A DNA stretch of 64,000 nucleotides, taken from assembly GCF_016026235.1 (NCBI RefSeq), contig NZ_CP065613.1. One strand, written 5' to 3'. Made by a program: the position numbers and the translations under genes. This stretch comes from Escherichia coli. Lineage in GTDB: Bacteria; Pseudomonadota; Gammaproteobacteria; Enterobacterales; Enterobacteriaceae. Under the pieces are notes generated by a model. The model was given only the letters and a program-made list of their open reading frames with translations. It did no database searches and was not told where the DNA came from. Position 1 is the first letter of the stretch, and the number at the start of each line of letters is the position of its first letter. Positions 1 to 64,000 of the stretch are shown here, piece after piece.

Positions 1-881
1 AATAAACCATGGTGATTTCCCGGCAGTACGAGCTTTAGCCGTCACCGATGGTCTGGTTGCTCTTTCCTTCGAGCGTTTAAATCAACGACCTTTAGGCTTA
101 CTTTTATAAAGATAAAAATGCCCTTCATGTTGTGCATTTTTATCTCGACCCAGCAGGCCTTCACCTAAATAAATTGCTGTCGTTGATGCTTTTGTGCCTG
201 AGTCCGACACCTTTTCCCAGCCATTACCAACATTGTAATAATGATTGCCCAGTACCCGGCAAATATAGGTCCAGCCACGGGAGCGGAGCTGTTGGAACCA
301 TCGCCCCTGAAAACCGGCATCTGTAATAACAATGACATCAGTCCCGGGGGAAAAGCACTCAGCAAGCGATTCCAGAAAACGCTCATGTACATCTGCATTC
401 GCTGTCTGTGATGATGGAACGACACAACTCATCAACGGTAAAGAACGCCCGTCACATGCCAGGCTTGCCCGCAAAAGCTGAAAACGAGAGGCATGATAAG
501 CACTCCAGTCAATGAGTATCACAACACGAGACATTCCCCGCGTAATCTTTTGGGTAATTCGCTGAAAAATGGTGGAAACCTCATTTTGCAAATGTCGATT
601 CCCCAACAGTCGATCCACCCGCTTTATTTTGTTTTTAACTGATGCCGTACCGGTTAAATGACGCCCGATACTGGTAAGTGTGAGGGAAGCGCCATTTATT
701 ACAGCATTAGTTGCGTCAATCAGTGATTTTTGACGGTAAAGATGCAAAGGGGCCAGTATGTTGTTAAGGAAATTTTGGCATAATGAACGTGCAGGCATAG
801 TGGTGATCTCCTTGAAATTGTTAGCACAATCAATTAGATCACATCTCACTATGCCTGTCTTGTTTTCTGGGGATTCCTCAG
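1..881 (-). mobile_element. IS10-like (IS4-family) insertion sequence, copy 1, partial (runs off the left edge); outside end CTGAGGAATCCCC at 869-881
   Basis: Encoded protein has IS10-type motifs (KRVDRLLGNRHL, ILIDWS, VITDAGF); terminal sequence resembles the IS10 outside end; bases 7544-8303 are an inverted copy of the same element. Confidence 0.8.
82..798 (-). CDS. IS10-like transposase, 238 codons ending at an in-frame TGA (82-84); the same frame continues transposase-like beyond it
   Basis: ORF track 82..1125 from internal Met (MPARSLCQNF...); identical over 225 aa to the copy at 7627-8303; resemblance to IS10 Tnp is from memory. Confidence 0.75.
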   Translation of the reverse strand: MPARSLCQNFLNNILAPLHLYRQKSLIDATNAVINGASLTLTSIGRHLTGTASVKNKIKRVDRLLGNRHLQNEVSTIFQRITQKITRGMSRVVILIDWSAYHASRFQLLRASLACDGRSLPLMSCVVPSSQTANADVHERFLESLAECFSPGTDVIVITDAGFQGRWFQQLRSRGWTYICRVLGNHYYNVGNGWEKVSDSGTKASTTAIYLGEGLLGRDKNAQHEGHFYLYKSKPKGR

Positions 882-2027
882 GGAAATATCCTGCATTAAC
901 GCAGGCCACGCCCGATACCAGCCAGGGCGTTGCAAAAGCGCCGGAACATGCTGATAACGCTGTAGAATATCCCACAGCAGGCTGCGCTCGACGTTGTGAT
1001 GATAAAGCGCAAACAGATTTTGCGGCTCGCGGTGCTGGCAGGCGCTTATCAGCGTTTGTGCCGCCGCCTGCGCGCCAGTCAGCGCCATATCCATGCCGCG
1101 CACGGAAATTCCGGTATTGACGCAACTGCGCAACGCATCGCCCACCAGCAGCCAGCCGTTACCGGCGTATTGCACCGGCATACTGTGCAAGCCACCTTCT
1201 GGCACCAGATGCGCACCATACTCCAGTGATTCCGTGTTTTTGATAAGCGGGCGCACTGCCGGATGCGCTTTAAAGCGAGTCAGCAGCTCGCTTGCCGGAA
1301 CACGACTTTGCGTAAGGGAAGAGAGCGGGCAAACAATCCCTAACGAGAGCGTTTGTTGATTAGTATAAAGAAATGCGCCGCTGGGTAAGTCATCACAGAT
1401 CCTGCCGCTGAACAGCAACGCTGCGCCTTCGTTATTCTCCAGATGAAAACGTTCTTCAATAGCGGATGTTTCCAGCGACAGCACTTCTTTGATCCCCAAC
1501 GCCATCGCTTCGCCAGCAGGACGAGTCACTAACCCGTGACGTTCAGCCAGGACGCTGTTGGCACCTTCTGCCAGCACCACATAACGGGCGCGGAGAATAT
1601 CGTCACCACAAATGACACCACACACTCTGCCGTTTTCTTCATACAGTGCATCCACCGTCGCACCAGGGATGCATTCGACACCTTCTTTTTCGGCTTCGGC
1701 AACCAGCCACGGATCGAACCGTGCACGTAATACACTCCAGGATTCACCGCCGGGCTGTAAGCTGGAAAACGTCGTTGCGCCATCCGGCGTTAACAGGGAA
1801 AGGCTTTCGTGAGTGATGCGTCGTTCAAGAGGCGCGGTCAGATGAAACTGAGGGAGGAGTTCCGCGAGTGCATGGGTATATAACCGCCCGCCGGAAAGAT
1901 TTTTGCTGCCGGGGATTTCAGCGCGTTCCAGTAACAAAACGGATAAACCCGCTCGCGCGCAGCGTAACGCGCAAGCGGTGCCTGCAATACCGGCACCAAT
2001 AATAATAATGTCGCAGTCGTCTTCCAT
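882..2027 (-). pseudogene. ygcN: ygcN (FixC-like FAD-dependent oxidoreductase), 3' end truncated by the IS insertion at 881
   Basis: N-terminal FAD motif DIIIIGAGIAG; ORF runs into IS sequence about 40 codons short of the ~423 aa I recall for K-12 YgcN; start codon (2027 vs 2057) uncertain. Confidence 0.7.
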
Positions 2028-2104
2028 GTCATGCCCCAGATATCCAGAACACAACACCCTAACATAGCGTTACTTAAGGGAAATTGACCGCCGACACACT
2101 CTTA

Positions 2105-2470
2105 TCATTCGCCGCGATAGATACAACCAGCGGTGCAGGTTTCTTTTACCATCACCGCACTTAACAGCGGCACAACGGGTTTAACCTGATCCCAAATCCA
2201 TTTTGCTAAAACTTCGCTGGTCGGGTTTTCCAGGCCTGGAATATCATTGAGATAATGGTGATCGAGGCGCTCATAAGTTGGCTTAAACGCTGCTTTCAGT
2301 TCAGCGAAATCGATAATCCAGCCCGTATGCGGATCGACTTCCCCGGTAATTTCCAGTCGCACCATAAAGGAATGCCCGTGCAGGCGACCACATTTATGCC
2401 CTTCCGGGACGTGTGGTAAGCGGTGAGCGGCTTCGAAGGTGAAATCTTTAAATAACGTGGTGGACATCAT
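2105..2470 (-). CDS. queD: 6-carboxy-5,6,7,8-tetrahydropterin synthase QueD
   Basis: 121-aa product [35 protein letters not shown]...; divergent from cysJ as in E. coli. Confidence 0.9.
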
Positions 2471-2785
2471 AATTTCTCTACAGGACGATAAAACCGCCGT
2501 AGAGTACCGGAAAGGCTGTTTTTTCGCATTATCTAAAACGACTTTGTTGCGCAAAATCGCTGATTTATCTTAATGATTGGCTAAATTCATTTGTTTTTCA
2601 TTAGGTTGGTTAATCTATTTTGTTGTTAAAGACTATTGCTAAAACAGGTTAGTCGATTTGGTTATTAGTTATCGCTATCCCGTCTTTAATCCACACCGTT
2701 CACCCCGTTAACCTTACCTTCTCTTCTGTTTTATGGGCGCTGACAGGGCGCAGAAACAGCTTTGCTTACTGGAACATAACGACGC

Positions 2786-4585
2786 ATGACGACACAGGTC
2801 CCACCTTCCGCGTTGCTTCCGTTGAACCCGGAGCAACTGGCACGCCTTCAGGCGGCCACGACCGATTTAACTCCCACCCAGCTTGCCTGGGTTTCTGGCT
2901 ATTTCTGGGGCGTGCTCAATCAGCAGCCTGCTGCGCTTGCAGCAACGCCAGCGCCAGCCGCAGAAATGCCGGGTATAACTATTATCTCCGCCTCGCAAAC
3001 CGGCAATGCGCGCCGGGTTGCTGAAGCATTACGTGATGATTTATTAGCGGCAAAACTGAACGTTAAGCTGGTGAACGCGGGCGACTATAAATTCAAACAA
3101 ATCGCCAGCGAAAAACTGCTTATCGTGGTGACGTCAACGCAAGGAGAAGGGGAACCGCCGGAAGAAGCCGTCGCGCTGCATAAGTTCCTGTTCTCCAAAA
3201 AAGCGCCGAAGCTGCAAAACACCGCATTTGCCGTGTTTAGCCTCGGCGATAGCTCTTATGAATTTTTCTGCCAGTCCGGGAAAGATTTTGACAGCAAGCT
3301 GGCGGAACTGGGCGGTGAACGCCTGCTCGACCGTGTCGATGCCGACGTTGAATACCAGACCGCTGCCAGCGAGTGGCGCGCTCGCGTGGTTGATGCGCTT
3401 AAATCGCGTGCGCCTGTCGCGGCACCTTCGCAATCCGTCGCTACTGGCGCGGTAAATGAAATCCACACCAGCCCGTACAGCAAAGACTCGCCGCTGGTGG
3501 CGAGCCTCTCTGTTAACCAGAAAATTACCGGGCGTAACTCTGAAAAAGACGTTCGCCATATCGAAATTGACTTAGGTGACTCGGGCCTGCGTTACCAGCC
3601 GGGTGACGCGCTGGGCGTCTGGTATCAGAACGATCCGGCACTGGTGAAAGAACTTGTCGAACTGCTGTGGCTGAAAGGCGATGAACCTGTCACCGTCGAG
3701 GGCAAAACGTTGCCTCTGAACGAAGCGCTACAGTGGCACTTCGAACTGACCGTCAACACCGCCAATATTGTTGAGAACTATGCCACGCTTACCCGCAGCG
3801 AAACGCTGTTGCCGCTGGTGGGCGATAAAGCGAAGTTACAGCATTACGCCGCGACTACGCCGATTGTCGATATGGTGCGCTTCTCTCCGGCGCAACTGGA
3901 CGCCGAAGCGCTGATTAATCTGCTGCGCCCGCTGACGCCGCGTCTCTATTCCATCGCCTCCTCGCAGGCGGAAGTCGAGAACGAAGTACACGTCACCGTT
4001 GGTGTGGTGCGTTACGACGTGGAAGGCCGCGCCCGTGCCGGTGGTGCCTCCAGCTTCCTCGCGGACCGCGTGGAAGAAGAGGGCGAAGTTCGCGTATTTA
4101 TCGAACATAACGATAACTTCCGCCTGCCCGCTAACCCGGAAACCCCGGTGATTATGATTGGCCCAGGCACCGGCATCGCGCCGTTCCGCGCCTTTATGCA
4201 GCAGCGCGCCGCTGACGAAGCGCCGGGTAAAAACTGGCTGTTCTTTGGCAACCCGCATTTTACGGAAGATTTCCTCTACCAGGTGGAGTGGCAGCGCTAC
4301 GTCAAAGAGGGCGTGCTGACACGTATCGATCTCGCCTGGTCGCGCGATCAAAAAGAAAAAGTTTACGTACAAGACAAACTGCGCGAACAGGGCGCGGAGC
4401 TGTGGCGCTGGATCAATGACGGTGCCCACATTTATGTCTGCGGCGACGCTAATCGCATGGCGAAAGACGTTGAGCAGGCACTTCTGGAAGTGATTGCCGA
4501 ATTTGGTGGCATGGACACCGAAGCGGCGGATGAATTTTTAAGTGAGCTGCGCGTAGAGCGCCGTTATCAGCGAGATGTCTACTAA
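2786..4585 (+). CDS. cysJ: Sulfite reductase [NADPH] flavoprotein alpha subunit
   Basis: 599-aa ORF, flavodoxin plus FAD/NADPH reductase domains, first gene of cysJIH. Confidence 0.95.
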
Positions 4586-6297
4586 TGAGCGAAAAACATC
4601 CAGGGCCTTTAGTGGTCGAAGGAAAACTGACAGACGCCGAGCGCATGAAGCTTGAAAGCAACTACCTGCGCGGCACCATTGCGGAAGATTTAAACGACGG
4701 TCTGACCGGCGGCTTTAAGGGCGACAACTTCCTGCTGATCCGCTTCCACGGCATGTATCAGCAGGATGACCGCGACATCCGCGCCGAACGTGCTGAACAG
4801 AAGCTGGAGCCGCGCCACGCGATGCTGTTGCGCTGCCGTCTGCCGGGTGGGGTGATTACCACTAAACAGTGGCAGGCGATCGACAAATTTGCCGGTGAAA
4901 ACACCATCTATGGCAGCATTCGCCTGACCAACCGCCAGACGTTTCAGTTCCACGGCATTCTGAAAAAGAACGTCAAACCGGTGCACCAGATGCTGCACTC
5001 GGTCGGTCTTGATGCGCTGGCGACCGCTAACGACATGAACCGTAACGTACTCTGCACCTCGAACCCTTACGAGTCGCAGCTACACGCGGAAGCGTATGAA
5101 TGGGCGAAGAAAATCTCTGAACATCTGCTGCCGCGTACCCGCGCGTATGCGGAGATCTGGCTCGATCAGGAAAAAGTCGCCACCACCGATGAAGAACCGA
5201 TCCTCGGCCAGACCTACCTGCCGCGTAAATTCAAAACCACGGTAGTGATCCCGCCACAGAACGATATCGATCTGCACGCCAACGACATGAACTTCGTGGC
5301 AATCGCCGAAAACGGCAAGCTGGTGGGCTTTAACCTGCTGGTGGGCGGTGGGCTTTCCATCGAACACGGCAACAAGAAAACCTACGCCCGCACCGCGAGT
5401 GAGTTTGGCTATCTGCCGCTGGAGCATACGCTGGCAGTGGCGGAAGCCGTCGTGACAACTCAGCGTGACTGGGGTAACCGAACCGATCGTAAAAATGCCA
5501 AAACCAAATACACGCTGGAGCGCGTGGGGGTTGAGACGTTTAAAGCGGAAGTGGAGCGTCGCGCGGGGATCAAATTCGAGCCGATTCGCCCGTATGAGTT
5601 TACCGGACGCGGAGATCGTATTGGCTGGGTTAAGGGCATTGATGATAACTGGCACCTGACGCTGTTTATCGAAAATGGTCGCATCCTTGATTATCCGGGG
5701 CGTCCGCTGAAAACCGGCCTGCTGGAGATCGCGAAGATCCACAAAGGCGATTTCCGCATTACGGCGAACCAGAATCTGATCATCGCCGGTGTGCCGGAAA
5801 GCGAGAAAGCGAAGATCGAGAAGATCGCTAAAGAGAGCGGGTTAATGAATGCCGTCACGCCGCAGCGTGAAAACTCAATGGCCTGCGTGTCATTCCCGAC
5901 TTGCCCGCTGGCGATGGCGGAAGCGGAGCGTTTCCTGCCGTCTTTTATCGACAACATCGATAATTTAATGGCGAAACATGGTGTCAGCGATGAGCATATC
6001 GTGATGCGTGTAACAGGCTGCCCGAACGGTTGTGGTCGCGCGATGCTGGCGGAAGTGGGCCTGGTGGGTAAAGCGCCGGGTCGCTACAACCTGCATCTTG
6101 GCGGCAACCGTATTGGGACACGTATCCCACGGATGTATAAAGAAAACATCACCGAGCCGGAAATCCTGGCGTCGCTTGATGAACTGATAGGGCGCTGGGC
6201 GAAAGAGCGCGAAGCGGGTGAAGGCTTCGGCGACTTTACGGTGCGTGCGGGCATCATTCGCCCGGTGCTCGATCCGGCGCGCGATTTGTGGGATTAA
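4585..6297 (+). CDS. cysI: Sulfite reductase [NADPH] hemoprotein beta subunit
   Basis: 570-aa ORF, start overlaps cysJ stop (ATGA). Confidence 0.95.
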
Positions 6298-6313
6298 CCA
6301 TCAGCCCGGTCTT

Positions 6314-6350
6314 GTAGGCCTGATAAGACGCGTGAGCGTCGCATCAGGCA
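6314..6350. repeat. REP-like palindromic unit in the cysI-cysH spacer
   Basis: GTAGGCCTGATAAGACGCG...GCGTCGCATCAGGCA inverted repeat. Confidence 0.6.
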
Positions 6351-6370
6351 AGGCAAACAGTGAGGAATCT

Positions 6371-7105
6371 ATGTCCAAACTCGATCTAAACGCCCTGAAC
6401 GAACTGCCGAAGGTAGATCGCATTCTGGCGCTGGCGGAAACTAACGCCCAACTGGAAAAACTGGACGCTGAAGGCCGCGTAGCTTGGGCGCTGGATAATC
6501 TGCCCGGTGAATATGTACTTTCTTCCAGCTTTGGCATTCAGGCGGCGGTGAGCCTGCATCTGGTGAATCAAATTCGCCCGGATATTCCGGTGATCCTCAC
6601 CGATACCGGTTACTTGTTCCCGGAAACCTACCGCTTTATTGACGAGTTAACGGACAAACTCAAGCTCAACCTGAAAGTGTACCGTGCTACCGAAAGCGCA
6701 GCCTGGCAGGAAGCACGCTACGGAAAACTGTGGGAACAGGGCGTTGAAGGCATTGAAAAGTACAATGACATCAACAAAGTCGAACCGATGAACCGGGCGC
6801 TGAAAGAACTTAACGCGCAAACGTGGTTTGCTGGCCTGCGCCGTGAACAATCCGGCAGCCGCGCCAATTTACCGGTGCTGGCAATTCAGCGTGGCGTATT
6901 TAAAGTGCTGCCGATTATCGACTGGGATAACCGAACGATATATCAGTATCTGCAAAAGCATGGCCTGAAATATCACCCATTATGGGACGAAGGATATTTA
7001 TCGGTGGGCGATACCCATACAACCCGTAAATGGGAACCCGGCATGGCGGAAGAAGAAACGCGTTTCTTTGGCTTAAAAAGGGAATGTGGGTTACACGAAG
7101 GGTAA
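6371..7105 (+). CDS. cysH: Phosphoadenosine phosphosulfate (PAPS) reductase
   Basis: 244-aa product [31 protein letters not shown]...; the ORF track extends upstream, start chosen at MSKLD. Confidence 0.93.
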
Positions 7106-7122
7106 ATATTGCCGGATAAATT

Positions 7123-7160
7123 AAACGCCTCTGTCAGAAATGATGGGGGCGTTTTTATTT
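7123..7160 (+). terminator. Putative rho-independent terminator of cysJIH
   Basis: AAACGCCTC...GGGGGCGTTT stem followed by TTTTATTTT immediately after the cysH stop. Confidence 0.45.
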
Positions 7161-7368
7161 TGCGAGCAGCATTCCTGATTTTAAACGTGAACGCCGCTGG
7201 AAGAATTATCAGGTATAGAATGGCGTCGGGTGCTTGAGGCTGTCTGGCGTTAAGCATTCGCGAGGTTCCAGATGGACAAAAGCCCCAGGCGATATTTCTA
7301 TCAACCTGAGGCTCGCGTTCGAACGTAGCAATTCGAATGTTAGTCTCTTCTTTGCAGGGAGGCAAGAC

Positions 7369-7521
7369 ATGCTGACAAAATATGCCCTTGTGGCAATCAT
7401 AGTGCTGTGTTTTACAGTACTGGGATTCACGCTGATGGTAGGCGACTCGTTGTGTGAGTTGAGTATCAGAGAACGTGGTATGGAGTTTAAGGCTGTTCTC
7501 GCTTACGAATCGAAGAAGTAG
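7369..7521 (+). CDS. hokX: Hok/Gef-family type I toxin (50 aa) with an in-frame upstream Mok-like extension back to 7234; position matches the hokX/sokX locus next to cysH
   Basis: [50 protein letters not shown] carries the Hok motifs SLCE..IR and AYES; SD GGGAGG 7-14 nt upstream; gene name by position, from memory. Confidence 0.7.
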
Positions 7522-7543
7522 CCACCACGCGGGGGTAAAACCC

Positions 7544-8303
7544 CTGAGGAATCCCCAGAAAACAAGACAGGCATAGTGAGATGTGATCTAATTGATTGTG
7601 CTAACAATTTCAAGGAGATCACCACTATGCCTGCACGTTCATTATGCCAAAATTTCCTTAACAATATACTGGCCCCTTTGCATCTTTACCGTCAAAAATC
7701 ACTGATTGACGCAACTAATGCTGTAATAAATGGCGCTTCCCTCACACTTACCAGTATCGGGCGTCATTTAACCGGTACGGCATCAGTTAAAAACAAAATA
7801 AAGCGGGTGGATCGACTGTTGGGGAATCGACATTTGCAAAATGAGGTTTCCACCATTTTTCAGCGAATTACCCAAAAGATTACGCGGGGAATGTCTCGTG
7901 TTGTGATACTCATTGACTGGAGTGCTTATCATGCCTCTCGTTTTCAGCTTTTGCGGGCAAGCCTGGCATGTGACGGGCGTTCTTTACCGTTGATGAGTTG
8001 TGTCGTTCCATCATCACAGACAGCGAATGCAGATGTACATGAGCGTTTTCTGGAATCGCTTGCTGAGTGCTTTTCCCCCGGGACTGATGTCATTGTTATT
8101 ACAGATGCCGGTTTTCAGGGGCGATGGTTCCAACAGCTCCGCTCCCGTGGCTGGACCTATATTTGCCGGGTACTGGGCAATCATTATTACAATGTTGGTA
8201 ATGGCTGGGAAAAGGTGTCGGACTCAGGCACAAAAGCATCAACGACAGCAATTTATTTAGGTGAAGGCCTGCTGGGTCGAGATAAAAATGCACAACATGA
8301 AGG
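7544..8303 (+). mobile_element. IS10-like insertion sequence, copy 2, truncated (outside end plus 5' part of transposase), interrupted by IS4
   Basis: Begins CTGAGGAATCCCC 22 bp after the hok stop; inverted duplicate of 1-881; ends where the IS4 left end begins. Confidence 0.8.
7627..8303 (+). pseudogene. IS10-like transposase truncated after codon 225 by the IS4 insertion (the ORF reads 9 more codons into IS4)
   Basis: Identical to the 82-798 product up to ...DKNAQHEG, then diverges into the IS4 left end. Confidence 0.8.
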
Positions 8304-9729
8304 TAATGCCGATCAGTTAAGGATCAGTTGACCGATCCAGTGGCTGTGTAAGAATCCGGAAACGCTCACTTGTTTCCGGATTTTTTTATGCACATTGGAC
8401 AGGCTCTTGATCTGGTATCCCGTTACGATTCTCTGCGTAACCCACTGACTTCTCTGGGGGATTACCTCGACCCCGAACTCATCTCTCGTTGCCTTGCCGA
8501 ATCAGGTACTGTAACGCTACGCAAGCGCCGTCTTCCCCTCGAAATGATGGTCTGGTGTATTGTTGGCATGGCGCTTGAGCGTAAAGAACCTCTTCACCAG
8601 ATTGTGAATCGCCTGGACATCATGCTGCCGGGCAATCGCCCCTTCGTTGCCCCCAGTGCCGTTATTCAGGCCCGCCAGCGCCTGGGAAGTGAGGCTGTCC
8701 GCCGCGTGTTCACGAAAACAGCGCAGCTCTGGCATAACGCCACGCCGCATCCGCACTGGTGCGGCCTGACCCTGCTGGCCATCGATGGTGTGTTCTGGCG
8801 CACACCGGATACACCAGAGAACGATGCAGCCTTCCCCCGCCAGACACATGCCGGGAACCCGGCGCTCTACCCGCAGGTCAAAATGGTCTGCCAGATGGAA
8901 CTGACCAGCCATCTGCTGACGGCTGCAGCCTTCGGCACGATGAAGAACAGCGAAAATGAGCTTGCTGAGCAACTTATAGAACAAACCGGCGATAACACTC
9001 TGACGTTAATGGATAAAGGTTATTACTCACTGGGACTGTTAAATGCCTGGAGCCTGGCGGGAGAACACCGCCACTGGATGATACCTCTCAGAAAGGGAGC
9101 GCAATATGAAGAGCTCAGAAAACTGGGTAAAGGCGATCATCTGGTGAAGCTGAAAACCAGCCCGCAGGCACGAAAAAAGTGGCCGGGACTGGGAAATGAA
9201 GTGACAGCCCGCCTGCTGACCGTGACGCGCAAAGGAAAAGTCTGCCATCTGCTGACGTCGATGACGGACGCCATGCGCTTCCCCGGAGGAGAAATGGCGG
9301 ATCTGTACAGTCATCGCTGGGAAATCGAACTGGGATACAGGGAGATAAAACAGACGATGCAACTGAGCAGGCTGACGCTGAGAAGTAAAAAGCCGGAGCT
9401 TGTGGAGCAAGAGCTGTGGGGTGTCTTACTGGCTTATAATCTGGTGAGATATCAGATGATTAAAATGGCGGAACATCTGAAAGGTTACTGGCCGAATCAA
9501 CTGAGTTTCTCAGAATCATGCGGAATGGTGATGAGAATGCTGATGACATTGCAGGGCGCTTCACCGGGACGTATACCGGAGCTGATGCGCGATCTTGCAA
9601 GTATGGGACAACTTGTGAAATTACCGACGAGAAGGGGAAGGGCCTTCCCGAGAGTGGTAAAGGAGAGGCCCTGGAAATACCCCACAGCCCCGAAAAAGAG
9701 CCAGTCAGTTGCTTAACTGACTGGCATTA
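8304..9729 (+). mobile_element. IS4, complete 1426-bp element with imperfect terminal inverted repeats (TAATGCCGATCAGTTAAGG ... CTTAACTGACTGGCATTA)
   Basis: Length, terminal repeats and encoded InsG match IS4; flanks (ACAACATGAAGG left, CGACATTTGCCG right) are not a direct repeat. Confidence 0.9.
8388..9716 (+). CDS. insG: IS4 transposase InsG (442 aa)
   Basis: [36 protein letters not shown]... near-identical to E. coli IS4 transposase as remembered. Confidence 0.92.
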
Positions 9730-9764
9730 CGACATTTGCCGGGGTTATGAGCATAACGTAATGC

Positions 9765-11282
9765 TTATTTCACCGGACGCATCGCCGGGAACAGAATAAC
9801 ATCGCGGATGGTATGGCTGTTGGTGAACAGCATTACCATACGGTCGATACCAATCCCCAGACCTGCTGTCGGCGGTAAGCCATGTTCCAGTGCGGTAACG
9901 TAATCTTCATCGTAGAACATCGCTTCGTCGTCACCTGCGTCTTTCGCGGCAACCTGATCCAGGAAGCGTTGCGCCTGATCTTCCGCGTCATTCAGCTCGC
10001 TAAAGCCGTTACCGATTTCACGACCACCGATGAAGAACTCAAAGCGGTCTGTGATTTCCGGGTTAATGTCGTTACGACGCGCCAGCGGAGAAACTTCTGC
10101 CGGATATTCAGTAATAAAGGTCGGCTGAATCAGATGTGCTTCTGCCACTTCTTCGAAGATCTCGGTAACGATACGGCCCAGACCCCAGCTCTTCTCAACG
10201 TGGATACCGATAGATTCAGCAATCGCTTTCGCAGAGTCGAAGTTATCCAGATCCGCCATGTCGGTTTCTGGGCGATATTTCTTGATCGCTTCACGCATGG
10301 TCAGTTTTTCGAACGGTTTACCGAAGTCCAGCGTCACGTCGCCGTAGGTCACTTCCGTCTTACCGAGAATATCCTGTGCCAGAGTACGGAACAGCGATTC
10401 GGTCAGCTCGATCAGATCTTTGTAATCTGCGTAAGCCATGTAGAGTTCCATCATGGTGAACTCTGGGTTATGACGTACGGAGATACCTTCGTTACGGAAG
10501 TTACGGTTGATTTCGAATACACGCTCGAAGCCACCGACCACCAGACGCTTGAGGTACAGTTCCGGCGCGATACGCAGGTACATGTCGAGATCCAGCGCGT
10601 TATGGTGGGTGATAAACGGACGCGCAGCGGCACCGCCAGGGATCACCTGCATCATCGGCGTTTCAACTTCCATAAAGCCGCGGTTCACCATGAACTGGCG
10701 AATACCAGAGAGGATCTGCGAGCGTACTTTAAAGGTGTTACGGGATTCATCGTTAGAGATGAGATCCAAATAACGCTGACGATAGCGCGCTTCCTGATCC
10801 TGCAAGCCGTGGAATTTATCCGGCAGCGGACGCAGTGCTTTGGTCAGCAGACGCAGCTCGGTACAGTGGATAGACAGTTCGCCGGTTTTGGTTTTGAACA
10901 GTTTACCTTTCGCGCCGAGGATGTCGCCGAGGTCCCATTTTTTGAACTGCTCGTTGTAAACGCCTTCCGGCAGATCGTCACGGGCAACGTACAGCTGAAT
11001 GCGGCCCCCCACATCCTGCAGGGTAACGAAAGACGCTTTACCCATAATACGACGGGTCATCATGCGGCCAGCAACGGCGACTTCGATGTTCAGCGCTTCC
11101 AGTTCTTCGTTCTCTTTACCGTCGAATTCTGCGTGCAATTGGTCAGAGGTATGATCGCGACGGAAATCGTTCGGGAAGGCAATCCCCTGCTCGCGCAGGT
11201 TCACCAGCTTCTCACGACGCGTTTTCAGTTCATTGTTAAGATCGACTACCGCGTCAGCGCCCTGTGCGTGTTGTTCAGACAT
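9765..11282 (-). CDS. lysS: Lysyl-tRNA synthetase, constitutive
   Basis: 505-aa class II aaRS; directly downstream of prfB. Confidence 0.95.
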
Positions 11283-11291
11283 GTTGGTTCC

Positions 11292-12390
11292 TCATAACCC
11301 TGCTTTCAAACTTGCTTCGATAAATTGATCCAGGCTGCCGTCCAGCACGGCCTGCGTGTTGCGGGTTTCTACCCCGGTACGCAGATCTTTAATGCGGGAG
11401 TCATCAAGGACATAAGAACGAATCTGGCTGCCCCAGCCGATGTCAGATTTGTTATCTTCCATCGCCTGTTTCTCAGCATTTTTCTTCTGCATCTCCAGTT
11501 CATAAAGCTTCGCTTTCATCTGCTTCATGGCCTGGTCTTTGTTCTTGTGCTGGGAACGGTCGTTCTGGCACTGGGTCACGATCCCGGTCGGGATGTGGGT
11601 AATACGCACCGCAGATTCGGTACGGTTAACGTGCTGACCGCCCGCGCCGGACGCGCGATAAACGTCAATGCGCAGATCCGCCGGGTTGATTTCGATATCA
11701 ATATCATCATCAACTTCCGGATAAACAAACGCGGAGCTGAACGACGTGTGGCGACGACCGCCGGAGTCAAACGGGCTTTTACGCACCAGGCGGTGAACGC
11801 CGGTTTCTGTACGCAGCCAGCCGTAAGCGTAATCGCCGGAGATTTTGATAGTCACGGATTTAATACCCGCCACTTCACCTTCCGACTCTTCGATGATTTC
11901 AGTTTTGAAACCACGCGATTCTGCCCAGCGCAGATACATACGCTCAAGCATGCTCGCCCAGTCCTGTGCTTCCGTACCGCCAGACCCCGCCTGAATATCG
12001 AGGTAGCAGTCGGCGCTGTCATATTCGCCAGAGAACATACGGCGGAACTCAAGCTGCGCCAGTTTTTCTTCCAGGGCGTCGAGTTCAGCAACGGCTTCGT
12101 TAAAGGTTTCTTCGTCGTCAGCTTCTACAGCCAGTTCCAGCAGACCAGAAACATCTTCCAGCCCCTGTTTCATTTGGTCGAGGGTGTCGACAACGGCTTC
12201 GAGGGAGGAACGCTCTTTACCCAGCGCCTGTGCGCGTTCGGGTTCGTTCCAGACATCCGGCTGTTCCAGCTCGGCGTTTACTTCTTCCAGACGCTCTTTC
12301 TTGGCGTCGTAGTCAAAGATACCCCCTAAGAACGTCGGAGCGTTCCGTGAGGTCCTGAATGCGATTATTTACCGGATTAATTTCAAACAT
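11292..12390 (-). CDS. prfB: Peptide chain release factor 2, made by programmed +1 frameshift (codons 1-25 at 12390..12316, skip 12315, resume 12314..11292)
   Basis: [10 protein letters not shown]... N-terminus; in-frame UGA after CUU preceded by AGGGGG (minus-strand CTT AGG GGG TAT CTT TGA C); downstream frame encodes the GGQ-containing body. Confidence 0.92.
12313..12332 (-). other. prfB +1 frameshift site: SD-like AGGGGG, slippery CUU, in-frame UGA
   Basis: Minus strand reads cttagggggtatctttgac. Confidence 0.9.
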
Positions 12391-12480
12391 GGTCTGATTT
12401 CTTTTATTGAGCTAGTCAAAATGCGGTGATAAGAGCGGGATTGTACCCAATCCACGCTCTTTTTTATAGAGAAGATGACG

Positions 12481-14214
12481 CTAAATTGGCCAGATATTGT
12501 CGATGATAATTTGCAGGCTGCGGTTGCCGCGAAACTCGTTGATATCGAGCTTGTAAGCCAGTTGCACTTCGCGCACGCCGTTATCCGGCCAGAGGGCGGT
12601 ATCGACATTAAAAGCAATACCATCCAGCAGTGGACCGCCGCCGACCGGTTCGACCATCACCTTCAAATGACGTTCGCCCACCAGCCGCTGTTGCAGCAGA
12701 CGGAAATGACCGTCAAACAGCGGCTCCGGGAACATCTGCCCCCACGGGCCAGCATCGCGCAGCAGCTGCGCCACTTCCATGGTCATTTCGGCTGGACTTA
12801 ACGGACCGTCTGACACCACTTCGCCTTGCAATAGCGAAGGGTCCAGCCACTCAGTAACCAGTTCGCCAAACCGTTGTTGAAAGAGTTCGAATTTATCCTC
12901 TTCCAGCGACAAACCCGCCGCCATCGCATGACCGCCAAACTTCAGCATCATGCCAGGGTAGAGTGTGTCTAATCGCTCCAGTGCATCACGCATATGCAGC
13001 CCCTGAATGGAGCGACCTGAACCTTTCAGTGTACCATCACCTGCTGGCGCAAAGGCGATAACCGGACGGTGAAAACGCTCTTTGATGCGCGAAGCCAGAA
13101 TACCGACAACGCCCTGATGCCATTCGGGGTGATACATTGCCAGCCCGCCGGGTAGCGAGTCGCGGCTGCGCTCCAGTTTCTCGCACAGGGTCAGGGCTTC
13201 AACTTGCATTCCTTGTTCGATCTCTTTTCGCGTCTGGTTTAGCGCATCGAGTTCATTTGCCAGCACGCGCGCTTCGCCGATGTTGTCGCACAGCAACAGC
13301 GCCACACCGACGGACATATCGTCCAGTCGTCCGGCAGCATTGAGACGTGGCCCCAGCGCAAAACCTAAATCGCTGGCGGCGAGTTTTTGTGCATCACGGT
13401 TTGCCACTTCAAGCAGCGCTTTAATCCCCGGACGGCACTTTCCGGCTCGGATGCGACTCATCCCCTGCCAGGTCAGAATGCGATTATTAGCGTCCAGCGG
13501 CACGACGTCCGCCACTGTCCCCAGCGCGACCAGATCCAGCAGTTCTGCCAGGTTAGGAATTGCGATGTTACGCTCATCAAACCAGCCCTGATCGCGCAAA
13601 AAGGTGCGCAGCGCCAGCATCAGATAAAACGCCACACCCACGCCTGCCAGTGATTTCGACGGGAAATTACAGTCGCGCAAGTTAGGGTTAATGATCGCTT
13701 CCGCTGCGGGTAATGTGTCGCCTGGCAAATGGTGATCGGTAACAATAACCGGGATGCCCAACGAGCGAGCGTGCTCAACCCCCGCATGGGAGGAAATACC
13801 GTTATCCACCGTGACAATTAACTGCGCGCCACGGGCATGGGCCTGATCGACCACTTCCGGGCTTAAGCCGTAACCGTCTTCGAAACGGTTTGGTACCAGG
13901 TAGTCGATATTGCTGCAACCAAGCGAGCGCATCGCCAGCACGCTTAGAGCCGTGCTGGTCGCACCGTCGGCGTCGAAATCACCGACCACAATAATCCGCG
14001 TTCCTTCGCGAAAAGCGTTGTAAAGGATCTCAACGGCCTTTTCGACGCCGCTCAGTTGCTGCCAGGGCAACATACCTTTAACACTGCGTTCCAGTTCTTG
14101 CGCACTGCGTACTCCCCGGCTGGCGTATAAACGGCGCAGCAAGGGAGGCAATTCAGCGGGCAAGTCTGCCGTTTCATCGACTTCACGGCGACGAAGTTGT
14201 ATCTGTTGTTTCAC
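12481..14214 (-). CDS. recJ: Single-stranded-DNA-specific 5'-3' exonuclease RecJ
   Basis: 577-aa DHH/DHHA1 phosphoesterase in conserved recJ-dsbC-xerD context. Confidence 0.95.
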   Translation of the reverse strand: MKQQIQLRRREVDETADLPAELPPLLRRLYASRGVRSAQELERSVKGMLPWQQLSGVEKAVEILYNAFREGTRIIVVGDFDADGATSTALSVLAMRSLGCSNIDYLVPNRFEDGYGLSPEVVDQAHARGAQLIVTVDNGISSHAGVEHARSLGIPVIVTDHHLPGDTLPAAEAIINPNLRDCNFPSKSLAGVGVAFYLMLALRTFLRDQGWFDERNIAIPNLAELLDLVALGTVADVVPLDANNRILTWQGMSRIRAGKCRPGIKALLEVANRDAQKLAASDLGFALGPRLNAAGRLDDMSVGVALLLCDNIGEARVLANELDALNQTRKEIEQGMQVEALTLCEKLERSRDSLPGGLAMYHPEWHQGVVGILASRIKERFHRPVIAFAPAGDGTLKGSGRSIQGLHMRDALERLDTLYPGMMLKFGGHAMAAGLSLEEDKFELFQQRFGELVTEWLDPSLLQGEVVSDGPLSPAEMTMEVAQLLRDAGPWGQMFPEPLFDGHFRLLQQRLVGERHLKVMVEPVGGGPLLDGIAFNVDTALWPDNGVREVQLAYKLDINEFRGNRSLQIIIDNIWPI

Positions 14215-14219
14215 GCGAA

Positions 14220-14930
14220 TTATTTACCGCTGGTCATTTTTTGGTGTTCGTCGAGGAATTCTTTCATCTCTTTCGGCGGCTGGTAACCCGGAACAAGTGT
14301 GCCATTGCTCAGCACAACTGCCGGAGTACCGCTAACGCCAAGCTGGACGCCAAGTGCGTAATGGTCGGCAATATCCACGTCGCAGCTGGCTGGTGCGACG
14401 CTTTTACCTGCCATCACATCATCAAACGCTTTGTTTTTATCTTTCGCACACCAGATAGCTTTCATTTCTTTCTCTGCATCGCTGTCCAGCCCCTGGCGCG
14501 GGAAAGCAAGATAACGCACGGTGATCCCCAGCGCGTTATAGTCTGCCATTTGCTCATGCAGTTTGTGGCAGTAACCACAGGTAATATCAGTAAACACGGT
14601 GATGACGTGTTTTTCCTGCGGCGCTTTATAAACGATCATCTCTTTTTCAAGCGCATTCAACTGCTTTAACAGCATCTTATTGGTGACATTGACCGGAGCC
14701 GTGCCGCTAACGTCATACATTGGCCCCTGAATGATATGTTTACCATCATCGGTGATGTACAACACGCCGCTGTTAGTCAGAACTGTCTTCATGCCAGCTA
14801 CGGGCGCGGGCTGAATATCGCTGCTTTTGATGCCCATTTTGGCTAACGTTTGTTGAATTGCCGCGTCATCAGCCTGAGCAAAACCTGAAAACGCTGCTAA
14901 CAAAGTAAACAACATAAAACCTTTCTTCAT
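14220..14930 (-). CDS. dsbC: Periplasmic disulfide isomerase DsbC
   Basis: 236 aa, signal peptide, CGYC active site. Confidence 0.95.
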   Translation of the reverse strand: MKKGFMLFTLLAAFSGFAQADDAAIQQTLAKMGIKSSDIQPAPVAGMKTVLTNSGVLYITDDGKHIIQGPMYDVSGTAPVNVTNKMLLKQLNALEKEMIVYKAPQEKHVITVFTDITCGYCHKLHEQMADYNALGITVRYLAFPRQGLDSDAEKEMKAIWCAKDKNKAFDDVMAGKSVAPASCDVDIADHYALGVQLGVSGTPAVVLSNGTLVPGYQPPKEMKEFLDEHQKMTSGK

Positions 14931-14954
14931 AAATCTTCCCGTTCTTTTCAGACA

Positions 14955-15851
14955 TCACGCCCGCGGGTGATGCTGTTGATGAAGTTGCCGCAGACGCTCG
15001 GTAGCGACATGCGTATAAATTTGCGTGGTGGAGAGATCGCTGTGGCCCAGTAGCATCTGCACCACGCGTAAATCCGCACCATGATTTAATAAATGAGTGG
15101 CAAAAGCGTGACGCAACACATGCGGTGACAGCTTTTCGCTGTCGATACCCGCCAGCACGGCATAATGTTTAATACGGTGCCAGAAGGTCTGTCGCGTCAT
15201 CTGCTGCGCACGCTGGCTGGGAAACAACACGTCAATTGACACACCATTCAGCAGCCACGGACGCCCATGTTCCAGATAGGTCTCCAACCAGTAAACCGCC
15301 TCTTCACCTAACGGCACCAGGCGCTCTTTGTTGCCTTTACCAATGACCCGCACTACGCCCTGACGCAGGCTGATATCACTCATTGTCAGTCCGACCAGTT
15401 CAGAGACACGCAGCCCGGTAGCATACAACACTTCAAGCATGGCTTTATCGCGTAGCTCCAGTGGCTGATCAATTAATGGTGCCTGTAATAAACGTTCAAC
15501 CTGCGCTTCGCTTAAATCTTTTGGCAAACGCTGGGGCAATTTCGGTGAAGCGAGATGCGCACTGGGATCGTCTTCACGAAACTTTTCGCGATAAAGATAC
15601 TGGAACAATCGGCGCACTGCACTCAGCAAACGCGCTGAGCTGGTGGCTTTATACCCGCCCTCCAGCCGTTCTGCCAGTAATGCCTGCAAATCGTCACTTT
15701 GCGCCGTCGCCAGCGTCAACCCGCGGTGATGCAACCACTCCACCATCATTGACAGATCGCGACGGTAAGCGTTCAACGTATTTTCAGCCAGATTTTTTTC
15801 CAGCCACAGAGCATCAAGAAACTGCTCGATGCGTGCCAGATCCTGTTTCAC
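14955..15851 (-). CDS. xerD: Tyrosine site-specific recombinase XerD
   Basis: 298 aa, C-terminal catalytic HxxR...Y motif region. Confidence 0.95.
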   Translation of the reverse strand: MKQDLARIEQFLDALWLEKNLAENTLNAYRRDLSMMVEWLHHRGLTLATAQSDDLQALLAERLEGGYKATSSARLLSAVRRLFQYLYREKFREDDPSAHLASPKLPQRLPKDLSEAQVERLLQAPLIDQPLELRDKAMLEVLYATGLRVSELVGLTMSDISLRQGVVRVIGKGNKERLVPLGEEAVYWLETYLEHGRPWLLNGVSIDVLFPSQRAQQMTRQTFWHRIKHYAVLAGIDSEKLSPHVLRHAFATHLLNHGADLRVVQMLLGHSDLSTTQIYTHVATERLRQLHQQHHPRA

Positions 15852-15962
15852 TTGCGCCCCTTATGGTCACTCATTTGATCCATTATGCCTTATTGTGCCG
15901 TGACTAAAGCGATTCTGATACACTAGCTGCAAAAGCCACAGCAGAATCGAGAAGCTTACGTT

Positions 15963-16484
15963 ATGAATATGGGTCTTTTTTACGGTTCCAGCACCTGTTA
16001 CACCGAAATGGCGGCAGAAAAAATCCGCGATATTATCGGCCCAGAACTGGTGACCTTACATAACCTCAAGGACGACTCCCCGAAATTAATGGAGCAGTAC
16101 GATGTGCTCATTCTGGGTATCCCGACCTGGGATTTTGGTGAAATCCAGGAAGACTGGGAAGCCGTCTGGGATCAGCTCGACGACCTGAACCTTGAAGGTA
16201 AAATTGTTGCGCTGTATGGGCTTGGCGATCAACTGGGATACGGCGAGTGGTTCCTCGATGCGCTCGGTATGCTGCATGACAAACTCTCGACCAAAGGCGT
16301 GAAGTTCGTCGGCTACTGGCCAACGGAAGGATATGAATTTACCAGCCCGAAACCGGTGATTGCTGACGGGCAACTGTTCGTGGGTCTGGCGCTGGATGAA
16401 ACTAACCAGTATGACCTTAGCGACGAGCGTATTCAGAGCTGGTGCGAGCAAATCCTCAACGAAATGGCAGAGCATTACGCCTGA
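15963..16484 (+). CDS. fldB: Flavodoxin 2
   Basis: 173-aa flavodoxin fold. Confidence 0.93.
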
Positions 16485-16523
16485 TCTCACTGACGGCTTA
16501 GCGCATATGCTTTGCCGTCATCT

Positions 16524-17190
<667 letters not shown>

Positions 17191-17420
17191 TCACGAAAAT
17201 CCAGTACCAGGGTATTGTAACGTGTTTTTCGACTTCTTTTACGGGAATATCAGTAAACACAATCGCGATCGCGAAATTAATTCACAACAATTCAAGGGCT
17301 TCATTTTTTTGGAAGTCGCCTCGCAGAAGGCACAGATCGCGTAGTGAAAGCACTTGCATTGCCTCATAGCTCTTTTACCATTAGTTATTAATACGCCGTT
17401 AAGCAACTCAGGACTCTATT

Positions 17421-18401
17421 ATGGCTTTTACACCTTTTCCTCCACGTCAGCCTACGGCTTCTGCCCGTTTACCGCTGACGCTGATGACGCTTGATGACTG
17501 GGCGCTTGCCACCATTACTGGCGCGGACAGCGAAAAATATATGCAGGGCCAGGTGACAGCAGATGTCAGCCAGATGACAGAAAATCAGCACCTGCTCGCC
17601 GCCCATTGCGACGCCAAAGGTAAAATGTGGAGCAATTTACGTCTGTTCCGCGACGGCGATGGCTTTGCGTGGATTGAACGGCGCAGCGTGCGTGAATCGC
17701 AGCTGACTGAACTGAAAAAATATGCGGTGTTCTCTAAAGTGACCATCGCGCCAGACGACGAGCGTGTGCTGCTTGGTGTTGCCGGTTTTCAGGCGCGCGC
17801 CGCGCTGGCTAATCTCTTTAGTGAACTACCTTCGAGAGAAAAACAGGTAGTTAAAGAAGGCGCGACCACTTTGCTATGGTTTGAACACCCGGCAGAACGT
17901 TTCCTGATCGTAACCGATGAAGCTACTGCCAATATGCTGACCGATAAACTGCGCGGTGAAGCGGAACTGAACAATAGCCAACAGTGGCTGGCATTAAACA
18001 TTGAAGCGGGTTTCCCGGTGATTGATGCCGCCAACAGCGGGCAGTTTATTCCACAGGCGACCAATCTCCAGGCGCTGGGCGGTATCAGCTTTAAGAAAGG
18101 CTGCTATACCGGACAAGAGATGGTGGCGCGAGCAAAATTCCGTGGTGCCAACAAACGCGCGCTCTGGTTGCTGACAGGTAGTGCCAGCCGACTGCCGGAA
18201 GCTGGTGAAGACTTAGAGCTGAAAATGGGCGAGAACTGGCGTCGTACCGGTACGGTGCTGGCTGCGGTAAAACTGGAAGATGGTCAGGCCGTGGTACAGG
18301 TCGTCATGAATAACGATATGGAACCGGACAGCATCTTCCGCGTGCGTGACGATGCGAATACACTGCATATCGAACCGCTGCCGTATTCGCTCGAAGAGTA
18401 A
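17421..18401 (+). CDS. ygfZ: tRNA-modifying, folate-binding protein YgfZ
   Basis: 326 aa, GcvT-like fold, conserved position. Confidence 0.92.
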
Positions 18402-18407
18402 ATCTCT

Positions 18408-18466
18408 GTATCGCATCAGGCATTTATCGCCTGATGCGACGCTGGCGCGTCTTATCAGGCCTACAA
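18408..18466. repeat. REP palindromic units after ygfZ
   Basis: TCGCATCAGGCATTTATCGCCTGATGCGA and CGCGTCTTATCAGGCCTAC. Confidence 0.6.
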
Positions 18467-18477
18467 AGGCATACCCA

Positions 18478-19140
<663 letters not shown>

Positions 19141-19300
19141 TTACTCCGGAGAAACGTACACGCACATGTATACCTCTCCAGCGTAACTGAGAATAGTTCC
19201 AGTGAACACCTGTTAGCTAAAATAAATTCTGATTTGAGACTAATCTCCTAAAAATCATGAAATTAAATGCGAAATTTCAACTAACAGGCGTGAGTTCAAT

Positions 19301-19612
19301 TTAAAGACATTTAAATTCAATCACATAAAACTGTGTCTGACCGGGATAGATGTCGGCAATGACCTTTTTCAGTTCAGTCAGGGTCATATTTTCCTGCTCT
19401 GCATGTTTTTCCGTCAGCGTATCCAGCGTTACGGTTGAGGTTGCGGTGACTTCAATCGTGCAAAAATAACCGTCATCTTCAAAACGCCCGACACAAAGCA
19501 CATCACCCGTTTTGAAGTGCGATTCAGACTCGTCGCGGATGGTGATGGTTTTACGCCCAGCCAGAATGTCATCCTGGAAACGTTGAAAAAAAGTGATGTC
19601 GTTTGGCTGCAT
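19301..19612 (-). CDS. yqfB: ASCH-domain protein YqfB
   Basis: 103-aa product [27 protein letters not shown]... Confidence 0.88.
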
Positions 19613-19629
19613 GGTACTATTTCCTGTAA

Positions 19630-21090
<1,461 letters not shown>

Positions 21091-21100
21091 TTAGCCGATG

Positions 21101-21128
21101 TGCCTGATGCGATACGCTCATCAGGCCT
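21101..21128. repeat. REP-like palindrome after bglA
   Basis: TGCCTGATGCGATACGCTCATCAGGCC. Confidence 0.55.
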
Positions 21129-21210
21129 GGCACTCTTTTAATATATTGAGCTCGCAAGATTTTATATTACGCCTCAGCCGAAACACACAAAGCGCACTTT
21201 ATTAACAAGC

Positions 21211-21232
21211 TAAAAAGGCGCCGAAGCGCCTT
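21211..21232 (-). terminator. Rho-independent terminator of the gcvTHP operon
   Basis: Minus strand AAAGGCGCTTCGGCGCCTTT followed by a TTTT run. Confidence 0.75.
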
Positions 21233-21255
21233 TAGAAGATAGTCGAATCAGTGAA

Positions 21256-24129
21256 TTACTGGTATTCGCTAATCGGTACGCAGGAGCAGAACAGGTTACG
21301 GTCGCCGTAAACATCATCCAGACGTTTCACTGTCGGCCAGTATTTGTCTGCCACGCCTGCCGGGAATACCGCAACTTCACGGCTGTACGGATGCGCCCAC
21401 TCGGCGACCAGTTCGTTCTGAATGTGCGGCGCGTTCACCAGCGGGTTATCTTCCAGCGGCCAGACACCGGCTTTAACCTGGTCGATTTCTGCGCGGATAG
21501 CCAGCATCGCGTCGATAAAGCGATCCAGTTCCACTTTGCTTTCAGATTCAGTCGGTTCAACCATCAGCGTACCCGCCACCGGGAACGACATCGTCGGCGC
21601 GTGGAAACCGTAGTCGATCAGGCGCTTGGCAATATCCAGCTCGCTGATGCCGGTTTCTTCTTTCAGCGGGCGAATATCGAGAATACATTCGTGCGCCACG
21701 CGACCGTCGCGACCGGTATACAGCACCGGGAAGGCATCCTGCAGGCGGCTGGCAATATAGTTGGCGTTGAGGATTGCCACCTGGCTTGCTTTTTTCAGCC
21801 CTTCTGCGCCCATCATGCGGATGTACATCCAGCTGATTGGCAGGATAGAGGCGCTACCGAACGGTGCCGCAGAAACTGCGCCCTGACGGGTTAACATGCC
21901 TTCGATTTGCACCACGCTATGACCCGGTACAAACGGTGCCAGATGCGCTTTCACACCGATCGGTCCCATACCCGGACCACCACCGCCGTGCGGAATGCAG
22001 AAAGTTTTATGCAGGTTGAGGTGCGAAACGTCCGCGCCAATAAAGCCCGGCGAGGTGATGCCAACCTGGGCGTTCATGTTCGCGCCATCAAGGTAAACCT
22101 GACCGCCGAACTGATGCACGACTTCACACACTTCACGGATCGTTTCTTCATACACGCCGTGGGTAGAAGGATAAGTCACCATGATACAGGAGAGGTTATC
22201 GCCCGCCTGTTCCGCTTTCGCGCGCAGATCAGTCAGATCGATGTTGCCGTTTTTATCACACGCCACAACCACCACCTGCATTCCTGCCATATGTGCAGAA
22301 GCGGGGTTAGTTCCGTGCGCAGAAGCCGGGATCAGGCAGATATCGCGATGCCCTTCGTTGCGGCTTTCATGATAATGACGAATCGCCAGCAGGCCCGCGT
22401 ATTCGCCCTGTGCGCCGGAGTTCGGCTGCATACAAACGGCGTCGTAACCGGTCAGTTTCACCAGCCAGTCAGCCAGCTGCGCAATCATCTGCTGATAACC
22501 TTCAGCCTGTTCCGGCGGACAAAACGGGTGCAGTTCGGCAAATTCCGGCCAGGTGATTGGGATCATCTCGGCGGCGGCGTTCAGTTTCATGGTGCAGGAA
22601 CCCAGCGGGATCATCGCCTGATTCAGCGCCAGATCTTTACGCTCCAGCGAGTGCATATAGCGCATCATTTCGGTTTCGCTGTGGTAGCGATTAAACACCG
22701 GATGGGTGAGGATTTCGTCGTCGCGCAGCATCGCAGGCTGGATAGAGCGGCTGTCGTGAGCCACGTCTTTGTCCAGCGTGTCGATGTCCAGGCCGTGGTT
22801 ATCGCCCAGCAGCACGTTGAAAAGCTGCATTACGTTTTCACGCGTGGTTGTTTCATCAAGGGTGATCCCAACCGCGTTCAGAATATCGCTACGCAGGTTG
22901 ATTTCAGCCGCTTCGGCACGCGTCAGTACGCCCGCTTTGTCGGCCACTTCCACACACAAGGTGTCGAAATAGTGCGCATGGCGCAGTTTCAGACCTTTTT
23001 GTTGCAGGCCCGCCGCCAGGATATCGGTCAGACGGTGAATGCGGTTAGCGATACGTTTCAGGCCAACCGGGCCGTGATAAACGGCATACAGGCTGGCGAT
23101 GTTTGCCAGCAGTACCTGGGAAGTACAAATGTTGGAGTTCGCTTTCTCACGGCGGATATGTTGCTCGCGAGTCTGCATCGCCATGCGCAGCGCGGTATTG
23201 CCAGCTGCATCTTTCGATACACCGATAATACGGCCCGGCATTGAGCGTTTGTATTCATCTTTCGCCGCAAAGAATGCCGCGTGTGGGCCACCGTAGCCCA
23301 TCGGCACGCCGAAGCGTTGCGCCGAACCAAAAACAATATCCGCGCCCTGTTTACCCGGCGCAGTTAACAGCACCAGCGCCATAATATCGGCGGCAACGCT
23401 GACCACAATTTTGCGTGATTTCAGTTCGCTAATAAGCGCAGTGTAGTCGTGAATTTCACCGGTAGTGCCTACCTGCTGTAACAGCACGCCGAAGACGTCC
23501 TGATGGTCGAGCACTTTTTGCGCGTCATCGACAATCACTTCAAAACCAAAGGTTTCGGCACGAGTACGGACCACATCCAGCGTTTGCGGATGCACATCGG
23601 AAGCCACGAAGAAGCGGTTGGCATTTTTCAGTTTGCTGACGCGTTTCGCCATCGCCATTGCTTCGGCGGCAGCGGTGGCCTCGTCCAGAAGAGAAGCAGA
23701 GGCCATATCCAGTCCAGTCAAATCCAGCGTTACCTGCTGGAAGTTGAGCAGTGCTTCAAGGCGGCCCTGGGAGACTTCAGGTTGATACGGAGTGTACGCG
23801 GTATACCAGCCCGGATTTTCCAGCATGTTACGCAGGATAACCGGCGGTAGCTGCACGGCGGTGTAACCCATGCCGATGTAAGACGTGAAGCGTTTATTGC
23901 GACTGGCAATAGCCTTGAGTTCTGCCAGTGCGGCGTATTCGGTCGCCGGTGCGCCAACCTGCGGCGGGGTCGCAAGCTGAATATCTTTCGGTACAATCTG
24001 GCCGGTCAGCGCGTTTAACGATTGTGCGCCAACGGCATTCAGCATTTCTTGCTGTTGCGCGGCGTCCGGTCCGATATGGCGTTCAATAAAAGCGCCGCTG
24101 TTTTCAAGCTGGCTTAACGTCTGTGTCAT
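21256..24129 (-). CDS. gcvP: Glycine dehydrogenase (decarboxylating), P protein
   Basis: 957-aa PLP enzyme. Confidence 0.95.
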
Positions 24130-24247
24130 GAGCGATGGTTCCTGAAACGTGCAGTGAATTGTGAACCTCTCTCCTTACGAAGAGAGTGAGGGTGAGGCAT
24201 AAATTTTCCTCACCCTGATCCTCTCCCGCAGAAGAGGAATAAAGCCG

Positions 24248-24637
24248 TTACTCGTCTTCTAACAATGCTTCGTATGCGGTCGCATCCAGCAGTGATTCCA
24301 GTTCGCTTTCATCGCTGGCTTTGATTTTAAAGATCCAGCCACCTGCATACGGTTCGCTGTTCACCAGTTCCGGGGAATCGCTCAGTGCGTCGTTTACCGC
24401 CACGATTTCACCGCTTACTGGCGCATAAATGTCTGACGCCGCTTTTACTGATTCGGCAACCGCGCAGTCATCGCCCGCGCTAACCGTTGCGCCCACTTCC
24501 GGCAGGTCAACAAACACCATATCGCCTAACAGCTCCTGAGCATGTTCGGTAATACCAACGGTGTAAGTGCCGTCGGCTTCTTTACGCAGCCATTCGTGTT
24601 CTTTGCTGTATTTCAGTTCTGCTGGTACGTTGCTCAT
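24248..24637 (-). CDS. gcvH: Glycine cleavage system H protein
   Basis: 129 aa, lipoyl-lysine motif region. Confidence 0.93.
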
Positions 24638-24660
24638 CAATCAATCTCCAAAAAAGTAAA

Positions 24661-25755
24661 TCACGCGACGGCTTTGCCGTTACGCACAAAAACAGGTTTT
24701 GTCACTTTAACCGGCATTTCACGGTTGCGAATTTGCACAATCGCCGTTTCGCCAATACCTTCCGGCACGCGCGCCAGCGCAATGCTGTAACCCAGCGTCG
24801 GGGAGAAAGTACCGCTGGTGATAATGCCTTCATGCTGGTTGCCCTGCGCATCGGTAAAGCGTACCGGCAGTTCATTACGCAGCACGCCTTTTTCGGTCAT
24901 CACCAGACCAACCAGTTTTTCTGTACCATGCTCACGCTGCACTTCCAGGGCTTCACGACCGATAAAGTCACGATCTGCCGGTTCCCAGGCGATAGTCCAG
25001 CCCATGTTGGCGGCTAAAGGAGAAATAGTTTCGTCCATCTCCTGACCATAAAGATTCATGCCCGCTTCCAGACGCAGCGTGTCACGCGCGCCCAAGCCAC
25101 ATGGCTTAACACCCGCTTCCACCAGCGCACGCCAGAAATCGGCCGCTTTTTCATTGGGCAGCGCAATTTCATAGCCCGCTTCACCGGTATAACCAGTGGT
25201 GGCAATAAACAGATCGCCCGCCTGCACGCCAAAGAACGGTTTCATCCCTTCCACCGCCTGACGCTGGGCGTCATTAAACAGTGTGGCAGCTTTTGCCTGC
25301 GCATTCGGCCCTTGCACGGCAATCATGGAAAGGTCATCACGAACGGTAATTTCGATGCCGAAAGGTTCAGCGTGTTGGGTAATCCAGGAGAGGTCTTTTT
25401 CGCGGGTGGCGGAGTTAACAACGAGGCGGAAGAAATCTTCAGTAAAGTAGTAGACGATGAGGTCATCTATCACACCGCCAGAGGCATTCAACATCCCCGA
25501 GTAAAGGGCTTTGCCGCTTTTGGTGAGCTTCGCCACATCGTTCGCCAGCAGATAACGCAGAAACTCCCGGGTGCGGCTGCCGCGAAGATCGACGATGGTC
25601 ATATGTGACACATCAAACATTCCGGCATCGGTACGTACCGCATGATGTTCGTCGATTTGCGAACCGTAATGCAGCGGCATCATCCAGCCGTGGAAATCCA
25701 CCATGCGAGCGCCGCAAAGCGTGTGTTGTTCGTACAAAGGAGTCTGTTGTGCCAT
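24661..25755 (-). CDS. gcvT: Aminomethyltransferase, glycine cleavage T protein
   Basis: 364 aa from [24 protein letters not shown]...; ORF track start is upstream and out of register. Confidence 0.92.
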
Positions 25756-26130
25756 CTTGTCCTCATTGAATAAGCGGGGCTGACAACTTTTCATGGTGAA
25801 ATTATCACCACGAAACCCAGCATCGGAGCCACTCCCGGTCCCCAACGCAATCGTTCTCTTTTGCCTGAACTTACCACCGAAACAGACTGTTAACCATAAG
25901 GTAAAATTGATCATCACATTAGCTTATGGTTAAAAAATGCAAAAATCGCGACAGAATAAAAAACCAAAAAACACACCAGTTTCTATACAAAGATGATGTG
26001 ATGAGAAAGTCAATTTGAATAAGACAATATTAAGAGCTAAAAAAATGTCAAAAAACACTAAATCAAAAAATCATGGCATTAGAAAATATAATGCGAAAAC
26101 GGAGGTGAAATTAGTTTATTTCAAATGAGG
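25756..26130 (-). promoter_or_regulatory. gcvT upstream control region, A/T-rich (by analogy, site of the gcvTHP promoter and GcvA/Lrp/CRP/PurR sites; individual sites not mapped)
   Basis: Long A-rich leader upstream of gcvT; position homologous to the characterised gcv control region. Confidence 0.45.
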
Positions 26131-26134
26131 AAAA

Positions 26135-26158
26135 TCTCCCGGCGAAAAAACCGGGAGA
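26135..26158 (-). terminator. Rho-independent terminator after ubiI
   Basis: TCTCCCGG/CCGGGAGA stem, T-rich tail on the minus strand. Confidence 0.65.
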
Positions 26159-26201
26159 TGAAAGTGTGATGGGTATCAAATAAACAGCAGAAGAGAAATT
26201 T

Positions 26202-27404
26202 TTAGCGCAGCCATTCAGGCAAATCGTTTAATCCCATTGCCTGGCGGATAAGTTGTGGTTTAACGCCAGGAAGCGTGTCGGCCAGTTTCAAACCAATATC
26301 ACGCAGCAGTTTTTTCGCCGGATTGGTACCGGAAAACAGATCGCGGAATCCCTGCATACCAGCCAGCATCAGCGCCGCACTGTGCTTGCGGCTACGCTCA
26401 TACCGGCGCAGGTAAATGTACTGCCCGATGTCTTTCCCCTGACGATGCAACCGTTTCAGTTCAGCAATCAGCTCTGCAGCATCCATAAAGCCGAGATTTA
26501 CTCCCTGCCCCGCTAGCGGGTGAATGGTATGCGCGGCGTCGCCCACCAGCACCAGACGGTGCGCGGCAAACTGGCGCGCATAACGCCCCGTCAGTGGGAA
26601 CACCTGACGCGCGCTCTCAACCTTGCATAAGCCCAGGCGATTATCAAAAGCGATATTTAACGCGCGATTAAATTCATCTTCACTTGCCTGCTGCATCCGC
26701 TGCGCTTCCTCTGGCGACAGTGACCAGACAATTGAGCAAAGATGCGGATCGCTAAGCGGTAAAAAGGCCAGAATGCCTTCGCCATGGAAAACCTGCCGCG
26801 CCACCGCATCATGCGGTTCTTCCGTGCGAATGGTCGCTACCAGCGCGTGATGCTGATAATCCCAGAAAGTCAGCGGAATATCTGCTTTGTTGCGCAACCA
26901 GGAATTAGCACCGTCCGCGCCAATCACCAGACGCGCCGTTAACATGCTGCCATCTTTCAGCGTCAGGAAAGTTTCATTTTCTCCCCAGGCGACCTGCTGT
27001 AATTCTGCGGGGGCCAACAGAGTGATATCTGACGACTGCTGCGCTTTGTTCCACAGCGCGTAGTGAATCACTGAGTTTTCAACGATATGCCCAAGATGGC
27101 TATAGCCCATGCTTTGATCGTCAAACGAAATGTGACCAAAACTGTCTTTGTCCCACACTTCCATACCGTGATAACAACTGGCCCTACGAGAGAGAATGTC
27201 CTGCCAGACGCCAAGACGGGTGAGTAATTTTTCGCTGGCGGCATTGATAGCCGAAACGCGCAGTTGTGGTGGTGCATCCGCCGCCAGAGGTTCCGGTACG
27301 CGCTGCTCCAGTACGGCAACGCGTAAGCCGCTCCCCTGTAAGCCGCAGGCAACCGCCAGCCCCACCATGCCGCCACCAACAATGGCTACATCAACACTTT
27401 GCAT
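26202..27404 (-). CDS. ubiI: 2-octaprenylphenol hydroxylase UbiI (VisC)
   Basis: 400-aa FAD monooxygenase, VGGGMVG motif. Confidence 0.93.
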   Translation of the reverse strand: MQSVDVAIVGGGMVGLAVACGLQGSGLRVAVLEQRVPEPLAADAPPQLRVSAINAASEKLLTRLGVWQDILSRRASCYHGMEVWDKDSFGHISFDDQSMGYSHLGHIVENSVIHYALWNKAQQSSDITLLAPAELQQVAWGENETFLTLKDGSMLTARLVIGADGANSWLRNKADIPLTFWDYQHHALVATIRTEEPHDAVARQVFHGEGILAFLPLSDPHLCSIVWSLSPEEAQRMQQASEDEFNRALNIAFDNRLGLCKVESARQVFPLTGRYARQFAAHRLVLVGDAAHTIHPLAGQGVNLGFMDAAELIAELKRLHRQGKDIGQYIYLRRYERSRKHSAALMLAGMQGFRDLFSGTNPAKKLLRDIGLKLADTLPGVKPQLIRQAMGLNDLPEWLR

Positions 27405-27426
27405 TGTTTATTCCTTAAAACCGCCT

Positions 27427-28605
27427 TCAACGCGCCACCCAACCGAGGGTGCGCTGCGCCAGCACATCGCGTGCCGGGGTGAATAATTCCATCGTCATCA
27501 GTCCGATGTTGCGCCCGACAACCAGCGGTGCCCAACGGTTGGCAAAAAGATGTACCAGGCTGTCCGTGACGCCGATGGTTGCTTCGCGATCGCTCTGTCG
27601 ACGCTGCTGATAGCGGCACAATATGCCGTAATCACCGATGTCTTCTCCGCGCTCATGCGCCTGAGTCAGGGTTTCCGCAAGGCTCATGACATCTCGCATA
27701 CCGAGGTTAAACCCTTGCCCGGCAATCGGGTGCAGAGTTTGCGCCGCATTGCCCACCAGCACGGTACGATGGGTAATAGCTCTGGCGGCGCGGGTTAACG
27801 CCAGCGGATAAGCACTGCGTTTACCGGCGTGGGTAATTTTTCCAAGTCGCCAGCCAAAGGCCGACTGGAGTTCACGGCAAAACTTCTCGTCGCTCCACGA
27901 CAGCACCTCTTCGCGCCGTTCCAGTGGATGACACCAGACCAGCGAACAGCGTCCGTCAGACATCGGCAACATCGCCAGCGGGCCATGTTGCGTGAAGCGT
28001 TCAAAAGCGCGGCCTTCGTGCGCAACGGAAGTCGCAACGTTGGCAATCACGGCCAGTTGTTCGTAAGGCTCCTGCTGCCAGTCAACGCCGCACGCGGTGG
28101 CTAACGCTGAATGGGTGCCATCAGCTGCTACCAGCACGCGGCCCGTCAGCGTCTCGCCACTCTCCAGCGTCACTTCAACGTGACTCTGAGTACGGGCAAC
28201 GTTAGCTACGCGATCGGGGCAATGCAGCGTTACGCCAGGTGCTTTACGCAGCAATGCAAACAGCCGTTGCCCGACATTGTGCAATTCGACAACCTGTCCC
28301 AGCGCCGCCAGTTGGTAATCTTCTGCGGCGAGGGTGACAAATCCAGCGTGACCACGATCGCTGACATGCACGGTGGTGATGGCAGTTGCGCAATCCGCCA
28401 GAGATTGCCAGACGCCGATGCGCGCCAGTTGCTGACAGGTACCCGCCGCCAGCGCTATCGCTCGTCCATCAAAGCCCGGATGAGCATGTGACTCTGGCGC
28501 AGTCGCTTCAATCAAATGTACCGGCAGCGCCCCGTGACTTAACCGGGAAATAGCCAGCGCCAGCGTCGCGCCCGCCATGCCGCCACCGACGATGATTACG
28601 CTCAT
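27427..28605 (-). CDS. ubiH: 2-octaprenyl-6-methoxyphenol hydroxylase UbiH
   Basis: 392-aa FAD monooxygenase. Confidence 0.93.
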   Translation of the reverse strand: MSVIIVGGGMAGATLALAISRLSHGALPVHLIEATAPESHAHPGFDGRAIALAAGTCQQLARIGVWQSLADCATAITTVHVSDRGHAGFVTLAAEDYQLAALGQVVELHNVGQRLFALLRKAPGVTLHCPDRVANVARTQSHVEVTLESGETLTGRVLVAADGTHSALATACGVDWQQEPYEQLAVIANVATSVAHEGRAFERFTQHGPLAMLPMSDGRCSLVWCHPLERREEVLSWSDEKFCRELQSAFGWRLGKITHAGKRSAYPLALTRAARAITHRTVLVGNAAQTLHPIAGQGFNLGMRDVMSLAETLTQAHERGEDIGDYGILCRYQQRRQSDREATIGVTDSLVHLFANRWAPLVVGRNIGLMTMELFTPARDVLAQRTLGWVAR

Positions 28606-29927
28606 TGCTTTCTCGCAGCAGCCATCAACGCTTCGATTTCTTCCGGCTTTTTCACCACGCTGGCGGTGAGGTTTTCGTTACCGGTTTCGGTAATCACAAT
28701 GTCGTCTTCAATACGAATGCCGATACCGCGATATTGTTCTGGCACATCCGCATCCGGCGCGATATACAGACCAGGCTCTACGGTCAGTACCATCCCCGGT
28801 TCCAGAATGCGCGAGCGATCCTGACCATAAACGCCAACGTCATGGACATCCAGTCCTAACCAGTGGCTAAGGCCATGCATAAAGAAAGGACGATGGGCGT
28901 TCTGAGCGATCAGTTCATCAACATCACCTTTCAGGATGCCGAGTTTTACCAGGCCGCTAACCATGATGCGCACCACTTCACCAGTGACTTCCAGAATGGA
29001 AGTTCCCGGACGATACAGGCGCAGGCTGGTTTCGAGAGACTCCAGCACAATGTCGTAGATTTCACGCTGGGCCTGGGTGAATTTGCCGTTGACCGGGAAG
29101 GTGCGGGTAATATCGCCCGCGTAACCTTTGTATTCACAACCCGCGTCAATCAACACCAGGTCACCGTCGCGCAGTTCACTCTCGTTTTCGGTGTAGTGCA
29201 GAATGCAGCCGTTTTCACCGCTGCCGACAATGGTGTTATAGGACGGATAGCGCGCACCGTGGCGGTTAAATTCGTGGTGAATTTCGCCTTCCAGATGGTA
29301 CTCGAACATTCCCGGACGGCATTTTTCCATCGCCCGTGTATGTGCCATGGCGGTGATTTCTCCCGCGCGGCGGAGTACGGCAATCTCTTCTGGCGATTTG
29401 AACAGGCGCATTTCATGAACAACAGGACGCCAGTCGATCATCGTTGCCGGTGCGGTGAGATTTTGCCGCGAACCTTTACGCAGTTTTTCCAGCGCACTGT
29501 TCACGATTTCATCAGCATATGCATATTCGCCCTGGGCATGGTAAACCACATCCAGGCCGTTAAGTAGTTGATAAAGTTGCTGATTGATTTCGCTGAATGC
29601 CAGTGCGCGGTCAACGCCCAGTTTCTCTGGCGCGGCATCCTGGCCTAAGCGACGGCCAAACCAGATCTCCGCCGTCAGGTCGCGAACGCGGTTAAACAGA
29701 ACGCTGTGGTTATGAGTGTCATCGCTTTTAATCAGCACCAGCACCGCTTCCGGTTCGTTAAAGCCGGTGAAGTACCAGAAGTCACTGTTCTGACGATAGG
29801 GGTATTCGCTGTCGGCGCTACGTGTTACTTCTGGTGCAGCAAAAATCAGCGCGGCGCTGCCGGGTTGCATTTGCTCCACCAAGGCCTGACGGCGACGCTG
29901 AAACTCTTGCCGAGATATCTCACTCAT
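28602..29927 (-). CDS. pepP: Xaa-Pro aminopeptidase PepP
   Basis: 441 aa from MSEISRQEFQRRRQALVEQMQ...; overlaps ubiH start by 4 bp. Confidence 0.92.
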   Translation of the reverse strand: MSEISRQEFQRRRQALVEQMQPGSAALIFAAPEVTRSADSEYPYRQNSDFWYFTGFNEPEAVLVLIKSDDTHNHSVLFNRVRDLTAEIWFGRRLGQDAAPEKLGVDRALAFSEINQQLYQLLNGLDVVYHAQGEYAYADEIVNSALEKLRKGSRQNLTAPATMIDWRPVVHEMRLFKSPEEIAVLRRAGEITAMAHTRAMEKCRPGMFEYHLEGEIHHEFNRHGARYPSYNTIVGSGENGCILHYTENESELRDGDLVLIDAGCEYKGYAGDITRTFPVNGKFTQAQREIYDIVLESLETSLRLYRPGTSILEVTGEVVRIMVSGLVKLGILKGDVDELIAQNAHRPFFMHGLSHWLGLDVHDVGVYGQDRSRILEPGMVLTVEPGLYIAPDADVPEQYRGIGIRIEDDIVITETGNENLTASVVKKPEEIEALMAAARKQ

Positions 29928-29952
29928 AACACTCTCCTTACGTTTTTTGTTT

Positions 29953-30531
29953 TTAGTGTAGAGTCGGTTTTTGTACTTCTGGCGCGGTCGGTTGCGGATG
30001 AGTAAAGGTGTCGTGGCATAACAGCGCGGCAACACGAACGTATTCGATGATCTCTTCAAGCGACATTTCAAGCTCTTCCTGATCTTCGTCTTCGTCGTAA
30101 CCCAGTTGCGCAATGTTACGCAGATCGTCGATAGCTTCACCGGTTTCGCCGGTCACTTTATCCAGCTTCGGTTGCGTAACGCCAAGACCAAGCAGGAAGT
30201 GATTGACCCAACCTGCCAATGCATCAGCCCGATCGAAAACGCTGACATCATCGCCATCAGGCAGATAAAGCTGAAAAAGGAAGCCGTCATCCTGCAGGGC
30301 ATCGCTGGTGGCAGAGTGCATTTTACGCAGTGCCTGTGCCAGCTCATGACCGAAAGCCATGCCTTCGTTCGTCAGGTCGTGAAGTAGCGGTAGCCATGAG
30401 CTGTCATCGTTACCGCCACATATCATCCCACTGATTAAACCATGCATCTCAGCAGGGGTCAGACCCGTCCCTTGTTGGTTCAGATACTGGTTCATTTCGT
30501 TGTAACCAGGCATTTCGTTCTGTATAGACAT
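29953..30531 (-). CDS. ygfB: UPF0149 protein YgfB
   Basis: [21 protein letters not shown]... Confidence 0.88.
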
Positions 30532-30632
30532 AAGCATTCGTCGTCAAAGGGAGGAATATTCATGATATGCTACCACTTTGGGCCCTGGTGGACCAGAAAA
30601 GGGCTTGTCTCTTCTCATCAGGGTAGCTATAG

Positions 30633-31028
<396 letters not shown>

Positions 31029-31069
31029 CACTTTTCGGTTTACTGTGGTAGAGTAACCGTGAAGACAAA

Positions 31070-31253
31070 ATTTCTCTGAGATGTTCGCAAGCGGGCCAGT
31101 CCCCTGAGCCGATATTTCATACCACAAGAATGTGGCGCTCCGCGGTTGGTGAGCATGCTCGGTCCGTCCGAGAAGCCTTAAAACTGCGACGACACATTCA
31201 CCTTGAACCAAGGGTTCAAGGGTTACAGCCTGCGGCGGCATCTCGGAGATTCC
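31070..31253 (+). ncRNA. ssrS: 6S RNA (RNA polymerase sigma-70 regulatory RNA)
   Basis: Begins ATTTCTCTGAGATGTTCGCAAGCGGGCCAGTCCCCTGAGCCG and ends ...GGCGGCATCTCGGAGATTCC, matching E. coli 6S RNA from memory; ends +/- 3 nt. Confidence 0.88.
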
Positions 31254-31327
31254 CTTCTTATCTGGCACCAGCCATGACGCAACTACCAGAACTCCCACTG
31301 ACATTATCCCGACAAGAAATCCGCAAA

Positions 31328-31876
31328 ATGATTCGGCAACGTCGTCGTGCGTTAACGCCGGAACAACAGCAGGAAATGGGTCAACAAGCCGCTACCCGGA
31401 TGATGACTTATCCCCCGGTGGTGATGGCGCATACGGTCGCTGTATTCCTCTCTTTTGATGGTGAACTCGACACCCAGCCGCTAATAGAACAACTCTGGCG
31501 CGCCGGTAAGCGCGTATATCTTCCAGTTTTGCATCCCTTTAGTGCCGGTAATTTGCTGTTCCTGAATTACCATCCGCAAAGCGAACTGGTGATGAACAGG
31601 TTGAAGATCCATGAGCCAAAACTGGATGTGCGTGACGTGCTACCCCTTTCCCGATTAGACGTGCTGATCACACCGCTGGTCGCCTTTGATGAGTACGGTC
31701 AGCGCCTGGGAATGGGCGGTGGTTTTTATGATCGGACCTTACAAAACTGGCAGCACTATAAAACGCAACCGGTGGGTTATGCGCATGATTGTCAGTTGGT
31801 GGAAAAACTCCCCGTTGAAGAGTGGGATATCCCTCTTCCTGCGGTGGTTACACCGTCGAAAGTCTGGGAGTGGTAA
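31328..31876 (+). CDS. ygfA: 5-formyltetrahydrofolate cyclo-ligase (YgfA/Fau), co-transcribed with ssrS
   Basis: 182 aa from MIRQRRRALTPEQQQEMGQQ...; an alternative start at 31274 gives 200 aa. Confidence 0.88.
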   Translation: MIRQRRRALTPEQQQEMGQQAATRMMTYPPVVMAHTVAVFLSFDGELDTQPLIEQLWRAGKRVYLPVLHPFSAGNLLFLNYHPQSELVMNRLKIHEPKLDVRDVLPLSRLDVLITPLVAFDEYGQRLGMGGGFYDRTLQNWQHYKTQPVGYAHDCQLVEKLPVEEWDIPLPAVVTPSKVWEW

Positions 31877-31937
31877 GGGCGATACACCTGCATCGCGCTG
31901 ATTGACATCGTTGATTCTTTAACCTAATTTAGTGAGT

Positions 31938-32082
31938 AAGGGTAAGGGAGGATTGCTCCTCCCCTGTGACTGACTGTTAATAAGCTGGGAAACTTATGAG
32001 TAACAGTACAATCAGTATGATGGCAAGTCGCATCATAACCCTTCTCCTTCAAGCCCTCGCTTCGGTGAGGGCTTTACCGTTA
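31938..32082 (+). ncRNA. sibC: Sib antisense RNA (type I antitoxin), copy 1; ends approximate
   Basis: Promoter TTGACA-17bp-TAATTT at 31902-31930; fully overlaps the ibs ORF on the opposite strand; hairpin AAGCCCTCGCTTCGGTGAGGGCTTT at 32051-32075. Confidence 0.5.
31977..32036 (-). CDS. ibsC: Ibs-family type I toxin, 19 aa (MMRLAIILIVLLLISFPAY)
   Basis: Reverse complement of 31977-32036 translates to an Ibs peptide; SD GGAGAAGGG upstream on the minus strand. Confidence 0.75.
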   Translation of the reverse strand: MMRLAIILIVLLLISFPAY

Positions 32083-32329
32083 CAGCCCCATGCTGCCCAG
32101 TTATCGTAAGCTCTCTTTAAATAACCGCAACGCATTGATCTACCTTTAAATCTTTTCTTCGAGCGCGCTCGAAAAACCCCATGCAAAACAGAGATAATTT
32201 TTGGGAAAAAGGATCTATTACGGCAGTAAACGTGGGCGATGAAGTGGCTATCAAAAAGTTCGGTTCAGGGCGATGCACCCCGCATCGCCCTGATTGACAT
32301 CGTTGATTCTTTGACCTAATTTAGTGAGT

Positions 32330-32474
32330 AAGGGTAAGGGAGGATGACTCCTCCCCTGAGACTGACTGTTAATAAGCTCCGAAACTTATCAGTAACAGTA
32401 CAATCAGTATGATGACAAGTCGCATCATAACCCTTCTCCTTTAAGCCCTCGCTTCGGTGAGGGCTTTACCGTTA
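32330..32474 (+). ncRNA. Sib antisense RNA, copy 2; ends approximate
   Basis: Same promoter and hairpin as copy 1, shifted 392 bp. Confidence 0.5.
32369..32428 (-). CDS. Ibs-family type I toxin, 19 aa (MMRLVIILIVLLLISFGAY), second copy
   Basis: Reverse complement of 32369-32428; differs from copy 1 at two residues. Confidence 0.75.
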   Translation of the reverse strand: MMRLVIILIVLLLISFGAY

Positions 32475-32610
32475 CAGCCCCATGCTGTCCCGCCATCGTA
32501 AATCCCCATTAAATAAACACAACGCATTGATCTGAGTTTGATTTATTTTCTGGAGCAGACTCGCAAAGTAGAATGCGCAACGCGGCAACGGTGTGGAGAA
32601 GGGATAAAAA

Positions 32611-32638
32611 AACGGGCAAGTCAGTGACCTGCCCGTTA
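32611..32638 (-). terminator. Rho-independent terminator of serA
   Basis: Minus strand ACGGGCAGGTCACTGACTTGCCCGTTTTTTTAT just after the serA stop. Confidence 0.7.
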
Positions 32639-32656
32639 ATTTTCAGAGAAGGGGAA

Positions 32657-33889
32657 TTAGTACAGCAGACGGGCGCGAATGGTACCCGGAATAGCTTTCA
32701 TTGCCTGCAGCGCTTTTTCGGCAACGTCTTCGTCAGCTTCAATATCAATAACTACATAACCCATCTGGGCGGAAGTTTGTAGATATTGCGCGGCGATGTT
32801 GACGCCCTGCTCGGCGAAGATTTTGTTCAGCGCAGTTAGCACGCCCGGACGGTTTTCGTGGATGTGCATCAGACGACGACCACCATGCAGTGGCAGCGAG
32901 ACTTCCGGGAAGTTCACCGCAGAGAGCGTTGAGCCATTGTCAGAATACTTGATCAATTTACCCGCAACTTCCAGGCCGATATTCTCCTGCGCTTCCTGAG
33001 TCGAACCGCCAATGTGTGGCGTCAGAAGGACGTTGTCGAATTCACACAGTGGAGAGGTAAATGGATCGCTATTGGTCGCCGGTTCCGTCGGGAATACGTC
33101 GATTGCCGCCCCCGCCAGATGTTTGCTCGCCAGCGCATCACACAGCGCCGGAATATCCACCACAGTACCGCGCGAGGCATTAATCAGCAGCGAGCCGGGC
33201 TTCATTAGCGAAATCTCTTTCGCGCCCATCATATTTTTGGTGGACGGATTCTCTGGTACATGCAGACTCACCACATCGCTCATATTCAGCAGGTCAGAAA
33301 GATGCTGTACCTGAGTGGCGTTGCCCAGCGGCAGTTTGTTTTCAATATCATAAAAGTAAACATACATTCCCAGCGATTCAGCCAGAATGCCCAATTGAGT
33401 ACCAATATGACCGTAGCCGATGATACCCAGCTTTTTGCCGCGCGCTTCAAAAGAACCCGCCGCCAGTTTGTTCCACACGCCACGGTGCGCTTTAGCATTG
33501 GCTTCCGGCACGCCGCGCAATAGCAGCAGCAGTTCGCCAATCACCAGCTCCGCAACAGAGCGCGTATTTGAGAACGGTGCGTTAAATACCGGGATCCCGC
33601 GCTTTGCCGCCGCATCCAGATCAACCTGGTTTGTTCCGATACAGAAACAGCCAATAGCGACCAGTTTTTCTGCGGCGTTGATCACGTCTTCAGTCAGATG
33701 GGTACGGGATCGCAGGCCGATGAAGTGGGCATCGCGGATGGATTCTTTTAATTGTTCATCATCCAGCGCGCCTTTGTGAAATTCGATGTTGGTGTAACCA
33801 GCTGCACGAAGGCTTTCCAGCGCCTTTTGGTGCACGCCTTCTACCAGCAGAAACTTAATCTTGTCTTTCTCCAGCGATACCTTTGCCAT
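32657..33889 (-). CDS. serA: D-3-phosphoglycerate dehydrogenase
   Basis: 410 aa, NAD-binding GxGxxG plus ACT domain. Confidence 0.95.
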   Translation of the reverse strand: MAKVSLEKDKIKFLLVEGVHQKALESLRAAGYTNIEFHKGALDDEQLKESIRDAHFIGLRSRTHLTEDVINAAEKLVAIGCFCIGTNQVDLDAAAKRGIPVFNAPFSNTRSVAELVIGELLLLLRGVPEANAKAHRGVWNKLAAGSFEARGKKLGIIGYGHIGTQLGILAESLGMYVYFYDIENKLPLGNATQVQHLSDLLNMSDVVSLHVPENPSTKNMMGAKEISLMKPGSLLINASRGTVVDIPALCDALASKHLAGAAIDVFPTEPATNSDPFTSPLCEFDNVLLTPHIGGSTQEAQENIGLEVAGKLIKYSDNGSTLSAVNFPEVSLPLHGGRRLMHIHENRPGVLTALNKIFAEQGVNIAAQYLQTSAQMGYVVIDIEADEDVAEKALQAMKAIPGTIRARLLY

Positions 33890-34144
33890 TTACCCAATCC
33901 TGTCTTTTGAAATGTTGTGTGCGGATTTGCATCCGCCTTTCAACATATCAAAAAATAATATTGCGGCAATATGAACGTTTGCGTCGCGATGTTGAGGAAA
34001 TATCACGCAAAGGTAATTCTTGGATGAATATGCTGGTTTAGAGGATTTATTTAGAGCAATCGACAATTGCCTGGTAAAAGCGTGACACATGTCACCAAAT
34101 TTAATGAAGAGAATTTTTTTAACGGGGGAGGTTCCCCCGTCAGA

Positions 34145-34804
34145 TCATTTCACAATGGTTTTGACACCGTCAGGTGTGCCAATCAGCGCAACGTCCGCGC
34201 CACGGTTAGCAAACAAGCCAACAGTCACCACGCCAGGAATCGCATTTATGGCGTTTTCCATCGCTATCGGGTCAAGGATTTCCATGCCGTGGACGTCGAG
34301 GATCACGTTGCCATTATCGGTCACCACGCCCTGACGGTATTCCGGACGACCGCCCAGTTTCACCAGCTGGCGCGCCACTGCACTACGTGCCATCGGGATA
34401 ACTTCTACTGGCAGCGGGAATTTACCCAGAATATCAACCTGCTTGGAAGCGTCTGCAATACAGATAAATTTTTCTGCAACCGAAGCAATGATTTTTTCAC
34501 GGGTCAGCGCCGCGCCGCCGCCTTTGATCATTTGCATGTGGCCGTTGATTTCATCTGCGCCATCAACGTAGATGCCAAGGCTGTCGACTTCGTTGAGATC
34601 AAAAACGTGAATGCCGAGGCTTTTCAGTTTTTCAGTGGAAGCATCTGAACTGGAAACGGCCCCTTCAATCTGGCCTTTCATTGTACCGAGCGCGTCAATA
34701 AAGTGTGCGGCGGTGGAACCTGTACCTACACCAACAATGGTGCCGGGCTGAACATACTGAAGTGCCGCCCATCCTACTGCTTTTTTCAATTCATCCTGCG
34801 TCAT
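34145..34804 (-). CDS. rpiA: Ribose-5-phosphate isomerase A
   Basis: 219 aa from [31 protein letters not shown]... Confidence 0.93.
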
Positions 34805-35186
34805 GATCGTTTCGCCTGTGGTATGAAATTTCACACGCATTATATACAAAAAAAGCGATTCAGACCCCGTTGGCAAGCCGCGTGGTTAACTCATCCATAA
34901 AATATCGCGCAATGGCGGGCATCCCCTTTCGCCCCGCAAATAAAGCATACAACGGTCTGGGTATGCCGCTCCACGGTGCGAACAGAGGCAATAACGCCAC
35001 GCCATTCAACATAACCAGGGCGCGAAGTCGCTAAGCGAAATGCAATAGCGCAAATCCCTGATCTTTTAAGCTGCGCGTTTAACCATTGATACAAATGTTA
35101 CCCGCCGACGGCTGCGGTATATGCAACCTGACACAAAATTGTGTCATAGTGCAGGAAAAAGCATTTACTAGGAGCAGACAACAGCA

Positions 35187-36080
35187 ATGAAACGCCCGGA
35201 CTACAGAACATTACAGGCACTGGATGCGGTGATACGTGAACGAGGATTTGAGCGCGCGGCACAAAAGCTGTGCATTACACAATCAGCCGTCTCACAGCGC
35301 ATTAAGCAACTGGAAAATATGTTCGGGCAGCCGCTGTTGGTGCGTACCGTACCGCCGCGCCCGACGGAACAAGGGCAAAAACTGCTGGCACTGCTGCGCC
35401 AGGTGGAGTTGCTGGAAGAAGAGTGGCTGGGCGATGAACAAACCGGTTCGACTCCGCTGCTGCTTTCACTGGCGGTCAACGCCGACAGTCTGGCGACGTG
35501 GTTGCTTCCGGCACTGGCTCCTGTGTTGGCTGATTCGCCTATCCGCCTCAACTTGCAGGTAGAAGATGAAACCCGTACTCAGGAACGTCTGCGCCGCGGC
35601 GAAGTGGTCGGCGCGGTGAGTATTCAACATCAGGCGCTGCCGAGTTGCCTTGTCGATAAGCTCGGTGCGCTTGACTATCTGTTCGTCAGCTCAAAACCGT
35701 TTGCCGAAAAATATTTCCCTAACGGCGTAACGCGTTCGGCATTATTGAAAGCACCTGTGGTCGCCTTTGACCATCTTGACGATATGCACCAGGCCTTTTT
35801 GCAGCAAAACTTCGATCTGCCTCCAGGCAGCGTGCCCTGCCATATCGTTAATTCTTCAGAAGCGTTCGTGCAACTTGCTCGCCAGGGCACCACCTGCTGT
35901 ATGATCCCGCACCTGCAAATCGAGAAAGAACTAGCCAGCGGTGAACTGATTGACTTAACGCCAGGGCTATTTCAACGCCGGATGCTCTACTGGCACCGCT
36001 TTGCTCCTGAAAGCCGCATGATGCGTAAAGTCACTGATGCGTTGCTCGATTATGGTCACAAAGTCCTTCGTCAGGATTAA
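35187..36080 (+). CDS. argP: LysR-family regulator ArgP (IciA)
   Basis: 297 aa, N-terminal HTH. Confidence 0.93.
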
Positions 36081-36283
36081 TCCATCAAATAATGCCTGAT
36101 AGCACATATCAGGCGTTATCCTCACTTCTTTTTGTATTCCTTGAATCACATCACAAAATAGACAAATCTCAGGCGGCAAAAAACGACGTCTGAATGCATT
36201 TTTTTTGCTGGCGACAAACCCACGTAAAAAGCTCACCGTAAGCGCAAATACCCTCATTTTGATTGCGTTTTACGGAGCAAATA

Positions 36284-38428
36284 ATGTCTAACGTGCAGGA
36301 GTGGCAACAGCTTGCCAACAAGGAATTGAGCCGTCGGGAGAAAACTGTCGACTCGCTGGTTCAGCAAACCGCGGAAGGGATCACCATCAAGCCGCTGTAT
36401 ACCGAAGCCGATCTCGATAATCTGGAGGTGACAGGTACCCTTCCTGGTTTGCCGCCCTACGTTCGTGGCCCGCGTGCCACTATGTATACCGCCCAACCGT
36501 GGACCATCCGTCAGTATGCTGGTTTTTCAACAGCAAAAGAGTCCAACGCTTTTTATCGCCGTAACCTGGCCGCCGGGCAAAAAGGTCTTTCCGTTGCGTT
36601 TGACCTTGCCACCCACCGAGGCTACGACTCCGATAACCCGCGCGTGGCGGGCGACGTCGGCAAAGCGGGCGTCGCTATCGACACCGTGGAAGATATGAAA
36701 GTCCTGTTCGACCAGATCCCGCTGGATAAAATGTCGGTTTCGATGACCATGAATGGCGCAGTGCTACCAGTACTGGCGTTTTATATCGTCGCCGCAGAAG
36801 AGCAAGGTGTTACACCTGATAAACTGACCGGCACCATTCAGAACGATATCCTCAAAGAGTACCTCTGCCGCAACACCTATATTTACCCGCCAAAACCGTC
36901 AATGCGCATTATCGCCGACATCATCGCCTGGTGTTCCGGCAACATGCCGCGATTTAATACCATCAGTATCAGCGGTTACCACATGGGTGAAGCGGGTGCC
37001 AACTGCGTGCAGCAGGTAGCATTTACGCTCGCTGATGGGATTGAGTACATCAAAGCAGCAATCTCTGCCGGACTGAAAATTGATGACTTCGCTCCTCGCC
37101 TGTCGTTCTTCTTCGGCATCGGCATGGATCTGTTTATGAACGTCGCCATGTTGCGTGCGGCACGTTATTTATGGAGCGAAGCGGTCAGTGGATTTGGCGC
37201 ACAGGACCCGAAATCACTGGCGCTGCGTACCCACTGCCAGACCTCAGGCTGGAGCCTGACTGAACAGGATCCGTATAACAACGTTATCCGCACCACCATT
37301 GAAGCGCTGGCTGCGACGCTGGGCGGTACTCAGTCACTGCATACCAACGCCTTTGACGAAGCGCTTGGTTTGCCTACCGATTTCTCAGCACGCATTGCCC
37401 GCAACACCCAGATCATCATCCAGGAAGAATCAGAACTCTGCCGCACCGTCGATCCACTGGCCGGATCCTATTACATTGAGTCGCTGACCGATCAAATCGT
37501 CAAACAAGCCAGAGCTATTATCCAACAGATCGACGAAGCCGGTGGCATGGCGAAAGCGATCGAAGCAGGTCTGCCAAAACGAATGATCGAAGAGGCCTCA
37601 GCGCGCGAACAGTCGCTGATCGACCAGGGCAAGCGTGTCATCGTTGGTGTCAACAAGTACAAACTGGATCACGAAGACGAAACCGATGTACTTGAGATCG
37701 ACAACGTGATGGTGCGTAACGAGCAAATTGCTTCGCTGGAACGCATTCGCGCCACCCGTGATGATGCCGCCGTAACCGCCGCGTTGAACGCCCTGACTCA
37801 CGCCGCACAGCATAACGAAAACCTGCTGGCTGCCGCTGTTAATGCCGCTCGCGTTCGCGCCACCCTGGGTGAAATTTCCGATGCGCTGGAAGTCGCTTTC
37901 GACCGTTATCTGGTGCCAAGCCAGTGTGTTACCGGCGTGATTGCGCAAAGCTATCATCAGTCTGAGAAATCGGCCTCCGAGTTCGATGCCATTGTTGCGC
38001 AAACGGAGCAGTTCCTTGCCGACAATGGTCGTCGCCCGCGCATTCTGATCGCTAAGATGGGCCAGGATGGACACGATCGCGGCGCGAAAGTGATCGCCAG
38101 CGCCTATTCCGATCTCGGTTTCGACGTAGATTTAAGCCCGATGTTCTCTACACCTGAAGAGATCGCCCGCCTGGCCGTAGAAAACGACGTTCACGTAGTG
38201 GGCGCATCCTCACTGGCTGCCGGTCATAAAACGCTGATCCCGGAACTGGTCGAAGCGCTGAAAAAATGGGGACGCGAAGATATCTGCGTGGTCGCGGGTG
38301 GCGTCATTCCGCCGCAGGATTACGCCTTCCTGCAAGAGCGCGGCGTGGCGGCGATTTATGGTCCAGGTACACCTATGCTCGACAGTGTGCGCGACGTACT
38401 GAATCTGATAAGCCAGCATCATGATTAA
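36284..38428 (+). CDS. scpA: Methylmalonyl-CoA mutase ScpA (Sbm), B12-dependent
   Basis: 714 aa from [20 protein letters not shown]... Confidence 0.93.
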
Positions 38429-39416
38429 TGAAGCCACGCTGGCAGAAAGTATTCGCCGCTTACGTCAGGGTGAGCGTGCCACACTCGCCCAGGCCATGAC
38501 GCTGGTGGAAAGCCGTCACCCGCGTCATCAGGCACTAAGTACGCAGCTGCTTGATGCCATTATGCCGTACTGCGGTAACACCCTGCGACTGGGCGTTACC
38601 GGCACCCCCGGCGCGGGGAAAAGTACCTTTCTTGAGGCCTTTGGCATGTTGTTGATTCGAGAGGGATTAAAGGTCGCGGTTATTGCGGTCAATCCCAGCA
38701 GCCCGGTCACTGGCGGTAGCATTCTCGGGGATAAAACCCGCATGAATGACCTGGCGCGTGCCGAAGCGGCGTTTATTCGCCCGGTACCATCCTCCGGTCA
38801 TCTGGGCGGTGCCAGTCAGCGAGCGCGGGAATTAATGCTGTTATGCGAAGCAGCGGGTTATGACGTAGTGATTGTCGAAACGGTTGGCGTCGGGCAGTCG
38901 GAAACAGAAGTCGCCCGCATGGTGGACTGTTTTATCTCGTTGCAAATTGCCGGTGGCGGCGATGATCTGCAGGGCATTAAAAAAGGGCTGATGGAAGTGG
39001 CTGATCTGATCGTTATCAACAAAGACGATGGCGATAACCATACCAATGTCGCCATTGCCCGGCATATGTACGAGAGTGCCCTGCATATTCTGCGACGTAA
39101 ATACGACGAATGGCAGCCACGGGTTCTGACTTGTAGCGCACTGGAAAAACGTGGAATCGATGAGATCTGGCACGCCATCATCGACTTCAAAACCGCGCTA
39201 ACTGCCAGTGGTCGTTTACAACAAGTGCGGCAACAACAATCGGTGGAATGGCTGCGTAAGCAGACCGAAGAAGAAGTACTGAATCACCTGTTCGCGAATG
39301 AAGATTTCGATCGCTATTACCGCCAGACGCTTTTAGCGGTCAAAAACAATACGCTCTCACCGCGCACCGGCCTGCGGCAGCTCAGTGAATTTATCCAGAC
39401 GCAATATTTTGATTAA
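38421..39416 (+). CDS. argK: GTPase ArgK/MeaB (methylmalonyl-CoA mutase chaperone)
   Basis: 331 aa, P-loop GTPGAGKST. Confidence 0.92.
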
Positions 39417-39426
39417 AGGAATTTTT

Positions 39427-40212
39427 ATGTCTTATCAGTATGTTAACGTTGTCACTATCAACAAAGTGGCGGTCATTGAGTTTAACTATGGCCGCAAACT
39501 TAATGCCTTAAGTAAAGTCTTTATTGATGATCTTATGCAGGCATTAAGCGATCTCAACCGGCCGGAAATTCGCTGTATCATTTTGCGCGCGCCGAGTGGA
39601 TCCAAAGTCTTCTCCGCAGGCCACGATATTCACGAACTGCCGTCTGGCGGTCGCGATCCGCTCTCCTATGATGATCCATTGCATCAAATCACCCGCATGA
39701 TCCAAAAATTCCCGAAACCGATCATTTCGATGGTGGAAGGTAGTGTTTGGGGTGGCGCATTTGAAATGATCATGAGTTCCGATCTGATTATCGCCGCCAG
39801 TACCTCAACCTTCTCAATGACGCCTGTAAACCTCGGCGTCCCGTATAACCTGGTCGGCATTCACAACCTGACCCGCGACGCGGGCTTCCACATTGTCAAA
39901 GAACTGATTTTTACCGCTTCGCCAATCACCGCCCAGCGCGCGTTGGCTGTCGGCATCCTCAACCATGTTGTGGAAGTGGAAGAACTGGAAGATTTCACCT
40001 TACAAATGGCGCACCACATCTCTGAGAAAGCGCCGTTAGCCATTGCTGTTATCAAAGAAGAGCTGCGTGTACTGGGCGAAGCGCACACCATGAACTCCGA
40101 TGAATTTGAACGTATTCAGGGGATGCGACGCGCGGTTTATGACAGCGAAGATTACCAGGAAGGAATGAACGCTTTCCTCGAAAAACGTAAACCTAATTTC
40201 GTTGGTCATTAA
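39427..40212 (+). CDS. scpB: Methylmalonyl-CoA decarboxylase ScpB (YgfG), crotonase fold
   Basis: 261 aa from MSYQYVNVVTINKVAVIEFNYGRKLNAL... Confidence 0.92.
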   Translation: MSYQYVNVVTINKVAVIEFNYGRKLNALSKVFIDDLMQALSDLNRPEIRCIILRAPSGSKVFSAGHDIHELPSGGRDPLSYDDPLHQITRMIQKFPKPIISMVEGSVWGGAFEMIMSSDLIIAASTSTFSMTPVNLGVPYNLVGIHNLTRDAGFHIVKELIFTASPITAQRALAVGILNHVVEVEELEDFTLQMAHHISEKAPLAIAVIKEELRVLGEAHTMNSDEFERIQGMRRAVYDSEDYQEGMNAFLEKRKPNFVGH

Positions 40213-40235
40213 TCCCTGCGAACGAAGGAGTAAAA

Positions 40236-41714
40236 ATGGAAACTCAGTGGACAAGGATGACCGCCGATGAAGCGGCAGAAATTATCCAGCATAACGACAT
40301 GGTGGCATTTAGCGGCTTTACCCCGGCGGGTTCGCCGAAAGCCCTACCCACCGCGATTGCCCGCAGAGCTAACGAACAGCATGAGGCCAAAAAGCCGTAT
40401 CAAATTCGCCTGCTGACGGGGGCGTCAATCAGCGCCGCCGCTGACGATGTACTTTCTGACGCCGATGCTGTTTCCTGGCGTGCGCCATATCAAACATCGT
40501 CCGGTTTACGTAAAAAGATCAATCAGGGCGCGGTGAGTTTCGTTGACCTGCATTTGAGCGAAGTGGCGCAAATGGTCAATTACGGTTTCTTCGGCGACAT
40601 TGATGTTGCCGTCATTGAAGCATCGGCACTGGCACCGGATGGTCGAGTCTGGTTAACCAGCGGGATCGGTAATGCGCCGACCTGGCTGCTGCGAGCGAAG
40701 AAAGTGATCATTGAACTTAATCACTATCACGATCCGCGCGTTGCAGAACTGGCAGATATTGTGATTCCTGGCGCGCCACCGCGGCGCAATAGCGTGTCGA
40801 TCTTCCATGCAATGGATCGCGTCGGTACCCGCTATGTGCAAATCGATCCGAAAAAGATTGTCGCCGTCGTGGAAACCAACTTGCCCGACGCCGGTAATAT
40901 GCTGGATAAGCAAAATCCCATGTGCCAGCAGATTGCCGATAACGTGGTCACGTTCTTATTGCAGGAAATGGCGCATGGGCGTATTCCGCCGGAATTTCTG
41001 CCGCTGCAAAGTGGCGTGGGCAATATCAATAATGCGGTAATGGCGCGTCTGGGGGAAAACCCGGAAATTCCTCCGTTCATGATGTATTCGGAAGTGCTAC
41101 AGGAATCGGTGGTGCATTTACTGGAAACCGGCAAAATCAGCGGGGCCAGCGCCTCCAGCCTGACAATCTCGGCCGATTCCCTGCGCAAGATTTACGACAA
41201 TATGGATTACTTTGCCAGCCGCATTGTGTTGCGTCCGCAGGAGATTTCCAATAACCCGGAAATCATCCGTCGTCTGGGCGTCATCGCTCTGAACGTCGGC
41301 CTGGAGTTTGATATTTACGGGCATGCCAACTCAACGCACGTAGCCGGGGTCGATCTGATGAACGGCATCGGCGGCAGCGGTGATTTTGAACGCAACGCGT
41401 ATCTGTCGATCTTTATGGCTCCGTCGATTGCTAAAGAAGGCAAGATCTCAACCGTCGTGCCAATGTGCAGCCATGTTGATCACAGCGAACACAGCGTCAA
41501 AGTGATCATCACCGAACAAGGGATCGCCGATCTGCGCGGTCTTTCCCCGCTTCAACGCGCCCGCACTATCATTGATAATTGTGCACATCCTATGTATCGG
41601 GATTATCTGCATCGCTATCTGGAAAATGCGCCCGGCGGACATATTCACCACGATCTTAGCCACGTCTTCGACTTACACCGTAATTTAATTGCAACCGGCT
41701 CGATGCTGGGTTAA
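40236..41714 (+). CDS. scpC: Propionyl-CoA:succinate CoA-transferase ScpC (YgfH)
   Basis: 492 aa. Confidence 0.92.
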   Translation: METQWTRMTADEAAEIIQHNDMVAFSGFTPAGSPKALPTAIARRANEQHEAKKPYQIRLLTGASISAAADDVLSDADAVSWRAPYQTSSGLRKKINQGAVSFVDLHLSEVAQMVNYGFFGDIDVAVIEASALAPDGRVWLTSGIGNAPTWLLRAKKVIIELNHYHDPRVAELADIVIPGAPPRRNSVSIFHAMDRVGTRYVQIDPKKIVAVVETNLPDAGNMLDKQNPMCQQIADNVVTFLLQEMAHGRIPPEFLPLQSGVGNINNAVMARLGENPEIPPFMMYSEVLQESVVHLLETGKISGASASSLTISADSLRKIYDNMDYFASRIVLRPQEISNNPEIIRRLGVIALNVGLEFDIYGHANSTHVAGVDLMNGIGGSGDFERNAYLSIFMAPSIAKEGKISTVVPMCSHVDHSEHSVKVIITEQGIADLRGLSPLQRARTIIDNCAHPMYRDYLHRYLENAPGGHIHHDLSHVFDLHRNLIATGSMLG

Positions 41715-42607
41715 TGGTTTGTCCCGTCACGATCTTCAGCAATATGCTGAAGCATCGTGGCGGTATAACGATGATTTCTGATTGAATAAAGATATTCCTG
41801 CATATACATCGGCCTGTGCGGCGCATCAAAATATTTCAGCGTTGCCGGATTCACCAGTCGCCAGGCAAAATGCGGGATCACCGTCAGAAAATGTCCGCGC
41901 TCCACGGCGCTGATTTTGGCCATAAAACTGTAGGGACGATAAATAATGGTGGGATTGATCCCACAAGGTCGCATATTCGCATCAATCATTGCTTCGAAGT
42001 TAGCCCGGTTTTGAAAGCGCATTTGTAGCCAGGGCAGCTCCTGAAGCAGCTCTTGCTCTTGACGCTCTTCATAACGGCGAGAAACGAGAAAGCCCAATCG
42101 CAGCGGTGGTAATTCACTGATAGTCAGGTTTTCCAGTTCCTGAACTCGTGCAGATACATGCTGTGGGGAGATAATAAAATCTAACTGACGGTCAAAAAGA
42201 TTATCGATAACGCCGTTTTCGCTGAACTCAACTGGCTGGGCGGTCACGCCTTCATACTTATCTCCGAGACTAATCAACTGATCGAAAATAATTGTCGGAT
42301 AAGTATTATCTATGCCAATCACAATTTCTCGTGAACGACGCCCTGAGTTATGGATTTCATTATCAATCGCAGAAAGTCGTTGATAAACCGGGAACAGTTT
42401 TTGATACAGTTCCTGACCGGCTTTATTGAGGCTGATATTATTATCTTTGCGGGTAAATAGCGTATAGCCAATTTGTTCTTCCAGCGCGGCAATGCTTTTA
42501 CCAAATGGCGAAGCCGTCATATGGATTTTTTCTGCCGCCCGGGCAATATTATTGGTTTGCGCTAATAAAATGAAATTGCGCATCTTTTTCGAAATAAAAA
42601 TGTCCAT
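41711..42607 (-). CDS. ygfI: LysR-family transcriptional regulator YgfI
   Basis: About 298 aa with N-terminal HTH; start uncertain (42607 or 42622). Confidence 0.85.
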   Translation of the reverse strand: MDIFISKKMRNFILLAQTNNIARAAEKIHMTASPFGKSIAALEEQIGYTLFTRKDNNISLNKAGQELYQKLFPVYQRLSAIDNEIHNSGRRSREIVIGIDNTYPTIIFDQLISLGDKYEGVTAQPVEFSENGVIDNLFDRQLDFIISPQHVSARVQELENLTISELPPLRLGFLVSRRYEERQEQELLQELPWLQMRFQNRANFEAMIDANMRPCGINPTIIYRPYSFMAKISAVERGHFLTVIPHFAWRLVNPATLKYFDAPHRPMYMQEYLYSIRNHRYTATMLQHIAEDRDGTNH

Positions 42608-42773
42608 CCCCCCTCCCCGCATCCTTGTCCGCTTAACCGTTTCAGTCAGCCTATCCTTGATGAAACCGCGAGCAAAGATAGGTGATTACGTCATGGTTTT
42701 ACAGAAAATTACAGAAAAAGGAGGCAATATCGGGTAAAGGCATTAGCCCGACGAATACGTCGGGCTACAAGTA

Positions 42774-43514
42774 TTATTGTGCTGCAGGTGTTTTAGCGGG
42801 TTGTTGATCCACAGGTTCTAACTGGAAGACCACATCGACCTGATCATCAAACTGAATAGCGGCCTGCTCGTAAGTTTCCTGGGCAGACACCGGCGCGGCA
42901 TCGGCTTTCATCATCCGCACCATTGGGCTGGGCTGATAGTTGGAAACATGGTAGCGCACGCTATATACCGGCCCCAGTTTACGATGAAAGCCGTTCGCCA
43001 GTTCCTGCGCCTGATGAATCGCGTTATCAATCGCTGCCTTACGCGCTTTGTCTTTATAGGCATCCGGCTGCGCCACGCCCAGCGACACAGAACGAATTTC
43101 GTTAAGACCCGCCTTCAGCGCGCCATCCAGCAAGGAATTCAGTTTGTCTAACTGACGGAGCGTGACTTCCACCGTTCTCACAGCGCGGTAGCCTTTCAGG
43201 ATACTTTTACCATCCTGATAATCATAATCTGGCTGGGTGCGTAAATTCGCTGAGCTGATATCTTTTTTCGCGATCTGATTGAGTTCAAGGAAGGAAATGT
43301 ATTGTGCGACGCGCTCATCTGCCTGTTTCTTGGCTGTAGCGGCATCCTTCGCGGCCACGTTAACTTCAATCGCAAGAGTGGCAATGTCTGGCACCGCATC
43401 CACACTTGCCGTACCGGAGGTGACAATATGCGGTCCATCCGGCAATTCGTTAGCCTGCGCTGCCATCCCGCTAATACCCATTAATGCCGCCAGGGCGATA
43501 ACTTTGAACTTCAC
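42774..43514 (-). CDS. yggE: Periplasmic DUF541 (SIMPL-like) protein YggE
   Basis: 246 aa, signal peptide. Confidence 0.9.
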   Translation of the reverse strand: MKFKVIALAALMGISGMAAQANELPDGPHIVTSGTASVDAVPDIATLAIEVNVAAKDAATAKKQADERVAQYISFLELNQIAKKDISSANLRTQPDYDYQDGKSILKGYRAVRTVEVTLRQLDKLNSLLDGALKAGLNEIRSVSLGVAQPDAYKDKARKAAIDNAIHQAQELANGFHRKLGPVYSVRYHVSNYQPSPMVRMMKADAAPVSAQETYEQAAIQFDDQVDVVFQLEPVDQQPAKTPAAQ

Positions 43515-43606
43515 GTTAGTCTCTCCGTGTTAATTGACTTGCCCAAAACTCAGGACCTCTGGAGGCAAGCTTAGCGCCTCTGTTTTATTTTTCCATCAGA
43601 TAGCGC

Positions 43607-44242
43607 CTAACTGAACAAGGCTTGTGCATGAGCAATACCGTCTCTCGCCAGCTGCAAGGCTATAAACCACATGACACATCCCACTACCAGATTGATAATG
43701 CGCTGTGATTTTGCCGTGCGCAGGCGCGGTGCCAGCCAGGCTGCGAGAATAGCCAGACCAAAGAACCACAGGAAAGAGGCGCTAATTGTCCCGAGCGCAA
43801 ACCAACGTTTTGGTTCGACGTCAAGCTGCCCGCCAAGGCTGCCCAGTACAACAAAAGTATCCAGGTAAACATGCGGATTCAGCCAGGTCACTGCCAACAT
43901 GGTGGCGATAATTTTCCATCTGCCTTGCTTCAGGACTTCGGCACTAGCTAACTCAATATTACTACTCATCGCTGTTTTAAAAGCGCCAAAACCATACCAG
44001 AGCAAGAAGACTACGCCGCCCCAGGTGACCAGCGCCAGCAACCACGGCGACTGCATCAATAACGCGCTACCACCAAAAATCCCCGCGCAAATCAGGACCA
44101 AATCGCTGATAGCGCAAAGTAAGGCAATCATAATGTGGTACTGACGACGAATGCCCTGATTCATCACAAAAGCATTTTGTGGGCCGAGCGGCAGAATCAT
44201 AGCTGCCCCAAGAGCAAGACCTTGAAAGTAATAAGAAAACAC
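43607..44242 (-). CDS. argO: Arginine exporter ArgO (LysE family)
   Basis: 211 aa, 6 TM helices. Confidence 0.92.
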
Positions 44243-44380
44243 GTTGGATATTCCGAATTAAGTATCTGATGCAGAGACTATATCGCGGGATTGTTATTAG
44301 CGGAAATTGATAATATTAATTGGCAATCAGAATAACTAATAAGAGAGAGGCCAGAGAGTATTATCTGGCCTCAGCGTTGA

Positions 44381-45241
<861 letters not shown>

Positions 45242-45387
45242 TCAATATTCCTTTTCAACTGACTCAAAATGGAGAAATACACTCCGCCGCCTTATGACGG
45301 GCAGTCTGACAAGGGTAAACAATAAAGCATAATTTTGCCAAATAGATCACAGATTTCTCATCTGAATCACCTTGCTTTTGGCGAAAA

Positions 45388-45406
45388 AATCCCCGCAGAG
45401 CGGGGC
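45388..45406 (-). terminator. Hairpin plus T-run on the minus strand upstream of mscS
   Basis: CCCCGCTCTGCGGGG followed by TTTTTTCGCC. Confidence 0.5.
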
Positions 45407-45436
45407 TCAGACAGATATCAATGTGCGCTTTGTCAT

Positions 45437-45535
45437 GCCGGATGCGGCGTGAACGCCTTATCCGGCCTACAAAAACCTGCAAATTCAATATATTGCAGGA
45501 TACGTGTAGGCCTGATAAGCGTAGCGCATCAGGCA
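45437..45535. repeat. BIME: two REP units flanking a central palindrome
   Basis: GCCGGATGCGGCGTGAACGCCTTATCCGGCCTAC ... CCTGCAAATTCAATATATTGCAGG ... GTAGGCCTGATAAGCGTAGCGCATCAGGCA. Confidence 0.8.
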
Positions 45536-45554
45536 ATTTTGCTTTTGGCGAAAA

Positions 45555-45575
45555 AAAGACCCGCAGAGCGGGCCT
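45555..45575 (-). terminator. Rho-independent terminator of fbaA
   Basis: GGCCCGCTCTGCGGGTC followed by TTTTTTT on the minus strand, just after the fbaA stop. Confidence 0.75.
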
Positions 45576-45598
45576 TGAGATAAGCAGAAAGGAATATC

Positions 45599-46678
45599 TT
45601 ACAGAACGTCGATCGCGTTCAGTTCCTGGAATGCTTTTTCCAGACGAGCGATCATCGAAGTCTGACCGGCACGCAGCCATACGCGCGGATCGTAGTATTT
45701 CTTGTTCGGCTGATCTTCGCCTTTCGGGTTACCCAGCTGACCCTGCAGATAAGCTTCGTTCGCTTTGTAGTAGTTCAGAACGCCTTCCCAGGTTGCCCAT
45801 TGGGTATCGGTATCGATGTTCATTTTTACTACGCCGTAGCTTACGGAGTCTTTGATTTCCTGAGCAGTAGAACCGGAACCACCGTGGAATACGAAGTTCA
45901 GGCTGTTGTGCGGCAGGTTGTGTTTCTTGGAAACATATTCCTGAGAATCACGCAGGATGGTCGGAGTCAGAACCACGTTACCCGGCTTGTAAACACCGTG
46001 TACGTTACCGAAGGACGCTGCGATGGTGAAACGCGGGCTGATTTTGCTCAGTTCGGTGTATGCGTAATCAACGTCTTCCGGCTGGGTGTACAGTGCAGAA
46101 GCGTCCATGTGGCTGTTGTCCACGCCGTCTTCTTCACCACCGGTGCAACCCAGTTCGATTTCCAGAGTCATGCCGATTTTGGACATACGCTCCAGGTATT
46201 TAGAGCAGATTTCGATGTTCTCTTGCAGAGATTCTTCAGACAGGTCGATCATGTGAGAAGAGAACAGCGGCTTACCGGTAGCTGCGAAGTGTTTTTCACC
46301 CGCGTCCAGCAGACCGTCGATCCACGGCAGCAGTTTCTTCGCGCAGTGGTCAGTGTGCAGGATAACCGGAACACCATAATGTTCAGCCATCTGGTGAACG
46401 TGATGCGCACCAGAGATCGCGCCCAGGATAGCAGCACCCTGCGGAACGTCAGATTTCACGCCTTTACCAGCGATAAAGGAAGCACCACCGTTGGAGAACT
46501 GAACGATAACCGGCGCTTTAACTTTAGCAGCAGTTTCCAGTACGGCGTTGATGGAGTCAGTACCGACGCAGTTTACTGCTGGCAGTGCGAAGTTGTTTTC
46601 TTTTGCTACCTGGAAAACTTTCTGTACGTCATCACCAGTGATTACGCCAGGTTTTACGAAATCAAAAATCTTAGACAT
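45599..46678 (-). CDS. fbaA: Fructose-bisphosphate aldolase class II
   Basis: 359 aa from MSKIFDFVKPGVITGDDVQKVFQ... Confidence 0.95.
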   Translation of the reverse strand: MSKIFDFVKPGVITGDDVQKVFQVAKENNFALPAVNCVGTDSINAVLETAAKVKAPVIVQFSNGGASFIAGKGVKSDVPQGAAILGAISGAHHVHQMAEHYGVPVILHTDHCAKKLLPWIDGLLDAGEKHFAATGKPLFSSHMIDLSEESLQENIEICSKYLERMSKIGMTLEIELGCTGGEEDGVDNSHMDASALYTQPEDVDYAYTELSKISPRFTIAASFGNVHGVYKPGNVVLTPTILRDSQEYVSKKHNLPHNSLNFVFHGGSGSTAQEIKDSVSYGVVKMNIDTDTQWATWEGVLNYYKANEAYLQGQLGNPKGEDQPNKKYYDPRVWLRAGQTSMIARLEKAFQELNAIDVL

Positions 46679-46892
46679 GTCTCTTGTCCTGTATCGTCGG
46701 GCCTTATACTCATCATACTTCAAGTTGCATGTGCTGCGTCTGCGTTCGCTCACCCCAGTCACTTACTTATGTAAGCTCCTGGGGATTCACTCTCTTGTCG
46801 CCTTCCTGCAACTCGAATTATTTAGAGTATGAAAAAATGCGTGCTCTGAAAGCGCGCTGAAACAAGGGCAGGTTTCCCTGCCCTGTGATTTT

Positions 46893-48056
46893 TTACTTCT
46901 TAGCGCGCTCTTCGAGCATCGCTACTGCAGGCAGTACTTTACCTTCCACGAATTCGAGGAATGCGCCGCCGCCAGTGGAGATGTAGGAGATTTTGTCAGC
47001 AATGCCGAACAGGTCGATTGCTGCCAGAGTGTCGCCGCCGCCAGCGATGGAGAACGCTTCGCTGTCTGCGATAGCGTTAGCCACGATTTCAGTACCTTTG
47101 CGGAAGTTCGGGAATTCGAACACGCCAACCGGACCGTTCCACAGAATGGTTTTCGCATTCTTCAGGATTTCAGCCAGTTCCTGAGCGGAAGCATCACCGA
47201 TATCCAGGATCTGCTCGTCAGCTTTCACATCGTTAACAGATTTCAGGGTAGCCGGTGCAGTTTCAGAGAACTCGGTTGCTACGCGAACATCAGACGGAAC
47301 CGGGATGTTGCAGGTGGTCAGCAGACGTTTAGCTTCGTCAACCAGGTCAGCTTCGTACAGGGATTTACCCACATCGTGGCCTTGTGCCGCGATAAAGGTG
47401 TTAGCGATACCACCACCAACAATCAGCTGGTCAGCGATTTTAGACAGGGAGTCCAAAACGGTCAGTTTGGTAGATACTTTAGAACCACCAACGATAGCCA
47501 CCATCGGGCGAGCAGGTTCTTTCAGTGCTTTACCCAGCGCGTCCAGTTCAGCTGCCAGCAGCGGGCCTGCGCACGCAACATCAGCGAATTTACCGATACC
47601 GTGAGTAGAAGCCTGCGCGCGGTGAGCAGTACCGAATGCGTCCATTACGAACACGTCACACAGTGCAGCGTATTTTTTGGACAGGGTTTCGTCGTCTTTC
47701 TTCTCGCCTTTGTTGAAGCGAACGTTTTCCAGAACAACCAGTTCACCTTCAGCAACGTCAACGCCGTCGAGGTAATCTTTAACCAGACGAACCGGGTTAG
47801 ACAGTTTGTCTTTCAGGTAGTTAACAACCGGCAGCAGAGAGAATTCTTCGTTGTACTCGCCTTCGGTAGGACGACCCAGGTGGGAAGTTACCATCACTTT
47901 TGCGCCTTGTTTCAGGGCCAGTTCGATGGTCGGCAGAGAAGCACGGATACGCGCGTCGCTGGTTACTTTCCCGTCTTTTACTGGTACGTTCAGATCCGCA
48001 CGGATAAATACACGTTTCCCAGCAAGATCCAGATCGGTCATCTTAATTACAGACAT
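46893..48056 (-). CDS. pgk: Phosphoglycerate kinase
   Basis: 387 aa from [25 protein letters not shown]... Confidence 0.95.
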
Positions 48057-48105
48057 GGTGAATCCTCTCGTTGATTCTAAAAGTTTTGCAGACGCTGCTT
48101 GCGTC

Positions 48106-49125
48106 TTACCTGAAAGCAACAGTAGCCATAGCTAACGTCGTGTCGAGCATTCGGTTAGCAAAGCCCCATTCGTTATCGCACCAGACCAACGTTTTGATCA
48201 GGTGTGCGCCACTGACCCGGGTTTGGGTGCCATCGACAATGGCACTGTGCGGATCGTGGTTAAAATCTACAGAGACCAACGGCAATTCCGTATAGTCAAC
48301 TATACCATGAAATGCACCTTGTGCTGCTTTTTGCAGCAACAGGTTGACTTCATTGGCTTTTACAGGTTTCTTCACCGTCACGCTTAAATCGATTGCCGTC
48401 ACATTTATGGTTGGCACACGTACCGCAATCGCTTCAAAGCGATCGTTAAATTGCGGAAAAAATCGTGTGATACCGGCGGCCAGTTTAGTATCGACCGGAA
48501 TGATCGACTGGCTGGCTGCCCGAGTGCGACGCAGGTCAGGATGGTATGCATCAATAACCTGTTGATCGTGCATGGCGGAGTGAATTGTGGTCACTGTGCC
48601 GGACTCAATACCGTACGCATCATCTAACAATTTGATGACGGGAATTATGCAATTCGTGGTACAGGAAGCGTTAGAAACGATGCGGTGTTCCGCACGAAGT
48701 TGATCCTGATTGACGCCGTAAACAACGGTCGCGTCGAGATCGTTACTGCCAGGATGTGAAAAGAGCACTTTTTTGGCCCCAGCGGCAATATGCGCTTCGC
48801 CATGCTCGCGGGAGCCATATACGCCGGTGCAGTCGAGGACTACATCAACGCCAAGTTCACGCCAGGGGAGCGATTGCAGTGAACGTTCATGCAATACGCG
48901 GATGGCGTCATCACCAACAAAAAGTTGATCGCGTTCCTGTCGTACTTCCCATGCAAAACGGCCATGGCTGGTGTCATATTTCAACAAATGCGCCATGCCC
49001 GCAGCATCCGCCAGTTCGTTGATTGCCACCACGGTAATTTCCGCCCGGCGTCCGGATTCATACAAAGCACGAACCACATTACGCCCGATGCGACCGAAGC
49101 CATTTATCGCTACGCGTACGGTCAT
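48106..49125 (-). CDS. epd: D-erythrose-4-phosphate dehydrogenase
   Basis: 339 aa from [21 protein letters not shown]... Confidence 0.95.
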
Positions 49126-49496
49126 AGATCTCCTGCAAGGTTTTCCCTGAGCAAATTTGCCAGACAGAGTAATCCAGCAAATCGTCCGGGGAAACCTTAC
49201 CTGTCGCAAACTGCGACTGATTGGTTAATTGTCGAACATTTAATCGACTGAAACGCTTCAGCTAGGATAAGCGAAACGTGGAATAAAAGGAATGATTGTC
49301 CAGTCAAAGAAAGCAATTATCTGACTTACGTCACGTTTTCAGCCCCGCCCCTGTGGAATTTATTCCACTTTGCAGAATCACGAATAAGCGTAGCAAAATC
49401 TTTTCGTTGTGCCGTCACAAACCCTGACTTATATCAGAATATGACTGATGCAGCGTCGATATTATCCGCAATACGTCCGAGTTTCGGAGTACTCCA

Positions 49497-49928
49497 ATGA
49501 TGACATTGCCCTACCCATATTCTTCCTCCGCACGCTTTTACGCACTGCGCCTCCTCCCTGGGCAGGAAGTTTTTTCCCAGCTACACGCTTTTGCACAGCA
49601 GCATCAACTTCATGCCGCCTGGATTGCAGGCTGTACCGGTAGCCTGACTGACGTCGCCTTGCGCTATGCCGGGCAAGAAGGCACCACGCTCCTGAACGGT
49701 ACATTCGAAGTGATCTCACTAAACGGCACGCTGGAACAGAGTGGTGAGCATCTTCATCTCTGCGTTTCCGATCCACACGGCACGATGCTTGGCGGTCATA
49801 TGATGCCCGGCTGTACCGTGCGGACCACGCTTGAACTGGTGATCGGTAGCCTTGAGGAACTGGCGTTTAGCCGCCAACCTTGCGCGCTTTCTGGTTACGA
49901 CGAGTTGCATATTTCCCCCGTTAAATAA
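49497..49928 (+). CDS. PPC/DUF296-domain protein, 143 aa, function unknown; first gene of the ECF-type cluster
   Basis: ORF with GGAG 8 nt upstream; domain assignment by recollection of the family, not by search. Confidence 0.55.
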   Translation: MMTLPYPYSSSARFYALRLLPGQEVFSQLHAFAQQHQLHAAWIAGCTGSLTDVALRYAGQEGTTLLNGTFEVISLNGTLEQSGEHLHLCVSDPHGTMLGGHMMPGCTVRTTLELVIGSLEELAFSRQPCALSGYDELHISPVK

Positions 49929-49950
49929 CTACTTTCAAAGAGGTTTTCTT

Positions 49951-50529
49951 ATGGCGCGTAGCCACTTTTCCAGTCAGGCACTGGTGTTGATCGTTATATC
50001 TATCGCCATCAATATGATCGGCGGGCAACTGGCCAGCATGGTCAAATTACCTATATTTCTCGACTCCATCGGCACACTTATTAGCGCGGTACTGCTTGGT
50101 CCGGTGATCGGAATGCTGACCGGCTTACTGACCAATTTACTCTGGGGATTGCTGACCGACCCGATCGCCGCCGCATTTGCACCCGTCGCGATGGTCATCG
50201 GCCTGGTCGCCGGTTGGCTGGCGCGAGCGGGTTGGTTTCGCACCCTGCCAAAAGTCGTTGTCAGCGGCGTGATTATTACGCTTGCGGTAACGGTCGTCGC
50301 TGTACCGCTGCGTACTGCGCTGTTCGGCGGTGTCACCGGTAGCGGAGCCGATTTGTTCGTTGCCTGGATGCACTCGATGGGGCAAAACCTGGTGGAGTCG
50401 GTGGCGATTACGGTGATAGGCGCGAACCTGGTCGATAAAATTCTTACAGCGGTGATTGTCTGGCTTTTACTGCGCCAGCTGCCGATTCGCACCACGCGCC
50501 ATTTTCCGGCAATGGCTGCCGTGCGCTAA
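49951..50529 (+). CDS. ECF-transporter S (substrate-capture) component, about 192 aa, substrate unknown
   Basis: Small polytopic hydrophobic protein with about 5-6 TM helices; RBS AAGAGG; immediately followed by the T and A components. Confidence 0.6.
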   Translation: MARSHFSSQALVLIVISIAINMIGGQLASMVKLPIFLDSIGTLISAVLLGPVIGMLTGLLTNLLWGLLTDPIAAAFAPVAMVIGLVAGWLARAGWFRTLPKVVVSGVIITLAVTVVAVPLRTALFGGVTGSGADLFVAWMHSMGQNLVESVAITVIGANLVDKILTAVIVWLLLRQLPIRTTRHFPAMAAVR

Positions 50530-51237
50530 ATGCATCCATTTACCTCATTAACACTGTGGGCATTGGCGGCCTGCACCACGCTTATCCTGCCCGCGCAGAC
50601 CATTTTGCCGATCTATAGCGCGGCGACCTTTTTCTGCCTTATTGCGCTAAAGGCCACGCGGCGGCGGGCAAAATATGTCGTCTGGCTGATGTTCTCGCTG
50701 GGAGCCGGGCTGTGGCTGGTACACGGTGGCTGGCTACCAGAATGGCTAAGCGGCACGCCACGCTCGCCAGAACGGTGGTCGCATGCTATTACGCTCTGGT
50801 TGCGGATTCTGGCGATTGTTTCAACCTCACAGTTGTGGATGCAGTACGTCCCCGTGCAATGTTTTATTCGCGCTCTGTTTGCTTCTCGCCTGCCGCCAGG
50901 CGTCGCTTATCTGTTTGCCGGGCCGTTATTGGTCGTTGAGCAGTTAAAACGGCAATTAGCGATTATTCATGAAGCGCAGCGTGCCCGCGGCGTGTCGCTG
51001 GATGAGGGCTGGTATCAGCGTTTACGTGCGATGCCCGCGTTAATTATTCCGCTAACACACAATGCGCTTAACGATCTGGCTGTCCGTGGTGCGGCGCTGG
51101 ATATGCGGGCATTTCGGATCCACAACCGACGAACAACGTTGTGGGCACCAGCCGATAGCACCCTACAACGCGTAGCGCGTTACACCATGATCTTGCTGAT
51201 GCTGACAGAATTCGGAGCGTGGATATGGTTACGTTAG
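50530..51237 (+). CDS. ECF-transporter T (transmembrane coupling) component, EcfT/CbiQ family
   Basis: 235-aa membrane protein with an Ala-Arg-Gly coupling motif (EAQRARGVSL); start abuts the S-component stop. Confidence 0.65.
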   Translation: MHPFTSLTLWALAACTTLILPAQTILPIYSAATFFCLIALKATRRRAKYVVWLMFSLGAGLWLVHGGWLPEWLSGTPRSPERWSHAITLWLRILAIVSTSQLWMQYVPVQCFIRALFASRLPPGVAYLFAGPLLVVEQLKRQLAIIHEAQRARGVSLDEGWYQRLRAMPALIIPLTHNALNDLAVRGAALDMRAFRIHNRRTTLWAPADSTLQRVARYTMILLMLTEFGAWIWLR

Positions 51238-51902
51238 AACAGTTCCGTTATTGCCCGACACACTCAACGCATCCTCCGTTCTGTTATGACTTTCACTATG
51301 TCAAACCGGGGATGGTCGCCATCTTTGGTGACAACGGCAGTGGCAAAAGTACGCTGGCACAGCTGATGGCGGGCTGGTATCCGGACTTTCTGCCAGGAGA
51401 GATAACAGGCACGGGGACGCTCCTCGGTACGCCCATTGGGCATCTCCCGCTTAATGAACAATCCGCCACCATCCAGCTCGTCCAGCAATCGCCCTATTTG
51501 CAGCTCTCCGGCTGTACCTTTAGCGTGGAAGAAGAAGTTGCCTTTGGGCCAGAAAATCTGTGTCTTGCTGAAGCAGAGATTATGGCGCGGATTGATGCCG
51601 CCCTGACTCTGACCGAGTGCCAGCCGTTGCGCCATCGTCACCTGGCAACACTCTCCGGTGGAGAGACACAGCGCGTGGTCATCGCCTGCGCCATCGCGAT
51701 GCAGCCAAAGCTCTTAATTCTTGATGAAGCCTTTAGCCGCCTGACTCCGCAGGCCAGCGAAATGCTGTTGCAGCGCTTACAACACTGGGCGTTTGAACGT
51801 GGTTCGCTGATTATTCTTTTTGAACGTCATCGCACACCTTTCCTGAACTACTGCCAGCAAGCGTGGCAATTGCAAAACGGAGCGCTCCAGCCACTATGTT
51901 AA
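51219..51902 (+). CDS. ECF-transporter ATPase A1 (ABC ATPase)
   Basis: Walker A GDNGSGKST, signature LSGGETQRV, Walker B LLILDEA; start overlaps the T stop. Confidence 0.8.
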   Translation: MDMVTLEQFRYCPTHSTHPPFCYDFHYVKPGMVAIFGDNGSGKSTLAQLMAGWYPDFLPGEITGTGTLLGTPIGHLPLNEQSATIQLVQQSPYLQLSGCTFSVEEEVAFGPENLCLAEAEIMARIDAALTLTECQPLRHRHLATLSGGETQRVVIACAIAMQPKLLILDEAFSRLTPQASEMLLQRLQHWAFERGSLIILFERHRTPFLNYCQQAWQLQNGALQPLC

Positions 51903-52573
51903 CGTTAAATAAGATATCTTATCGCTGGCCTGGCGCGGCAACGGATTGTCTTTGCGACATTTCTCTGCAACTCAAACAAGGTGAATGGTTGGCGCTGACC
52001 GGCGACAATGGCGCGGGAAAATCGACGCTGTTACGAGTAATGGCAGGTCTTCTTACGCCCACAGCCGGTACGGTTATGCTGCAACAACAGGCGATGAAAA
52101 ACCTGAAAAACCGCCAGCGCGCGGCAAAGGTTGGCGTACTGTTTCAGGAAGCGGAAAACCAACTTTTTCACAGCACCGTCGCTGACGAGATCGCATTTGG
52201 TTTGAAACTGCAAAAATGCCCGGCGGATGAAATCACTCAACGTACCCATGCTGCCCTGCAATGTTGTCAGTTAGCAGACACTGCCAACTCGCACCCGTTG
52301 GATCTGCATAGTGCGCAGCGACGGATGGTCGCCGTCGCCTGCCTGGAAGCACTCTCTCCGCCACTATTACTGCTGGACGAGCCGAGTCGGGATTTTGACG
52401 AAAATTGGTTGAGCGTGTTTGAAAGCTGGCTGGAGAAGTGCCGCCAGCGAGGCACGAACGTGGTAGCAATCAGTCATGACGCCGCATTTACCCGGCGTCA
52501 TTTCTCTCGTGTGGTGCGACTGGAAGATGGTGTAATCAGGAACGTTAATCCACCAGACGATATTCACCCGTAG
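51896..52573 (+). CDS. ECF-transporter ATPase A2 (ABC ATPase) with a degenerate signature motif
   Basis: Walker A GDNGAGKST, Walker B LLLLDEP, H-loop ISHD; signature position reads HSAQRR not LSGGQ; start ATG overlaps the A1 stop (ATGTTAA). Confidence 0.78.
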   Translation: MLTLNKISYRWPGAATDCLCDISLQLKQGEWLALTGDNGAGKSTLLRVMAGLLTPTAGTVMLQQQAMKNLKNRQRAAKVGVLFQEAENQLFHSTVADEIAFGLKLQKCPADEITQRTHAALQCCQLADTANSHPLDLHSAQRRMVAVACLEALSPPLLLLDEPSRDFDENWLSVFESWLEKCRQRGTNVVAISHDAAFTRRHFSRVVRLEDGVIRNVNPPDDIHP

Positions 52574-53258
52574 CGGTCATCATTAAGGTCAAATTTGCAG
52601 GCAGACTCTCTTCCAGCACCCGGCGAACATTCGGCCCGTCGGTACGGTCATAAAAGGCTTCTGCATCTGCCAGCGATACCCCTCCCGCCAGCTTGCGCCC
52701 CACCAGACGCTCCCGCAACGCAGTAGCTGGCGCGTTGATAAAGATCGAGAAATCACAAAATTGCGCAAGCTGGCACCACTTCTCGTCGTCCAGCAACAAC
52801 CAGTTTCCTTCGACGATGACGAGTGGTGCGGTAACGTGCAACGCATCTTCAACAGGATCATGCTTTTGTCGATCGTACTGCGGCCACGTACAATCCCCTT
52901 CCACCACCTGGCGCAGATTTTCCGCCAGTTTCGCAACGTCAAATGTCTCTGGTGCGCCTTTGAAGGGGCGCAATTGATGCGCGTCCAGCCAGCTATTGTA
53001 ATGGTGAAAACCATCCATCGGGAGCGTCTGAATAGCGGGTAGTTCCGGGTCTTGTTGCGCGAGATATTCCCAGAAGGTGGTTAGGGTAGATTTACCCGTC
53101 CCCGGCGGAGCGCAAAGAAAAACTACCGTACGCCGCTGTGGATTTACCGTCTGTAAGGCCGCCAACATGCGCAGCAACGGTTTATGTACATTTTCTATTT
53201 CATCATCAGAGTACTGAGCCTGTACCTTTAGTCCATTCACCGTCAGTTCGATTTTCAC
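52545..53258 (-). CDS. yggC: P-loop kinase-like protein YggC
   Basis: 237 aa, Walker A CAPPGTGKST; 3' end overlaps A2 convergently by 29 bp. Confidence 0.9.
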   Translation of the reverse strand: MKIELTVNGLKVQAQYSDDEIENVHKPLLRMLAALQTVNPQRRTVVFLCAPPGTGKSTLTTFWEYLAQQDPELPAIQTLPMDGFHHYNSWLDAHQLRPFKGAPETFDVAKLAENLRQVVEGDCTWPQYDRQKHDPVEDALHVTAPLVIVEGNWLLLDDEKWCQLAQFCDFSIFINAPATALRERLVGRKLAGGVSLADAEAFYDRTDGPNVRRVLEESLPANLTLMMTATGEYRLVD

Positions 53259-53764
53259 GGCGTTAATTCCTTTAAGGTGGTCGTTACTGCCAGCGTCAGC
53301 GCCGTTTTGACCATTCCGCTAAAACGCGCCTCTGACCAGACGGCGAAATCGGCGAACTTCATCGCTTTCAACGCGTCATAGAGCGTCGCATTGCGGGTTA
53401 TGCTATTGACGTTGCTGATAAAATCCCAGGTCATGTCATCGGCAAATCCGGGCATTTCATCCTGTTCGTTCAGGTAATGCCAGAACTGGGAAAAATGCGT
53501 GATATCGGCGTACAGCCATTTATCCATTTTCCCCAGCGCATAAATCAAACGCAGCGCAACATCAATATCGTCAAGCGGGCCGCTTTGGGCGAGTAACGGC
53601 TTCACTGCATATTCGACGATCTCTTCATCGTTATCGACAAAGAGCGACGGCAGAAACTGGCGTATCCCCTGGAGCAAAATAGAATGCGCAGTTTTCATAA
53701 ATGAAAATAAATTGTCCTGTGCATCCAGTTGCTCAAGCACATCATCTTCTGTCAGCGTCGCCAT
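53255..53764 (-). CDS. yggD: MtlR-like regulator YggD (FumE)
   Basis: 169 aa. Confidence 0.88.
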   Translation of the reverse strand: MATLTEDDVLEQLDAQDNLFSFMKTAHSILLQGIRQFLPSLFVDNDEEIVEYAVKPLLAQSGPLDDIDVALRLIYALGKMDKWLYADITHFSQFWHYLNEQDEMPGFADDMTWDFISNVNSITRNATLYDALKAMKFADFAVWSEARFSGMVKTALTLAVTTTLKELTP

Positions 53765-53785
53765 TGGTCTTCCGATAGATCACCA

Positions 53786-54751
53786 TCAATGCAGGGAGTC
53801 TATTATATTACACGTTTGGTCCGCGCCGCCGATCAGTAATGTCTGCGTCCGCACCCCATTCGCCGTCTGTTGGATACCGTTCACCAACTCCCCGCCCGTC
53901 ACACCCGTAGCGCTAAAGAGGATATCGTTCCCCCTCACCAGTTCATCGAGCGAGTACACACGGTTAACGTCAACGCCCATTTCTCTGCAACGCTTGCGCT
54001 CCTGCTCTGCAATCTGCCGATTTTCCGTGTAATCCCCTTTAGCCTGACAAAAGTCAATCAGCTCGGCCTGCATATCCCCACCTAATGCTTTAACGGCACA
54101 GGCAGAAATCACGCCCTCCGGCGCACCGCCGATGGTGTACATCACGTCGTAAGGATTATCCTGCCAGCAGGTCAGCACGCTGGCGGCGACATCGCCATCC
54201 GGCAGAGCGAAAACCTTCACGCCCAGCTGTGTTGCTTCTTCAATTGCGGCACTCAGGCGCGGTTTATCCAGCGTAACCATGCGCAGCTTGTCCAGCGGTT
54301 TACCTAACGCCCGCGCCACGTTACGCAAGTTGTCCGCCAGAGGCAAAGACAGATCAATCGCCCCGGCAGCCAGTCGATTAACAACCAGCTTTTTCATATA
54401 CATATCGGGCGCATGTAACAGGCTATCTCGAGGGGCGAAAGCCATGACCGCCAGCGCATTGCTCTGCCCCATCGCTACCATCCGCGTGCCTTCAATCGGG
54501 TCAACCGCGATATCGACTTCTGGCCCATCGCCTTTGCCCACCTCTTCGCCAATCCACAGCATCGGCGCATGGTCAATTTCTCCTTCGCCGATAACCACTC
54601 GTCCACGAAAAGCGACGTCGTTTAATGCCTGGCGCATCGCGGTGACCGCCAGGCCATCAATTTTATTTTTGTCGCCACATCCGGTTTGCGGCCAGGCAGC
54701 CAACGCTGCCTGTTCCGTAACGCGAAATAATGGCCACGCCAGGGACATCAT
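53786..54751 (-). CDS. yggF: Fructose-1,6-bisphosphatase class II (GlpX paralog) YggF
   Basis: 321 aa. Confidence 0.9.
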   Translation of the reverse strand: MMSLAWPLFRVTEQAALAAWPQTGCGDKNKIDGLAVTAMRQALNDVAFRGRVVIGEGEIDHAPMLWIGEEVGKGDGPEVDIAVDPIEGTRMVAMGQSNALAVMAFAPRDSLLHAPDMYMKKLVVNRLAAGAIDLSLPLADNLRNVARALGKPLDKLRMVTLDKPRLSAAIEEATQLGVKVFALPDGDVAASVLTCWQDNPYDVMYTIGGAPEGVISACAVKALGGDMQAELIDFCQAKGDYTENRQIAEQERKRCREMGVDVNRVYSLDELVRGNDILFSATGVTGGELVNGIQQTANGVRTQTLLIGGADQTCNIIDSLH

Positions 54752-56025
54752 TGCGCGGCCTCCCCGATATCAACGCCAAATTGTGCCAGCAGATATTTCT
54801 CGGCCTGTTCATTCCAGATGCCGTGCGTTTCCTCAACCAGCCGCGCCAACTCTTTAAACAGCGGATCGGTTTTGCCTTTTTCGGCAAAATCGGCAATGGC
54901 AGTGAGCGGCATGGTCACGCCGTTATAAATGAGTTTTTTACCGCCAGGGATATCCGGCAGATTGAGCACGGTATCTGGCACCGCATCCAGCCCACCGATA
55001 TGCGTGACCATAAAGGACGGCTGCAACTGCCCCGTGGCGCTTAACGCAATCGCCTCTTTCATGTCGTCCGTTGAACCGCCGGATGTACCGACTACGTGCG
55101 TGCTGTTGTAATGGACGTTGTAGAAATTAAACGGCACTTTGAAGTTTTTATCCGTCGGCCCGGCAAAGAAGTTCAGACAGCCATCTTCCGCCAGTAATTC
55201 GTCAGCCATCTCAACGACAGCAGGCACCGCCGCATAAACAAAAATGTCATCGAACCCGACATCTCCTGTCAGCGCCCGCAGCGTCTGGACCGGATCGCTC
55301 ATCCCTTTGGTATTCACATACACCAGCTCAATGCCTTTACTGGCCGCCAGATCCACCGGCAGCAGCTTCTGCACCTGCGCCAGGCGTTTGTCGTCGATAT
55401 CGACCACCACCACCCGTGACGGTTGTATGCCACCGTTAATGGCGTAATCGATAGCGCCAATGCCCATCGGACCCGCACACGCCAGCAGTGCAATATTGCC
55501 GCCAGGTTTGACGCCCATGCGATGCTCATAAACATATTGCGTGGTGTGATAATTGGCATGATAAGCACCAATAATGCAGCACATAGGCTCTGCCAGCGAC
55601 GCCGCAGCAAAATAAGAGCCGTGATACGGTAATACGCAGCCCAAATTAATGGCGATTTCGGGAATAATCATATAGGTGGCGTTACCGCCAAAATATTCGT
55701 AGCTGTAGCCCGCTGAATATCCGCTTGGTAACCCCATCGCCGGTTGCAATACAAAACGCTGGCCTTTTTTATATTTGCCAGTGAGATTTTTACCCACTTC
55801 GACAATAACCCCAGCACATTCATGCCCGGTAATGACCGGATGATTTTCTAAATCGTCGGGTACGCGTTTATGTTCACTACCGAGTAACGCCGCTTTCCAG
55901 GTGGATAAACAGACGCTGTCAGAAATCACACTCACCAGTAATTCATTATCGGTAATTTCTGGCAGTTCAAATTCGCGCAGACGGACATCCCGCTTGCCAT
56001 AAATAGCAGCAACTTTGGTTTTCAT
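54748..56025 (-). CDS. yggP: Zn-dependent sorbitol-dehydrogenase-like oxidoreductase YggP
   Basis: 425 aa, MDR family. Confidence 0.88.
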   Translation of the reverse strand: MKTKVAAIYGKRDVRLREFELPEITDNELLVSVISDSVCLSTWKAALLGSEHKRVPDDLENHPVITGHECAGVIVEVGKNLTGKYKKGQRFVLQPAMGLPSGYSAGYSYEYFGGNATYMIIPEIAINLGCVLPYHGSYFAAASLAEPMCCIIGAYHANYHTTQYVYEHRMGVKPGGNIALLACAGPMGIGAIDYAINGGIQPSRVVVVDIDDKRLAQVQKLLPVDLAASKGIELVYVNTKGMSDPVQTLRALTGDVGFDDIFVYAAVPAVVEMADELLAEDGCLNFFAGPTDKNFKVPFNFYNVHYNSTHVVGTSGGSTDDMKEAIALSATGQLQPSFMVTHIGGLDAVPDTVLNLPDIPGGKKLIYNGVTMPLTAIADFAEKGKTDPLFKELARLVEETHGIWNEQAEKYLLAQFGVDIGEAAQ

Positions 56026-56039
56026 TTTTACCTCTGTAA

Positions 56040-57428
56040 TCAGTGTTTATGTTCGGCGGTTAATTGATTAAATAAAGTGTCGAGTTTTGGATCGCCAATA
56101 TAGTTATTAATCAATATCAGTGGTTTATCCGTCACACGTTTCACGCGCCCTTCCAGACTGGCATGAGTAACGACGATATCCGCATCCGCAGGCACGTTTT
56201 CTATGGCGTAATGTTTTACTTCAATTGCCAGCCCCGCTTTTTCCAGGCGTTTACGGAAGGTGGTCGCGCCCATCGCACTGGAGCCCATCCCCGCATCGCA
56301 AACAAAGGCGATACGCTTAACCCTGCTTAACGAGAATGCACCCTCTTGTTTCATCGCCTTAACCGCATTGGCTGACTGAGCAAACTCATCTTCGCTCTCC
56401 GTTTCCACCGTTTTTTCCATCTTCAGTATCAGCGAAGTGATAGCAAAGGACACCAGGGTACCTACCGTAACACCGGCAATTGTCGCCAGGAACGAACCTT
56501 TCGGCGTCAGCGCCAGGTAAGCAAAGATAGACCCCGGACTTGGGCCAGCCACCAGACCACCGTCCAGTAAGTTAAACATCCAGGTGCCAGACATACCGCC
56601 CGCAATCATGGCAATAATAGTCAGCGGCTTCATCAGCACATATGGGAAATACAGTTCGTGGATCCCACCGAGGAAGTGAATAATCATCGCCCCGGGCGCA
56701 GAACGTTTACTCATCCCTTTACCAAACAAGGTAAACGCCAGCAGCAGCCCCAGGCCCAGACCTGGGTTAGAGGCCACCATAAAGAAGATGGATTTACCGT
56801 TAACCGAAGCCTGTTGCATTCCCAGCGGATAATAGACGCCCTGATCGATCGCATTATTAAGGAAAAGCACTTTCGCCGGTTCATTGATGACTGACAGCAG
56901 AAGCAGATAACCCGCATGTACCAGCGCCTCAATACACTCTTTGACGAAAGTATTGGCAATTAACACCGCCGGGCCGATCACTTCAAAACCCAGCAGACAA
57001 AGGAGCATCCCCGCGATACCTAATGAGAATTTATTGATAACCATCTCAAAACCGGCAGGTATGCGTTTTTCCAGTGCCTTATCAACATATTTTATGACCA
57101 GACCACCGAGCGGCCCCATAATCATTGAGCCAAGGAACATCGGGATCTCTGCGCCGACGATCACACCAATAGTACCTATTCCGCCCATGACCGCGCCGCG
57201 TTTACCGCCGACCAGATGACCACCGGTAGAACCAATCATCACGGGCAATAAATAGGTAATCATCGGGCCGACAATTTTGGCAAAATGTTCGTTAGGCAGC
57301 CAACCGGTGGGAATAAATAACGCAGTAATAAAACCCCAGGCAATAAAAGCACCAATATTGGGGATGACCATTGCAGTCAAAAAGCCCCCAAAAGCCTGGA
57401 CCTTTGCACGAGCAGACTTGTTTTCCAT
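56040..57428 (-). CDS. cmtA: Mannitol-type PTS EIICB component CmtA (cryptic)
   Basis: 462 aa. Confidence 0.9.
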   Translation of the reverse strand: MENKSARAKVQAFGGFLTAMVIPNIGAFIAWGFITALFIPTGWLPNEHFAKIVGPMITYLLPVMIGSTGGHLVGGKRGAVMGGIGTIGVIVGAEIPMFLGSMIMGPLGGLVIKYVDKALEKRIPAGFEMVINKFSLGIAGMLLCLLGFEVIGPAVLIANTFVKECIEALVHAGYLLLLSVINEPAKVLFLNNAIDQGVYYPLGMQQASVNGKSIFFMVASNPGLGLGLLLAFTLFGKGMSKRSAPGAMIIHFLGGIHELYFPYVLMKPLTIIAMIAGGMSGTWMFNLLDGGLVAGPSPGSIFAYLALTPKGSFLATIAGVTVGTLVSFAITSLILKMEKTVETESEDEFAQSANAVKAMKQEGAFSLSRVKRIAFVCDAGMGSSAMGATTFRKRLEKAGLAIEVKHYAIENVPADADIVVTHASLEGRVKRVTDKPLILINNYIGDPKLDTLFNQLTAEHKH

Positions 57429-57455
57429 AATATTATCCTGTAGAGGAGAGAGTAA

Positions 57456-57899
57456 TTATCCGCGGCTGATAATGTCCGCTAATTGTTTTTCTGATGATGC
57501 TGTTAAGAGTTGTTCGATTATTTCTTCTTCGCACAGTAATTCACTTAACGCCTGAATAGCGCCAATGTGCGAATCGGCATCGGCAGCAGAGAGTCCGATG
57601 AGTAATTTAATTGGTTCGTCATTCCCCGGAAAATAAACACCTTGTTCAAGTAATGTCAAAGACATCCCTGTTTTAAGCGCCCCACATTCCGGTCGCGCAT
57701 GAGGGATTGCCACGCCTGGTGCGAGAATATAATAAGGGCCATTGTTAATGGTGGAATCTTTAATTGCCTGAATGTAATTCTCGCTGATATAGTTTTTATC
57801 CAGCAATGATACCATCGAGAAATCGATAGCTTCCTGCCAATCTTTTGCTGAATGTATAACTGAGATTGATGATTCTGGAAAATAATCACTAAGCCGCAT
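57456..57899 (-). CDS. cmtB: Mannitol-type PTS EIIA component CmtB (cryptic)
   Basis: 147 aa. Confidence 0.9.
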   Translation of the reverse strand: MRLSDYFPESSISVIHSAKDWQEAIDFSMVSLLDKNYISENYIQAIKDSTINNGPYYILAPGVAIPHARPECGALKTGMSLTLLEQGVYFPGNDEPIKLLIGLSAADADSHIGAIQALSELLCEEEIIEQLLTASSEKQLADIISRG

Positions 57900-58176
57900 A
57901 AATTATCCTTATTTTATTTTTAGGGTACCGTCCGGCGGTAAAAATAAAATACTCGTGCGGTTTAATGAAAGCAATTGAGCAGGGAAACCGGTGTTTTGAA
58001 AACAGTGAATTATTAATTTCTTATATAACATTGAGTTATAGATATAACAACAAATGTCAACACGCATATCGTGATGCATATTACATAATTGATATTTATT
58101 GCATATAAATATTTGTGATCTACAACACGCTTTATCTATTGCTTGTCCGCAAACGGACATATCAAGGTAATAAAAA

Positions 58177-58197
58177 AGGTCGCCGAAGCGACCTTTT
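58177..58197 (-). terminator. Rho-independent terminator of tktA
   Basis: Minus strand AGGTCGCTTCGGCGACCT followed by TTTTTTATTACC. Confidence 0.8.
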
Positions 58198-58212
58198 TAC
58201 CCGAAATGCTAA

Positions 58213-60204
58213 TTACAGCAGTTCTTTTGCTTTCGCAACAACGTTGTCAACGGTGAAGCCGAACTCTTCAAAGAGTTGCTCTGCCGGAGCAGATTCACCG
58301 AAGGTGGTCATACCGACGATAGCACCGTTCAGGCCAACATACTTGTACCAGTAGTCAGCAATACCCGCTTCCACCGCAACGCGTGCAGTAACCGCTTTCG
58401 GCAGGACAGACTCACGGTAAGCCGCGTCCTGCTTGTCGAATGCGTCGGTAGACGGCATGGAAACCACGCGCGCTTTCACGCCTTCGGCAGTCAGTTTTTC
58501 GTATGCAGCGACAGCCAGTTCAACTTCAGAACCAGTAGCGATGAAGATCAGTTCCGGCTGGCCGGCACAGTCTTTCAGCACATAACCACCGCGCGCGATG
58601 TTTGCCAGTTGCTCTTCAGTTCGTTCCTGCTGCGCCAGGTTCTGACGGGAGAGGATCAGTGCGGTCGGGCCGTCCTGACGCTCAACACCGTATTTCCACG
58701 CGACCGCGGATTCAACCTGGTCACACGGACGCCATGTAGACATGTTCGGGGTTACGCGCAGAGAAGCGACCTGCTCTACCGGCTGGTGAGTCGGGCCATC
58801 TTCGCCCAGACCGATGGAGTCGTGGGTGTAAACCATCACCTGACGCTGTTTCATCAGCGCAGCCATACGTACGGCGTTACGTGCGTATTCCACGAACATC
58901 AGGAAGGTGGAGGTGTACGGCAGGAAACCACCGTGCAGGGAGATACCGTTAGCAATCGCGGTCATACCGAACTCGCGAACACCGTAGTGGATGTAGTTAC
59001 CCGCAGCATCTTCGTTGATTGCTTTAGAACCAGACCACAGGGTCAGGTTAGACGGTGCCAGGTCAGCAGAACCGCCGAGGAATTCCGGCAACAGCGGACC
59101 GAACGCTTCGATAGCATTCTGCGACGCTTTACGGCTGGCGATTTTCGCCGGATTAGCCTGCAGTTTAGCGATGAACTCTTTCGCTTTAGCGTCGAAGTCA
59201 GACGGCATTTCGCCTTTCATACGGCGGGTAAATTCAGCGGCTTCCTGCGGATAAGCTTTCGCGTAAGCAGCGAATTTCACGTTCCATGCGGATTCTTTCG
59301 CCTGGCCTGCTTCTTTCGCATCCCACTGAGCATAGATTTCAGACGGGATTTCGAACGGTGCATATTTCCAGCCCAGCTGTTCGCGGGTCAGGGCAATTTC
59401 AGCGTCGCCCAGCGGCGCACCGTGGGAGTCGTGAGTACCGGCTTTGTTCGGGGAACCGAAACCGATGATGGTTTTGCACATCAGCAGGGACGGTTTGTCA
59501 GTCACTGCGCGCGCTTCTTCTACTGCGCGTTTGATGGATGCCGCGTCATGACCGTCGATGTCGCGAATAACGTGCCAACCGTAAGCTTCGAAACGCATTG
59601 CGGTGTCGTCGGTGAACCAGCCTTCAACGTGACCATCGATAGAGATACCGTTGTCATCGTAGAACGCAATCAATTTACCCAGCTTCAGCGTACCCGCCAG
59701 AGAGCAAACTTCGTGGGAGATGCCTTCCATCATGCAGCCGTCGCCCATGAAGGCATAGGTGTAGTGGTCGACAATGTCGTGGCCCAGACGGTTAAACTGC
59801 GCCGCCAGCGTTTTTTCTGCAATCGCCATACCGACTGCGTTGGCAATACCCTGACCCAGCGGACCGGTGGTGGTTTCCACACCAGCGGTGTAACCCACTT
59901 CCGGGTGACCCGGAGTTTTAGAGTGCAGCTGACGGAAGTTTTTCAGTTCTTCCATCGGCAGATCGTAACCGGTGAGGTGCAGCAGGCTGTAGATCAGCAT
60001 GGAGCCGTGGCCGTTGGACAGCACGAAGCGGTCACGGTCAGCCCAGGACGGATTCTGCGGGTTGTGTTTCAGGAAATCACGCCACAGGACTTCGGCAATG
60101 TCAGCCATACCCATAGGGGCACCCGGGTGACCGGATTTGGCTTTCTGTACTGCGTCCATGCTCAGCGCACGAATAGCATTGGCAAGCTCTTTACGTGAGG
60201 ACAT
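58213..60204 (-). CDS. tktA: Transketolase 1
   Basis: 663 aa from [32 protein letters not shown]... Confidence 0.95.
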
Positions 60205-60481
60205 TTTGACTCCAGATCGGATGATGAAGGGCACGCCCTTAACGACTTGACGACAGCGCGTTTTGGGCTACGCCGGAAAATTTGCCAACAATTTACCGCA
60301 AGCCGCGCGTCATGTACATGGAACATCCTTTTGCCGCTTCAGAAATCTCTGGATCATGCTCGCATGTTGCGCAATCTGCTCGCCCGTCCGCTGCGCTTTT
60401 CCTTATACTGAGACTGAGCGTCGATTCACCTGCAAACGGCGCATTTTTAGAATAATCCTGACCTTGTGCGGAAGAGAAAAC

Positions 60482-61240
60482 ATGAAAATTCGCGCCTTAT
60501 TGGTAGCAATGAGCGTGGCAACGGTACTGACTGGTTGCCAGAATATGGACTCCAACGGACTGCTCTCATCAGGAGCGGAAGCTTTTCAGGCTTACAGTTT
60601 GAGTGATGCGCAGGTGAAAGCCCTGAGCGATCAGGCATGTCAGGAGATGGACAGCAAGGCGACGATTGCGCCAGCCAATAGCGAATACGCTAAACGTCTG
60701 ACAACTATTGCCAATGCGCTAGGCAACAATATCAACGGTCAGCCGGTAAATTACAAAGTGTATATGGCGAAGGATGTGAACGCCTTTGCAATGGCTAACG
60801 GCTGTATCCGTGTCTATAGCGGGCTGATGGATATGATGACGGATAACGAAGTCGAAGCGGTGATCGGTCACGAAATGGGGCACGTGGCATTAGGCCATGT
60901 GAAAAAAGGAATGCAGGTGGCACTTGGTACAAATGCCGTGCGAGTAGCTGCGGCCTCTGCGGGCGGGATTGTCGGCAGTTTATCTCAATCACAACTCGGT
61001 GATCTGGGCGAGAAATTAGTTAATTCGCAATTCTCCCAGCGCCAGGAAGCAGAAGCCGATGATTATTCTTACGATCTTCTGCGCCAACGCGGCATCAGCC
61101 CGGCAGGTCTTGCCACCAGCTTTGAAAAACTGGCGAAACTGGAAGAAGGCCGCCAAAGCTCAATGTTTGACGACCATCCTGCATCCGCCGAACGCGCCCA
61201 GCATATTCGCGATCGCATGAGCGCGGATGGGGTTAAGTAA
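60482..61240 (+). CDS. loiP: Outer-membrane metalloprotease LoiP (YggG), M48 family
   Basis: 252 aa from MKIRALLVAMSVATVLTGCQ (lipobox); HEMGH zinc motif. Confidence 0.92.
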   Translation: MKIRALLVAMSVATVLTGCQNMDSNGLLSSGAEAFQAYSLSDAQVKALSDQACQEMDSKATIAPANSEYAKRLTTIANALGNNINGQPVNYKVYMAKDVNAFAMANGCIRVYSGLMDMMTDNEVEAVIGHEMGHVALGHVKKGMQVALGTNAVRVAAASAGGIVGSLSQSQLGDLGEKLVNSQFSQRQEAEADDYSYDLLRQRGISPAGLATSFEKLAKLEEGRQSSMFDDHPASAERAQHIRDRMSADGVK

Positions 61241-61295
61241 GTCAGACATACCGATCTACAACATAATTGTAGGTCGGTAACGCCTGAATCCCCGA

Positions 61296-62048
61296 TCAGA
61301 GTAGTGATTTCACTTTATTTAGCAAAACGGCTACATCATCCGGTCGGGTATATCCCGTATCAGGGTCTATAATCGAGCTGTAAACATGTGGCATAATGCG
61401 CGGCACCCCCGCCTCCAGACAAGTTTTCAGAATCACACTGAAGTTATCCAAATCAATCCCGCCAGTCGGCTCAATCAGCGTCATACCATTGCGCGCCGCC
61501 GTGGTCGCCAGCGCGTATAGCTCCGGAAGCGACCTCTCGCCGCCCATCGGAAAGAACTTCGCCGCGTGTGCGCCCATATCTAGCATCATTCGCACCGCCG
61601 TATCGCAGGAGACGCGGGCAGGCGTACCCTGGCTGCTGCTAACGCCGGTGGAAATCAGCACTTCGCCCGGCGTCCCCGTCGGGCTAACCAGCGCGTTGAC
61701 ATGGGTCTGCTCACCGCCCGTAGCCGCAAGCGCGCCTGCCGCGAAACCACAACCGGTAAAGGTCTGGTTAACGTGTGCTGGATGAATCTGCGCCGCAATC
61801 ATCGCAGCTTTGTAATACTGCGCCGGGTCACCCGCCCCCAGACCTACTGAAATGGACGGTATTTCCGCCATCCAACGTTTAACTTCCTGGATCCCCTCAT
61901 CCACCGAGGAGAACTGCGCGGAAAGCACGCCAATCACTGCGTGGCCTTCGGCGGCGTCAAAGATTTCACGGGCATTGGCGATATCTTTCGCCAGCACATT
62001 AATTGCCACGCGATTACGATAGAAATTAATCTTTTGCATGATCTGCAA
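61296..62048 (-). CDS. DgaF-like putative aldolase (KDPG-aldolase-type), last gene of a D-glucosaminate-like operon
   Basis: 250-aa ORF directly downstream of the SelA-like gene and PTS IID; family assignment from recollection of the Salmonella dga operon. Confidence 0.55.
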   Translation of the reverse strand: MQIMQKINFYRNRVAINVLAKDIANAREIFDAAEGHAVIGVLSAQFSSVDEGIQEVKRWMAEIPSISVGLGAGDPAQYYKAAMIAAQIHPAHVNQTFTGCGFAAGALAATGGEQTHVNALVSPTGTPGEVLISTGVSSSQGTPARVSCDTAVRMMLDMGAHAAKFFPMGGERSLPELYALATTAARNGMTLIEPTGGIDLDNFSVILKTCLEAGVPRIMPHVYSSIIDPDTGYTRPDDVAVLLNKVKSLL

Positions 62049-63134
62049 TCTCCTTCAGTCGCGCCACGATAAGTGCCATTTCCCCTTCCGCCTCCGTACG
62101 CGGATCAAGGCTAAAAACGCCCTGGTGGAGGTTATACCGCCGTGCATAAATCGCGATATCGCCACCACGCAGTTGCGCTTCGACGACGCGAGCGTCAACT
62201 CCCAATTCCTGCGCATTTACTCGAATACGAATACGCCAGATTGCACGCCCGGCTTCATCCTGCTCAATATCAGCCGTTAACCCGTGAATCGCAGAAATCG
62301 CTTCAACCACTGGCTGGAGCTGTTCCGCGGTGATGACTGCCTGCCCCTGGTGATAATTCTCCAGCGCGTAAACCAGCCCAACCATGTTCTCCTTGCCGAT
62401 TTTCATCGCCCTGGCAATGCCGTGATGCTGCGCTTTGCAGGCTGCAATCCAGATTTTTTACCAGTGATAAACCCGGAGGTCGGCGCGTTAAAGGCTTTTG
62501 CGCCGCTGTAGACCACCATATCCGCTCCGCTCACCACCCAGGCACGTAAATCCTCTTCGGCGGCGGCATCGACAATCAGCGGCAGGTTGTACATCTGCGC
62601 GACATGTGCGAAGTCCTCGATGTTCAACATTCCCTTCTGCACGCAGTGATGCGACTTCACATACAGCAGCGCGGCGGTCGCGTCGGTAATGGCACTCTCC
62701 AGCTGCCAGAGAGCCGCCAGGTTACTTGAACCCACCTCCACAACGCGCCCGCCACCTAAGCGGATCGCGCTGAGGATCGATGCACCGTAATCGACGTTAT
62801 GGCCGCGCAGCATCACCACTTCATTGGCCATGCCGGAGCTATCCGGCATGAGCGCCACCCGGGCCTTGTCGCCGCGTGTAATGGCGGCGGCGACAGCGAT
62901 GGCGATCCCTGCTGAGGCACAGGAGGTAACGTAGCTATCCTCCGCCCCGGTAAAGCGAGAGACCAGCTCGCCGGTTTTGTCCACCAGCTGGTCAATCTCC
63001 ACGAAAGAGGATGCCGCGCGCGCGGTGGCCTGCATCACCTCCGGCGCGACGCTGGAGACGCCGAGAATCGTCATCTTGCCGCAGGCGTTAATCACCTGTT
63101 TCAGTCCCAGTTGTTGATAGATATTCTGCGTCAT
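62026..63134 (-). pseudogene. DgaE-like SelA-family PLP enzyme (putative D-glucosaminate-6-phosphate ammonia-lyase), split by a -1 frameshift in a coding-strand A6 run (plus-strand T6 at 62449-62454)
   Basis: Two ORFs (62403..63134, 243 aa; 62026..62406, 126 aa) together equal a ~369-aa protein; the other frame reads through the junction as ...GKKIWIAACKAQHHGIARAMKIGKE... Confidence 0.7.
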
Positions 63135-63137
63135 GGC

Positions 63138-63995
63138 TTACAGCACTCCCAGCAGCGAGCAGACCACGCTCAACGCCACAATCGACAGCAGAATCGTGGT
63201 GTAACGCGGACCCTTTTTCACCAAATAGAAGTAGATGGCGAACACTGCCGCCAGCGGCAGCAGGCCGGGCGCGATGGAGTCCAGAATCTGCTGTACCACC
63301 ACTTCAGAGCCTTTCAGTGCGCTAATTTTTAAAGGTGAGGTTATCTTGACAAAGCTCGCGGATAGCGCGCCCATCATGATAAGCCCCAGTACGTTAGCGC
63401 CGTAGATAAGCTCCTTGATGCGCCCTCCCTGCAGCAGACTGATAATCGAATCGCGCCCCAGCGTATAGCCCTTGTGCACCATGCCGTAGCTGATTGCCAG
63501 CGTAATCGCCGGGTAGAGAATCAGCGGCAAAATACCGCCCATCGCGCTGCCATTGGCGGCGAACGGGATAAAAATAGCAATCAACAGCGGCATCACCGCC
63601 GCCCAGATGATGGAGTCGCCCATCCCGGCCAGCGGCCCCATCAGGCCGGTTTTAATCCCGGTGATAGAGGCATCGTTAATCGCCTCGCCGCGGGTCTTTT
63701 GCTCTTCCATGGCGATGGAGATCCCCTGGATCACCGCGCCAAACGTCTGCTCTGAGTTGAAGAAGTTCAGATGGCGTTTTAACGCCTCCACCTGCTCCTC
63801 CTTTTGCGGATAGAGCTTTTTGATAATCGGCGTCATCGAGGCGCAGAAAATCAGGCTCTGTAAACGCTCATAGGAGCTGGAAACTTCCGCGCCCAGCCAG
63901 TAGATAAACCACGCTTTGGTGATATCCGCTTTGGTCAGCGCCCCGGACTCCCGCGCGCGCTCAACCAGTTCATGCTGCATTACGTCGTCGCTCAT
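63138..63995 (-). CDS. PTS mannose/sorbose-family EIID component
   Basis: 285-aa polytopic membrane protein; IIC/IIB/IIA would lie beyond the right edge. Confidence 0.8.
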   Translation of the reverse strand: MSDDVMQHELVERARESGALTKADITKAWFIYWLGAEVSSSYERLQSLIFCASMTPIIKKLYPQKEEQVEALKRHLNFFNSEQTFGAVIQGISIAMEEQKTRGEAINDASITGIKTGLMGPLAGMGDSIIWAAVMPLLIAIFIPFAANGSAMGGILPLILYPAITLAISYGMVHKGYTLGRDSIISLLQGGRIKELIYGANVLGLIMMGALSASFVKITSPLKISALKGSEVVVQQILDSIAPGLLPLAAVFAIYFYLVKKGPRYTTILLSIVALSVVCSLLGVL

Positions 63996-64000
63996 TATGC

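What the first reader, a model, noticed from the sequence alone, without database searches (positions are those of the whole stretch)
31879..32540. Two tandem Ibs/Sib type I toxin-antitoxin modules between ygfA and serA
Two repeat units, 392 bp apart, each encode a 19-aa hydrophobic Ibs peptide on the minus strand (MMRLAIILIVLLLISFPAY and MMRLVIILIVLLLISFGAY), each overlapped by a plus-strand transcription unit with a near-consensus -35/-10 and a hairpin. K-12 carries a single module (ibsC/sibC) at this position as I recall, with tandem pairs only at other loci. The copies have diverged in toxin residues and at scattered antisense positions, so they may form discriminating sRNA-target pairs.
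Basis: seen in the sequence. Interest (0 to 1): 0.6.

Follow-up and report, generated by a model that had tools for sequence, protein, structure and literature searches.

The report
Two known Ibs/Sib toxin-antitoxin modules
The fau(ygfA)-serA spacer holds two intact copies of the well-known E. coli Ibs/Sib small-toxin/antisense-RNA module, an arrangement found in about a third of complete E. coli genomes and already annotated, so it is ordinary.

Summary
Two repeat units lie 392 bp apart between fau (ygfA) and serA. Each matches Rfam SIB_RNA (137 and 134 bits; threshold 56).

Both units keep every element mapped for K-12 sibC/ibsC: the Sib promoter, a 141-nt Sib RNA with the same predicted fold, its terminator hairpin, and the ibs promoter, start site and ribosome-binding site.

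It is not new. The spacer found only between the two units occurs in 1858 of 5426 complete E. coli genomes, including O157:H7 Sakai. The exact unit-1 and unit-2 alleles occur in 1518 and 1836 genomes. RefSeq already annotates both toxin genes. Fozo et al. 2010 counted seven Ibs genes in Sakai against five in K-12.

The "discriminating pairs" idea is only half supported. The two Sib RNAs differ at 8 of 141 positions: three in target-recognition domain TRD1 and one in TRD2. That one becomes a G·U wobble in one direction. Either domain alone suffices for repression (Han et al. 2010), so I predict cross-repression, at least of ibs-1 by Sib-2. This is untested.

Verdict: already known; low interest.

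The parts
31887..32175 (.). Repeat unit 1 (SIB repeat, next to fau)
   Evidence: Direct repeat family D1, 289 nt, reference copy
31902..31930 (+). Sib-1 promoter: -35 TTGACA (31902-31907), 17-bp spacer, -10 TAATTT (31925-31930)
   Evidence: Sequence. Same positions relative to +1 as K-12 sibC; the only spacer difference is A for G at 31921 (the TTTAACC/TTTGACC site). Unit 2's promoter is identical to K-12's
31938..32078 (+). Sib-1 antitoxin RNA, 141 nt. Ends inferred by alignment to annotated K-12 SibC
   Evidence: Rfam RF00113, 137 bits. 5 differences from K-12 SibC. Same predicted fold as SibC, -54.8 kcal/mol, z -4.5
32051..32074 (+). Sib-1 terminator hairpin (P7), AAGCCCTCGC-TTCG-GTGAGGGCTT
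   Evidence: Fold; sequence
31977..32036 (-). ibs-1 toxin ORF, MMRLAIILIVLLLISFPAY
   Evidence: Translation. Annotated in an identical RefSeq locus as WP_001387035.1, Ibs family toxin
31938..32096 (-). ibs-1 mRNA, 159 nt. The +1 at 32096 is inferred from the mapped ibsC start (GCAGCATGGGGCTG)
   Evidence: Primer ERI-T7-ibsC and the 159-nt ibsC transcript of Han et al. 2010. Sequence. Fold like K-12 ibsC mRNA
32103..32130 (-). ibs-1 promoter: -35 TTGCGG (32130..32125), 16-bp spacer, -10 TACGAT (32108..32103)
   Evidence: Sequence, positioned relative to the mapped ibsC +1. Inferred
32176..32278 (.). Inter-unit spacer, found only in two-module genomes
   Evidence: Probe 32120-32275 hits 1858 of 5426 genomes, once each. 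No homologue in the K-12 loci or elsewhere in the window
32279..32567 (.). Repeat unit 2 (next to serA)
   Evidence: Direct repeat family D1, 88% identical to unit 1
32294..32322 (+). Sib-2 promoter: -35 TTGACA (32294-32299), 17-bp spacer, -10 TAATTT (32317-32322)
   Evidence: Sequence
32330..32470 (+). Sib-2 antitoxin RNA, 141 nt, with terminator hairpin at 32443-32466
   Evidence: Rfam RF00113, 134 bits. 6 differences from K-12 SibC. Predicted fold identical to SibC, -55.2 kcal/mol, z -6.0
32369..32428 (-). ibs-2 toxin ORF, MMRLVIILIVLLLISFGAY
   Evidence: Translation. Annotated in RefSeq as ibsC, WP_071524576.1
32330..32488 (-). ibs-2 mRNA, 159 nt. The +1 at 32488 (A instead of G) is inferred
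   Evidence: Alignment to the ibsC start; fold
32495..32522 (-). ibs-2 promoter: -35 TTGTGT (32522..32517), 16-bp spacer, -10 TACGAT (32500..32495)
   Evidence: Sequence; identical to the K-12 ibsC upstream region
31274..31876 (+). fau (ygfA), left flanking gene
   Evidence: RefSeq annotation of an identical locus
32657..33889 (-). serA, right flanking gene; its terminator hairpin lies at 32637..32611
   Evidence: ORF; annotation; terminator scan

Best explanation
These are two intact, paralogous ibs/sib type I toxin-antitoxin modules of the SibC lineage. Together they form the common two-module haplotype of the E. coli fau-serA spacer.

In each unit the minus strand gives a roughly 159-nt ibs mRNA encoding a 19-residue hydrophobic membrane toxin. 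The plus strand gives a 141-nt Sib RNA from a strong -35/17-bp promoter. That RNA is fully complementary to the ibs ORF and its ribosome-binding site.

As shown for K-12 SibC/ibsC, Sib contacts the ibs mRNA through two independent domains. TRD1 (nt 46-68, the P5 loop) pairs inside the ORF. TRD2 (nt 99-115, the J1/7 junction) pairs over the translation-initiation region. Pairing blocks translation and triggers degradation of the mRNA.

The two units have diverged in TRD1, at positions 50, 51 and 61 (ibs codon 17, Pro against Gly). TRD2 is almost unchanged, differing only at position 113. I therefore predict that the two modules are not insulated. Sib-2 should repress ibs-1 through TRD2 about as well as its own target, because the mismatch becomes a G·U pair. 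Sib-1 should repress ibs-2 somewhat less well, because the mismatch there is C·A.

Shown here: sequence, family membership, intact signals, population frequency. Inferred: transcription of both units, toxicity of both peptides, and the cross-repression. My probability for cross-repression alone is about 0.55-0.6.
For: - Family match: both Sib RNAs hit Rfam SIB_RNA at 137 and 134 bits against a threshold of 56.
- ORFs and signals: verified base by base.
- Numbering: the Sib numbering used here reproduces G49CU51 and C107UCCUUC113 of Han et al..
- Structure: the predicted folds have the same architecture as K-12 SibC, apart from a re-paired P3 region in Sib-1, with z-scores -4.5 to -6.0. The ibs mRNA folds match K-12 ibsC.
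- Placement of differences: seven of the eight Sib differences fall in predicted loops or junctions, and one (position 30) weakens a P3 pair.
- Frequency: the two-module spacer is in 1858 of 5426 genomes, and the exact alleles are in 1518 and 1836 genomes. Persistence of intact copies at that frequency argues for maintained function.
- Annotation: RefSeq annotates both toxin genes.
- Mechanism: TRD1/TRD2 independence and the sufficiency of either come from Han et al. 2010, PMC2943612.
- Cross-talk, energies: for TRD2, Sib-2 on ibs-1 gives -25.4 kcal/mol against -25.3 cognate. Sib-1 on ibs-2 gives -22.8 against -27.6. K-12 non-cognate pairs mostly reach about 50-70% of cognate, with pairs involving SibA, the known exception to discrimination, up to about 85%.
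- Cross-talk, shared sequence: the two Sib RNAs share an uninterrupted run at 87-112 (26 nt) that includes the P6-loop GUCG needed by TRD2.
- Transcription in a two-module lineage: Cappable-seq reads and a start site are shown for sibC in O157:H7 EDL933 (PMC10469882).
Against: - No transcript, toxicity or repression data exist here for either unit.
- The K-12 SibD/SibE pair is reported not to cross-react, yet shares a 36-nt run (76-111) and differs only at the 3' edge of the J1/7 junction (3 positions). That edge may be unusually critical, so the single change at 113 could matter more than the duplex energy suggests.
- Ibs-1 carries V5A. V5 was the one N-terminal residue reported as important for IbsC toxicity (review PMC8309996 citing Mok et al.), so ibs-1 may be an attenuated toxin.
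- Fozo et al. 2008 and Fozo 2012 could not be read. They may already contain direct data on these copies.
Confidence: 0.85

Rival explanations
1. One reading: the two modules are orthogonal. Each Sib represses only its own ibs mRNA, as reported for the K-12 paralogues.
For: - TRD1 differs at 3 of 23 positions. The non-cognate TRD1 duplexes drop to 56-63% of cognate energy, within the range of K-12 pairs reported not to cross-react.
- In all five two-module genomes examined (window, Sakai, AB66, MB53, SCPM-O-B-8794) the two units differ at ibs codons 16-17, the core of TRD1.
- K-12 SibD and SibE are said to discriminate while differing only at the 3' edge of TRD2 (Han et al. 2010).
Against: - Han et al. 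found that changing one TRD alone did not abolish repression; both had to be changed.
- Here TRD2 differs at a single base, which becomes a G·U pair for Sib-2 on ibs-1. The energy equals the cognate value.
- Positions 87-112 and 114-141 are identical between the two Sib RNAs.
Confidence: 0.3
2. One unit is a decaying, non-expressed relic of a duplication, and only one module is functional.
For: - Unit 1 has a U at Sib position 30 that breaks a P3 base pair.
- Unit 1 also carries V5A in the toxin.
- The locus is dispensable: an O157:H7 strain (TR01) has lost both modules, and E. whittamii carries a degenerate copy lacking the ibs start codon.
Against: - Both units retain perfect -35 boxes, identical -10 boxes, identical terminators, intact ribosome-binding sites, start and stop codons, and ibs promoters.
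- Both score as high as K-12 SibC-lineage copies in Rfam.
- The exact unit-1 allele is conserved in 1518 complete genomes.
- Seven of the eight Sib differences avoid predicted stems.
Confidence: 0.07
3. The duplication is an assembly artefact or a chance resemblance.
For: None found.
Against: - The identical 981-bp arrangement is present in a closed genome, CP013662.
- The two-module spacer is present in 1858 complete genomes.
- The Rfam E-values are about 1e-28.
Confidence: 0.01

Closest known systems
E. coli K-12 sibC/ibsC (b4446/b4665), the single module between fau (ygfA) and serA
   Same: - Same locus, same orientation and the same 141-nt Sib ends.
- Same promoters, terminator and ibs transcription start.
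- Sib-1 differs from SibC at 5 of 141 positions and Sib-2 at 6 of 141.
- The TRD2 of Sib-1 is identical to that of SibC.
   Different: - There are two modules here instead of one.
- The toxins carry P17 (plus A5) and G17, where K-12 IbsC has S17.
- The TRD1 core is UGG or UCC, where SibC has GCU.
- K-12's unit looks like a recombinant: a unit-1-type Sib region joined to a unit-2-type tail (my inference).
K-12 tandem pairs sibA/ibsA-sibB/ibsB (yegL-mdtA) and sibD/ibsD-sibE/ibsE (yqiK-hldE)
   Same: - Two head-to-tail Ibs/Sib modules in one intergenic region, with start-to-start spacings of 335-376 bp there and 392 bp here.
- Sequence variation is concentrated in TRD1 and TRD2.
   Different: The K-12 pairs are more diverged. 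SibD and SibE differ at 15 positions (5 in TRD1, 3 in TRD2), and SibA and SibB at 37. The pair here differs at 8 positions (3 in TRD1, 1 in TRD2). The K-12 pairs are reported to discriminate, except for ibsA. This pair probably does not discriminate fully.
Two-module fau-serA haplotype of other E. coli (for example O157:H7 Sakai, O103, O111, O121 and strain 08-00022)
   Same: - Strain 08-00022 is identical over the 981-bp region.
- Sakai has the same architecture, with the same unit-2 toxin (ISFGAY) and a unit-1 variant (ISLPAY).
- PGAP annotates both toxins.
- Fozo et al. 2010 list seven Ibs genes in Sakai.
   Different: Nothing of substance. The window carries the majority allele pair.

Membership tests
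Ibs/Sib type I toxin-antitoxin family (Rfam RF00113 SIB_RNA; NCBI 'Ibs family toxin') | An antitoxin RNA of about 140 nt whose sequence and structure match the SIB_RNA covariance model above its gathering score | tested here: met
   137 and 134 bits against a gathering score of 56, both full-length matches. Predicted folds have the same architecture as K-12 SibC, apart from a re-paired P3 region in Sib-1.
Ibs/Sib type I toxin-antitoxin family (Rfam RF00113 SIB_RNA; NCBI 'Ibs family toxin') | An 18-19-codon, highly hydrophobic ORF lying entirely inside, and antisense to, the Sib RNA | tested here: met
   19-codon ORFs at 32036..31977 and 32428..32369, inside Sib-1 (31938-32078) and Sib-2 (32330-32470). 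They differ from K-12 IbsC at 2 and 1 residues respectively.
Ibs/Sib type I toxin-antitoxin family (Rfam RF00113 SIB_RNA; NCBI 'Ibs family toxin') | Convergent transcription signals: a Sib promoter and terminator, and an ibs promoter, start site and Shine-Dalgarno as mapped for sibC/ibsC | tested here: met
   TTGACA-17-TAATTT; terminator hairpin; TTGNGN-16-TACGAT; the ibs +1 motif (G/A)CAGCATGGGGCTG; Shine-Dalgarno AAGGAG. This is a sequence-level test only.
Ibs/Sib type I toxin-antitoxin family (Rfam RF00113 SIB_RNA; NCBI 'Ibs family toxin') | Both RNAs are actually transcribed, with Sib constitutive and abundant | not testable with these tools
   Indirect only: a sibC start site and Cappable-seq reads are reported in O157:H7 EDL933. 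No allele-resolved data were found.
Ibs/Sib type I toxin-antitoxin family (Rfam RF00113 SIB_RNA; NCBI 'Ibs family toxin') | Overproduced Ibs peptide is toxic (membrane depolarisation), and the toxicity is relieved by Sib | not testable with these tools
   Inferred from 17 of 19 and 18 of 19 residues shared with IbsC. V5A in Ibs-1 touches a residue reported as important.
Ibs/Sib type I toxin-antitoxin family (Rfam RF00113 SIB_RNA; NCBI 'Ibs family toxin') | Conserved chromosomal site of the SibC lineage, between fau (ygfA) and serA | tested here: met
   fau ends at 31876 and serA starts at 33889 on the minus strand. The same site is used in K-12, Sakai, two unnamed Escherichia species (E1V33, MOD1-EC7003) and a Citrobacter.
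Discriminating (orthogonal) Sib paralogue pair, in the sense of Han et al. 2010 | TRD1 (nt 46-68) differs enough between the paralogues to break contiguous pairing | tested here: met
   3 of 23 positions differ (50, 51, 61). Non-cognate duplexes reach 56-63% of cognate energy.
Discriminating (orthogonal) Sib paralogue pair, in the sense of Han et al. 2010 | TRD2 (nt 99-115, plus the P6-loop element) also differs, because either domain alone can repress | tested here: not met
   Only position 113 differs (C against U). Sib-2 on ibs-1 gives -25.4 kcal/mol against -25.3 cognate, and Sib-1 on ibs-2 gives -22.8 against -27.6. Positions 87-112 are identical.
Discriminating (orthogonal) Sib paralogue pair, in the sense of Han et al. 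2010 | Experimental absence of cross-repression | not testable with these tools
   Requires co-transformation or reporter assays.

The most novel reading that the evidence does not exclude
The pair is a half-insulated toxin-antitoxin duplicate caught partway through divergence. TRD1, together with toxin codon 17, is hypervariable across E. coli alleles (Ser, Pro, Gly, Leu-Pro; Ala in a Citrobacter). It differed between the two units in all five two-module genomes examined, while TRD2 stays shared. That would create an asymmetric back-up network: Sib-2 covers ibs-1 fully, and Sib-1 covers ibs-2 only partly. It would also point to population-level diversifying selection on the recognition loop. 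The locus would then be a natural system for watching antisense-RNA specificity evolve.
Probability: 0.2. Interest if true: 0.35.

Novelty: already known. Interest (0 to 1): 0.1.

Why it matters
It matters little as a discovery. This is a textbook type I toxin-antitoxin family, in a copy-number state shared by about a third of sequenced E. coli and already annotated in RefSeq.

The one point of modest value is a prediction that follows from published rules. This natural pair differs in TRD1 but barely in TRD2. It is therefore a ready-made test of how many mismatches, and where, are needed for Sib paralogues to stop cross-reacting. It would also show whether tandem type I modules back each other up.

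A practical point: work that treats 'sibC/ibsC' as a single-copy locus, such as K-12-based probes, deletions or read mapping, will be confounded in strains that carry the two-module haplotype (O157:H7 Sakai, O103, O111 and O121 strains among those seen here).

Tried and rejected
- Generic promoter and terminator scan. It listed neither the Sib promoters nor the Sib hairpins. The -10 TAATTT matches only 3 of 6 consensus positions, and the hairpin is not followed by a run of T. I therefore placed the signals by homology with K-12 sibC and with the primers of Han et al.
- First literature search on 'Sib/Ibs/ygfA/serA'. It returned only irritable-bowel-syndrome papers.
- Fozo et al. 2008 (PubMed 18710431, PMC2597788) and Fozo 2012 (doi 10.4161/rna.22568; I also tried PMC3679272, an id recalled from memory). 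None is held. I could not check whether these papers describe the fau-serA duplicate explicitly.
- Supplementary tables of Fozo et al. 2010. They are not held.
- Assuming the window equals strain 08-00022 because the 981-bp region is 100% identical. This was wrong: the window is not colinear with that genome outside about 21-49 kb.
- A simple recent tandem duplication as the origin. Rejected because the roughly 100-bp inter-unit spacer has no counterpart in single-module genomes or elsewhere. K-12's single unit looks instead like a recombinational collapse of two units.
- Which state is ancestral. This stays unresolved. Two unnamed Escherichia species (E1V33, MOD1-EC7003) and a Citrobacter have one module, while E. 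whittamii keeps a unit-2-type left junction.
- NCBIfam and Pfam scans of the peptides. Not possible, because 19 residues is below the tools' minimum length.

Full report
**What is there**

The window around 31.0-33.9 kb reads zapA, ssrS (6S RNA, 31070-31253), fau/ygfA (ending at 31876, plus strand), a 780-bp spacer, then serA (32657-33889, minus strand).

The spacer holds one direct repeat family. Its copies lie at 31887-32175 and 32279-32567. They are 289 nt long, 88% identical and 392 bp apart start to start.

Each copy gives a full-length match to Rfam RF00113 (SIB_RNA) on the plus strand, at 137 and 134 bits against a gathering score of 56 (E about 1e-28).

Each copy also carries a 19-codon ORF on the minus strand, entirely inside the Sib match. 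The ORF at 32036..31977 encodes MMRLAIILIVLLLISFPAY. The ORF at 32428..32369 encodes MMRLVIILIVLLLISFGAY.

**Anatomy, by homology with K-12 sibC/ibsC**

I aligned both units with the annotated K-12 sibC (NC_000913.3, 3056851-3056991). The alignment reproduces the numbering of Han et al. 2010, including G49CU51 and C107UCCUUC113.

The elements in window coordinates (unless stated):

| Element | Unit 1 | Unit 2 |
|---|---|---|
| Sib promoter (TTGACA, 17 bp, TAATTT) | 31902-31930 | 32294-32322 |
| Sib RNA, 141 nt | 31938-32078 | 32330-32470 |
| Sib terminator hairpin, 10 bp, identical in both | 32051-32074 | 32443-32466 |
| ibs ORF (minus strand) | 32036..31977 | 32428..32369 |
| ibs mRNA +1 (minus strand), 159-nt transcript | 32096 | 32488 |
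| ibs promoter (minus strand) | TTGCGG, 16 bp, TACGAT | TTGTGT, 16 bp, TACGAT |
| Shine-Dalgarno | AAGGAG | AAGGAG |

The ibs start sites are placed from the in-vitro-transcription primers of Han et al., which give the mapped ibsC +1 as GCAGCATGGGGCTG and a 159-nt transcript.

Both Sib RNAs are predicted to fold like SibC, apart from a re-paired P3 region in Sib-1 (-54.8 and -55.2 kcal/mol, against -55.3 for SibC; z-scores -4.5 to -6.0). Both ibs mRNAs fold like ibsC mRNA. Nothing in either unit looks broken.

The generic promoter scan did not report it.

**How common it is**

- A probe limited to the inter-unit spacer (32120-32275) hits 1858 of 5426 complete E. coli genomes, once each. The hits include O157:H7 Sakai and O103, O111 and O121 strains.
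- The remaining genomes, including K-12, strain B and ST131, have a 589-bp version with one module.
- An 81-nt probe across the ibs ORF of unit 1 is matched exactly in 1518 genomes. The unit-2 probe is matched exactly in 1836 genomes. The window therefore carries the majority allele pair.
- RefSeq/PGAP already annotates both toxins: 'type I toxin-antitoxin system Ibs family toxin' (WP_001387035.1) and 'ibsC' (WP_071524576.1).
- Fozo et al. 2010 (PMC2887945) report seven Ibs genes in O157:H7 Sakai, against five in K-12. They also note that ibs-sib loci are duplicated within single intergenic regions. Sakai has two modules at fau-serA.
- T1TAdb catalogues the family.

The arrangement is therefore known, although I could not read Fozo 2008 or Fozo 2012 to see whether this particular duplicate is discussed.

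**Mechanism**

The mechanism established for K-12 is as follows. Ibs peptides depolarise the membrane when overproduced (review PMC8309996). Sib RNAs repress their cognate ibs mRNAs. SibC does so through two independent target-recognition domains. TRD1 (nt 46-68, the P5 loop) pairs within the ORF. TRD2 (nt 99-115, the J1/7 junction, which also needs the P1 stem and the P6-loop GUCG) pairs over the translation-initiation region. Changing either domain alone to the SibD sequence left ibsC repressed; changing both abolished repression (PMC2943612).

Applied to this pair:
- Sib-1 and Sib-2 differ at positions 17, 18, 30, 50, 51, 61, 86 and 113.
- Seven of these lie in predicted loops or junctions. 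Position 30 weakens one P3 pair in Sib-1.
- TRD1 carries three differences. Positions 50 and 51 are also the Pro/Gly change at toxin codon 17, and position 61 is a synonymous Leu change. Non-cognate TRD1 duplexes fall to 56-63% of cognate energy, like K-12 pairs reported not to cross-react.
- TRD2 carries one difference, at position 113. When Sib-2 (U113) meets ibs-1 the pair becomes G·U, and the duplex energy equals the cognate value (-25.4 against -25.3 kcal/mol).
- When Sib-1 (C113) meets ibs-2 there is one C·A mismatch (-22.8 against -27.6 kcal/mol, 83% of cognate). K-12 non-cognate pairs mostly reach about 50-70%.
- Positions 87-112 (26 nt, including the P6-loop GUCG) and 114-141 are identical in the two Sib RNAs.

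By the published rule that either domain suffices, I predict cross-repression. It should be complete for Sib-2 on ibs-1 and partial for Sib-1 on ibs-2. This is inference, and I put it at about 0.55-0.6.

The main caveat is the K-12 SibD/SibE pair. It is reported as discriminating, yet differs in TRD2 only at three positions at the same 3' edge of the J1/7 junction. That edge may carry more weight than the energies suggest.

**Origin (tentative)**

- The roughly 100-bp inter-unit spacer has no homologue in single-module genomes, in the other K-12 Sib loci or elsewhere in the window. The two-module state is therefore not a simple recent tandem duplication of the one-module state.
- K-12's unit is mosaic. 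Its Sib region resembles a unit-1 allele: strain AB66 carries the K-12 IbsC allele as its unit 1. The sequence upstream of the ibs -10 box is unit-2-type. This is what recombination between the two repeats would leave.
- Against that, Escherichia sp. E1V33, Escherichia sp. MOD1-EC7003 and Citrobacter sp. MGH106 have a single module at this site.
- E. whittamii has a single degenerate module (it lacks the ibs start codon; Rfam 95.6 bits) with a unit-2-type left junction.
- One O157:H7 strain (TR01) has lost both modules through a deletion joined at a CAT microhomology. This shows that the locus is dispensable when toxin and antitoxin are lost together.

**Verdict**

The identification as two Ibs/Sib modules is correct. 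The hint of novelty is not supported, because this is a common and already annotated haplotype. The 'discriminating pairs' idea is supported for TRD1 and contradicted for TRD2. Novelty: already known. Interest: low (0.1). The only residual value is as a natural test case for the mismatch rules of Sib specificity.

Noticed in passing
window 7228-7521 (+): Rfam sok antitoxin (RF01794) hit at 7228-7384, 106.7 bits. It overlaps an ORF at 7234..7521 whose C-terminal 50 residues ([50 protein letters not shown]) look Hok-like to me; I ran no comparison. This would be a second type I toxin-antitoxin locus in the window, lying just before the IS copy at 7542-8303, at one end of the cysJIH-ygcN segment.
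   Followed up: partly
window 122-883 and 7542-8303; 8370-9716: Perfect 762-nt inverted repeats (ISEc60-like IS4-family element) flank a 6.7-kb cysJ-cysI-cysH-ygcN segment. A 448-aa ORF that looks like a transposase (8370-9716; not searched) follows, and the sequence then joins lysS. As I recall the K-12 map, these regions are far apart in K-12, so this looks like an IS-mediated inversion or rearrangement junction. The window is not colinear with strain 08-00022 or FDAARGOS_943.
   Followed up: partly
window 49334-52614: A roughly 3.3-kb segment encoding ECF-transporter components, two ABC ATPases and a PPC-domain protein. It is absent from strain 08-00022 but covered at 80% or more in 3318 of 5426 complete E. 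coli genomes, so it is a presence/absence island.
   Followed up: partly
window 45471-45513 (+): Rfam ES036 (CssrF) sRNA match, 47.3 bits against a gathering score of 37.6. By coordinate transfer from strain 08-00022 it lies in the mscS-fbaA intergenic region.
   Followed up: no
window 31938-32078 and 32330-32470; RefSeq NZ_CP013662.1: PGAP annotates both ibs CDSs in the identical locus but no sib ncRNA gene. The Sakai record NC_002695.2 annotates neither the ibs nor the sib genes at this locus.
   Followed up: yes
window 31880-31901 and 32272-32293 (+): Each repeat unit begins with an imperfect palindrome (GGGCGAT...ATCGCCC in unit 2; the right arm reads ATCGCGC in unit 1) just upstream of the Sib -35. 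It is conserved in K-12 and the outgroups. Its role is unknown; candidates are a fau terminator, an ibs 3'-end element or a protein-binding site.
   Followed up: no
L004 (E. coli O157:H7 TR01), locus 497-705: Both Ibs/Sib modules are deleted. The junction ...CTGATTGACAT|GTGCTGTCCCGCC... joins the unit-1 Sib -35 to the unit-2 ibs start region at a CAT microhomology.
   Followed up: yes
L018 (Escherichia whittamii), 4685-4824: The serA-proximal Sib copy has an internal deletion that removes the ibs start codon (Rfam 95.6 bits). Its left junction resembles the unit-2 junction of E. coli, and fau was not found in the 4.7 kb upstream.
   Followed up: partly
window 32024 (ibs-1 codon 5): Ibs-1 has Ala at residue 5. 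V5 is the one N-terminal residue reported as affecting IbsC toxicity (PMC8309996 citing Mok et al.). Escherichia sp. MOD1-EC7003 encodes the same peptide as its only module at this locus.
   Followed up: no

Follow-up and report, generated by a model that had tools for sequence, protein, structure and literature searches.

An open but possibly weakened scpA-argK-scpB-scpC operon in Escherichia coli, with two rare substitutions at invariant residues

Does an operon whose reading frames are all open also retain its function? The question was raised by positions 36284-41714 of the stretch analysed here (the window, 64,000 nucleotides of Escherichia coli DNA), for which a preliminary description had taken intactness to suggest retained function. 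In our study, the locus was found to be the known E. coli scpA-argK-scpB-scpC ("sleeping beauty mutase") operon of the vitamin B12-dependent succinate-to-propionate pathway; it belongs to textbook knowledge of E. coli, and metabolic engineers use it to make propionate, 1-propanol and odd-chain products. The likeliest reading is that the window holds a conditionally dispensable operon in weakened and possibly decaying form, for which "intact" is probably not the same as "fully working". The genes and flanking features were as follows.

35187-36080, + strand: argP (LysR-type regulator), upstream flank and synteny marker outside the operon; NCBIfam NF002964, 418 bits
36081-36283, + strand: argP-scpA intergenic region, 203 bp; presumed weak operon promoter and leader
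36284-38428, + strand: scpA (sbm), adenosylcobalamin-dependent methylmalonyl-CoA mutase, 714 aa
38421-39416, + strand: argK (ygfD/meaB), G3E-family GTPase chaperone of the mutase, 331 aa
39427-40212, + strand: scpB (ygfG), crotonase-fold methylmalonyl-CoA decarboxylase, 261 aa
40236-41714, + strand: scpC (ygfH), propionyl-CoA:succinate CoA transferase, 492 aa
41711-42607, - strand: srsR (ygfI; LysR-type regulator), convergent downstream flank; NCBIfam NF047842, 635.1 bits

The genes were co-oriented in the order mutase, GTPase, decarboxylase and CoA transferase, and were bounded by argP and srsR. The ORF list and the comparison with MG1655 showed ATG starts, TAA stops, zero internal stops and K-12 lengths for all four genes. 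In the mechanical ORF list, scpB began at a GTG at 39385 (275 aa); this start was corrected to the ATG at 39427, because the family model aligned to residues 15-275 and the crystallised protein (1EF8) has 261 aa. The scpA and argK genes overlapped by 8 bp (38421-38428, ATGATTAA), the argK-scpB and scpB-scpC gaps were 10 and 23 bp, respectively, and the scpC stop overlapped the convergent srsR stop by 4 bp. The range given earlier was exact, its ends being the scpA ATG and the scpC stop, and the description of four intact, tightly packed genes with an 8-bp argK/scpA overlap was borne out, with every NCBIfam cut-off passed. The overlapping junction suggests that argK may be translationally coupled to scpA.

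According to Haller et al. [quoted passage not shown] ArgK is the MeaB-type GTPase whose mutase-stimulated GTP hydrolysis gates cofactor loading and which protects or repairs the mutase (same sources). The Wood-Werkman route of Propionibacterium likewise leads from succinate to propionate through a B12-dependent methylmalonyl-CoA mutase and a propionyl-CoA:succinate CoA transferase, but it contains methylmalonyl-CoA epimerase and transcarboxylase, whereas the E. coli operon contains a decarboxylase and no epimerase. Because E. coli lacks methylmalonyl-CoA epimerase, the native operon has been argued to be an incomplete pathway for glucose-derived propionate (PMC5512728).

The native promoter of the operon is weak or inactive and cyanocobalamin must be added (PMC3850637). 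No match to the sigma-70 consensus was found on the + strand of the 203-bp argP-scpA spacer, and sigma-70-like matches elsewhere in the scan were at or below the shuffle expectation. The earlier statement that the operon is poorly expressed agrees with the published data and fits this spacer; expression from it would be weak, and activity would depend on exogenous B12. The spacer differed from that of K-12 at two positions (36118 and 36241), and a hairpin was present at 36094-36114, downstream of the argP stop. Terminator-like matches were not in excess across 35900-42800 (14 against 8.4 +/- 3.2 expected). A cobalamin riboswitch or other RNA element was rejected as a control of the operon, as no Rfam family was found at E<=1 on either strand of 34000-44000. 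SrsR was likewise set aside as a regulator; the paper on SrsR (PMC9181523) contains no mention of scpA, argK, scpB, scpC or sbm.

The K-12 operon (sbm-ygfD-ygfG-ygfH, b2917-b2920) had the same genes, order, strand, lengths, junctions and flanks as the window, and the argP protein was identical. K-12-derived genomes matched the window operon with 100% coverage and 99.3% identity; 31 nucleotide differences were found over the four genes, with six amino-acid differences in total. Four of these (ScpA H27Q and A34T, ScpC N11D and V277E) belonged to common alleles, the exact ScpA and ScpC proteins each being found on at least 1000 contigs. The other two, ArgK D91N and ScpB R86H, were rare, derived and located at invariant residues.

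Of the 5426 complete E. coli genomes, 5425 matched a 6-kb stretch containing the operon, with identities of 95-99.9%. When divergent E. coli alleles were compared in pairs, dN/dS was 0.03 for scpA, 0.08-0.14 for argK, 0.025 for scpB and 0.0 for scpC, and the operon is therefore under strong purifying selection across the species (0.00-0.14). Less than 80% of the region was kept in 1153 of the 5425 matched genomes. Of the complete E. coli genomes, about 21% have a ~4.3-kb deletion within the operon; in such loci, for example that of APEC BEN2908, the argP-srsR site is the same as in the window, and scpA keeps its 5' part and scpC its last ~153 nt, whereas roughly 37303-41560 of the undeleted window (3' scpA, argK, scpB and most of scpC) is missing. 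With a plasmid-borne operon, deletion of ygfD lowered 1-propanol to about one third and left propionate roughly unchanged (PMC3850637), which, like the ~4.3-kb deletion, speaks for dispensability. The step from intactness to function in the preliminary description thus held at the level of the species, where dN/dS was low, but for the window it was weakened by D91N and R86H, which fall at invariant residues; the incomplete copies and the published argument for an incomplete pathway weakened it further.

The two outer enzymes of the operon contained the motifs of their families. ScpA scored 1251.8 bits against NCBIfam NF006944 (methylmalonyl-CoA mutase; cut-off 876), and its closest solved structures were human MMUT and P. 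shermanii MCM (E about 1e-270). The DxHxxG B12-binding motif was present as DGHDRG (residues 595-600), together with RQYAGFST, the motif that holds the catalytic Tyr and is common to the four aligned solved mutases. ScpC scored 754.5 bits against TIGR03458 (YgfH-subfamily succinate CoA transferase; cut-off 658.7). Its YSEV sequence aligned with the YSEV motif of AarC, where Glu286 corresponds to chain position 294, presumably the catalytic Glu294.

The two codons that set the window apart were as follows.

38691-38693, + strand: ArgK codon 91, AAT (Asn) against GAT (Asp) in other E. coli; AVDPSS becomes AVNPSS
39682-39684, + strand: ScpB codon 86, CAT (His) against CGT (Arg) in other E. coli

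ArgK scored 491.1 bits against NF006958 (MeaB; cut-off 329) and contained the P-loop GTPGAGKS (61-68), switch II IVETVG (151-156), switch III (D..Q..K) DDLQGIKKG (181-189) and NKDD (200-203). It aligned end to end with MeaB of Methylobacterium extorquens (E=8e-89) and with human MMAA (E=7e-77), and shared with them the P-loop, the switch I, II and III regions and the NKxD motif. The switch I aspartate of these chaperones (AVDPSS; Asp92 in MeaB, Asp180 in MMAA) was absent from the window protein, which has Asn (AVNPSS). The systems also differ in that E. coli ScpA is a mutase of the single-subunit type, and in that it is followed in the operon by a decarboxylase and a CoA transferase instead of assimilation pathways. 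With a whole-protein score above the cut-off, the window ArgK may be placed in the MeaB/MMAA family by descent despite the missing switch I Asp. At 38691 the window has A where K-12 and HCP4S3_I4, its nearest complete genome, have G (G>A), and residue 91 was the sole difference from the YgfD crystal structure 2P67. This position was Asp in 99 of 99 homologues (58-100% identity), and the 61-mer with D91N was shared by only 2 of 3934 complete genomes.

ArgK Asp91 aligned to MeaB Asp92, which opens switch I and has been proposed as the base that activates water (PMC9974510, PMC10356863); its counterpart in human MMAA is Asp180 (PMC10356863). The D92A and D92N mutations of MeaB are reported to reduce mutase-stimulated GTP hydrolysis (PMC9974510). 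The intrinsic GTPase of D92A is reported to be unimpaired (PMC10356863), so the defect caused by ArgK D91N may be no more than partial. The window ArgK carries a natural version of a switch I mutation studied in vitro in MeaB.

ScpB scored 485.6 bits against NF008506 (methylmalonyl-CoA decarboxylase; cut-off 257) and differed from PDB 1EF8 at residue 86 only, through a G>A at 39683. His66, Gly110, Glu113 and Tyr140 were present and were invariant in 83 homologues; His66, Gly110 and Tyr140 presumably have oxyanion-hole and carboxylate-orienting roles. Residue 86 was Arg in 83 of 83 homologues (51-100% identity) and His in the window. The 61-mer with H86 was found in one of 4198 complete genomes (FDAARGOS_943), and no paper mentioning ScpB Arg86 was found by literature search.

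Judged from the related genomes, D91N and R86H are derived and rare; both are G>A changes that arose recently in a single clone. HCP4S3_I4 retains both D91 and R86, and one locus (L019) contained H86 with D91, which indicates that R86H preceded D91N. Further damage to the same operon was found in the sister genomes: FDAARGOS_943, the closest complete genome with H86, has a 91-bp deletion in argK, annotated as frameshifted; L018 additionally has ArgK L7Q, ArgK G130S and ScpC L288Q; and L021 has ScpA G80V, within the RQYAGFST motif. Together with the two recent G>A changes, this damage makes the copy look conditionally dispensable and under relaxed constraint.

We consider it fairly probable that the window copy is hypomorphic and that a conditionally dispensable operon is here in an early, missense-first stage of decay under relaxed constraint. 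D91N at the switch I Asp would blunt mutase-stimulated GTP hydrolysis and thereby weaken chaperone gating, and ScpB has R86H at a family-invariant arginine. The preliminary description had named inactivating mutations hidden at its resolution as what would refute retained function, and D91N and R86H are plausibly of that kind. Function is poorly predicted by open frames; the window copy would be annotated as fully intact.

A fully functional operon, in which D91N and R86H are neutral polymorphisms and activity is K-12-like once the genes are expressed and B12 is supplied, is somewhat unlikely. All frames were open, and the P-loop, NKxD, switch II and III, DxHxxG, ScpB His66, Gly110 and Tyr140, and ScpC Glu286 were intact, as would be expected of a working copy. 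The retained intrinsic GTPase of MeaB D92A points the same way, but the lower mutase-stimulated GTPase of D92A and D92N tells against neutrality. A second N91 lineage was common and widespread, with 227 index blocks and an occurrence in a gut metagenome, so nature clearly tolerates N91. In chemical terms both substitutions (Asp to Asn, Arg to His) are conservative, and each incurred a penalty of about 3 bits against a family profile. However, only 7-8% of positions were strictly invariant across the 99 ArgK and 83 ScpB homologues, and both residues were among them; both alleles also remained rare in E. coli, although dN/dS of the genes did not exceed 0.14.

It is quite improbable that selection shuts down or re-tunes the pathway, so that lesions of ArgK and ScpB are jointly favoured and the same codons are recurrently changed. 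The benefit might be, for example, that methylmalonyl-CoA does not build up once ScpB is impaired, or that the mutase does not sequester adenosylcobalamin. Recurrence was indeed found: ScpB codon 86 was changed independently at least three times (to H in the window clade, to H in L020 on a K-12 haplotype and to C in 14EC047), and ArgK D91N arose at least twice. The N91 genomes 14EC047 and 101EVA, of a lineage unrelated to the window, differed in 8061 nt by a single base, which lies in ScpB codon 86, and both complete genomes with an altered ScpB residue 86 also had a damaged ArgK. All four ArgK/ScpB missense changes of the window clade fell in columns at least 95% conserved (31-36% of columns), and seven of the eight missense or indel events of the clade were inside the operon (binomial p=0.02). 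These tests, however, were post hoc and used small numbers, and the loci had been sampled for differing neighbour proteins, which biased the sample toward missense changes. A single 90% cluster contains 4395 distinct ArgK sequences, and in a database of this size any transition would be expected to recur. N91-only and H86-only lineages occur (L003, L006, L008, L019 and L020), and no mechanism accounts for selection on ScpB after ArgK has already been damaged.

That E. coli lineages repeatedly co-mutate ArgK Asp91 and ScpB Arg86, with the two proteins linked by selection, is put forward as an unlikely proposal, and no earlier report of parallel argK/scpB mutations was found by literature search. 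If it held, damage to one protein would favour damage to the other, by lifting the burden of a toxic intermediate or of sequestered adenosylcobalamin, or else both changes together would re-tune the pathway, and the window would be a snapshot of "cryptic pseudogenisation", a missense switch-off with all frames open. A real pairing would also offer a natural genetic handle on the role of the "sleeping" pathway in the gut and on whether a half-broken version of it does harm.

Sequencing or assembly error in the source of the window, favoured only in that each change is a single base, was rejected as extremely improbable, since an independent assembly (L007, GCA_031665325.1) was 100% identical over 12,996 nt including both sites, L018 and L021 carried both changes, and the exact window ArgK and ScpB proteins were found on 26 and 35 contigs, respectively.

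Of the 14 mutations private to the window over 48 kb, only one lay in the operon; this lack of enrichment tells against the decay reading. The private changes in coding sequence comprised five missense and eight synonymous changes. A CpG hotspot for both sites was not adopted, as 7 of the 14 private changes were at CpG against a background of 32%, no clear enrichment. The private spectrum was G:C>A:T in 13 of the 14 changes; chemical mutagenesis was discarded in favour of a signature at the inner cytosine of CCSGG/CCWGG, a motif that covers 9 of the 14 and outside which both D91N and R86H lie.

In our study, the scp operon of the window was found to comprise four genes, whose positions come from the ORF list and from comparing the sequence base by base with K-12 MG1655.

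36284-38428, + strand, scpA (sbm), 714 aa
38421-39416, + strand, argK (ygfD/meaB), 331 aa
39427-40212, + strand, scpB (ygfG), 261 aa
40236-41714, + strand, scpC (ygfH), 492 aa

All four genes contained an ATG start, a TAA stop and no internal stop, and had the same lengths as in K-12. The 8-base overlap of scpA and argK was ATGATTAA, followed by gaps of 10 bp between argK and scpB and 23 bp between scpB and scpC; the scpC stop overlapped that of the convergent srsR by 4 bp. The positions, frames and lengths thus bear out the preliminary description of four complete, tightly packed genes, including the 8-bp overlap of argK with scpA. An in-frame GTG at 39385 lengthens the scpB ORF to 275 aa and runs into the end of argK (39385-39426). 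The start of scpB is the ATG at 39427 and not this GTG of the mechanical ORF, because both the family model and the crystal structure of the 261-aa protein support the ATG. The 275-aa long form is used by some public annotations, for example a Shigella dysenteriae entry found on 108 contigs. The products of all four genes widely exceeded the curated NCBIfam cut-offs, the flanking argP and srsR were as in K-12, and the 6-kb operon stretch had a match in 5425 of 5426 complete E. coli genomes. The locus is the already known sleeping beauty mutase operon.

According to the passages of PMC3850637 and PMC5512728 that draw on Haller et al. (2000), ScpA is an adenosylcobalamin-dependent methylmalonyl-CoA mutase, ArgK (YgfD) is a MeaB-type GTPase that serves it as chaperone, ScpB converts methylmalonyl-CoA to propionyl-CoA by decarboxylation, and ScpC hands CoA to succinate, which closes the succinate-to-propionate cycle. 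The native E. coli pathway has been argued to be incomplete, since methylmalonyl-CoA epimerase is missing (PMC5512728). Deletion of ygfD from a plasmid-borne operon lowered 1-propanol to about one third and left propionate roughly unchanged (PMC3850637). In the window, ScpA contained DGHDRG (DxHxxG) at residues 595-600, and ArgK contained the P-loop, NKDD, switch II and switch III motifs. His66, Gly110 and Tyr140 were present in ScpB, and Glu286 of ScpC aligned with position 294 of the CoA transferase AarC. The operon was rightly said beforehand to be poorly expressed: the 203-bp spacer between argP and scpA had no consensus sigma-70 promoter on its + strand, which agrees with the "weak or inactive promoter" described in PMC3850637. 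The Rfam search of 34000-44000 found no cobalamin riboswitch or other Rfam family.

The operon products of the window differed from those of K-12 at six amino acids. Four of these were common alleles, and the exact ScpA and ScpC proteins were each present on at least 1000 contigs. The remaining two, ArgK D91N (GAT>AAT, G>A at 38691) and ScpB R86H (CGT>CAT, G>A at 39683), lay outside the common alleles. The nearest complete genome, HCP4S3_I4, showed 5 base differences across 35187-42607 and contained Asp91 and Arg86; the 61-mer carrying N91 was found in 2 of 3934 complete genomes and that carrying H86 in 1 of 4198. Both substitutions are therefore derived and rare. They are also real: an independent assembly (GCA_031665325.1) did not differ from the window over 12,996 nt, both substitutions recurred in L018 and L021, sister isolates of the window clone, and the exact ArgK and ScpB of the window were found on 26 and 35 contigs, respectively. 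One further locus, L019, contained H86 together with Asp91, so R86H is the older of the two.

ArgK Asp91 aligned with Asp92 of Methylobacterium extorquens MeaB, the first residue of switch I in the AVDPSS motif. In the active dimer of the MeaB-type chaperone, Asp92 pairs with Lys188 in switch III of the partner subunit (PMC9974510), and the same paper reports that D92A and D92N lower the stimulation of GTP hydrolysis by the mutase. The human equivalent of Asp91 is MMAA Asp180 (PMC10356863); that paper reports that D92A leaves the intrinsic GTPase unimpaired, and the defect expected of D91N is therefore one of signalling and gating rather than of nucleotide turnover as such. Position 91 was Asp in 99 of 99 ArgK cluster representatives, down to 58% identity, where only 7% of positions were strictly invariant. 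Similarly, position 86 of ScpB was Arg in all 83 representatives, down to 51% identity, with 8% of positions invariant; the literature search found no statement on the role of Arg86. Judged from sequence, the window copy would encode a weakened chaperone and possibly a weakened decarboxylase, rather than a dead operon. Intactness had earlier been taken to suggest retained function. That interpretation is supported in part: identity and completeness stood, as did the low expression, but at residue resolution the step from intactness to function fails for the window clone, given D91N and R86H.

The clade of the window was found to contain further lesions. FDAARGOS_943, the only one of 4198 complete genomes with the H86 61-mer, kept Asp91, and its argK had lost 91 bp between CCGGTCA direct repeats (window-equivalent 38718-38793 region) and was annotated as frameshifted. 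The same genome also had partial genes and several insertions of IS1 and ISEc60 nearby, in yggP, xanQ and yqfG. L018 additionally contained ArgK L7Q, ArgK G130S and ScpC L288Q (window-equivalent 38440, 38808 and 41098), the last being two residues past Glu286, and L021 contained ScpA G80V (36522) in the RQYAGFST motif common to four aligned solved mutases. The L018 ArgK variant, ScpC L288Q and ScpA G80V were found on 1, 2 and 3 contigs, respectively, and the extra missense changes of both isolates fell only in the scp operon. Over the 12.8-kb neighbourhood, the operon held 6 missense changes, 1 frameshift and 1 synonymous change in the clade, against 1 missense, 2 intergenic and 2 synonymous changes outside the operon; 7 of the 8 missense or indel events were in the operon (p=0.02), a count biased toward missense because the loci compared were picked for differing neighbour proteins. 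Only 1 of the 14 private changes of the window over 48 kb was in the operon.

The same two residues were also hit in other lineages. N91 was present on a different argK haplotype in 14EC047 and 101EVA, where flanking SNPs at distances of 31 and 161 nt indicate an independent origin; this lineage was widespread, with 227 index blocks, a metagenome contig among them. 14EC047 and 101EVA, which come from unrelated sources, were one base apart in 8061 nt, and that difference changed ScpB Arg86 to Cys (window-equivalent 39682), in the codon also changed in the window. R86C was unique among the 4198 complete genomes. R86H occurred on a pure K-12 haplotype in L020, and D91N on another in L008. With 4395 distinct ArgK sequences in one 90% cluster, the collection is so large that repeated single transitions are expected. 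Harder to dismiss than this recurrence is that ArgK and ScpB lesions were paired in two or three lineages of independent origin; we consider a selection model for the paired lesions unlikely. The value of these results lies in caution over intactness judged at the ORF level and in a testable hint that chaperone and decarboxylase decay in a linked manner.

The dN/dS between divergent E. coli alleles was 0.03 for scpA, 0.08-0.14 for argK, 0.025 for scpB and 0.0 for scpC, resembling the values of the flanking regulators, so the operon, where kept, is kept by selection. Despite this purifying selection, the operon is dispensable in E. coli: coverage of the region was below 80% in 1153 of 5425 complete genomes (~21%). 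The usual reduced state, as in APEC BEN2908, was a ~4.3-kb deletion (window-equivalent ~37303-41560) that takes the 3' part of scpA, argK, scpB and most of scpC. What it leaves, the 5' part of scpA and ~153 nt at the end of scpC, is annotated as partial pseudogenes.

The 14 private changes of the window (9730-63944) were polarised against FDAARGOS_943, HCP4S3_I4 and K-12, and 13 of them were G:C>A:T. Seven hit the inner cytosine of CCSGG, a class to which 0.8% of G/C positions belong (P=7e-12), and two more that of CCWGG (Dcm sites); the sites were 10269, 29913, 48523, 48781, 56758, 57669 and 59786, and also 29882 and 35169. Only 1 of 13 private changes of the sister genome showed this pattern. 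It resembles the deamination signature that a C5-cytosine methyltransferase specific for CCNGG/CCSGG would leave, an enzyme which the window lineage may have gained. At the left end of the window (1-9730), cysJIH was joined directly to lysS and bracketed by transposase fragments.

82-1125, - strand, IS4-family transposase fragment
2786-4585, cysJ
4585-6297, cysI
to 7105, cysH
7576-8331 and 8370-9716, + strand, IS4-family transposase fragments
9765-11282, lysS

In K-12, cysJIH and lysS are ~140 kb apart, and in FDAARGOS_943 xanQ to idi precede lysS; the junction is an IS-mediated rearrangement or deletion. The ygfF gene, which sits between gcvP and bglA in K-12 and HCP4S3_I4, was missing near 21115-21210. 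Two ~267-nt copies of 91% identity between fau and serA (31876-32141 and 32267-32533) form a tandem Ibs-type type I toxin pair (in related genomes, ibsC and another Ibs toxin), at a site where K-12 is annotated with a single sibC/ibsC locus. Two segments were without a K-12 counterpart. The epd-yggC segment (49335-52613) is annotated in related genomes as a PPC-domain DNA-binding protein, the S and T components of an ECF transporter and two ABC ATPases, and the segment past loiP (61241-64000) contains D-glucosaminate genes (dgaE, dagF and a mannose-family PTS).

Follow-up and report, generated by a model that had tools for sequence, protein, structure and literature searches.

Why does the spacer downstream of fbaA carry two similar transcription terminators, one on each side of a repetitive element, and where did the second one come from? 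The question is raised by a 64,000-nt stretch of Escherichia coli DNA (assembly GCF_016026235.1, contig NZ_CP065613.1, read on one strand and referred to below as the window), in which mscS (44381–45241, assigned from the RefSeq annotation of matching DNA) and fbaA (45599–46678, class II fructose-bisphosphate aldolase, translation MSKIFDFV...NAIDVL*, supported by the RefSeq annotation of identical DNA) are both encoded on the minus strand and are separated by a spacer of 357 nt, lying between the start of mscS at 45241 and the stop codon of fbaA at 45599–45601.

Anatomy of the fbaA-mscS spacer

The preliminary description of this DNA had reported near-duplicate hairpin motifs on each side of a REP-palindrome-REP unit, and this arrangement is indeed present, at coordinates (45375–45578) that proved accurate within 3 nt. 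The repeat search identified TTGCTTTTGGCGAAAAAA as an exact 18-nt match at 45372–45389 and 45539–45556 (spacing 167–168), followed by 24 nt (45384–45407 and 45552–45575) that are 88% identical and include CCCGCAGAGCGGG in both copies. On the plus strand the order of parts is copy A, left arm, inverted y REP, linker, z1 REP, arm remnant and copy B. Copy A, the mscS-proximal terminator paralogue (45372–45407, minus strand), comprises a hairpin at 45391–45405 and a U-tract at 45384–45389, and copy B, the fbaA-proximal terminator (45539–45576, minus strand), comprises a hairpin at 45556–45576 and a U-tract (an A-run on the plus strand) at 45551–45557, beyond which lies CGCCAAAAGCAA. One terminator copy together with the repetitive element makes up a unit of 167 nt (45372–45538, no strand assigned), of which Escherichia genomes carry 0, 1 or 2 copies. 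Tandem Repeats Finder reported no array in the window, because the array there amounts to only ~1.2 units; the two-unit allele is detected by the same program.

The element between the two copies, all parts of which were annotated on the plus strand, is a BIME-1. Its left arm (45406–45436, CTCAGACAGATATCAATGTGCGCTTTGTCAT, consensus TCAGATTGTTGACAAAGTGCGCTTTGTTCAT) was delimited by alignment with five other BIME-1 loci, which align from the first base of the query. It is followed by an inverted REP (45437–45470, GCCGGATGCGGCGTGAACGCCTTATCCGGCCTAC), which was found by the inverted-repeat search, is invariant across the six loci and gives sub-threshold matches to naRNA4; by a linker of 35 nt (45471–45505) with the palindrome CCTGCAAATTCAATATATTGCAGG (45476–45499) and an IHF-like site ATTCAATATATTG (45483–45495); by a second REP (45506–45535, GTAGGCCTGATAAGCGTAGCGCATCAGGCA), likewise invariant across the six BIME-1 loci and an inverted repeat of the first; and by a remnant of the right arm (45536–45550, ATTTTGCTTTTGGCG, consensus ATTTTGCGTTTGTCATCAGTCT), recognised from the same alignment and from the listing of junctions. 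We take the two REPs to be of the y and z1 types, respectively, on the basis of the consensus sequences of these types, and both arm consensus sequences were derived in this analysis from the BIME-1 alignment. The left arm is present but diverged, and the right arm is cut short, ending after ATTTTGC at a point that sits in a 13/15 microhomology with the target; the remnant overlaps the start of copy B, and the junction therefore lies within the microhomology.

BIME-1 has been described as a pair of REPs, one y and one z1, inverted relative to each other around an L linker, often with an IHF site, and as a single-copy element (PMC3333891). Such a REP pair was found here at 45437–45470 and 45506–45535, the stretch between them shows the linker pattern AATTCAATA.ATTGCA that is conserved at other BIME-1 loci and identifies it as an L linker, and the palindrome is unique within the window, where the BIME-1 is single-copy. 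The candidate IHF site agrees with the consensus WATCAANNNNTTR at 12 of 13 positions, a match that by itself is not significant (59 such sites found in the window, 48 expected). The linker was also matched by the Rfam family ES036/CssrF (RF02751; 45471–45513, 47.3 bits against a gathering score of 37.6). ES036/CssrF and naRNA4 were considered as evidence for genes and rejected, the matches being to repeated parts of BIMEs; in particular, the ES036 match marks a repeat and not a gene, because the matched stretch is the repeated L linker of BIME-1.

On the mscS side, downstream of both terminators, a block at 45311–45351 (minus strand), composed of TGTGATCTATTTGGCA (45351->45336) and TTGTTTACCCTT (45322->45311), is common to six Enterobacteriaceae spacers with a layout of ~190 nt and is a probable promoter or regulatory region of mscS. 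The scan for sigma-70 promoters identified no convincing mscS promoter, its one plus-strand match (CTGACA-16-CATAAT, 45306–45333) being at chance level. CRP-like half-sites are seen in TGTGATCTATTTGGCA.

The two terminators and RNA 3' ends

The terminator scan revealed, on the minus strand, a hairpin of 9 pairs in copy B (45576->45556) followed by TTTTTCGCCA, and a hairpin of 6 G-C pairs in copy A (45405->45391) followed by ATTTTTTCGC. The computed RNA folds have energies of -14.1 kcal/mol (z -2.8) for copy B and -11.6 kcal/mol (z -1.3) for copy A. In copy B seven U residues come straight after the stem, and in copy A one A precedes six U.

The positions were transferred to MG1655 with an offset of 3,024,566, the window having the same orientation as the K-12 records; the comparison with K-12 that the preliminary description had suggested shows W3110 to be identical across the whole spacer (alignment). 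In the MG1655 Term-seq data of Adams et al. 2021 (supplementary file 1), the 'primary fbaA' 3' end lies at 3070119/3070118 (PMC7815308), with 160,555 reads in LB at OD 0.4 and 120,854 in M63 at 3070119, and 54,607 in LB at OD 2.0 at 3070118 (PMC7815308); a further, 'orphan' 3' end is listed at 3069950 in LB at OD 2.0 only, with 44,902 reads (PMC7815308). The former corresponds to 45553/45552 of the window, within the U-tract of copy B, and was called in all three conditions, and the latter to 45384, the last U of the tract of copy A, called in one condition of the three and lying ~33 nt short of the conserved block on the mscS side. In stationary phase the copy A end is about as abundant as the copy B end, judged from the read counts. 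No coordinate beginning with 30698–30701 occurs in the table of Rho-dependent (bicyclomycin-sensitive) regions from the same study (PMC7815308). The fbaA 3'UTR construct of a ProQ study, given there as the 'terminal 91 nt of the fbaA transcript from +1038', ends at copy B, as computed from the length of the coding sequence.

Both copies thus exhibit the attributes of an intrinsic terminator, i.e. a G+C-rich hairpin, an adjoining U-tract and in vivo 3' ends within that tract. The preliminary description had proposed two minus-strand terminators in series after fbaA, to be examined by 3'-end mapping; the hairpins, the U-tracts and the published ends in both tracts bear it out, the result named as a refutation (transcripts that pass both hairpins unterminated) was not observed, and for the distal copy it is termination as the source of the end that we infer. 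The end at copy A need not stem from termination, because a stable hairpin can also stop 3'->5' exonucleases and the end, classed as 'orphan', was called in one of three conditions. The 'orphan' end at MG1655 3069950 can now be explained as that of a paralogue of the fbaA terminator.

On the other side of fbaA, the spacer between pgk and fbaA (46710–46832) contains the repeat GTGAATCCCCAGGAGCTTACATAAGTAAGTGACTGGGGTGAGCG, which we take to be of the ERIC/IRU type. A match of the Rfam family V_AS5 (40 bits against a gathering score of 96) was rejected as sub-threshold and located on this repeat. The Term-seq table has an 'orphan' end in this spacer as well (MG1655 3071314, ~46748 in the window; three of three conditions), and the pgk end at 3071427 corresponds to 46861.

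Distribution of the unit

Of the 80 loci that the scan with MscS yielded, at one genome per species, four are labelled Escherichia; in 56 loci from other genera both genes could be located, and the 24 loci with no fbaA within the flank were left out. The spacer measures 158–194 nt in 50 of the 56 other-genus Enterobacteriaceae loci (Citrobacter, Klebsiella, Kluyvera, Raoultella, Enterobacter and Kosakonia among them), and all ten such spacers that were read lack a BIME and have one terminator only, placed where copy B lies. In two outgroups, Intestinirhabdus alba (L027, 405 nt) and Entomohabitans teleogrylli (L038, 494 nt), the spacer is enlarged by other inserts, that of I. alba with an ERIC-like core CCCCGGGAGCTTACTGAGGTAAGTGACCGGGG; small repeats therefore seem to have landed repeatedly in the region behind the fbaA terminator.

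Among 5,426 complete E. coli genomes the long form of the spacer is present in 3,725–3,780 (~70%; copy A with the BIME flank in 3780/5423, the remainder having a single 42-nt terminator), and ~1,650 (~30%) have a short form that is smaller by exactly 167 nt, in which the left flank is joined directly to copy B with no BIME. Copy A is absent from the short alleles and from the outgroup spacers. A donor of copy A elsewhere in the genome was considered and rejected: a 71-nt query (copy A with its flank) matched one place per genome, so copy A was not imported from another locus. In O157:H7 strain TR01 (NZ_CP033605.1, 3910198–3910229) only bases 40–71 of this query are matched, which suggests that the copy A site has been rearranged again or has taken up an insert.

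The short alleles occur in the B2-type strains DA33135, SCU-484, Nissle 1917 and the type strain ATCC 11775, in two other Escherichia genomes (L005 and L006), and in at least 31 genomes whose flanks are identical to those of long-allele K-12-like haplotypes at every nearby informative site. For the last group, the K-12-like flanks around the short allele mean that later precise deletion between the repeats is the best explanation, and some short alleles of Escherichia are thus probably secondary deletions, with the proviso that a precise deletion and a never-filled site give identical sequence and that the Escherichia outgroups are mixed. Genomes with more than one unit were also found: E. coli SW070917 possesses two perfect units of 167 nt (100% identical), hence three terminators, and Escherichia sp. 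E1V33 has, independently of SW070917, two units that are 99% alike. The number of units (167–169 nt) at this one locus is therefore 0, 1 or 2, as in a variable-number tandem repeat, and the direct repeats of 18–40 nt account for the recombinational instability of the 167-nt unit that these alleles reflect. E. whittamii has the long form, with a decayed distal hairpin (-6.4 kcal/mol, z +0.6). E. whittamii and E1V33 share the junctions between BIME and target, which indicates one origin, and the additional terminator and the BIME are derived within Escherichia, having probably arisen once. The second terminator is dispensable, being missing in ~30% of E. coli and having decayed in E. whittamii. 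The 0/1/2-copy polymorphism could serve as a lineage marker, and the alleles provide natural, isogenic-like material for determining the effects of the second terminator and of BIME-1 on the fate of fbaA mRNA and on the insulation of mscS.

Two further observations concern the short-allele genomes. In L006 (CP089930.1, labelled E. coli E69) fbaA is 99.1% identical to that of the window and mscS only 88.9%, and there may be a recombination breakpoint in or near the spacer of this divergent Escherichia genome. In DA33135 and SCU-484 (L087 and L088), ~2–4 kb past mscS, the scpA-meaB-scpB-scpC genes survive only as fragments and srsR has become a pseudogene; meaB, scpB and scpC are retained in the window-like strains YJR and O157.

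Duplicated hairpins at other BIME-1 loci

Five further BIME-1 loci were collected from those E. coli genomes whose best match is a copy other than that of fbaA. Their alignment revealed that homology among BIME-1 copies runs past the REPs into the left and right arms, which look, by eye, like imperfect inverted repeats of one another, and at two of the five loci (pitA-uspB and satP-mog) a locus-specific hairpin is present on both sides of the element. Metagenome contigs, scanned for the BIME-1 pattern, yielded 99 usable matches at 31 distinct loci (the scan of viral contigs returned a single locus, left unused), and the left and right flanks of each locus were compared, with mismatched locus pairs as the control. 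Besides fbaA-mscS, six loci reached the 99.8th percentile of the control or more, although cl18, one of these six, is a separate case with its alignment inside the arms; a further five loci exhibit the same geometry of flanking hairpins. In total, at ~11 of the 31 BIME-1 loci a locus-specific G+C-rich hairpin abuts both ends of the element, the outer edges of the two arms marking exactly where the left copy stops and the right copy begins (junctions of bracketed loci were recorded for L090, L091, L099, L106, L110, L111, L112, L119, L134, L136, L148 and L165). In a strict test, confined to the 11 loci with both arm ends recognisable, six of the 11 reached at least the 99th percentile, four exceeded every control, and direct alignment of the flanks beat inverted alignment in most. 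The cl18 case (L133, 1264–1431) consists of two BIME-1 pattern matches 134 nt apart on a single metagenome contig with direct repeats inside the arms, i.e. a tandem or variant arrangement that departs from the description of BIME-1 as single-copy.

Empty and filled sites could be compared directly at two of these loci. Both states of the pitA-uspB spacer occur in E. coli, an empty allele with one hairpin followed by T7, and a filled allele with a hairpin, BIME-1, and again a hairpin followed by T7. The filled allele exceeds the empty one by 173 nt in the records, and its two hairpin ends are 177 nt apart. At ysgA-metE, E. coli lacks the element, and a metagenome contig of 93% identity carries it between two hairpin copies. 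At fbaA-mscS, pitA-uspB and ysgA-metE alike, a direct repeat of the target lies at both ends of the element and a single copy is found at empty sites. The two similar terminators behind fbaA are therefore best read as the footprint of a BIME-1 acquisition, because about a third of the 31 other BIME-1 loci are bracketed by a duplicated hairpin and the empty sites have a single one. The canonical loci duplicate the hairpin alone, so that one copy only keeps a U-tract (e.g. cl21). The fbaA-mscS locus is atypical because its duplication takes in the U-tract; it is the longest observed (~40 nt, including the A/U-run and TTGCTTTTGGCG, against 18–27 nt at canonical loci), and it is owing to the duplicated A/U-run and to the right arm stopping in the microhomology that both copies behind fbaA are complete terminators.

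Bracketing by hairpins may be a general footprint of BIME-1 gain. A more specific proposal, that BIME-1 is acquired beside G+C-rich terminator hairpins with a structure-defined duplication spanning the whole hairpin (18–27 nt; ~40 nt at fbaA), is put forward tentatively, as an idea that may well turn out to be wrong. If true, the footprint would be unlike the duplication-free single-strand transposition expected of a REP-associated Y1 transposase, and it would suggest that strands are cleaved or switched where an extruded hairpin or cruciform has its base. Transposases of the IS200/IS605 type, Y1 enzymes related to the REP-associated TnpA, make no larger duplications (PMC2817692). The proposal would limit, in a concrete and testable way, the models of how BIMEs spread, and it would account for the tandem or orphan terminator hairpins that flank many BIMEs. 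No description of such a hairpin footprint was found in the literature searched on BIME structure, BIME variability, Y1 models and direct repeats, of which the older BIME literature was covered incompletely.

Origin of the second terminator

Combination of these results suggests the following scenario. The ancestral Rho-independent terminator of the epd-pgk-fbaA unit would be copy B, and in the Escherichia lineage ~40–45 bp of target DNA would have been duplicated with, or around, the acquisition of BIME-1. At fbaA the duplication extends over the U-tract and 12 downstream bases, and the right arm is truncated at the microhomology. Staggered cleavage or strand switching at both bases of an extruded hairpin, with homology-assisted extension at fbaA, may have produced this structure. 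As the duplication is longer than the canonical 18–27 nt, either an extra recombination step or a different event would be needed. RNA polymerase leaving the heavily transcribed epd-pgk-fbaA unit would mostly halt at copy B, and read-through RNA would cross the BIME-1 hairpins and end at copy A, presumably by termination. The unit would later have been lost or amplified by recombination or slippage between the direct repeats. We hold with good confidence that the locus consists of the ancestral terminator (copy B), a BIME-1 and a paralogous copy A that came from a local target duplication tied to the gain of BIME-1, the duplication and the gain being perhaps one event.

This origin is compatible with a function, in which the double terminator and BIME-1 would be maintained by selection as a fail-safe insulator that protects the stress-regulated mscS against read-through out of the very strongly transcribed glycolytic operon, as a stabiliser of the fbaA 3' end, or as both. 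RNA 3' ends at both sites and the majority status of the long allele fit this proposal, as does the comparison of the two stems, where the G.U pair of copy B is a C-G pair in copy A and the stem has been kept between the paralogues, the pair having changed on both sides. REPs have been described as mRNA stabilisers and the linkers of BIME-1 as IHF sites (PMC3333891), which would agree with such a role. Against it stand the fixation of the short allele in successful lineages such as B2 (Nissle, ATCC 11775), the renewed loss of the unit in a K-12-like haplotype and the decay of the distal hairpin in E. whittamii, so that an insulating benefit seems doubtful, although conceivable.

Somewhat less probable still is the possibility that copy A is an inert footprint of BIME-1 and that its 3' end results from exonuclease trimming of read-through RNAs or of RNAs started within the spacer. 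Trimming would be consistent with an 'orphan' end that appears only in stationary phase, with the weaker hairpin of copy A (6 pairs, z -1.3), and with its decay in E. whittamii and absence from 30% of E. coli. However, the end coincides exactly with the final U of a tract of six U behind an all-G-C stem of 6 pairs, the classical geometry of intrinsic termination, its read count is close to that of copy B in the same sample, and the two-sided pair change keeps the stem, all of which argues for a working terminator at copy A.

It is improbable that the terminator was first duplicated by slippage and that BIME-1 was inserted between the copies later, in an unrelated event. Such an order of events might predict a duplicated segment that takes in the U-tract and exceeds in length those at other BIME-1 loci, and an element that has lost its right arm, as is observed; but two copies with no BIME between them were seen in none of the alleles examined in E. 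coli and other Enterobacteriaceae (which was not a targeted search), and the similar bracketing of about a third of the other BIME-1 loci, with single hairpins at empty sites, speaks for a duplication that accompanies the element. Finally, that the similarity of the two motifs is due to chance or to an assembly artefact can be dismissed with near certainty, given 18 nt of exact and 24 nt of 88% identity, just two sites in 64 kb for the 14-mer TTTTGGCGAAAAAA with at most one mismatch (0.09 expected), and the recurrence of the structure in >3,700 complete genomes.

The locus as such is already known, being part of the K-12 sequence, with a terminator and a BIME of catalogued types and both 3' ends in a public Term-seq table. 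What the present analysis adds is the paralogy and origin of the two terminators, the polymorphism of 0, 1 or 2 units, and possibly a BIME-1 acquisition footprint that has not been described before; if truly undescribed, this footprint bears on the long-open mechanism of REP/BIME mobility.

Comparison with known systems

Tandem intrinsic terminators, in which the second signal serves as a 'back-up', are known from rrnB T1-T2. The fbaA spacer likewise has two hairpin and U-tract signals in series on the same strand, with 3' ends mapping to both. Unlike T1 and T2, the fbaA pair are paralogues by local duplication around a mobile-type repeat, they lie 168 nt apart with a BIME in between, and the second one is missing in 30% of strains. 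With regard to the fate of the RNA, the fbaA 3'UTR ending at copy B is a reported ProQ ligand and thus resembles other ProQ-bound terminator hairpins, and the placement of REP hairpins directly downstream of copy B recalls the mRNA 3' ends stabilised by REPs (PMC3333891).

The element itself conforms to the BIME-1 type (RIP/RIB elements) in its pair of REPs, its IHF-type L linker and its location at the 3' end of a transcription unit. The fbaA copy is ~92% identical to BIME-1 copies elsewhere and differs from them by the right arm cut off after ATTTTGC and by the diverged left arm. BIME-1 has been described as single-copy, whereas SW070917 and E1V33 repeat the element together with the terminator in tandem. 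In this respect the locus is similar to the tandem copy-number variation described for BIME-2, where the number of units likewise differs between strains at one locus (PMC3333891), and to the ~10% of small variable segments in E. coli that are flanked by direct repeats (PMC2884548); the difference is that at fbaA the recombining repeats are the duplicated terminator and not the REPs, and the unit contains BIME-1. The target-site duplications of MITEs and IS elements provide a further parallel, as there too direct repeats of the target abut an element with inverted-repeat arms and empty sites have a single copy. The BIME-1 repeats were not classified as classical target-site duplications, because their length is not fixed but varies from ~18 to ~40 nt (18–27 nt at canonical loci, ~40 nt at fbaA) and follows the local hairpin: in MITEs and IS elements the duplication reflects a set stagger, and in BIME-1 it tracks the whole hairpin beside which the element lies.

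Follow-up and report, generated by a model that had tools for sequence, protein, structure and literature searches.

Sequence signatures of a probable degenerate ATP site, paired with a consensus one, in an ECF-type importer of Escherichia coli

The two ATPases encoded in an ECF-type importer cassette of Escherichia coli, denoted A1 and A2 here, probably form a heterodimeric motor with a hydrolytic consensus site (site II) and a second, conserved but degenerate site (site I) that would bind ATP and hydrolyze it slowly or not at all. Two deviations converge on site I: the ABC signature of A2 is replaced by LHSAQ, and the H-loop histidine of A1 is replaced by arginine. In the wider ABC context, such a site comes as no surprise, given that degenerate sites are well documented in ABC exporters; the novelty lies in its occurrence in an ECF-type importer, and in the literature searched, which is a partial collection, we found no description of a degenerate site in an ECF transporter.

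The window, a stretch of DNA of 64,000 nucleotides, comes from an E. coli chromosome, and over positions 49400-52700 it shares 99.9% identity with strain FDAARGOS_943. Between epd and yggC lie five genes on the same strand (49497-52573, +), which abut or overlap one another:

49497..49928, + strand: PCC/DUF296 protein, first gene of the cassette (Pfam PF03479, E 6.7e-29; ortholog of PDB 2HX0/2NMU, E 4e-75)
49951..50529, + strand: ECF S component, membrane, substrate-binding (Pfam ECF_trnsprt; RefSeq annotation)
50530..51237, + strand: ECF T component, membrane, coupling subunit (RefSeq annotation)
51225..51902, + strand: A1 ATPase (Pfam ABC_tran, 1.3e-21; PDB EcfA 4huq_B, E 5e-23)
51896..52573, + strand: A2 ATPase (Pfam ABC_tran, 1e-27; PDB EcfA 4huq_B, E 1.5e-29)

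The A2 gene coincides exactly with a RefSeq CDS annotated as 'ABC transporter ATP-binding protein' in E. coli IAI1. The TAA stop codon of A1 overlaps the ATG of A2 in ATGTTAA, a 7-nt overlap that suggests translational coupling of the two genes, and the 3' end of A2 overlaps the convergent yggC by 29 bp. The cassette is accessory in E. coli, being present in 3330 of the 5426 complete genomes (61%) and missing from K-12 MG1655, where yggC directly follows epd. All five genes are under purifying selection, with pN of 0.06-0.18 and pS of 0.59-0.79 between E. coli and Citrobacter werkmanii (pN and pS are quoted in place of dN/dS because dS is saturated between the two). A gene for a PCC protein also precedes S-T-A1-A2 in Citrobacter (L002), in Providencia (L004), and in loci L082, L083 and L084, and because the entire PCC-S-T-A1-A2 cassette recurs in unrelated genomic neighborhoods, the PCC protein appears to belong to the system. 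In search of a riboswitch that could point to the substrate, positions 49050-50000, which cover the upstream region and the start of the cassette, were scanned with Rfam, with no match at E <= 1, and the counts from a promoter and terminator scan stood at the shuffle expectation. For the Salmonella orthologs, which we presume from gene order to carry the locus tags STM3071-3075, the partial collection of literature that was searched yielded no more than two passing mentions, and 'CD3073', the name of an S component family, had no match in it.

The genes at 49497-52573 are predicted to constitute a dedicated (group-I-like) ECF-type ABC importer cassette, of type III, in which ABC ATPases of the CbiO/EcfA lineage are encoded together with S and T components. 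The S component, a small integral-membrane protein that replaces the periplasmic binding protein, scores above the cutoff of the Pfam ECF_trnsprt model (35.3 against 30.7 bits), reaches 136 bits, under the cutoff of 180, with the NCBIfam model of the CD3073-family S component, and is named 'ECF transporter S component' by RefSeq. The T component falls just under the gathering score of Pfam CbiQ (22.6 against 25 bits) and matches no NCBIfam model; homologous T domains are fused to A1-A2 in two relatives (P0135 and P0148), and the sequence contains the stretches EAQRARGVS and LAVRGAALDMR, which we take to resemble Ala-Arg-Gly coupling-helix motifs. The best NCBIfam matches of A1 and A2 are ECF_ATPase_1/2 and cbiO, all under the equivalog cutoffs (for A1, ECF_ATPase_1 at 116 bits), and EcfA chains in the PDB are among the best single-NBD matches of both (in addition to 4huq_B, A2 matches 5jsz_A with E 5.8e-28). 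Because these scores are far below the equivalog cutoffs and the C-terminus is about 50 residues shorter, A1 and A2 are best classified as relatives of EcfA1/EcfA2, rather than as equivalogs or members. The more specific assignment of A1 as EcfA and A2 as EcfA' was rejected, given that both proteins match the same PDB chain best, with nearly equal ECF_ATPase_1 and ECF_ATPase_2 scores.

The motifs of A2 are as follows:

52001..52027, + strand: A2 Walker A, GDNGAGKST (K42), the P-loop of the consensus site
52304..52324, + strand: A2 degenerate signature, LHSAQRR in place of LSGGQxQ (residues 137-143; three alignments)
52364..52399, + strand: A2 Walker B, LLLLDEP (52364-52384; D161, E162), and D-loop, SRDFD (sequence and hmmalign)
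52466..52480, + strand: A2 H-loop, AISHD (H194), canonical (sequence and hmmalign)

The initial annotation had pointed to HSAQRR at the signature position of A2, next to intact Walker A, Walker B and H-loop motifs, and this description is accurate on both counts. The latter three motifs are all canonical, as is the Q-loop, LFQEAE (Q84), whereas three concordant alignments place HSAQRR at the LSGGQ column. In phmmer comparisons with solved structures, LHSAQRR of A2 is aligned to LSGGQKQ of both NBDs of ABCB4/ABCB1, with the highest posterior probability; BLASTP of A1 against A2 sets LSGGETQRV opposite LHSAQRRMV; and hmmalign, run against a profile of about 260 other ECF-type NBDs, puts LHSAQRR on the signature column with posterior '*' at every position. 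A canonical signature elsewhere in A2 can be excluded, with the register fixed by these alignments and no SGG, SGxQ or SxGQ found in the rest of the whole A2 sequence.

The unusual motif is itself highly conserved. In 15 A2 orthologs from Escherichia, Salmonella, Citrobacter, Klebsiella, Leclercia and Atlantibacter, which are 67-96% identical to A2, L137, H138, A140, Q141, R142, R143 and M144 are invariant, and position 139 alone varies (S/T/A). In the more general form L[HN][STA][AG][QE]RRM, conservation extends across Escherichia, Salmonella, Citrobacter, Klebsiella and Providencia, through metagenomic fused versions. For A2 itself, pN is 0.18 and pS is 0.75 between E. coli and C. werkmanii. 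The motif is therefore not a product of decay: LH[STA]AQRRM is invariant in the 15 enterobacterial orthologs, and pN is far below pS. The possibility of gene decay, sequencing error or misalignment, under which A2 would be a pseudogene or its true signature would lie elsewhere, draws on the accessory status of the cassette and its absence from K-12 and, otherwise, on the deviation itself; with the full-length region found in 3319 complete E. coli genomes, it is refuted by the conservation among orthologs, the pN and pS values and the alignment register, and its probability is close to nil.

The partner subunit turned out to be less regular than expected:

51327..51353, + strand: A1 Walker A, GDNGSGKST (K41), the P-loop of the degenerate site, kept in all clade members
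51651..51674, + strand: A1 canonical signature, LSGGETQR (residues 143-150), part of the consensus site
51711..51746, + strand: A1 Walker B, LLILDEA (D167 and E168 kept), followed by the non-canonical D-loop SRLT (hmmalign)
51816..51830, + strand: A1 H-loop region, LFERH, with E200 in the S/T column and R201 (codon 51825-51827) in the histidine column

The view of A1 as a canonical partner stands for the signature (LSGGETQRV, residues 143-151, as originally noted), Walker A and Walker B, but not for the H-loop, where the histidine is replaced by R201, nor for the D-loop. Three approaches give the same register for R201: hmmalign places it there with high posterior probability, MAFFT does so in an alignment of 276 NBD segments, and so does a count from the conserved glycine that lies eight residues upstream; the placement of the H-loop at E200 or H202, which came from ambiguous phmmer alignments to ABCB1, was rejected on these grounds. 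The dipeptide 'ER' is invariant in all eight members of the A1 clade that were examined (those of E. coli, Citrobacter and Providencia, three from metagenomic cassettes, and two within T-A1-A2 fusions), whereas the next residue varies (H/N/A/T), so that H202 of the E. coli protein is not a displaced catalytic histidine. Across the same clade, the D-loop reads SR[LIV]x, with T, S, Q or Y in the last position instead of the canonical Asp. Because this loop extends toward the other site, the consensus one, not every deviation in this pair maps neatly to site I.

In an ABC dimer, each ATP site is composed of the Walker A and B motifs and the A-, Q- and H-loops of one NBD together with the signature of the other NBD, and it follows that the degenerate signature of A2 belongs to the site with the P-loop of A1. 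Site I thus combines K41, D167-E168, the Q-loop and, in the place of the histidine, R201 of A1 with LHSAQ of A2; site II combines K42, E162, Q84 and H194 of A2 with LSGGE of A1, and has every consensus catalytic residue. Degenerate NBSs always have a mutated signature, often along with changes in the H-loop or Walker B of the partner. At the sequence level, this pattern is recovered here: the signature is non-consensus, the H-loop histidine of the partner is lost, and the other site is consensus, although of the two usual changes in the partner, only that of the H-loop is observed, with Glu168 in Walker B of A1 retained. That A1 and A2 pair head to tail can be inferred from the overlap of their genes and from the natural A1-A2 and T-A1-A2 fusions among their relatives. 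The initial prediction, an asymmetric heterodimer in which one ATP site is consensus and the other degenerate, is supported by the mapping of both the A2 signature and A1 R201 to a single site, and by the same polarity in 127 fused proteins described below; the sequences support it more strongly than that annotation, made without knowledge of R201, could tell.

What site I might do is suggested by the residues that it keeps and those that it lacks. The Gly-Lys core of Walker A, the Asp-Glu of Walker B and the Gln of the Q-loop are invariant across the A1 clade, where the last residue of the P-loop varies and the aromatic A-loop residue is mostly present. Because all the residues involved in binding are kept, site I most likely still binds ATP. 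An alternative, in which the P-loop site of A1 has lost all nucleotide function, or accommodates some other ligand, and A1 serves only as a structural partner for a single active subunit, could appeal to the three deviating motifs around or beside the site (the A2 signature, the A1 H-loop and the A2 D-loop SRDFD), but the conservation just described would not be expected if nucleotide binding were dispensable, and we consider this alternative improbable. As for hydrolysis, replacement of the H-loop histidine by arginine in MalK (H192R) and HisP (H211R) leaves less than 2% of the ATPase activity, and by analogy with these mutants, we infer slow or no hydrolysis at site I. ATP that is bound but poorly hydrolyzed is, then, the most economical and the most likely reading of this site. 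The catalytic Glu of Walker B that A1 retains is replaced by Asp, Ser or Met in many classical degenerate sites, a difference that, taken alone, speaks against classing site I with them.

The polarity of the E. coli pair extends to more distant relatives. A search of 1.84 billion cluster representatives recovered few close ones: two single-domain A2-like proteins with LHAGQ (P0123 and P0124), one natural A1-A2 fusion with YFERH and LHAGQ (P0122), and the two T-A1-A2 triple fusions mentioned above, with LERN or LERT and LNSAE. All three fusions share the ER and L[HN]xxx motifs with A1 and A2 of E. coli. Most of the other top matches are fused two-NBD proteins, and 8 of the 8 that were sampled score above the cutoff of the TIGR04520/04521 ECF ATPase models. 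In a set of 127 fused ECF ATPases, the signature is non-canonical in 15 N-terminal and 94 C-terminal NBDs (74% of the latter), whereas the H-loop histidine is absent from 26 N-terminal NBDs and only 1 C-terminal NBD. A non-canonical C-terminal signature accompanies 25 of the 26 N-terminal NBDs that lack the histidine (Fisher p = 0.0024, a value that is indicative only, in a sample that was picked by similarity to A2 and whose members are not phylogenetically independent). The polarity of degeneracy in these proteins, which are about 460-600 aa long and in some cases are also fused to T, matches that of the E. coli pair, with the difference that E. coli encodes the two halves in distinct genes that overlap, rather than in one chain. 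The extent of the change differs as well: most of the fused ECF ATPases keep the N-terminal histidine (as 'EH') and mainly change position 3 of the signature (LSRGQ, LSKGE), whereas in the E. coli clade, signature positions 2-4 are changed and the histidine is changed too. Judging by these comparisons, the E. coli pair displays, in split and more extreme form, a polarity that is common in ECF ATPases with two non-identical NBDs. A scan of genome contigs with the A2-clade alignment, which relied on generic Walker A and Q-loop peptide patterns and amounts to no real taxonomic census, added little, in that nearly all the matches listed (80 loci) were unrelated ABC ATPases with 26-35% identity, the useful ones among them being the Citrobacter and Providencia loci and one from Arthrobacter (L003). 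The A1 and A2 orthologs of Providencia and of L083 are longer than the E. coli proteins.

The strict conservation of the variant residues, which shows no sign of drift, invites another interpretation, namely, that both sites are competent, with L[HN][SA][AG][QE] and E200-R201 representing a co-evolved alternative chemistry and two ATP molecules consumed per cycle. Under this scenario, His or Asn may substitute for the contact of the signature Ser with the gamma-phosphate, and Arg may substitute for the His linchpin. Such a scenario would be compatible with the retention of the Walker A Lys, the Walker B Asp-Glu and the Q-loop Gln in A1, and also with the fact that most clade members outside Escherichia, Salmonella and Citrobacter keep the second Gly of the signature (LHAGQ, LNAGQ). 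However, the nearly complete loss of activity in the engineered MalK and HisP mutants argues against it, as does the status of signature changes as a universal hallmark of hydrolysis-impaired sites, and the fused family shows a one-sided polarity, with the opposite site hardly ever changed, as would be expected if catalytic constraint were relaxed at a single site. On balance, we find two active sites unlikely; should site I prove active after all, the finding would shrink to an ordinary sequence variant. In principle, catalysis could survive a His or Asn in position 2 of the signature, small side chains in positions 3-4, and the Arg201 of the H-loop.

Comparison with known systems brings out both the kinship of the cassette and its distinctness. 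The group II ECF modules (Lactobacillus brevis 4HUQ, L. delbrueckii 5JSZ/ECF-FolT2, Thermotoga maritima 4HLU) likewise consist of two different ATPases, one T and an S component. Where the structures of ECF modules have been solved, the Mg-ATP of each ATPase contacts an LSGGQ signature, whereas in the E. coli pair, one signature is LHSAQ and the H-loop His of the partner is changed to Arg. A functional asymmetry has already been suspected for the canonical modules, because under turnover conditions, cryo-EM of ECF-FolT2 shows ATP left in EcfA and ADP in EcfA'. Both A1 and A2 are 225 aa long and stop about 50 residues short of the EcfA C-terminus (residues 3-225 of A2 align to 25-250 of a 300-residue chain), so the C-terminal domain is missing, and the S component is encoded within the S-T-A1-A2 operon, whereas a group II module is shared by several S components encoded elsewhere. 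The group II EcfA/EcfA' combination of two consensus sites, a C-terminal dimerization domain and a shared module is, accordingly, not found in this cassette.

Closer parallels for site I itself come from exporters. TM287/288, BmrCD, TAP1/2, CFTR, MRP1 and Pdr5 similarly combine an altered signature and a catalytic deviation of the partner within one site, next to a second site that is fully consensus, and Pdr5, with LNVEQ and a Tyr in the H-loop, is a close formal parallel to LHSAQ of A2 and R201 of A1. The commonest change in the exporters, Glu to Asp in Walker B, is absent from A1, and these proteins are type IV/V transporters with NBDs fused to TMDs, in contrast to the type III (ECF) importer with soluble NBDs predicted in E. 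coli. Among importers, the fused-NBD proteins RbsA and NupO resemble the E. coli pair in that their sequences suggest one non-functional ATP site, but they are SBP-dependent and have lost the second Walker A lysine, whereas A1 and A2 both keep their Walker A motifs.

For the proposed motor, these observations suggest a cycle in which ATP would bind at both sites and close the A1-A2 dimer; site II would then hydrolyze its ATP, and the ensuing movement of the T-subunit coupling helices would release or reset the S component. Site I would keep its ATP throughout, as a latch or hinge that helps to close and hold the NBD dimer, so that, presumably, one ATP would be hydrolyzed per cycle. For TM287/288, too, such a role has been proposed, with the nucleotide in the degenerate site keeping the NBDs in contact. 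More speculatively, in the short subunits of the E. coli type, the latch at site I might replace the missing C-terminal dimerization domain.

The implications could reach beyond this cassette. A tentative generalization, which is conceivable but which we would not consider likely, is that a degenerate, non-hydrolytic site is a general ECF design wherever the two NBDs are non-identical, whether split or fused, with one ATP spent per toppling cycle of the S component and the degenerate site, occupied by ATP, serving as a permanent hinge, in place of the C-terminal dimerization domain in the E. coli-type subunits. The prevalence of non-canonical C-terminal signatures among the sampled fused ECF ATPases (the 74% above) suggests that the phenomenon is widespread. 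ECF transporters serve as targets for antibiotics and, with an S component that topples, form a mechanistically unusual class of ABC transporters. If one site of their motor is naturally disabled at the genetic level, as proposed here for E. coli, Salmonella and Citrobacter, such a motor would offer a direct handle on the number of ATP molecules used per cycle and on whether both sites work sequentially; if the generalization were true, the E. coli cassette would become a genetically accessible model for this stoichiometry and for the asymmetry between sites in ECF transporters. More immediately, the current annotation, 'ABC transporter ATP-binding protein (x2)', appears to hide two functionally different subunits.

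The five-gene cassette, which consists of a PCC/DUF296 gene followed by the genes for the ECF membrane subunits S and T and the ABC ATPases A1 and A2, is an accessory insertion or deletion in the interval between epd and yggC. Of the 5426 complete E. coli genomes, 3330 carry the cassette; K-12 MG1655 lacks it, and in that strain 284 bp separate epd from yggC. The features of the window that are considered here are as follows.

49210-52573: five-gene cassette region between epd and yggC
49497-49928, + strand: PCC/DUF296 protein, labelled 'putative DNA-binding', first gene of the ECF cassette
52545-53258, - strand: yggC
54748-56025, - strand: yggP, intact ORF of 425 aa

The PCC gene accompanies S-T-A1-A2 across unrelated genomic contexts, namely, in Citrobacter (L002), in Providencia (L004), and in three metagenomic loci (L082, L083, and L084), and because of this co-occurrence, we suggest that the role of the protein is linked to the substrate of the transporter and not to the binding of DNA. 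Orthologs of this protein are available as structural-genomics entries (PDB 2HX0/2NMU; E 4e-75). Natural fusions of T, A1, and A2 into a single polypeptide of 652-683 aa were also found (P0135 and P0148; locus L085, 5001-7052); upstream of the triple-fusion gene, there is only an S-component gene, and the PCC gene is absent. The close resemblance of this S component to that of E. coli (KLPIFLD, GGVTGSGADFFVAY) points, at the level of sequence, to a substrate common to the E. coli cassette and the fusion systems of distant organisms.

The ATPases of E. coli (window 51225-52573) and Citrobacter are only about 225 aa long and lack the EcfA-type C-terminal domain of about 50 residues. The A1 and A2 orthologs from Providencia (L004 5172-6837) and from the metagenomic locus L083 (4166-5822) are 273-285 aa long and appear to have retained a C-terminal extension. 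At the 3' end of the cassette, A2 and yggC converge and overlap by 29 bp (window 52545-52573), and a scan for a terminator-like site between the two genes found none. Farther along, yggP is intact in the window and is annotated as a frameshifted pseudogene in E. coli IAI1 (L001 8349-9301).

The Arthrobacter mangrovi locus L003 (2288-6621) is a further ECF system with a degenerate site: in its fused ECF ATPase, Gln replaces the H-loop His of the N-terminal NBD (LLTQT), and the signature of the C-terminal NBD is LPASG. The ATPase gene adjoins those for a T component and a putative S component of 262 aa, and a neighboring protein resembles, by visual inspection of the sequence, an inosine-uridine-type nucleoside hydrolase; possibly, this system imports nucleosides. 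Among 127 fused ECF ATPases (P0126-P0270), which were sampled by similarity to A2 and are not phylogenetically independent, the residue preceding the H-loop His is a second systematic asymmetry between the two NBDs, being Glu or Asp ('EH' or 'DH') in 79 of the 127 N-terminal NBDs and Ser or Thr in 124 of the 127 C-terminal ones.

Follow-up and report, generated by a model that had tools for sequence, protein, structure and literature searches.

A one-base frameshift in dgaE, very probably a recent and inherited pseudogene, in the D-glucosaminate operon of an Escherichia coli strain

The end of the analyzed window, a stretch of 64,000 nucleotides of an Escherichia coli contig (NZ_CP065613.1), is identified by its sequence as the last three genes of the known D-glucosaminate (dga) utilization operon, in which dgaE is split by the loss of a single base. 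The operon has been known already, and the split dgaE is to be regarded as an ordinary pseudogene within it; it is very probably genuine, of recent origin, and vertically inherited. Sequence comparison documents which genes these are, that dgaE is frameshifted, that the frameshift is inherited, and that it recurs in other lineages; the features are summarized in Table 1.

Table 1. Features at the end of the window and their coordinates (window numbering).
Feature	Position	Strand	Description
loiP	60482..61240	+	Metalloprotease, 252 aa; left flank of the dga island, conserved
Imperfect inverted repeat, 12-bp, ACCGATCTACAA / TTGTAGGTCGGT	61250..61279	none	Read from sequence
dgaF/dagF	61296..62039	-	KDPG (2-dehydro-3-deoxy-phosphogluconate) aldolase, 247 aa, intact
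Split dgaE	62026..63134	-	369-aa protein once one A is restored
dgaE 3' ORF	62026..62406	-	126 codons; residues 244-369, C-terminal domain
SNP giving V348E	62093	-	Plus-strand T, relatives A; private
ATGA overlap	62403..62406	-	TGA of the 243-codon ORF over ATG of the 126-codon ORF
dgaE 5' ORF	62403..63134	-	243 codons; DgaE residues 1-225 plus 18 out-of-frame residues
Frameshift site	62454..62459	none	T6 on the plus strand, A6 on the gene strand
dgaD, mannose-family PTS EIID	63138..63995	-	285 aa from ATG, intact
IIC gene (dgaC)	63995..64000	-	Last two codons and TAA stop; coordinates mapped from the IAI1 annotation and locus L013

The left flank, loiP, is annotated at the homologous place in IAI1, FDAARGOS_943, and K-12, and its start is the Met at codon 74 of the ORF beginning at 60263. 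Homology to K-12 ends precisely at the loiP stop codon. In K-12 (MG1655), loiP is directly followed by speB, an order which the first-pass annotation had given correctly, and the 7.6-kb dga island stands in place of the loiP-speB spacer of that strain. Among 5426 complete E. coli genomes, 562 (approximately 10%) carry the island between these two genes. As a separate observation, an IS-mediated rearrangement is also present in the window, and its nearest relative is IS-rich. The genes loiP and dgaF are convergent, and the inverted repeat lies in the 55-bp spacer between them without a T-run. A consensus scan of this spacer and of the inside of dgaE returned no canonical terminator or promoter, so the repeat is taken as only a possible hairpin that would end transcripts from both directions. 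The aldolase-like ORF spans 61296-62048(-) in the ORF list, and the dgaF sequence shows no differences from the IAI1 gene. For dgaD, the start in RefSeq is an ATA codon at 63998. The genes for IIC, IIB, and IIA, the sigma-54 promoter, and dgaR are all located past the window edge.

The assignment of the IID, SelA-like, and aldolase genes after loiP to the end of a dga operon had been proposed in the first-pass annotation, and family models bear it out. The intact E. coli DgaE allele (common or one-base-restored) reached 690.7 bits against NF047797.1, for which the cut-off is 600, and dgaF passed the DagF equivalog NF047796.1 with 350.6 bits (cut-off 300), with Pfam KDGP_aldolase recorded for dgaF in related loci. 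The dgaD product matched TIGR00828 EIID-AGA with E=2e-65, under the subfamily cut-offs, and Pfam EIID-AGA was recorded as well. The remaining components, which had been expected beyond the right edge, were present in related loci: IIA, IIB, and IIC (Pfam EIIA-man, PTSIIB_sorb, and EII-Sor) were found in L013, which has the identical haplotype, and in L008, and the DagR activator of 946 aa, outside the window but on the same haplotype, scored 1521 bits against NF047795.1 (cut-off 1400). A perfect sigma-54 promoter motif, TGGCAC-N5-TTGCT, is located approximately 40 nt upstream of IIA (TGGCACGTCCTTTGCT at L008:7387-7402). The order dagR-IIA-IIB-IIC-IID-dgaE-dagF is complete in IAI1, FDAARGOS_943, and L008-L017. 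Since no substrate-specific model exists for the PTS permease, its specificity is assigned from this context.

PMC9529869 and PMC4987338 describe the D-glucosaminate pathway of Salmonella and its regulation and refer the dgaR-dgaABCDEF PTS operon of Salmonella enterica to Miller et al. 2013. The E. coli locus resembles this operon in gene order and content (LevR-like sigma-54 activator, mannose-family EIIA/B/C/D, DgaE, DgaF), in the sigma-54 promoter upstream of IIA, and in that DagR, DgaE, and DagF pass the NCBI equivalogs. Once restored, DgaE is 86.7% identical to the crystallized Salmonella DGL (PDB 7lc0) over 369/369 aa without gaps, with H163 and the lysine of SGAKAF retained. The E. coli island differs in its placement between loiP and speB, where it takes the place of a 205-bp REP spacer, and its function is predicted. 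Salmonella DgaE has Arg-Lys-Thr where E. coli has Lys-Lys-Ile, the residues encoded by the A7 tract. In this window, however, dgaE is frameshifted: only residues 1-225 are encoded in frame, while the C-terminal 126 residues form a separate ORF that carries V348E.

With regards to the split itself, the ORF list agrees with the earlier description of 243- and 126-codon ORFs, and the proposal that one extra A restores a frame of about 369 aa held as well, as adding one A to the gene strand yields an unbroken DgaE of that length. Apart from V348E, it matches WP_000193113.1/P0031, the common protein of E. coli, exactly. The one factual slip of the first-pass annotation was the position of the homopolymer, given as 62449-62454 and thus 5 nt off; the TTTTTT at 62454-62459 is the sole run of at least six bases between the two dgaE ORFs. 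Alignment to E. coli IAI1 placed one gap within this run and showed no further difference nearby. The 5' ORF retains the SGAKAF motif with the presumed PLP lysine (K213). The ATG opening the 3' ORF corresponds to Met244 of intact DgaE, the end of this ORF overlaps the dgaF start by 14 nt, and its product is deposited as STM06050.1. V348E falls beyond the frameshift in the C-terminal part, at a position conserved in Salmonella DGL.

The two fragments match consecutive stretches of the DgaE equivalog NF047797.1 (model positions 1-230 and 242-366 of 367), and they are therefore halves of one gene. Their scores of 441 and 198.5 bits both lie under the cut-off, while the restored or common allele lies above it; the locus is therefore classified as a dgaE pseudogene and not as a functional member of the family. 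Two separate genes were ruled out, as 560/560 complete genomes have the in-frame 7-T tract and the Salmonella crystal protein is one 369-aa chain. Homologs arranged as two genuine genes were not seen, and the 7-T dgaE genes inspected were single ORFs of 1110 nt (IAI1, FDAARGOS_943) or 1146 nt (2013C-4081).

The frameshift is not confined to one assembly. A look-up in NCBI and Logan assemblies found the exact 243-aa product of the 6A allele on 56 public contigs. The 126-aa product with E348 that the window itself encodes was matched on 10 contigs, among them SRR8186592, SRR13615176, and GCA_000805835.1, and its allele (6A plus V348E) is present in at least 10 assemblies. The deposited proteins STM06049.1/STM06050.1 carry the window's allele, and over 11.6 kb the window and locus L013 are 100% identical. 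The sister haplotype L008 has 6A but keeps the ancestral V348, which nests V348E inside the 6A clade. The remaining operon genes are all intact in both L008 and L013. The nearest complete genome for comparison, FDAARGOS_943, has 7 T, and over 54 kb the dgaE site was the sole homopolymer indel that separated it from the window. Tract length may still vary within a culture.

The first-pass annotation had left three readings of the split gene, a real pseudogene, a slipped-strand switch, or a sequencing error. The pseudogene was upheld by the many assemblies, the nested V348E, and the absence of other homopolymer indels; the error was dismissed for this lineage, and the switch retained weak support from recurrent slippage, set against a tract in frame in 560/560 genomes. 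If the missing base were a homopolymer sequencing or assembly error, the strain would truly carry 7 A and an intact dgaE. Loss of one base in a homopolymer is the typical fault of assemblies from 454, PacBio, and ONT, the STM06049.1/STM06050.1 copy sits on a 4.56-Mb contig resembling a long-read assembly, and two other 6A assemblies, L011 and L012, are demonstrably indel-noisy. However, the same haplotype, private V348E SNP included, occurs in 10 contigs from separate samples or sources, 6A is common to a sister haplotype, the window has no second homopolymer indel over 54 kb against its nearest relative, and six 6A loci show no other private indel across 20.7 kb. On the 54-kb comparison and the look-up of the exact truncated products, sequencing error was rejected for the window's lineage, and we regard it as extremely unlikely. 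It is also highly unlikely that the split gene still functions, either by termination-reinitiation at the ATGA, with the 126-codon product joining the N-terminal fragment, or by rare transcriptional or translational slippage on A6 that gives enough full-length DgaE. The stop of the 5' ORF does overlap the ATG of the 3' ORF, where reinitiation is conceivable from the sequence, the 5' fragment retains the SGAKAF motif, and polymerase slippage at poly(A) tracts is known to rescue frameshifts in other bacteria. In the known cases, however, such rescue needs approximately nine or more A. The frameshift also removes residues 226-243 (IWIAACKAQHHGIARA), which E. coli and Salmonella share almost without change, and puts 18 unrelated residues in their place. 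Neither fragment reaches the family cut-off, and the C-terminal part seems to be under relaxed constraint, as V348E alters a conserved position.

Tract length was compared in related strains, as the first-pass annotation had proposed, and the tract is 7 T, never 6 T, in all 560 complete genomes that carry the site. The 6A allele was found at ten loci with at least five flank haplotypes and at least three island haplotypes. A single 6A origin by descent was rejected, given these backgrounds and the 7A twins of each, although one origin together with conversion of tracts shorter than 1.2 kb may be an alternative. For the clean 6A loci L009, L010, and L015, the 7A twins are essentially identical over 20.7 kb, and a +1 (8A) dgaE product exists on 6 contigs. 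With 6A on at least five chromosomal backgrounds, near-identical 7A twins, and 8A alleles, the dgaE tract is considered a recurrent but rare slippage site. This claim rests on the clean loci L008, L009, L010, L013, L015, and L017. Extra private homopolymer deletions were seen in L011 (DEC10C; one T-run) and L012 (5.4-Mb contig; three), and L016 has a +G in IIB. Since L011 and L012 are indel-noisy, some of the recurrence seen outside the window's lineage could be an artefact, which leaves that lineage itself unaffected. A second tract served as a control: -1 products of the dgaR T8 tract occur on 476 and 417 contigs, and these frameshifts are approximately ten times commoner than those of the dgaE tract. 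The dgaE tract is thus not special. It is unlikely that repeated inactivation of the island at its two longest coding homopolymers (the A7 of dgaE and the T8 of dgaR) reflects more than mutational noise, whether niche selection for losing D-glucosaminate uptake or catabolism (convergent pathoadaptive or cost-saving) or low-rate reversible switches of the pathway.

A related proposal, which we consider very unlikely, is that the A7 tract is a contingency locus, where slipped-strand switching of dgaE at appreciable frequency makes D-glucosaminate catabolism phase-variable, perhaps avoiding sugar-phosphate stress or expression cost. It would fit the independent 6A alleles on at least five backgrounds with their near-identical 7A twins, the 8A alleles, and the still more numerous off-alleles at dgaR T8, which varies in 18/560 complete genomes. 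Slipped-strand mispairing at a coding homopolymer with -1 and +1 alleles is indeed shared with phase-variable loci of the Neisseria, Haemophilus, and Campylobacter type. Established contingency loci, however, have tracts longer than seven bases and frequent length variation among close relatives, while the dgaE tract is only 7 nt and exactly 7 in 560/560 complete genomes, with the off state in 0/560. Off-alleles amount to approximately 56-96 contigs against at least 1000 for a single intact DgaE variant. DgaE is a cytoplasmic catabolic enzyme, and the off state is fixed across the window's clade with a further substitution accumulating, which points to decay and not to switching. The Arg-Lys-Thr of the Salmonella orthologue cannot form an A7 run, so the tract does not count as a conserved design feature. 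The pseudogene reading agrees better with homopolymer-slippage pseudogenes of the E. coli/Shigella type, in which a short mononucleotide run has likewise lost one base, the change is restricted to a lineage, and the operon is otherwise intact. The IS-mediated rearrangement and the IS-rich nearest relative resemble genome decay of this type, and nothing is distinctive here save that the same tract was mutated independently in several lineages.

In the intact system, DgaR, a LevR-like sigma-54 activator, would switch on dgaABCDEF. D-glucosaminate would be imported and phosphorylated by the mannose-family PTS permease DgaABCD, the PLP enzyme DgaE would convert D-glucosaminate-6-phosphate to KDPG and ammonia, and DgaF would split KDPG into pyruvate and glyceraldehyde-3-phosphate. 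In the window's lineage, the loss of one base from the A7 tract by slipped-strand mispairing, at codons K224-K225-I226, truncates DgaE after residue 225 and detaches its C-terminal domain, so that the pathway would be blocked at the committed step. V348E probably accumulated later in the dead part of the gene, with the rest of the operon still intact. The strain is hence predicted to be unable to grow with D-glucosaminate as its source of carbon and nitrogen. Accumulating D-glucosaminate-6-phosphate is possibly toxic, and dgaF expression may be reduced via polarity or lost translational coupling.

Apart from correct annotation, the finding is of little consequence. A single dgaE pseudogene should be recorded at the locus, which some deposited records (EHW25948.1, STM06049.1/STM06050.1) present as two ORFs named 'selenium transferase' or 'PLP enzyme'. 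Where the presence of genes decides the score for 'D-glucosaminate degradation' in a metabolic reconstruction, this strain should be predicted D-glucosaminate-negative. The recurrent frameshifts at A7 (dgaE) and T8 (dgaR) illustrate, in a small and clean case, that the longest homopolymers dominate the loss-of-function alleles in an accessory operon, a useful caveat for pan-genome and metabolic-model pipelines.

At the right end of the window, the gene of the PLP enzyme DgaE is split into two ORFs, and the evidence strongly favours a real dgaE pseudogene. The 243-codon ORF ends and the 126-codon ORF starts within an overlapping ATGA at 62403-62406, and the sole mononucleotide run of at least six bases between the two ORFs is TTTTTT at 62454-62459. 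One additional A on the gene strand yields a continuous protein of 369 aa. The first-pass annotation described the ORFs, the split and the restoration to about 369 aa accurately, but placed the run five bases off, at 62449-62454. For the IID gene (63993-63998), RefSeq/NCBI uses an ATA codon at 63998 as start (286 aa); the ATG at 63995, which overlaps the IIC stop (TAATG) and gives 285 aa, looks more plausible.

Features at the right end of the window
Feature	Coordinates	Strand	Basis or remark
tktA	58213-60234	minus	ORF listing and direct reading
loiP	60482-61240	plus	ORF listing and direct reading
Aldolase-like ORF (dgaF/dagF)	61296-62048	minus	RefSeq-equivalent start 62039, giving 247 aa
3' dgaE ORF, 126 aa	62026-62406	minus	ORF listing
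5' dgaE ORF, 243 aa	62403-63134	minus	ORF listing
IID ORF, 285 aa	63138-63995	minus	ORF listing

Against the NCBIfam DgaE equivalog NF047797.1 (cut-off 600 bits), the 243-aa product covered positions 1-230 of 367 with 441 bits and the 126-aa product positions 242-366 with 198.5 bits, both below the cut-off, while the common intact E. coli DgaE (P0031, WP_000193113.1) reached 690.7 bits. His163 and the lysine of SGAKAF are kept. The downstream gene clears the DagF (KDPG aldolase) equivalog with 350.6 bits (cut-off 300), and NCBIfam places the upstream gene generically, as a mannose-family EIID. RefSeq annotation of the comparison genome IAI1 and of FDAARGOS_943, the nearest complete genome, contains the whole island between speB and loiP (dagR, IIA, IIB, IIC, IID, dgaE, dagF), and ten public contigs share this order. 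In these contigs, the 946-aa activator carries Sigma54_activat and PRD domains and clears the DagR equivalog; a perfect sigma-54 promoter, TGGCACGTCCTTTGCT, lies approximately 40 nt upstream of IIA. The equivalogs and the island order confirm the dgaD-dgaE-dgaF assignment made at first pass, and the IIC, IIB and IIA genes and the sigma-54 activator expected beyond the right edge were found in both genomes and the ten contigs. The island matches the Salmonella dgaR-dgaABCDEF system, in which D-glucosaminate is taken up and phosphorylated by DgaABCD, DgaE (DGL) forms KDPG, and PTS phosphorylation controls DgaR, a LevR-like sigma-54 activator (PMC9529869; PMC4987338).

In K-12, loiP adjoins speB, as stated at first pass. 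The 7630-bp island stands exactly in place of the 205-bp REP-containing spacer of K-12, whose homology ends at the two stop codons flanking the island, and of 5426 complete genomes of E. coli, 562 have it.

A 71-nt query with seven T matched complete genomes at 100% in 560 of 560 cases, whereas the 70-nt query with six T matched the 560 genomes with none at 100%, the gap falling inside the T run; the suggested comparison of homopolymer length in related strains hence returned seven T throughout. FDAARGOS_943 is approximately 0.06% divergent from the window and collinear over 9730-64000, where the dgaE site is the sole single-base homopolymer indel and the remaining length differences, an IS1 and a deletion of ~93 bp, are both in FDAARGOS_943. 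The window is therefore no indel-noisy assembly. The exact 243-aa product occurs on 56 contigs (NCBI and Logan assemblies), and the window's 126-aa product with a private V348E (SNP at 62093) on ten contigs that stem from different samples, SRR8186592, SRR13615176 and GCA_000805835.1 among them. Locus L013 and the window are 100% identical across 11.6 kb, and L008, two SNPs apart, carries six A's with the ancestral V348. A substitution such as V348E nested in a six-A clade is the mark of an inherited pseudogene and not of random error. Of the explanations offered at first pass, a real pseudogene was borne out by the 56 contigs and the nested V348E, and a sequencing error is refuted for the window's lineage by the independent contigs, the nested V348E and the lack of any further homopolymer indel. 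A slip-strand switch holds no further than the trivial point that slippage recurs at the tract.

The ten retrieved six-A loci (L008-L017) represent at least five flank haplotypes, 60-270 SNPs apart per 20.7 kb, and three island haplotypes, distinguished by SNPs at a distance of 1.2-1.5 kb from the tract. Every haplotype tested has essentially identical counterparts with seven A's among the complete genomes, across the whole 20.7 kb (O26 strains for L011, 2015C-3121 for L012 and L015, L65 for L016, SFE8 and others for L009, MSHS 472 and others for L010). Zero other private indels were found in L008, L009, L010, L013, L015 and L017; the noisy assemblies were L011, with one additional T-run deletion, L012, with three additional deletions, and L016. 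In L016 (Logan SRR16777065), a +G frameshift at L016:8107 splits IIB into 98 and 82 aa, and two hits in one operon are consistent with progressive decay after the pathway was broken. The +1 (eight-A) dgaE product was found on six contigs.

As a control, we counted frameshift products of the T8 tract in dgaR (L009:4720-4727, outside the window), the only longer coding homopolymer of the island. Of the -1 product, the 87-aa form occurred on 476 contigs and the 73-aa form on 417; for the +1 product, the counts were 31 contigs and 1 contig. Among the 560 complete genomes, 18 vary in the surrounding 71-nt stretch (L009:4689-4759). A further early frameshift allele of dgaR (proteins P0049/P0064, ...VVKVRDVLFFFYIVTH) was carried by at least 1000 contigs and by 247. 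Many E. coli have the island regulator as a pseudogene, and the dgaE tract is less mutable than the dgaR T8. With regard to the counts for both tracts, homopolymer slippage alleles are therefore a general low-frequency trait of this accessory island, and it is improbable that recurrent inactivation of the island at its homopolymers is selected or switch-like. At the tract, Salmonella DgaE has Arg-Lys-Thr, whose sequence cannot encode an A7 run, in contrast to Lys-Lys-Ile in E. coli; the A7 tract is no conserved design element.

In 2013C-4081 (L023:986-2131), dgaE is annotated with 1146 nt, contains a 36-nt in-frame insertion and is named only "DgaE family" by PGAP; the O111:H8 strain 02-3334 shares the product name and a match length of 2797 nt. 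This insertion is a further independent alteration of dgaE.

Elsewhere, window 881-8303 matches ygcN-queD-cysJIH-hok and the start of an ISEc60 (IS4-like) element, and a truncated xanQ follows from 9730. Since both segments lie ~131 kb apart in FDAARGOS_943, each adjoining an ISEc60 copy, an IS-mediated deletion or inversion occurred in the window's strain; this rearrangement (881-9730) points to a lineage that is rich in IS elements and decaying. Many differences from FDAARGOS_943 are G-to-A in that genome at CCCGG-like contexts (CCCGG to CCCAG), a motif-biased mutation or error pattern of its assembly; at 61669, 62861 and 63945, IAI1 agrees with the window, so these changes are private to FDAARGOS_943. 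Two tandem ibs/sib type I toxin-antitoxin repeat copies (31876-32141 and 32267-32533, 91% identical) are annotated in FDAARGOS_943 as ibsC and Ibs family toxin. Both yggP (55673) and meaB (38718-38793) look intact in the window and are damaged in relatives: yggP has a +1 frameshift in IAI1 and the IS1 in FDAARGOS_943, which also carries the ~93-bp deletion in meaB.

The -1 deletion in dgaE cuts the protein off after residue 225: 18 unrelated residues take the place of the nearly invariant segment 226-243, and residues 244-369 are encoded by an ORF of their own. It is unlikely that the split enzyme is functional or that polymerase slippage on only six A's rescues it, given the loss of conserved residues and the relaxed constraint suggested by V348E. 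The dga system and the window's allele are both already in public databases, where the six-A allele is mis-annotated as two ORFs, and six-A dgaE is an ordinary feature. For the pseudogene carried here, the inactivation is recent, because the remaining operon genes are all intact in the window's haplotype. With its start overlapping the dgaE end, dgaF may be expressed too weakly unless translation reinitiates at the ATGA overlap. The strain would not convert D-glucosaminate-6-phosphate and is not expected to grow on D-glucosaminate, and the phosphorylated substrate could build up, since both the permease and the regulator remain intact.
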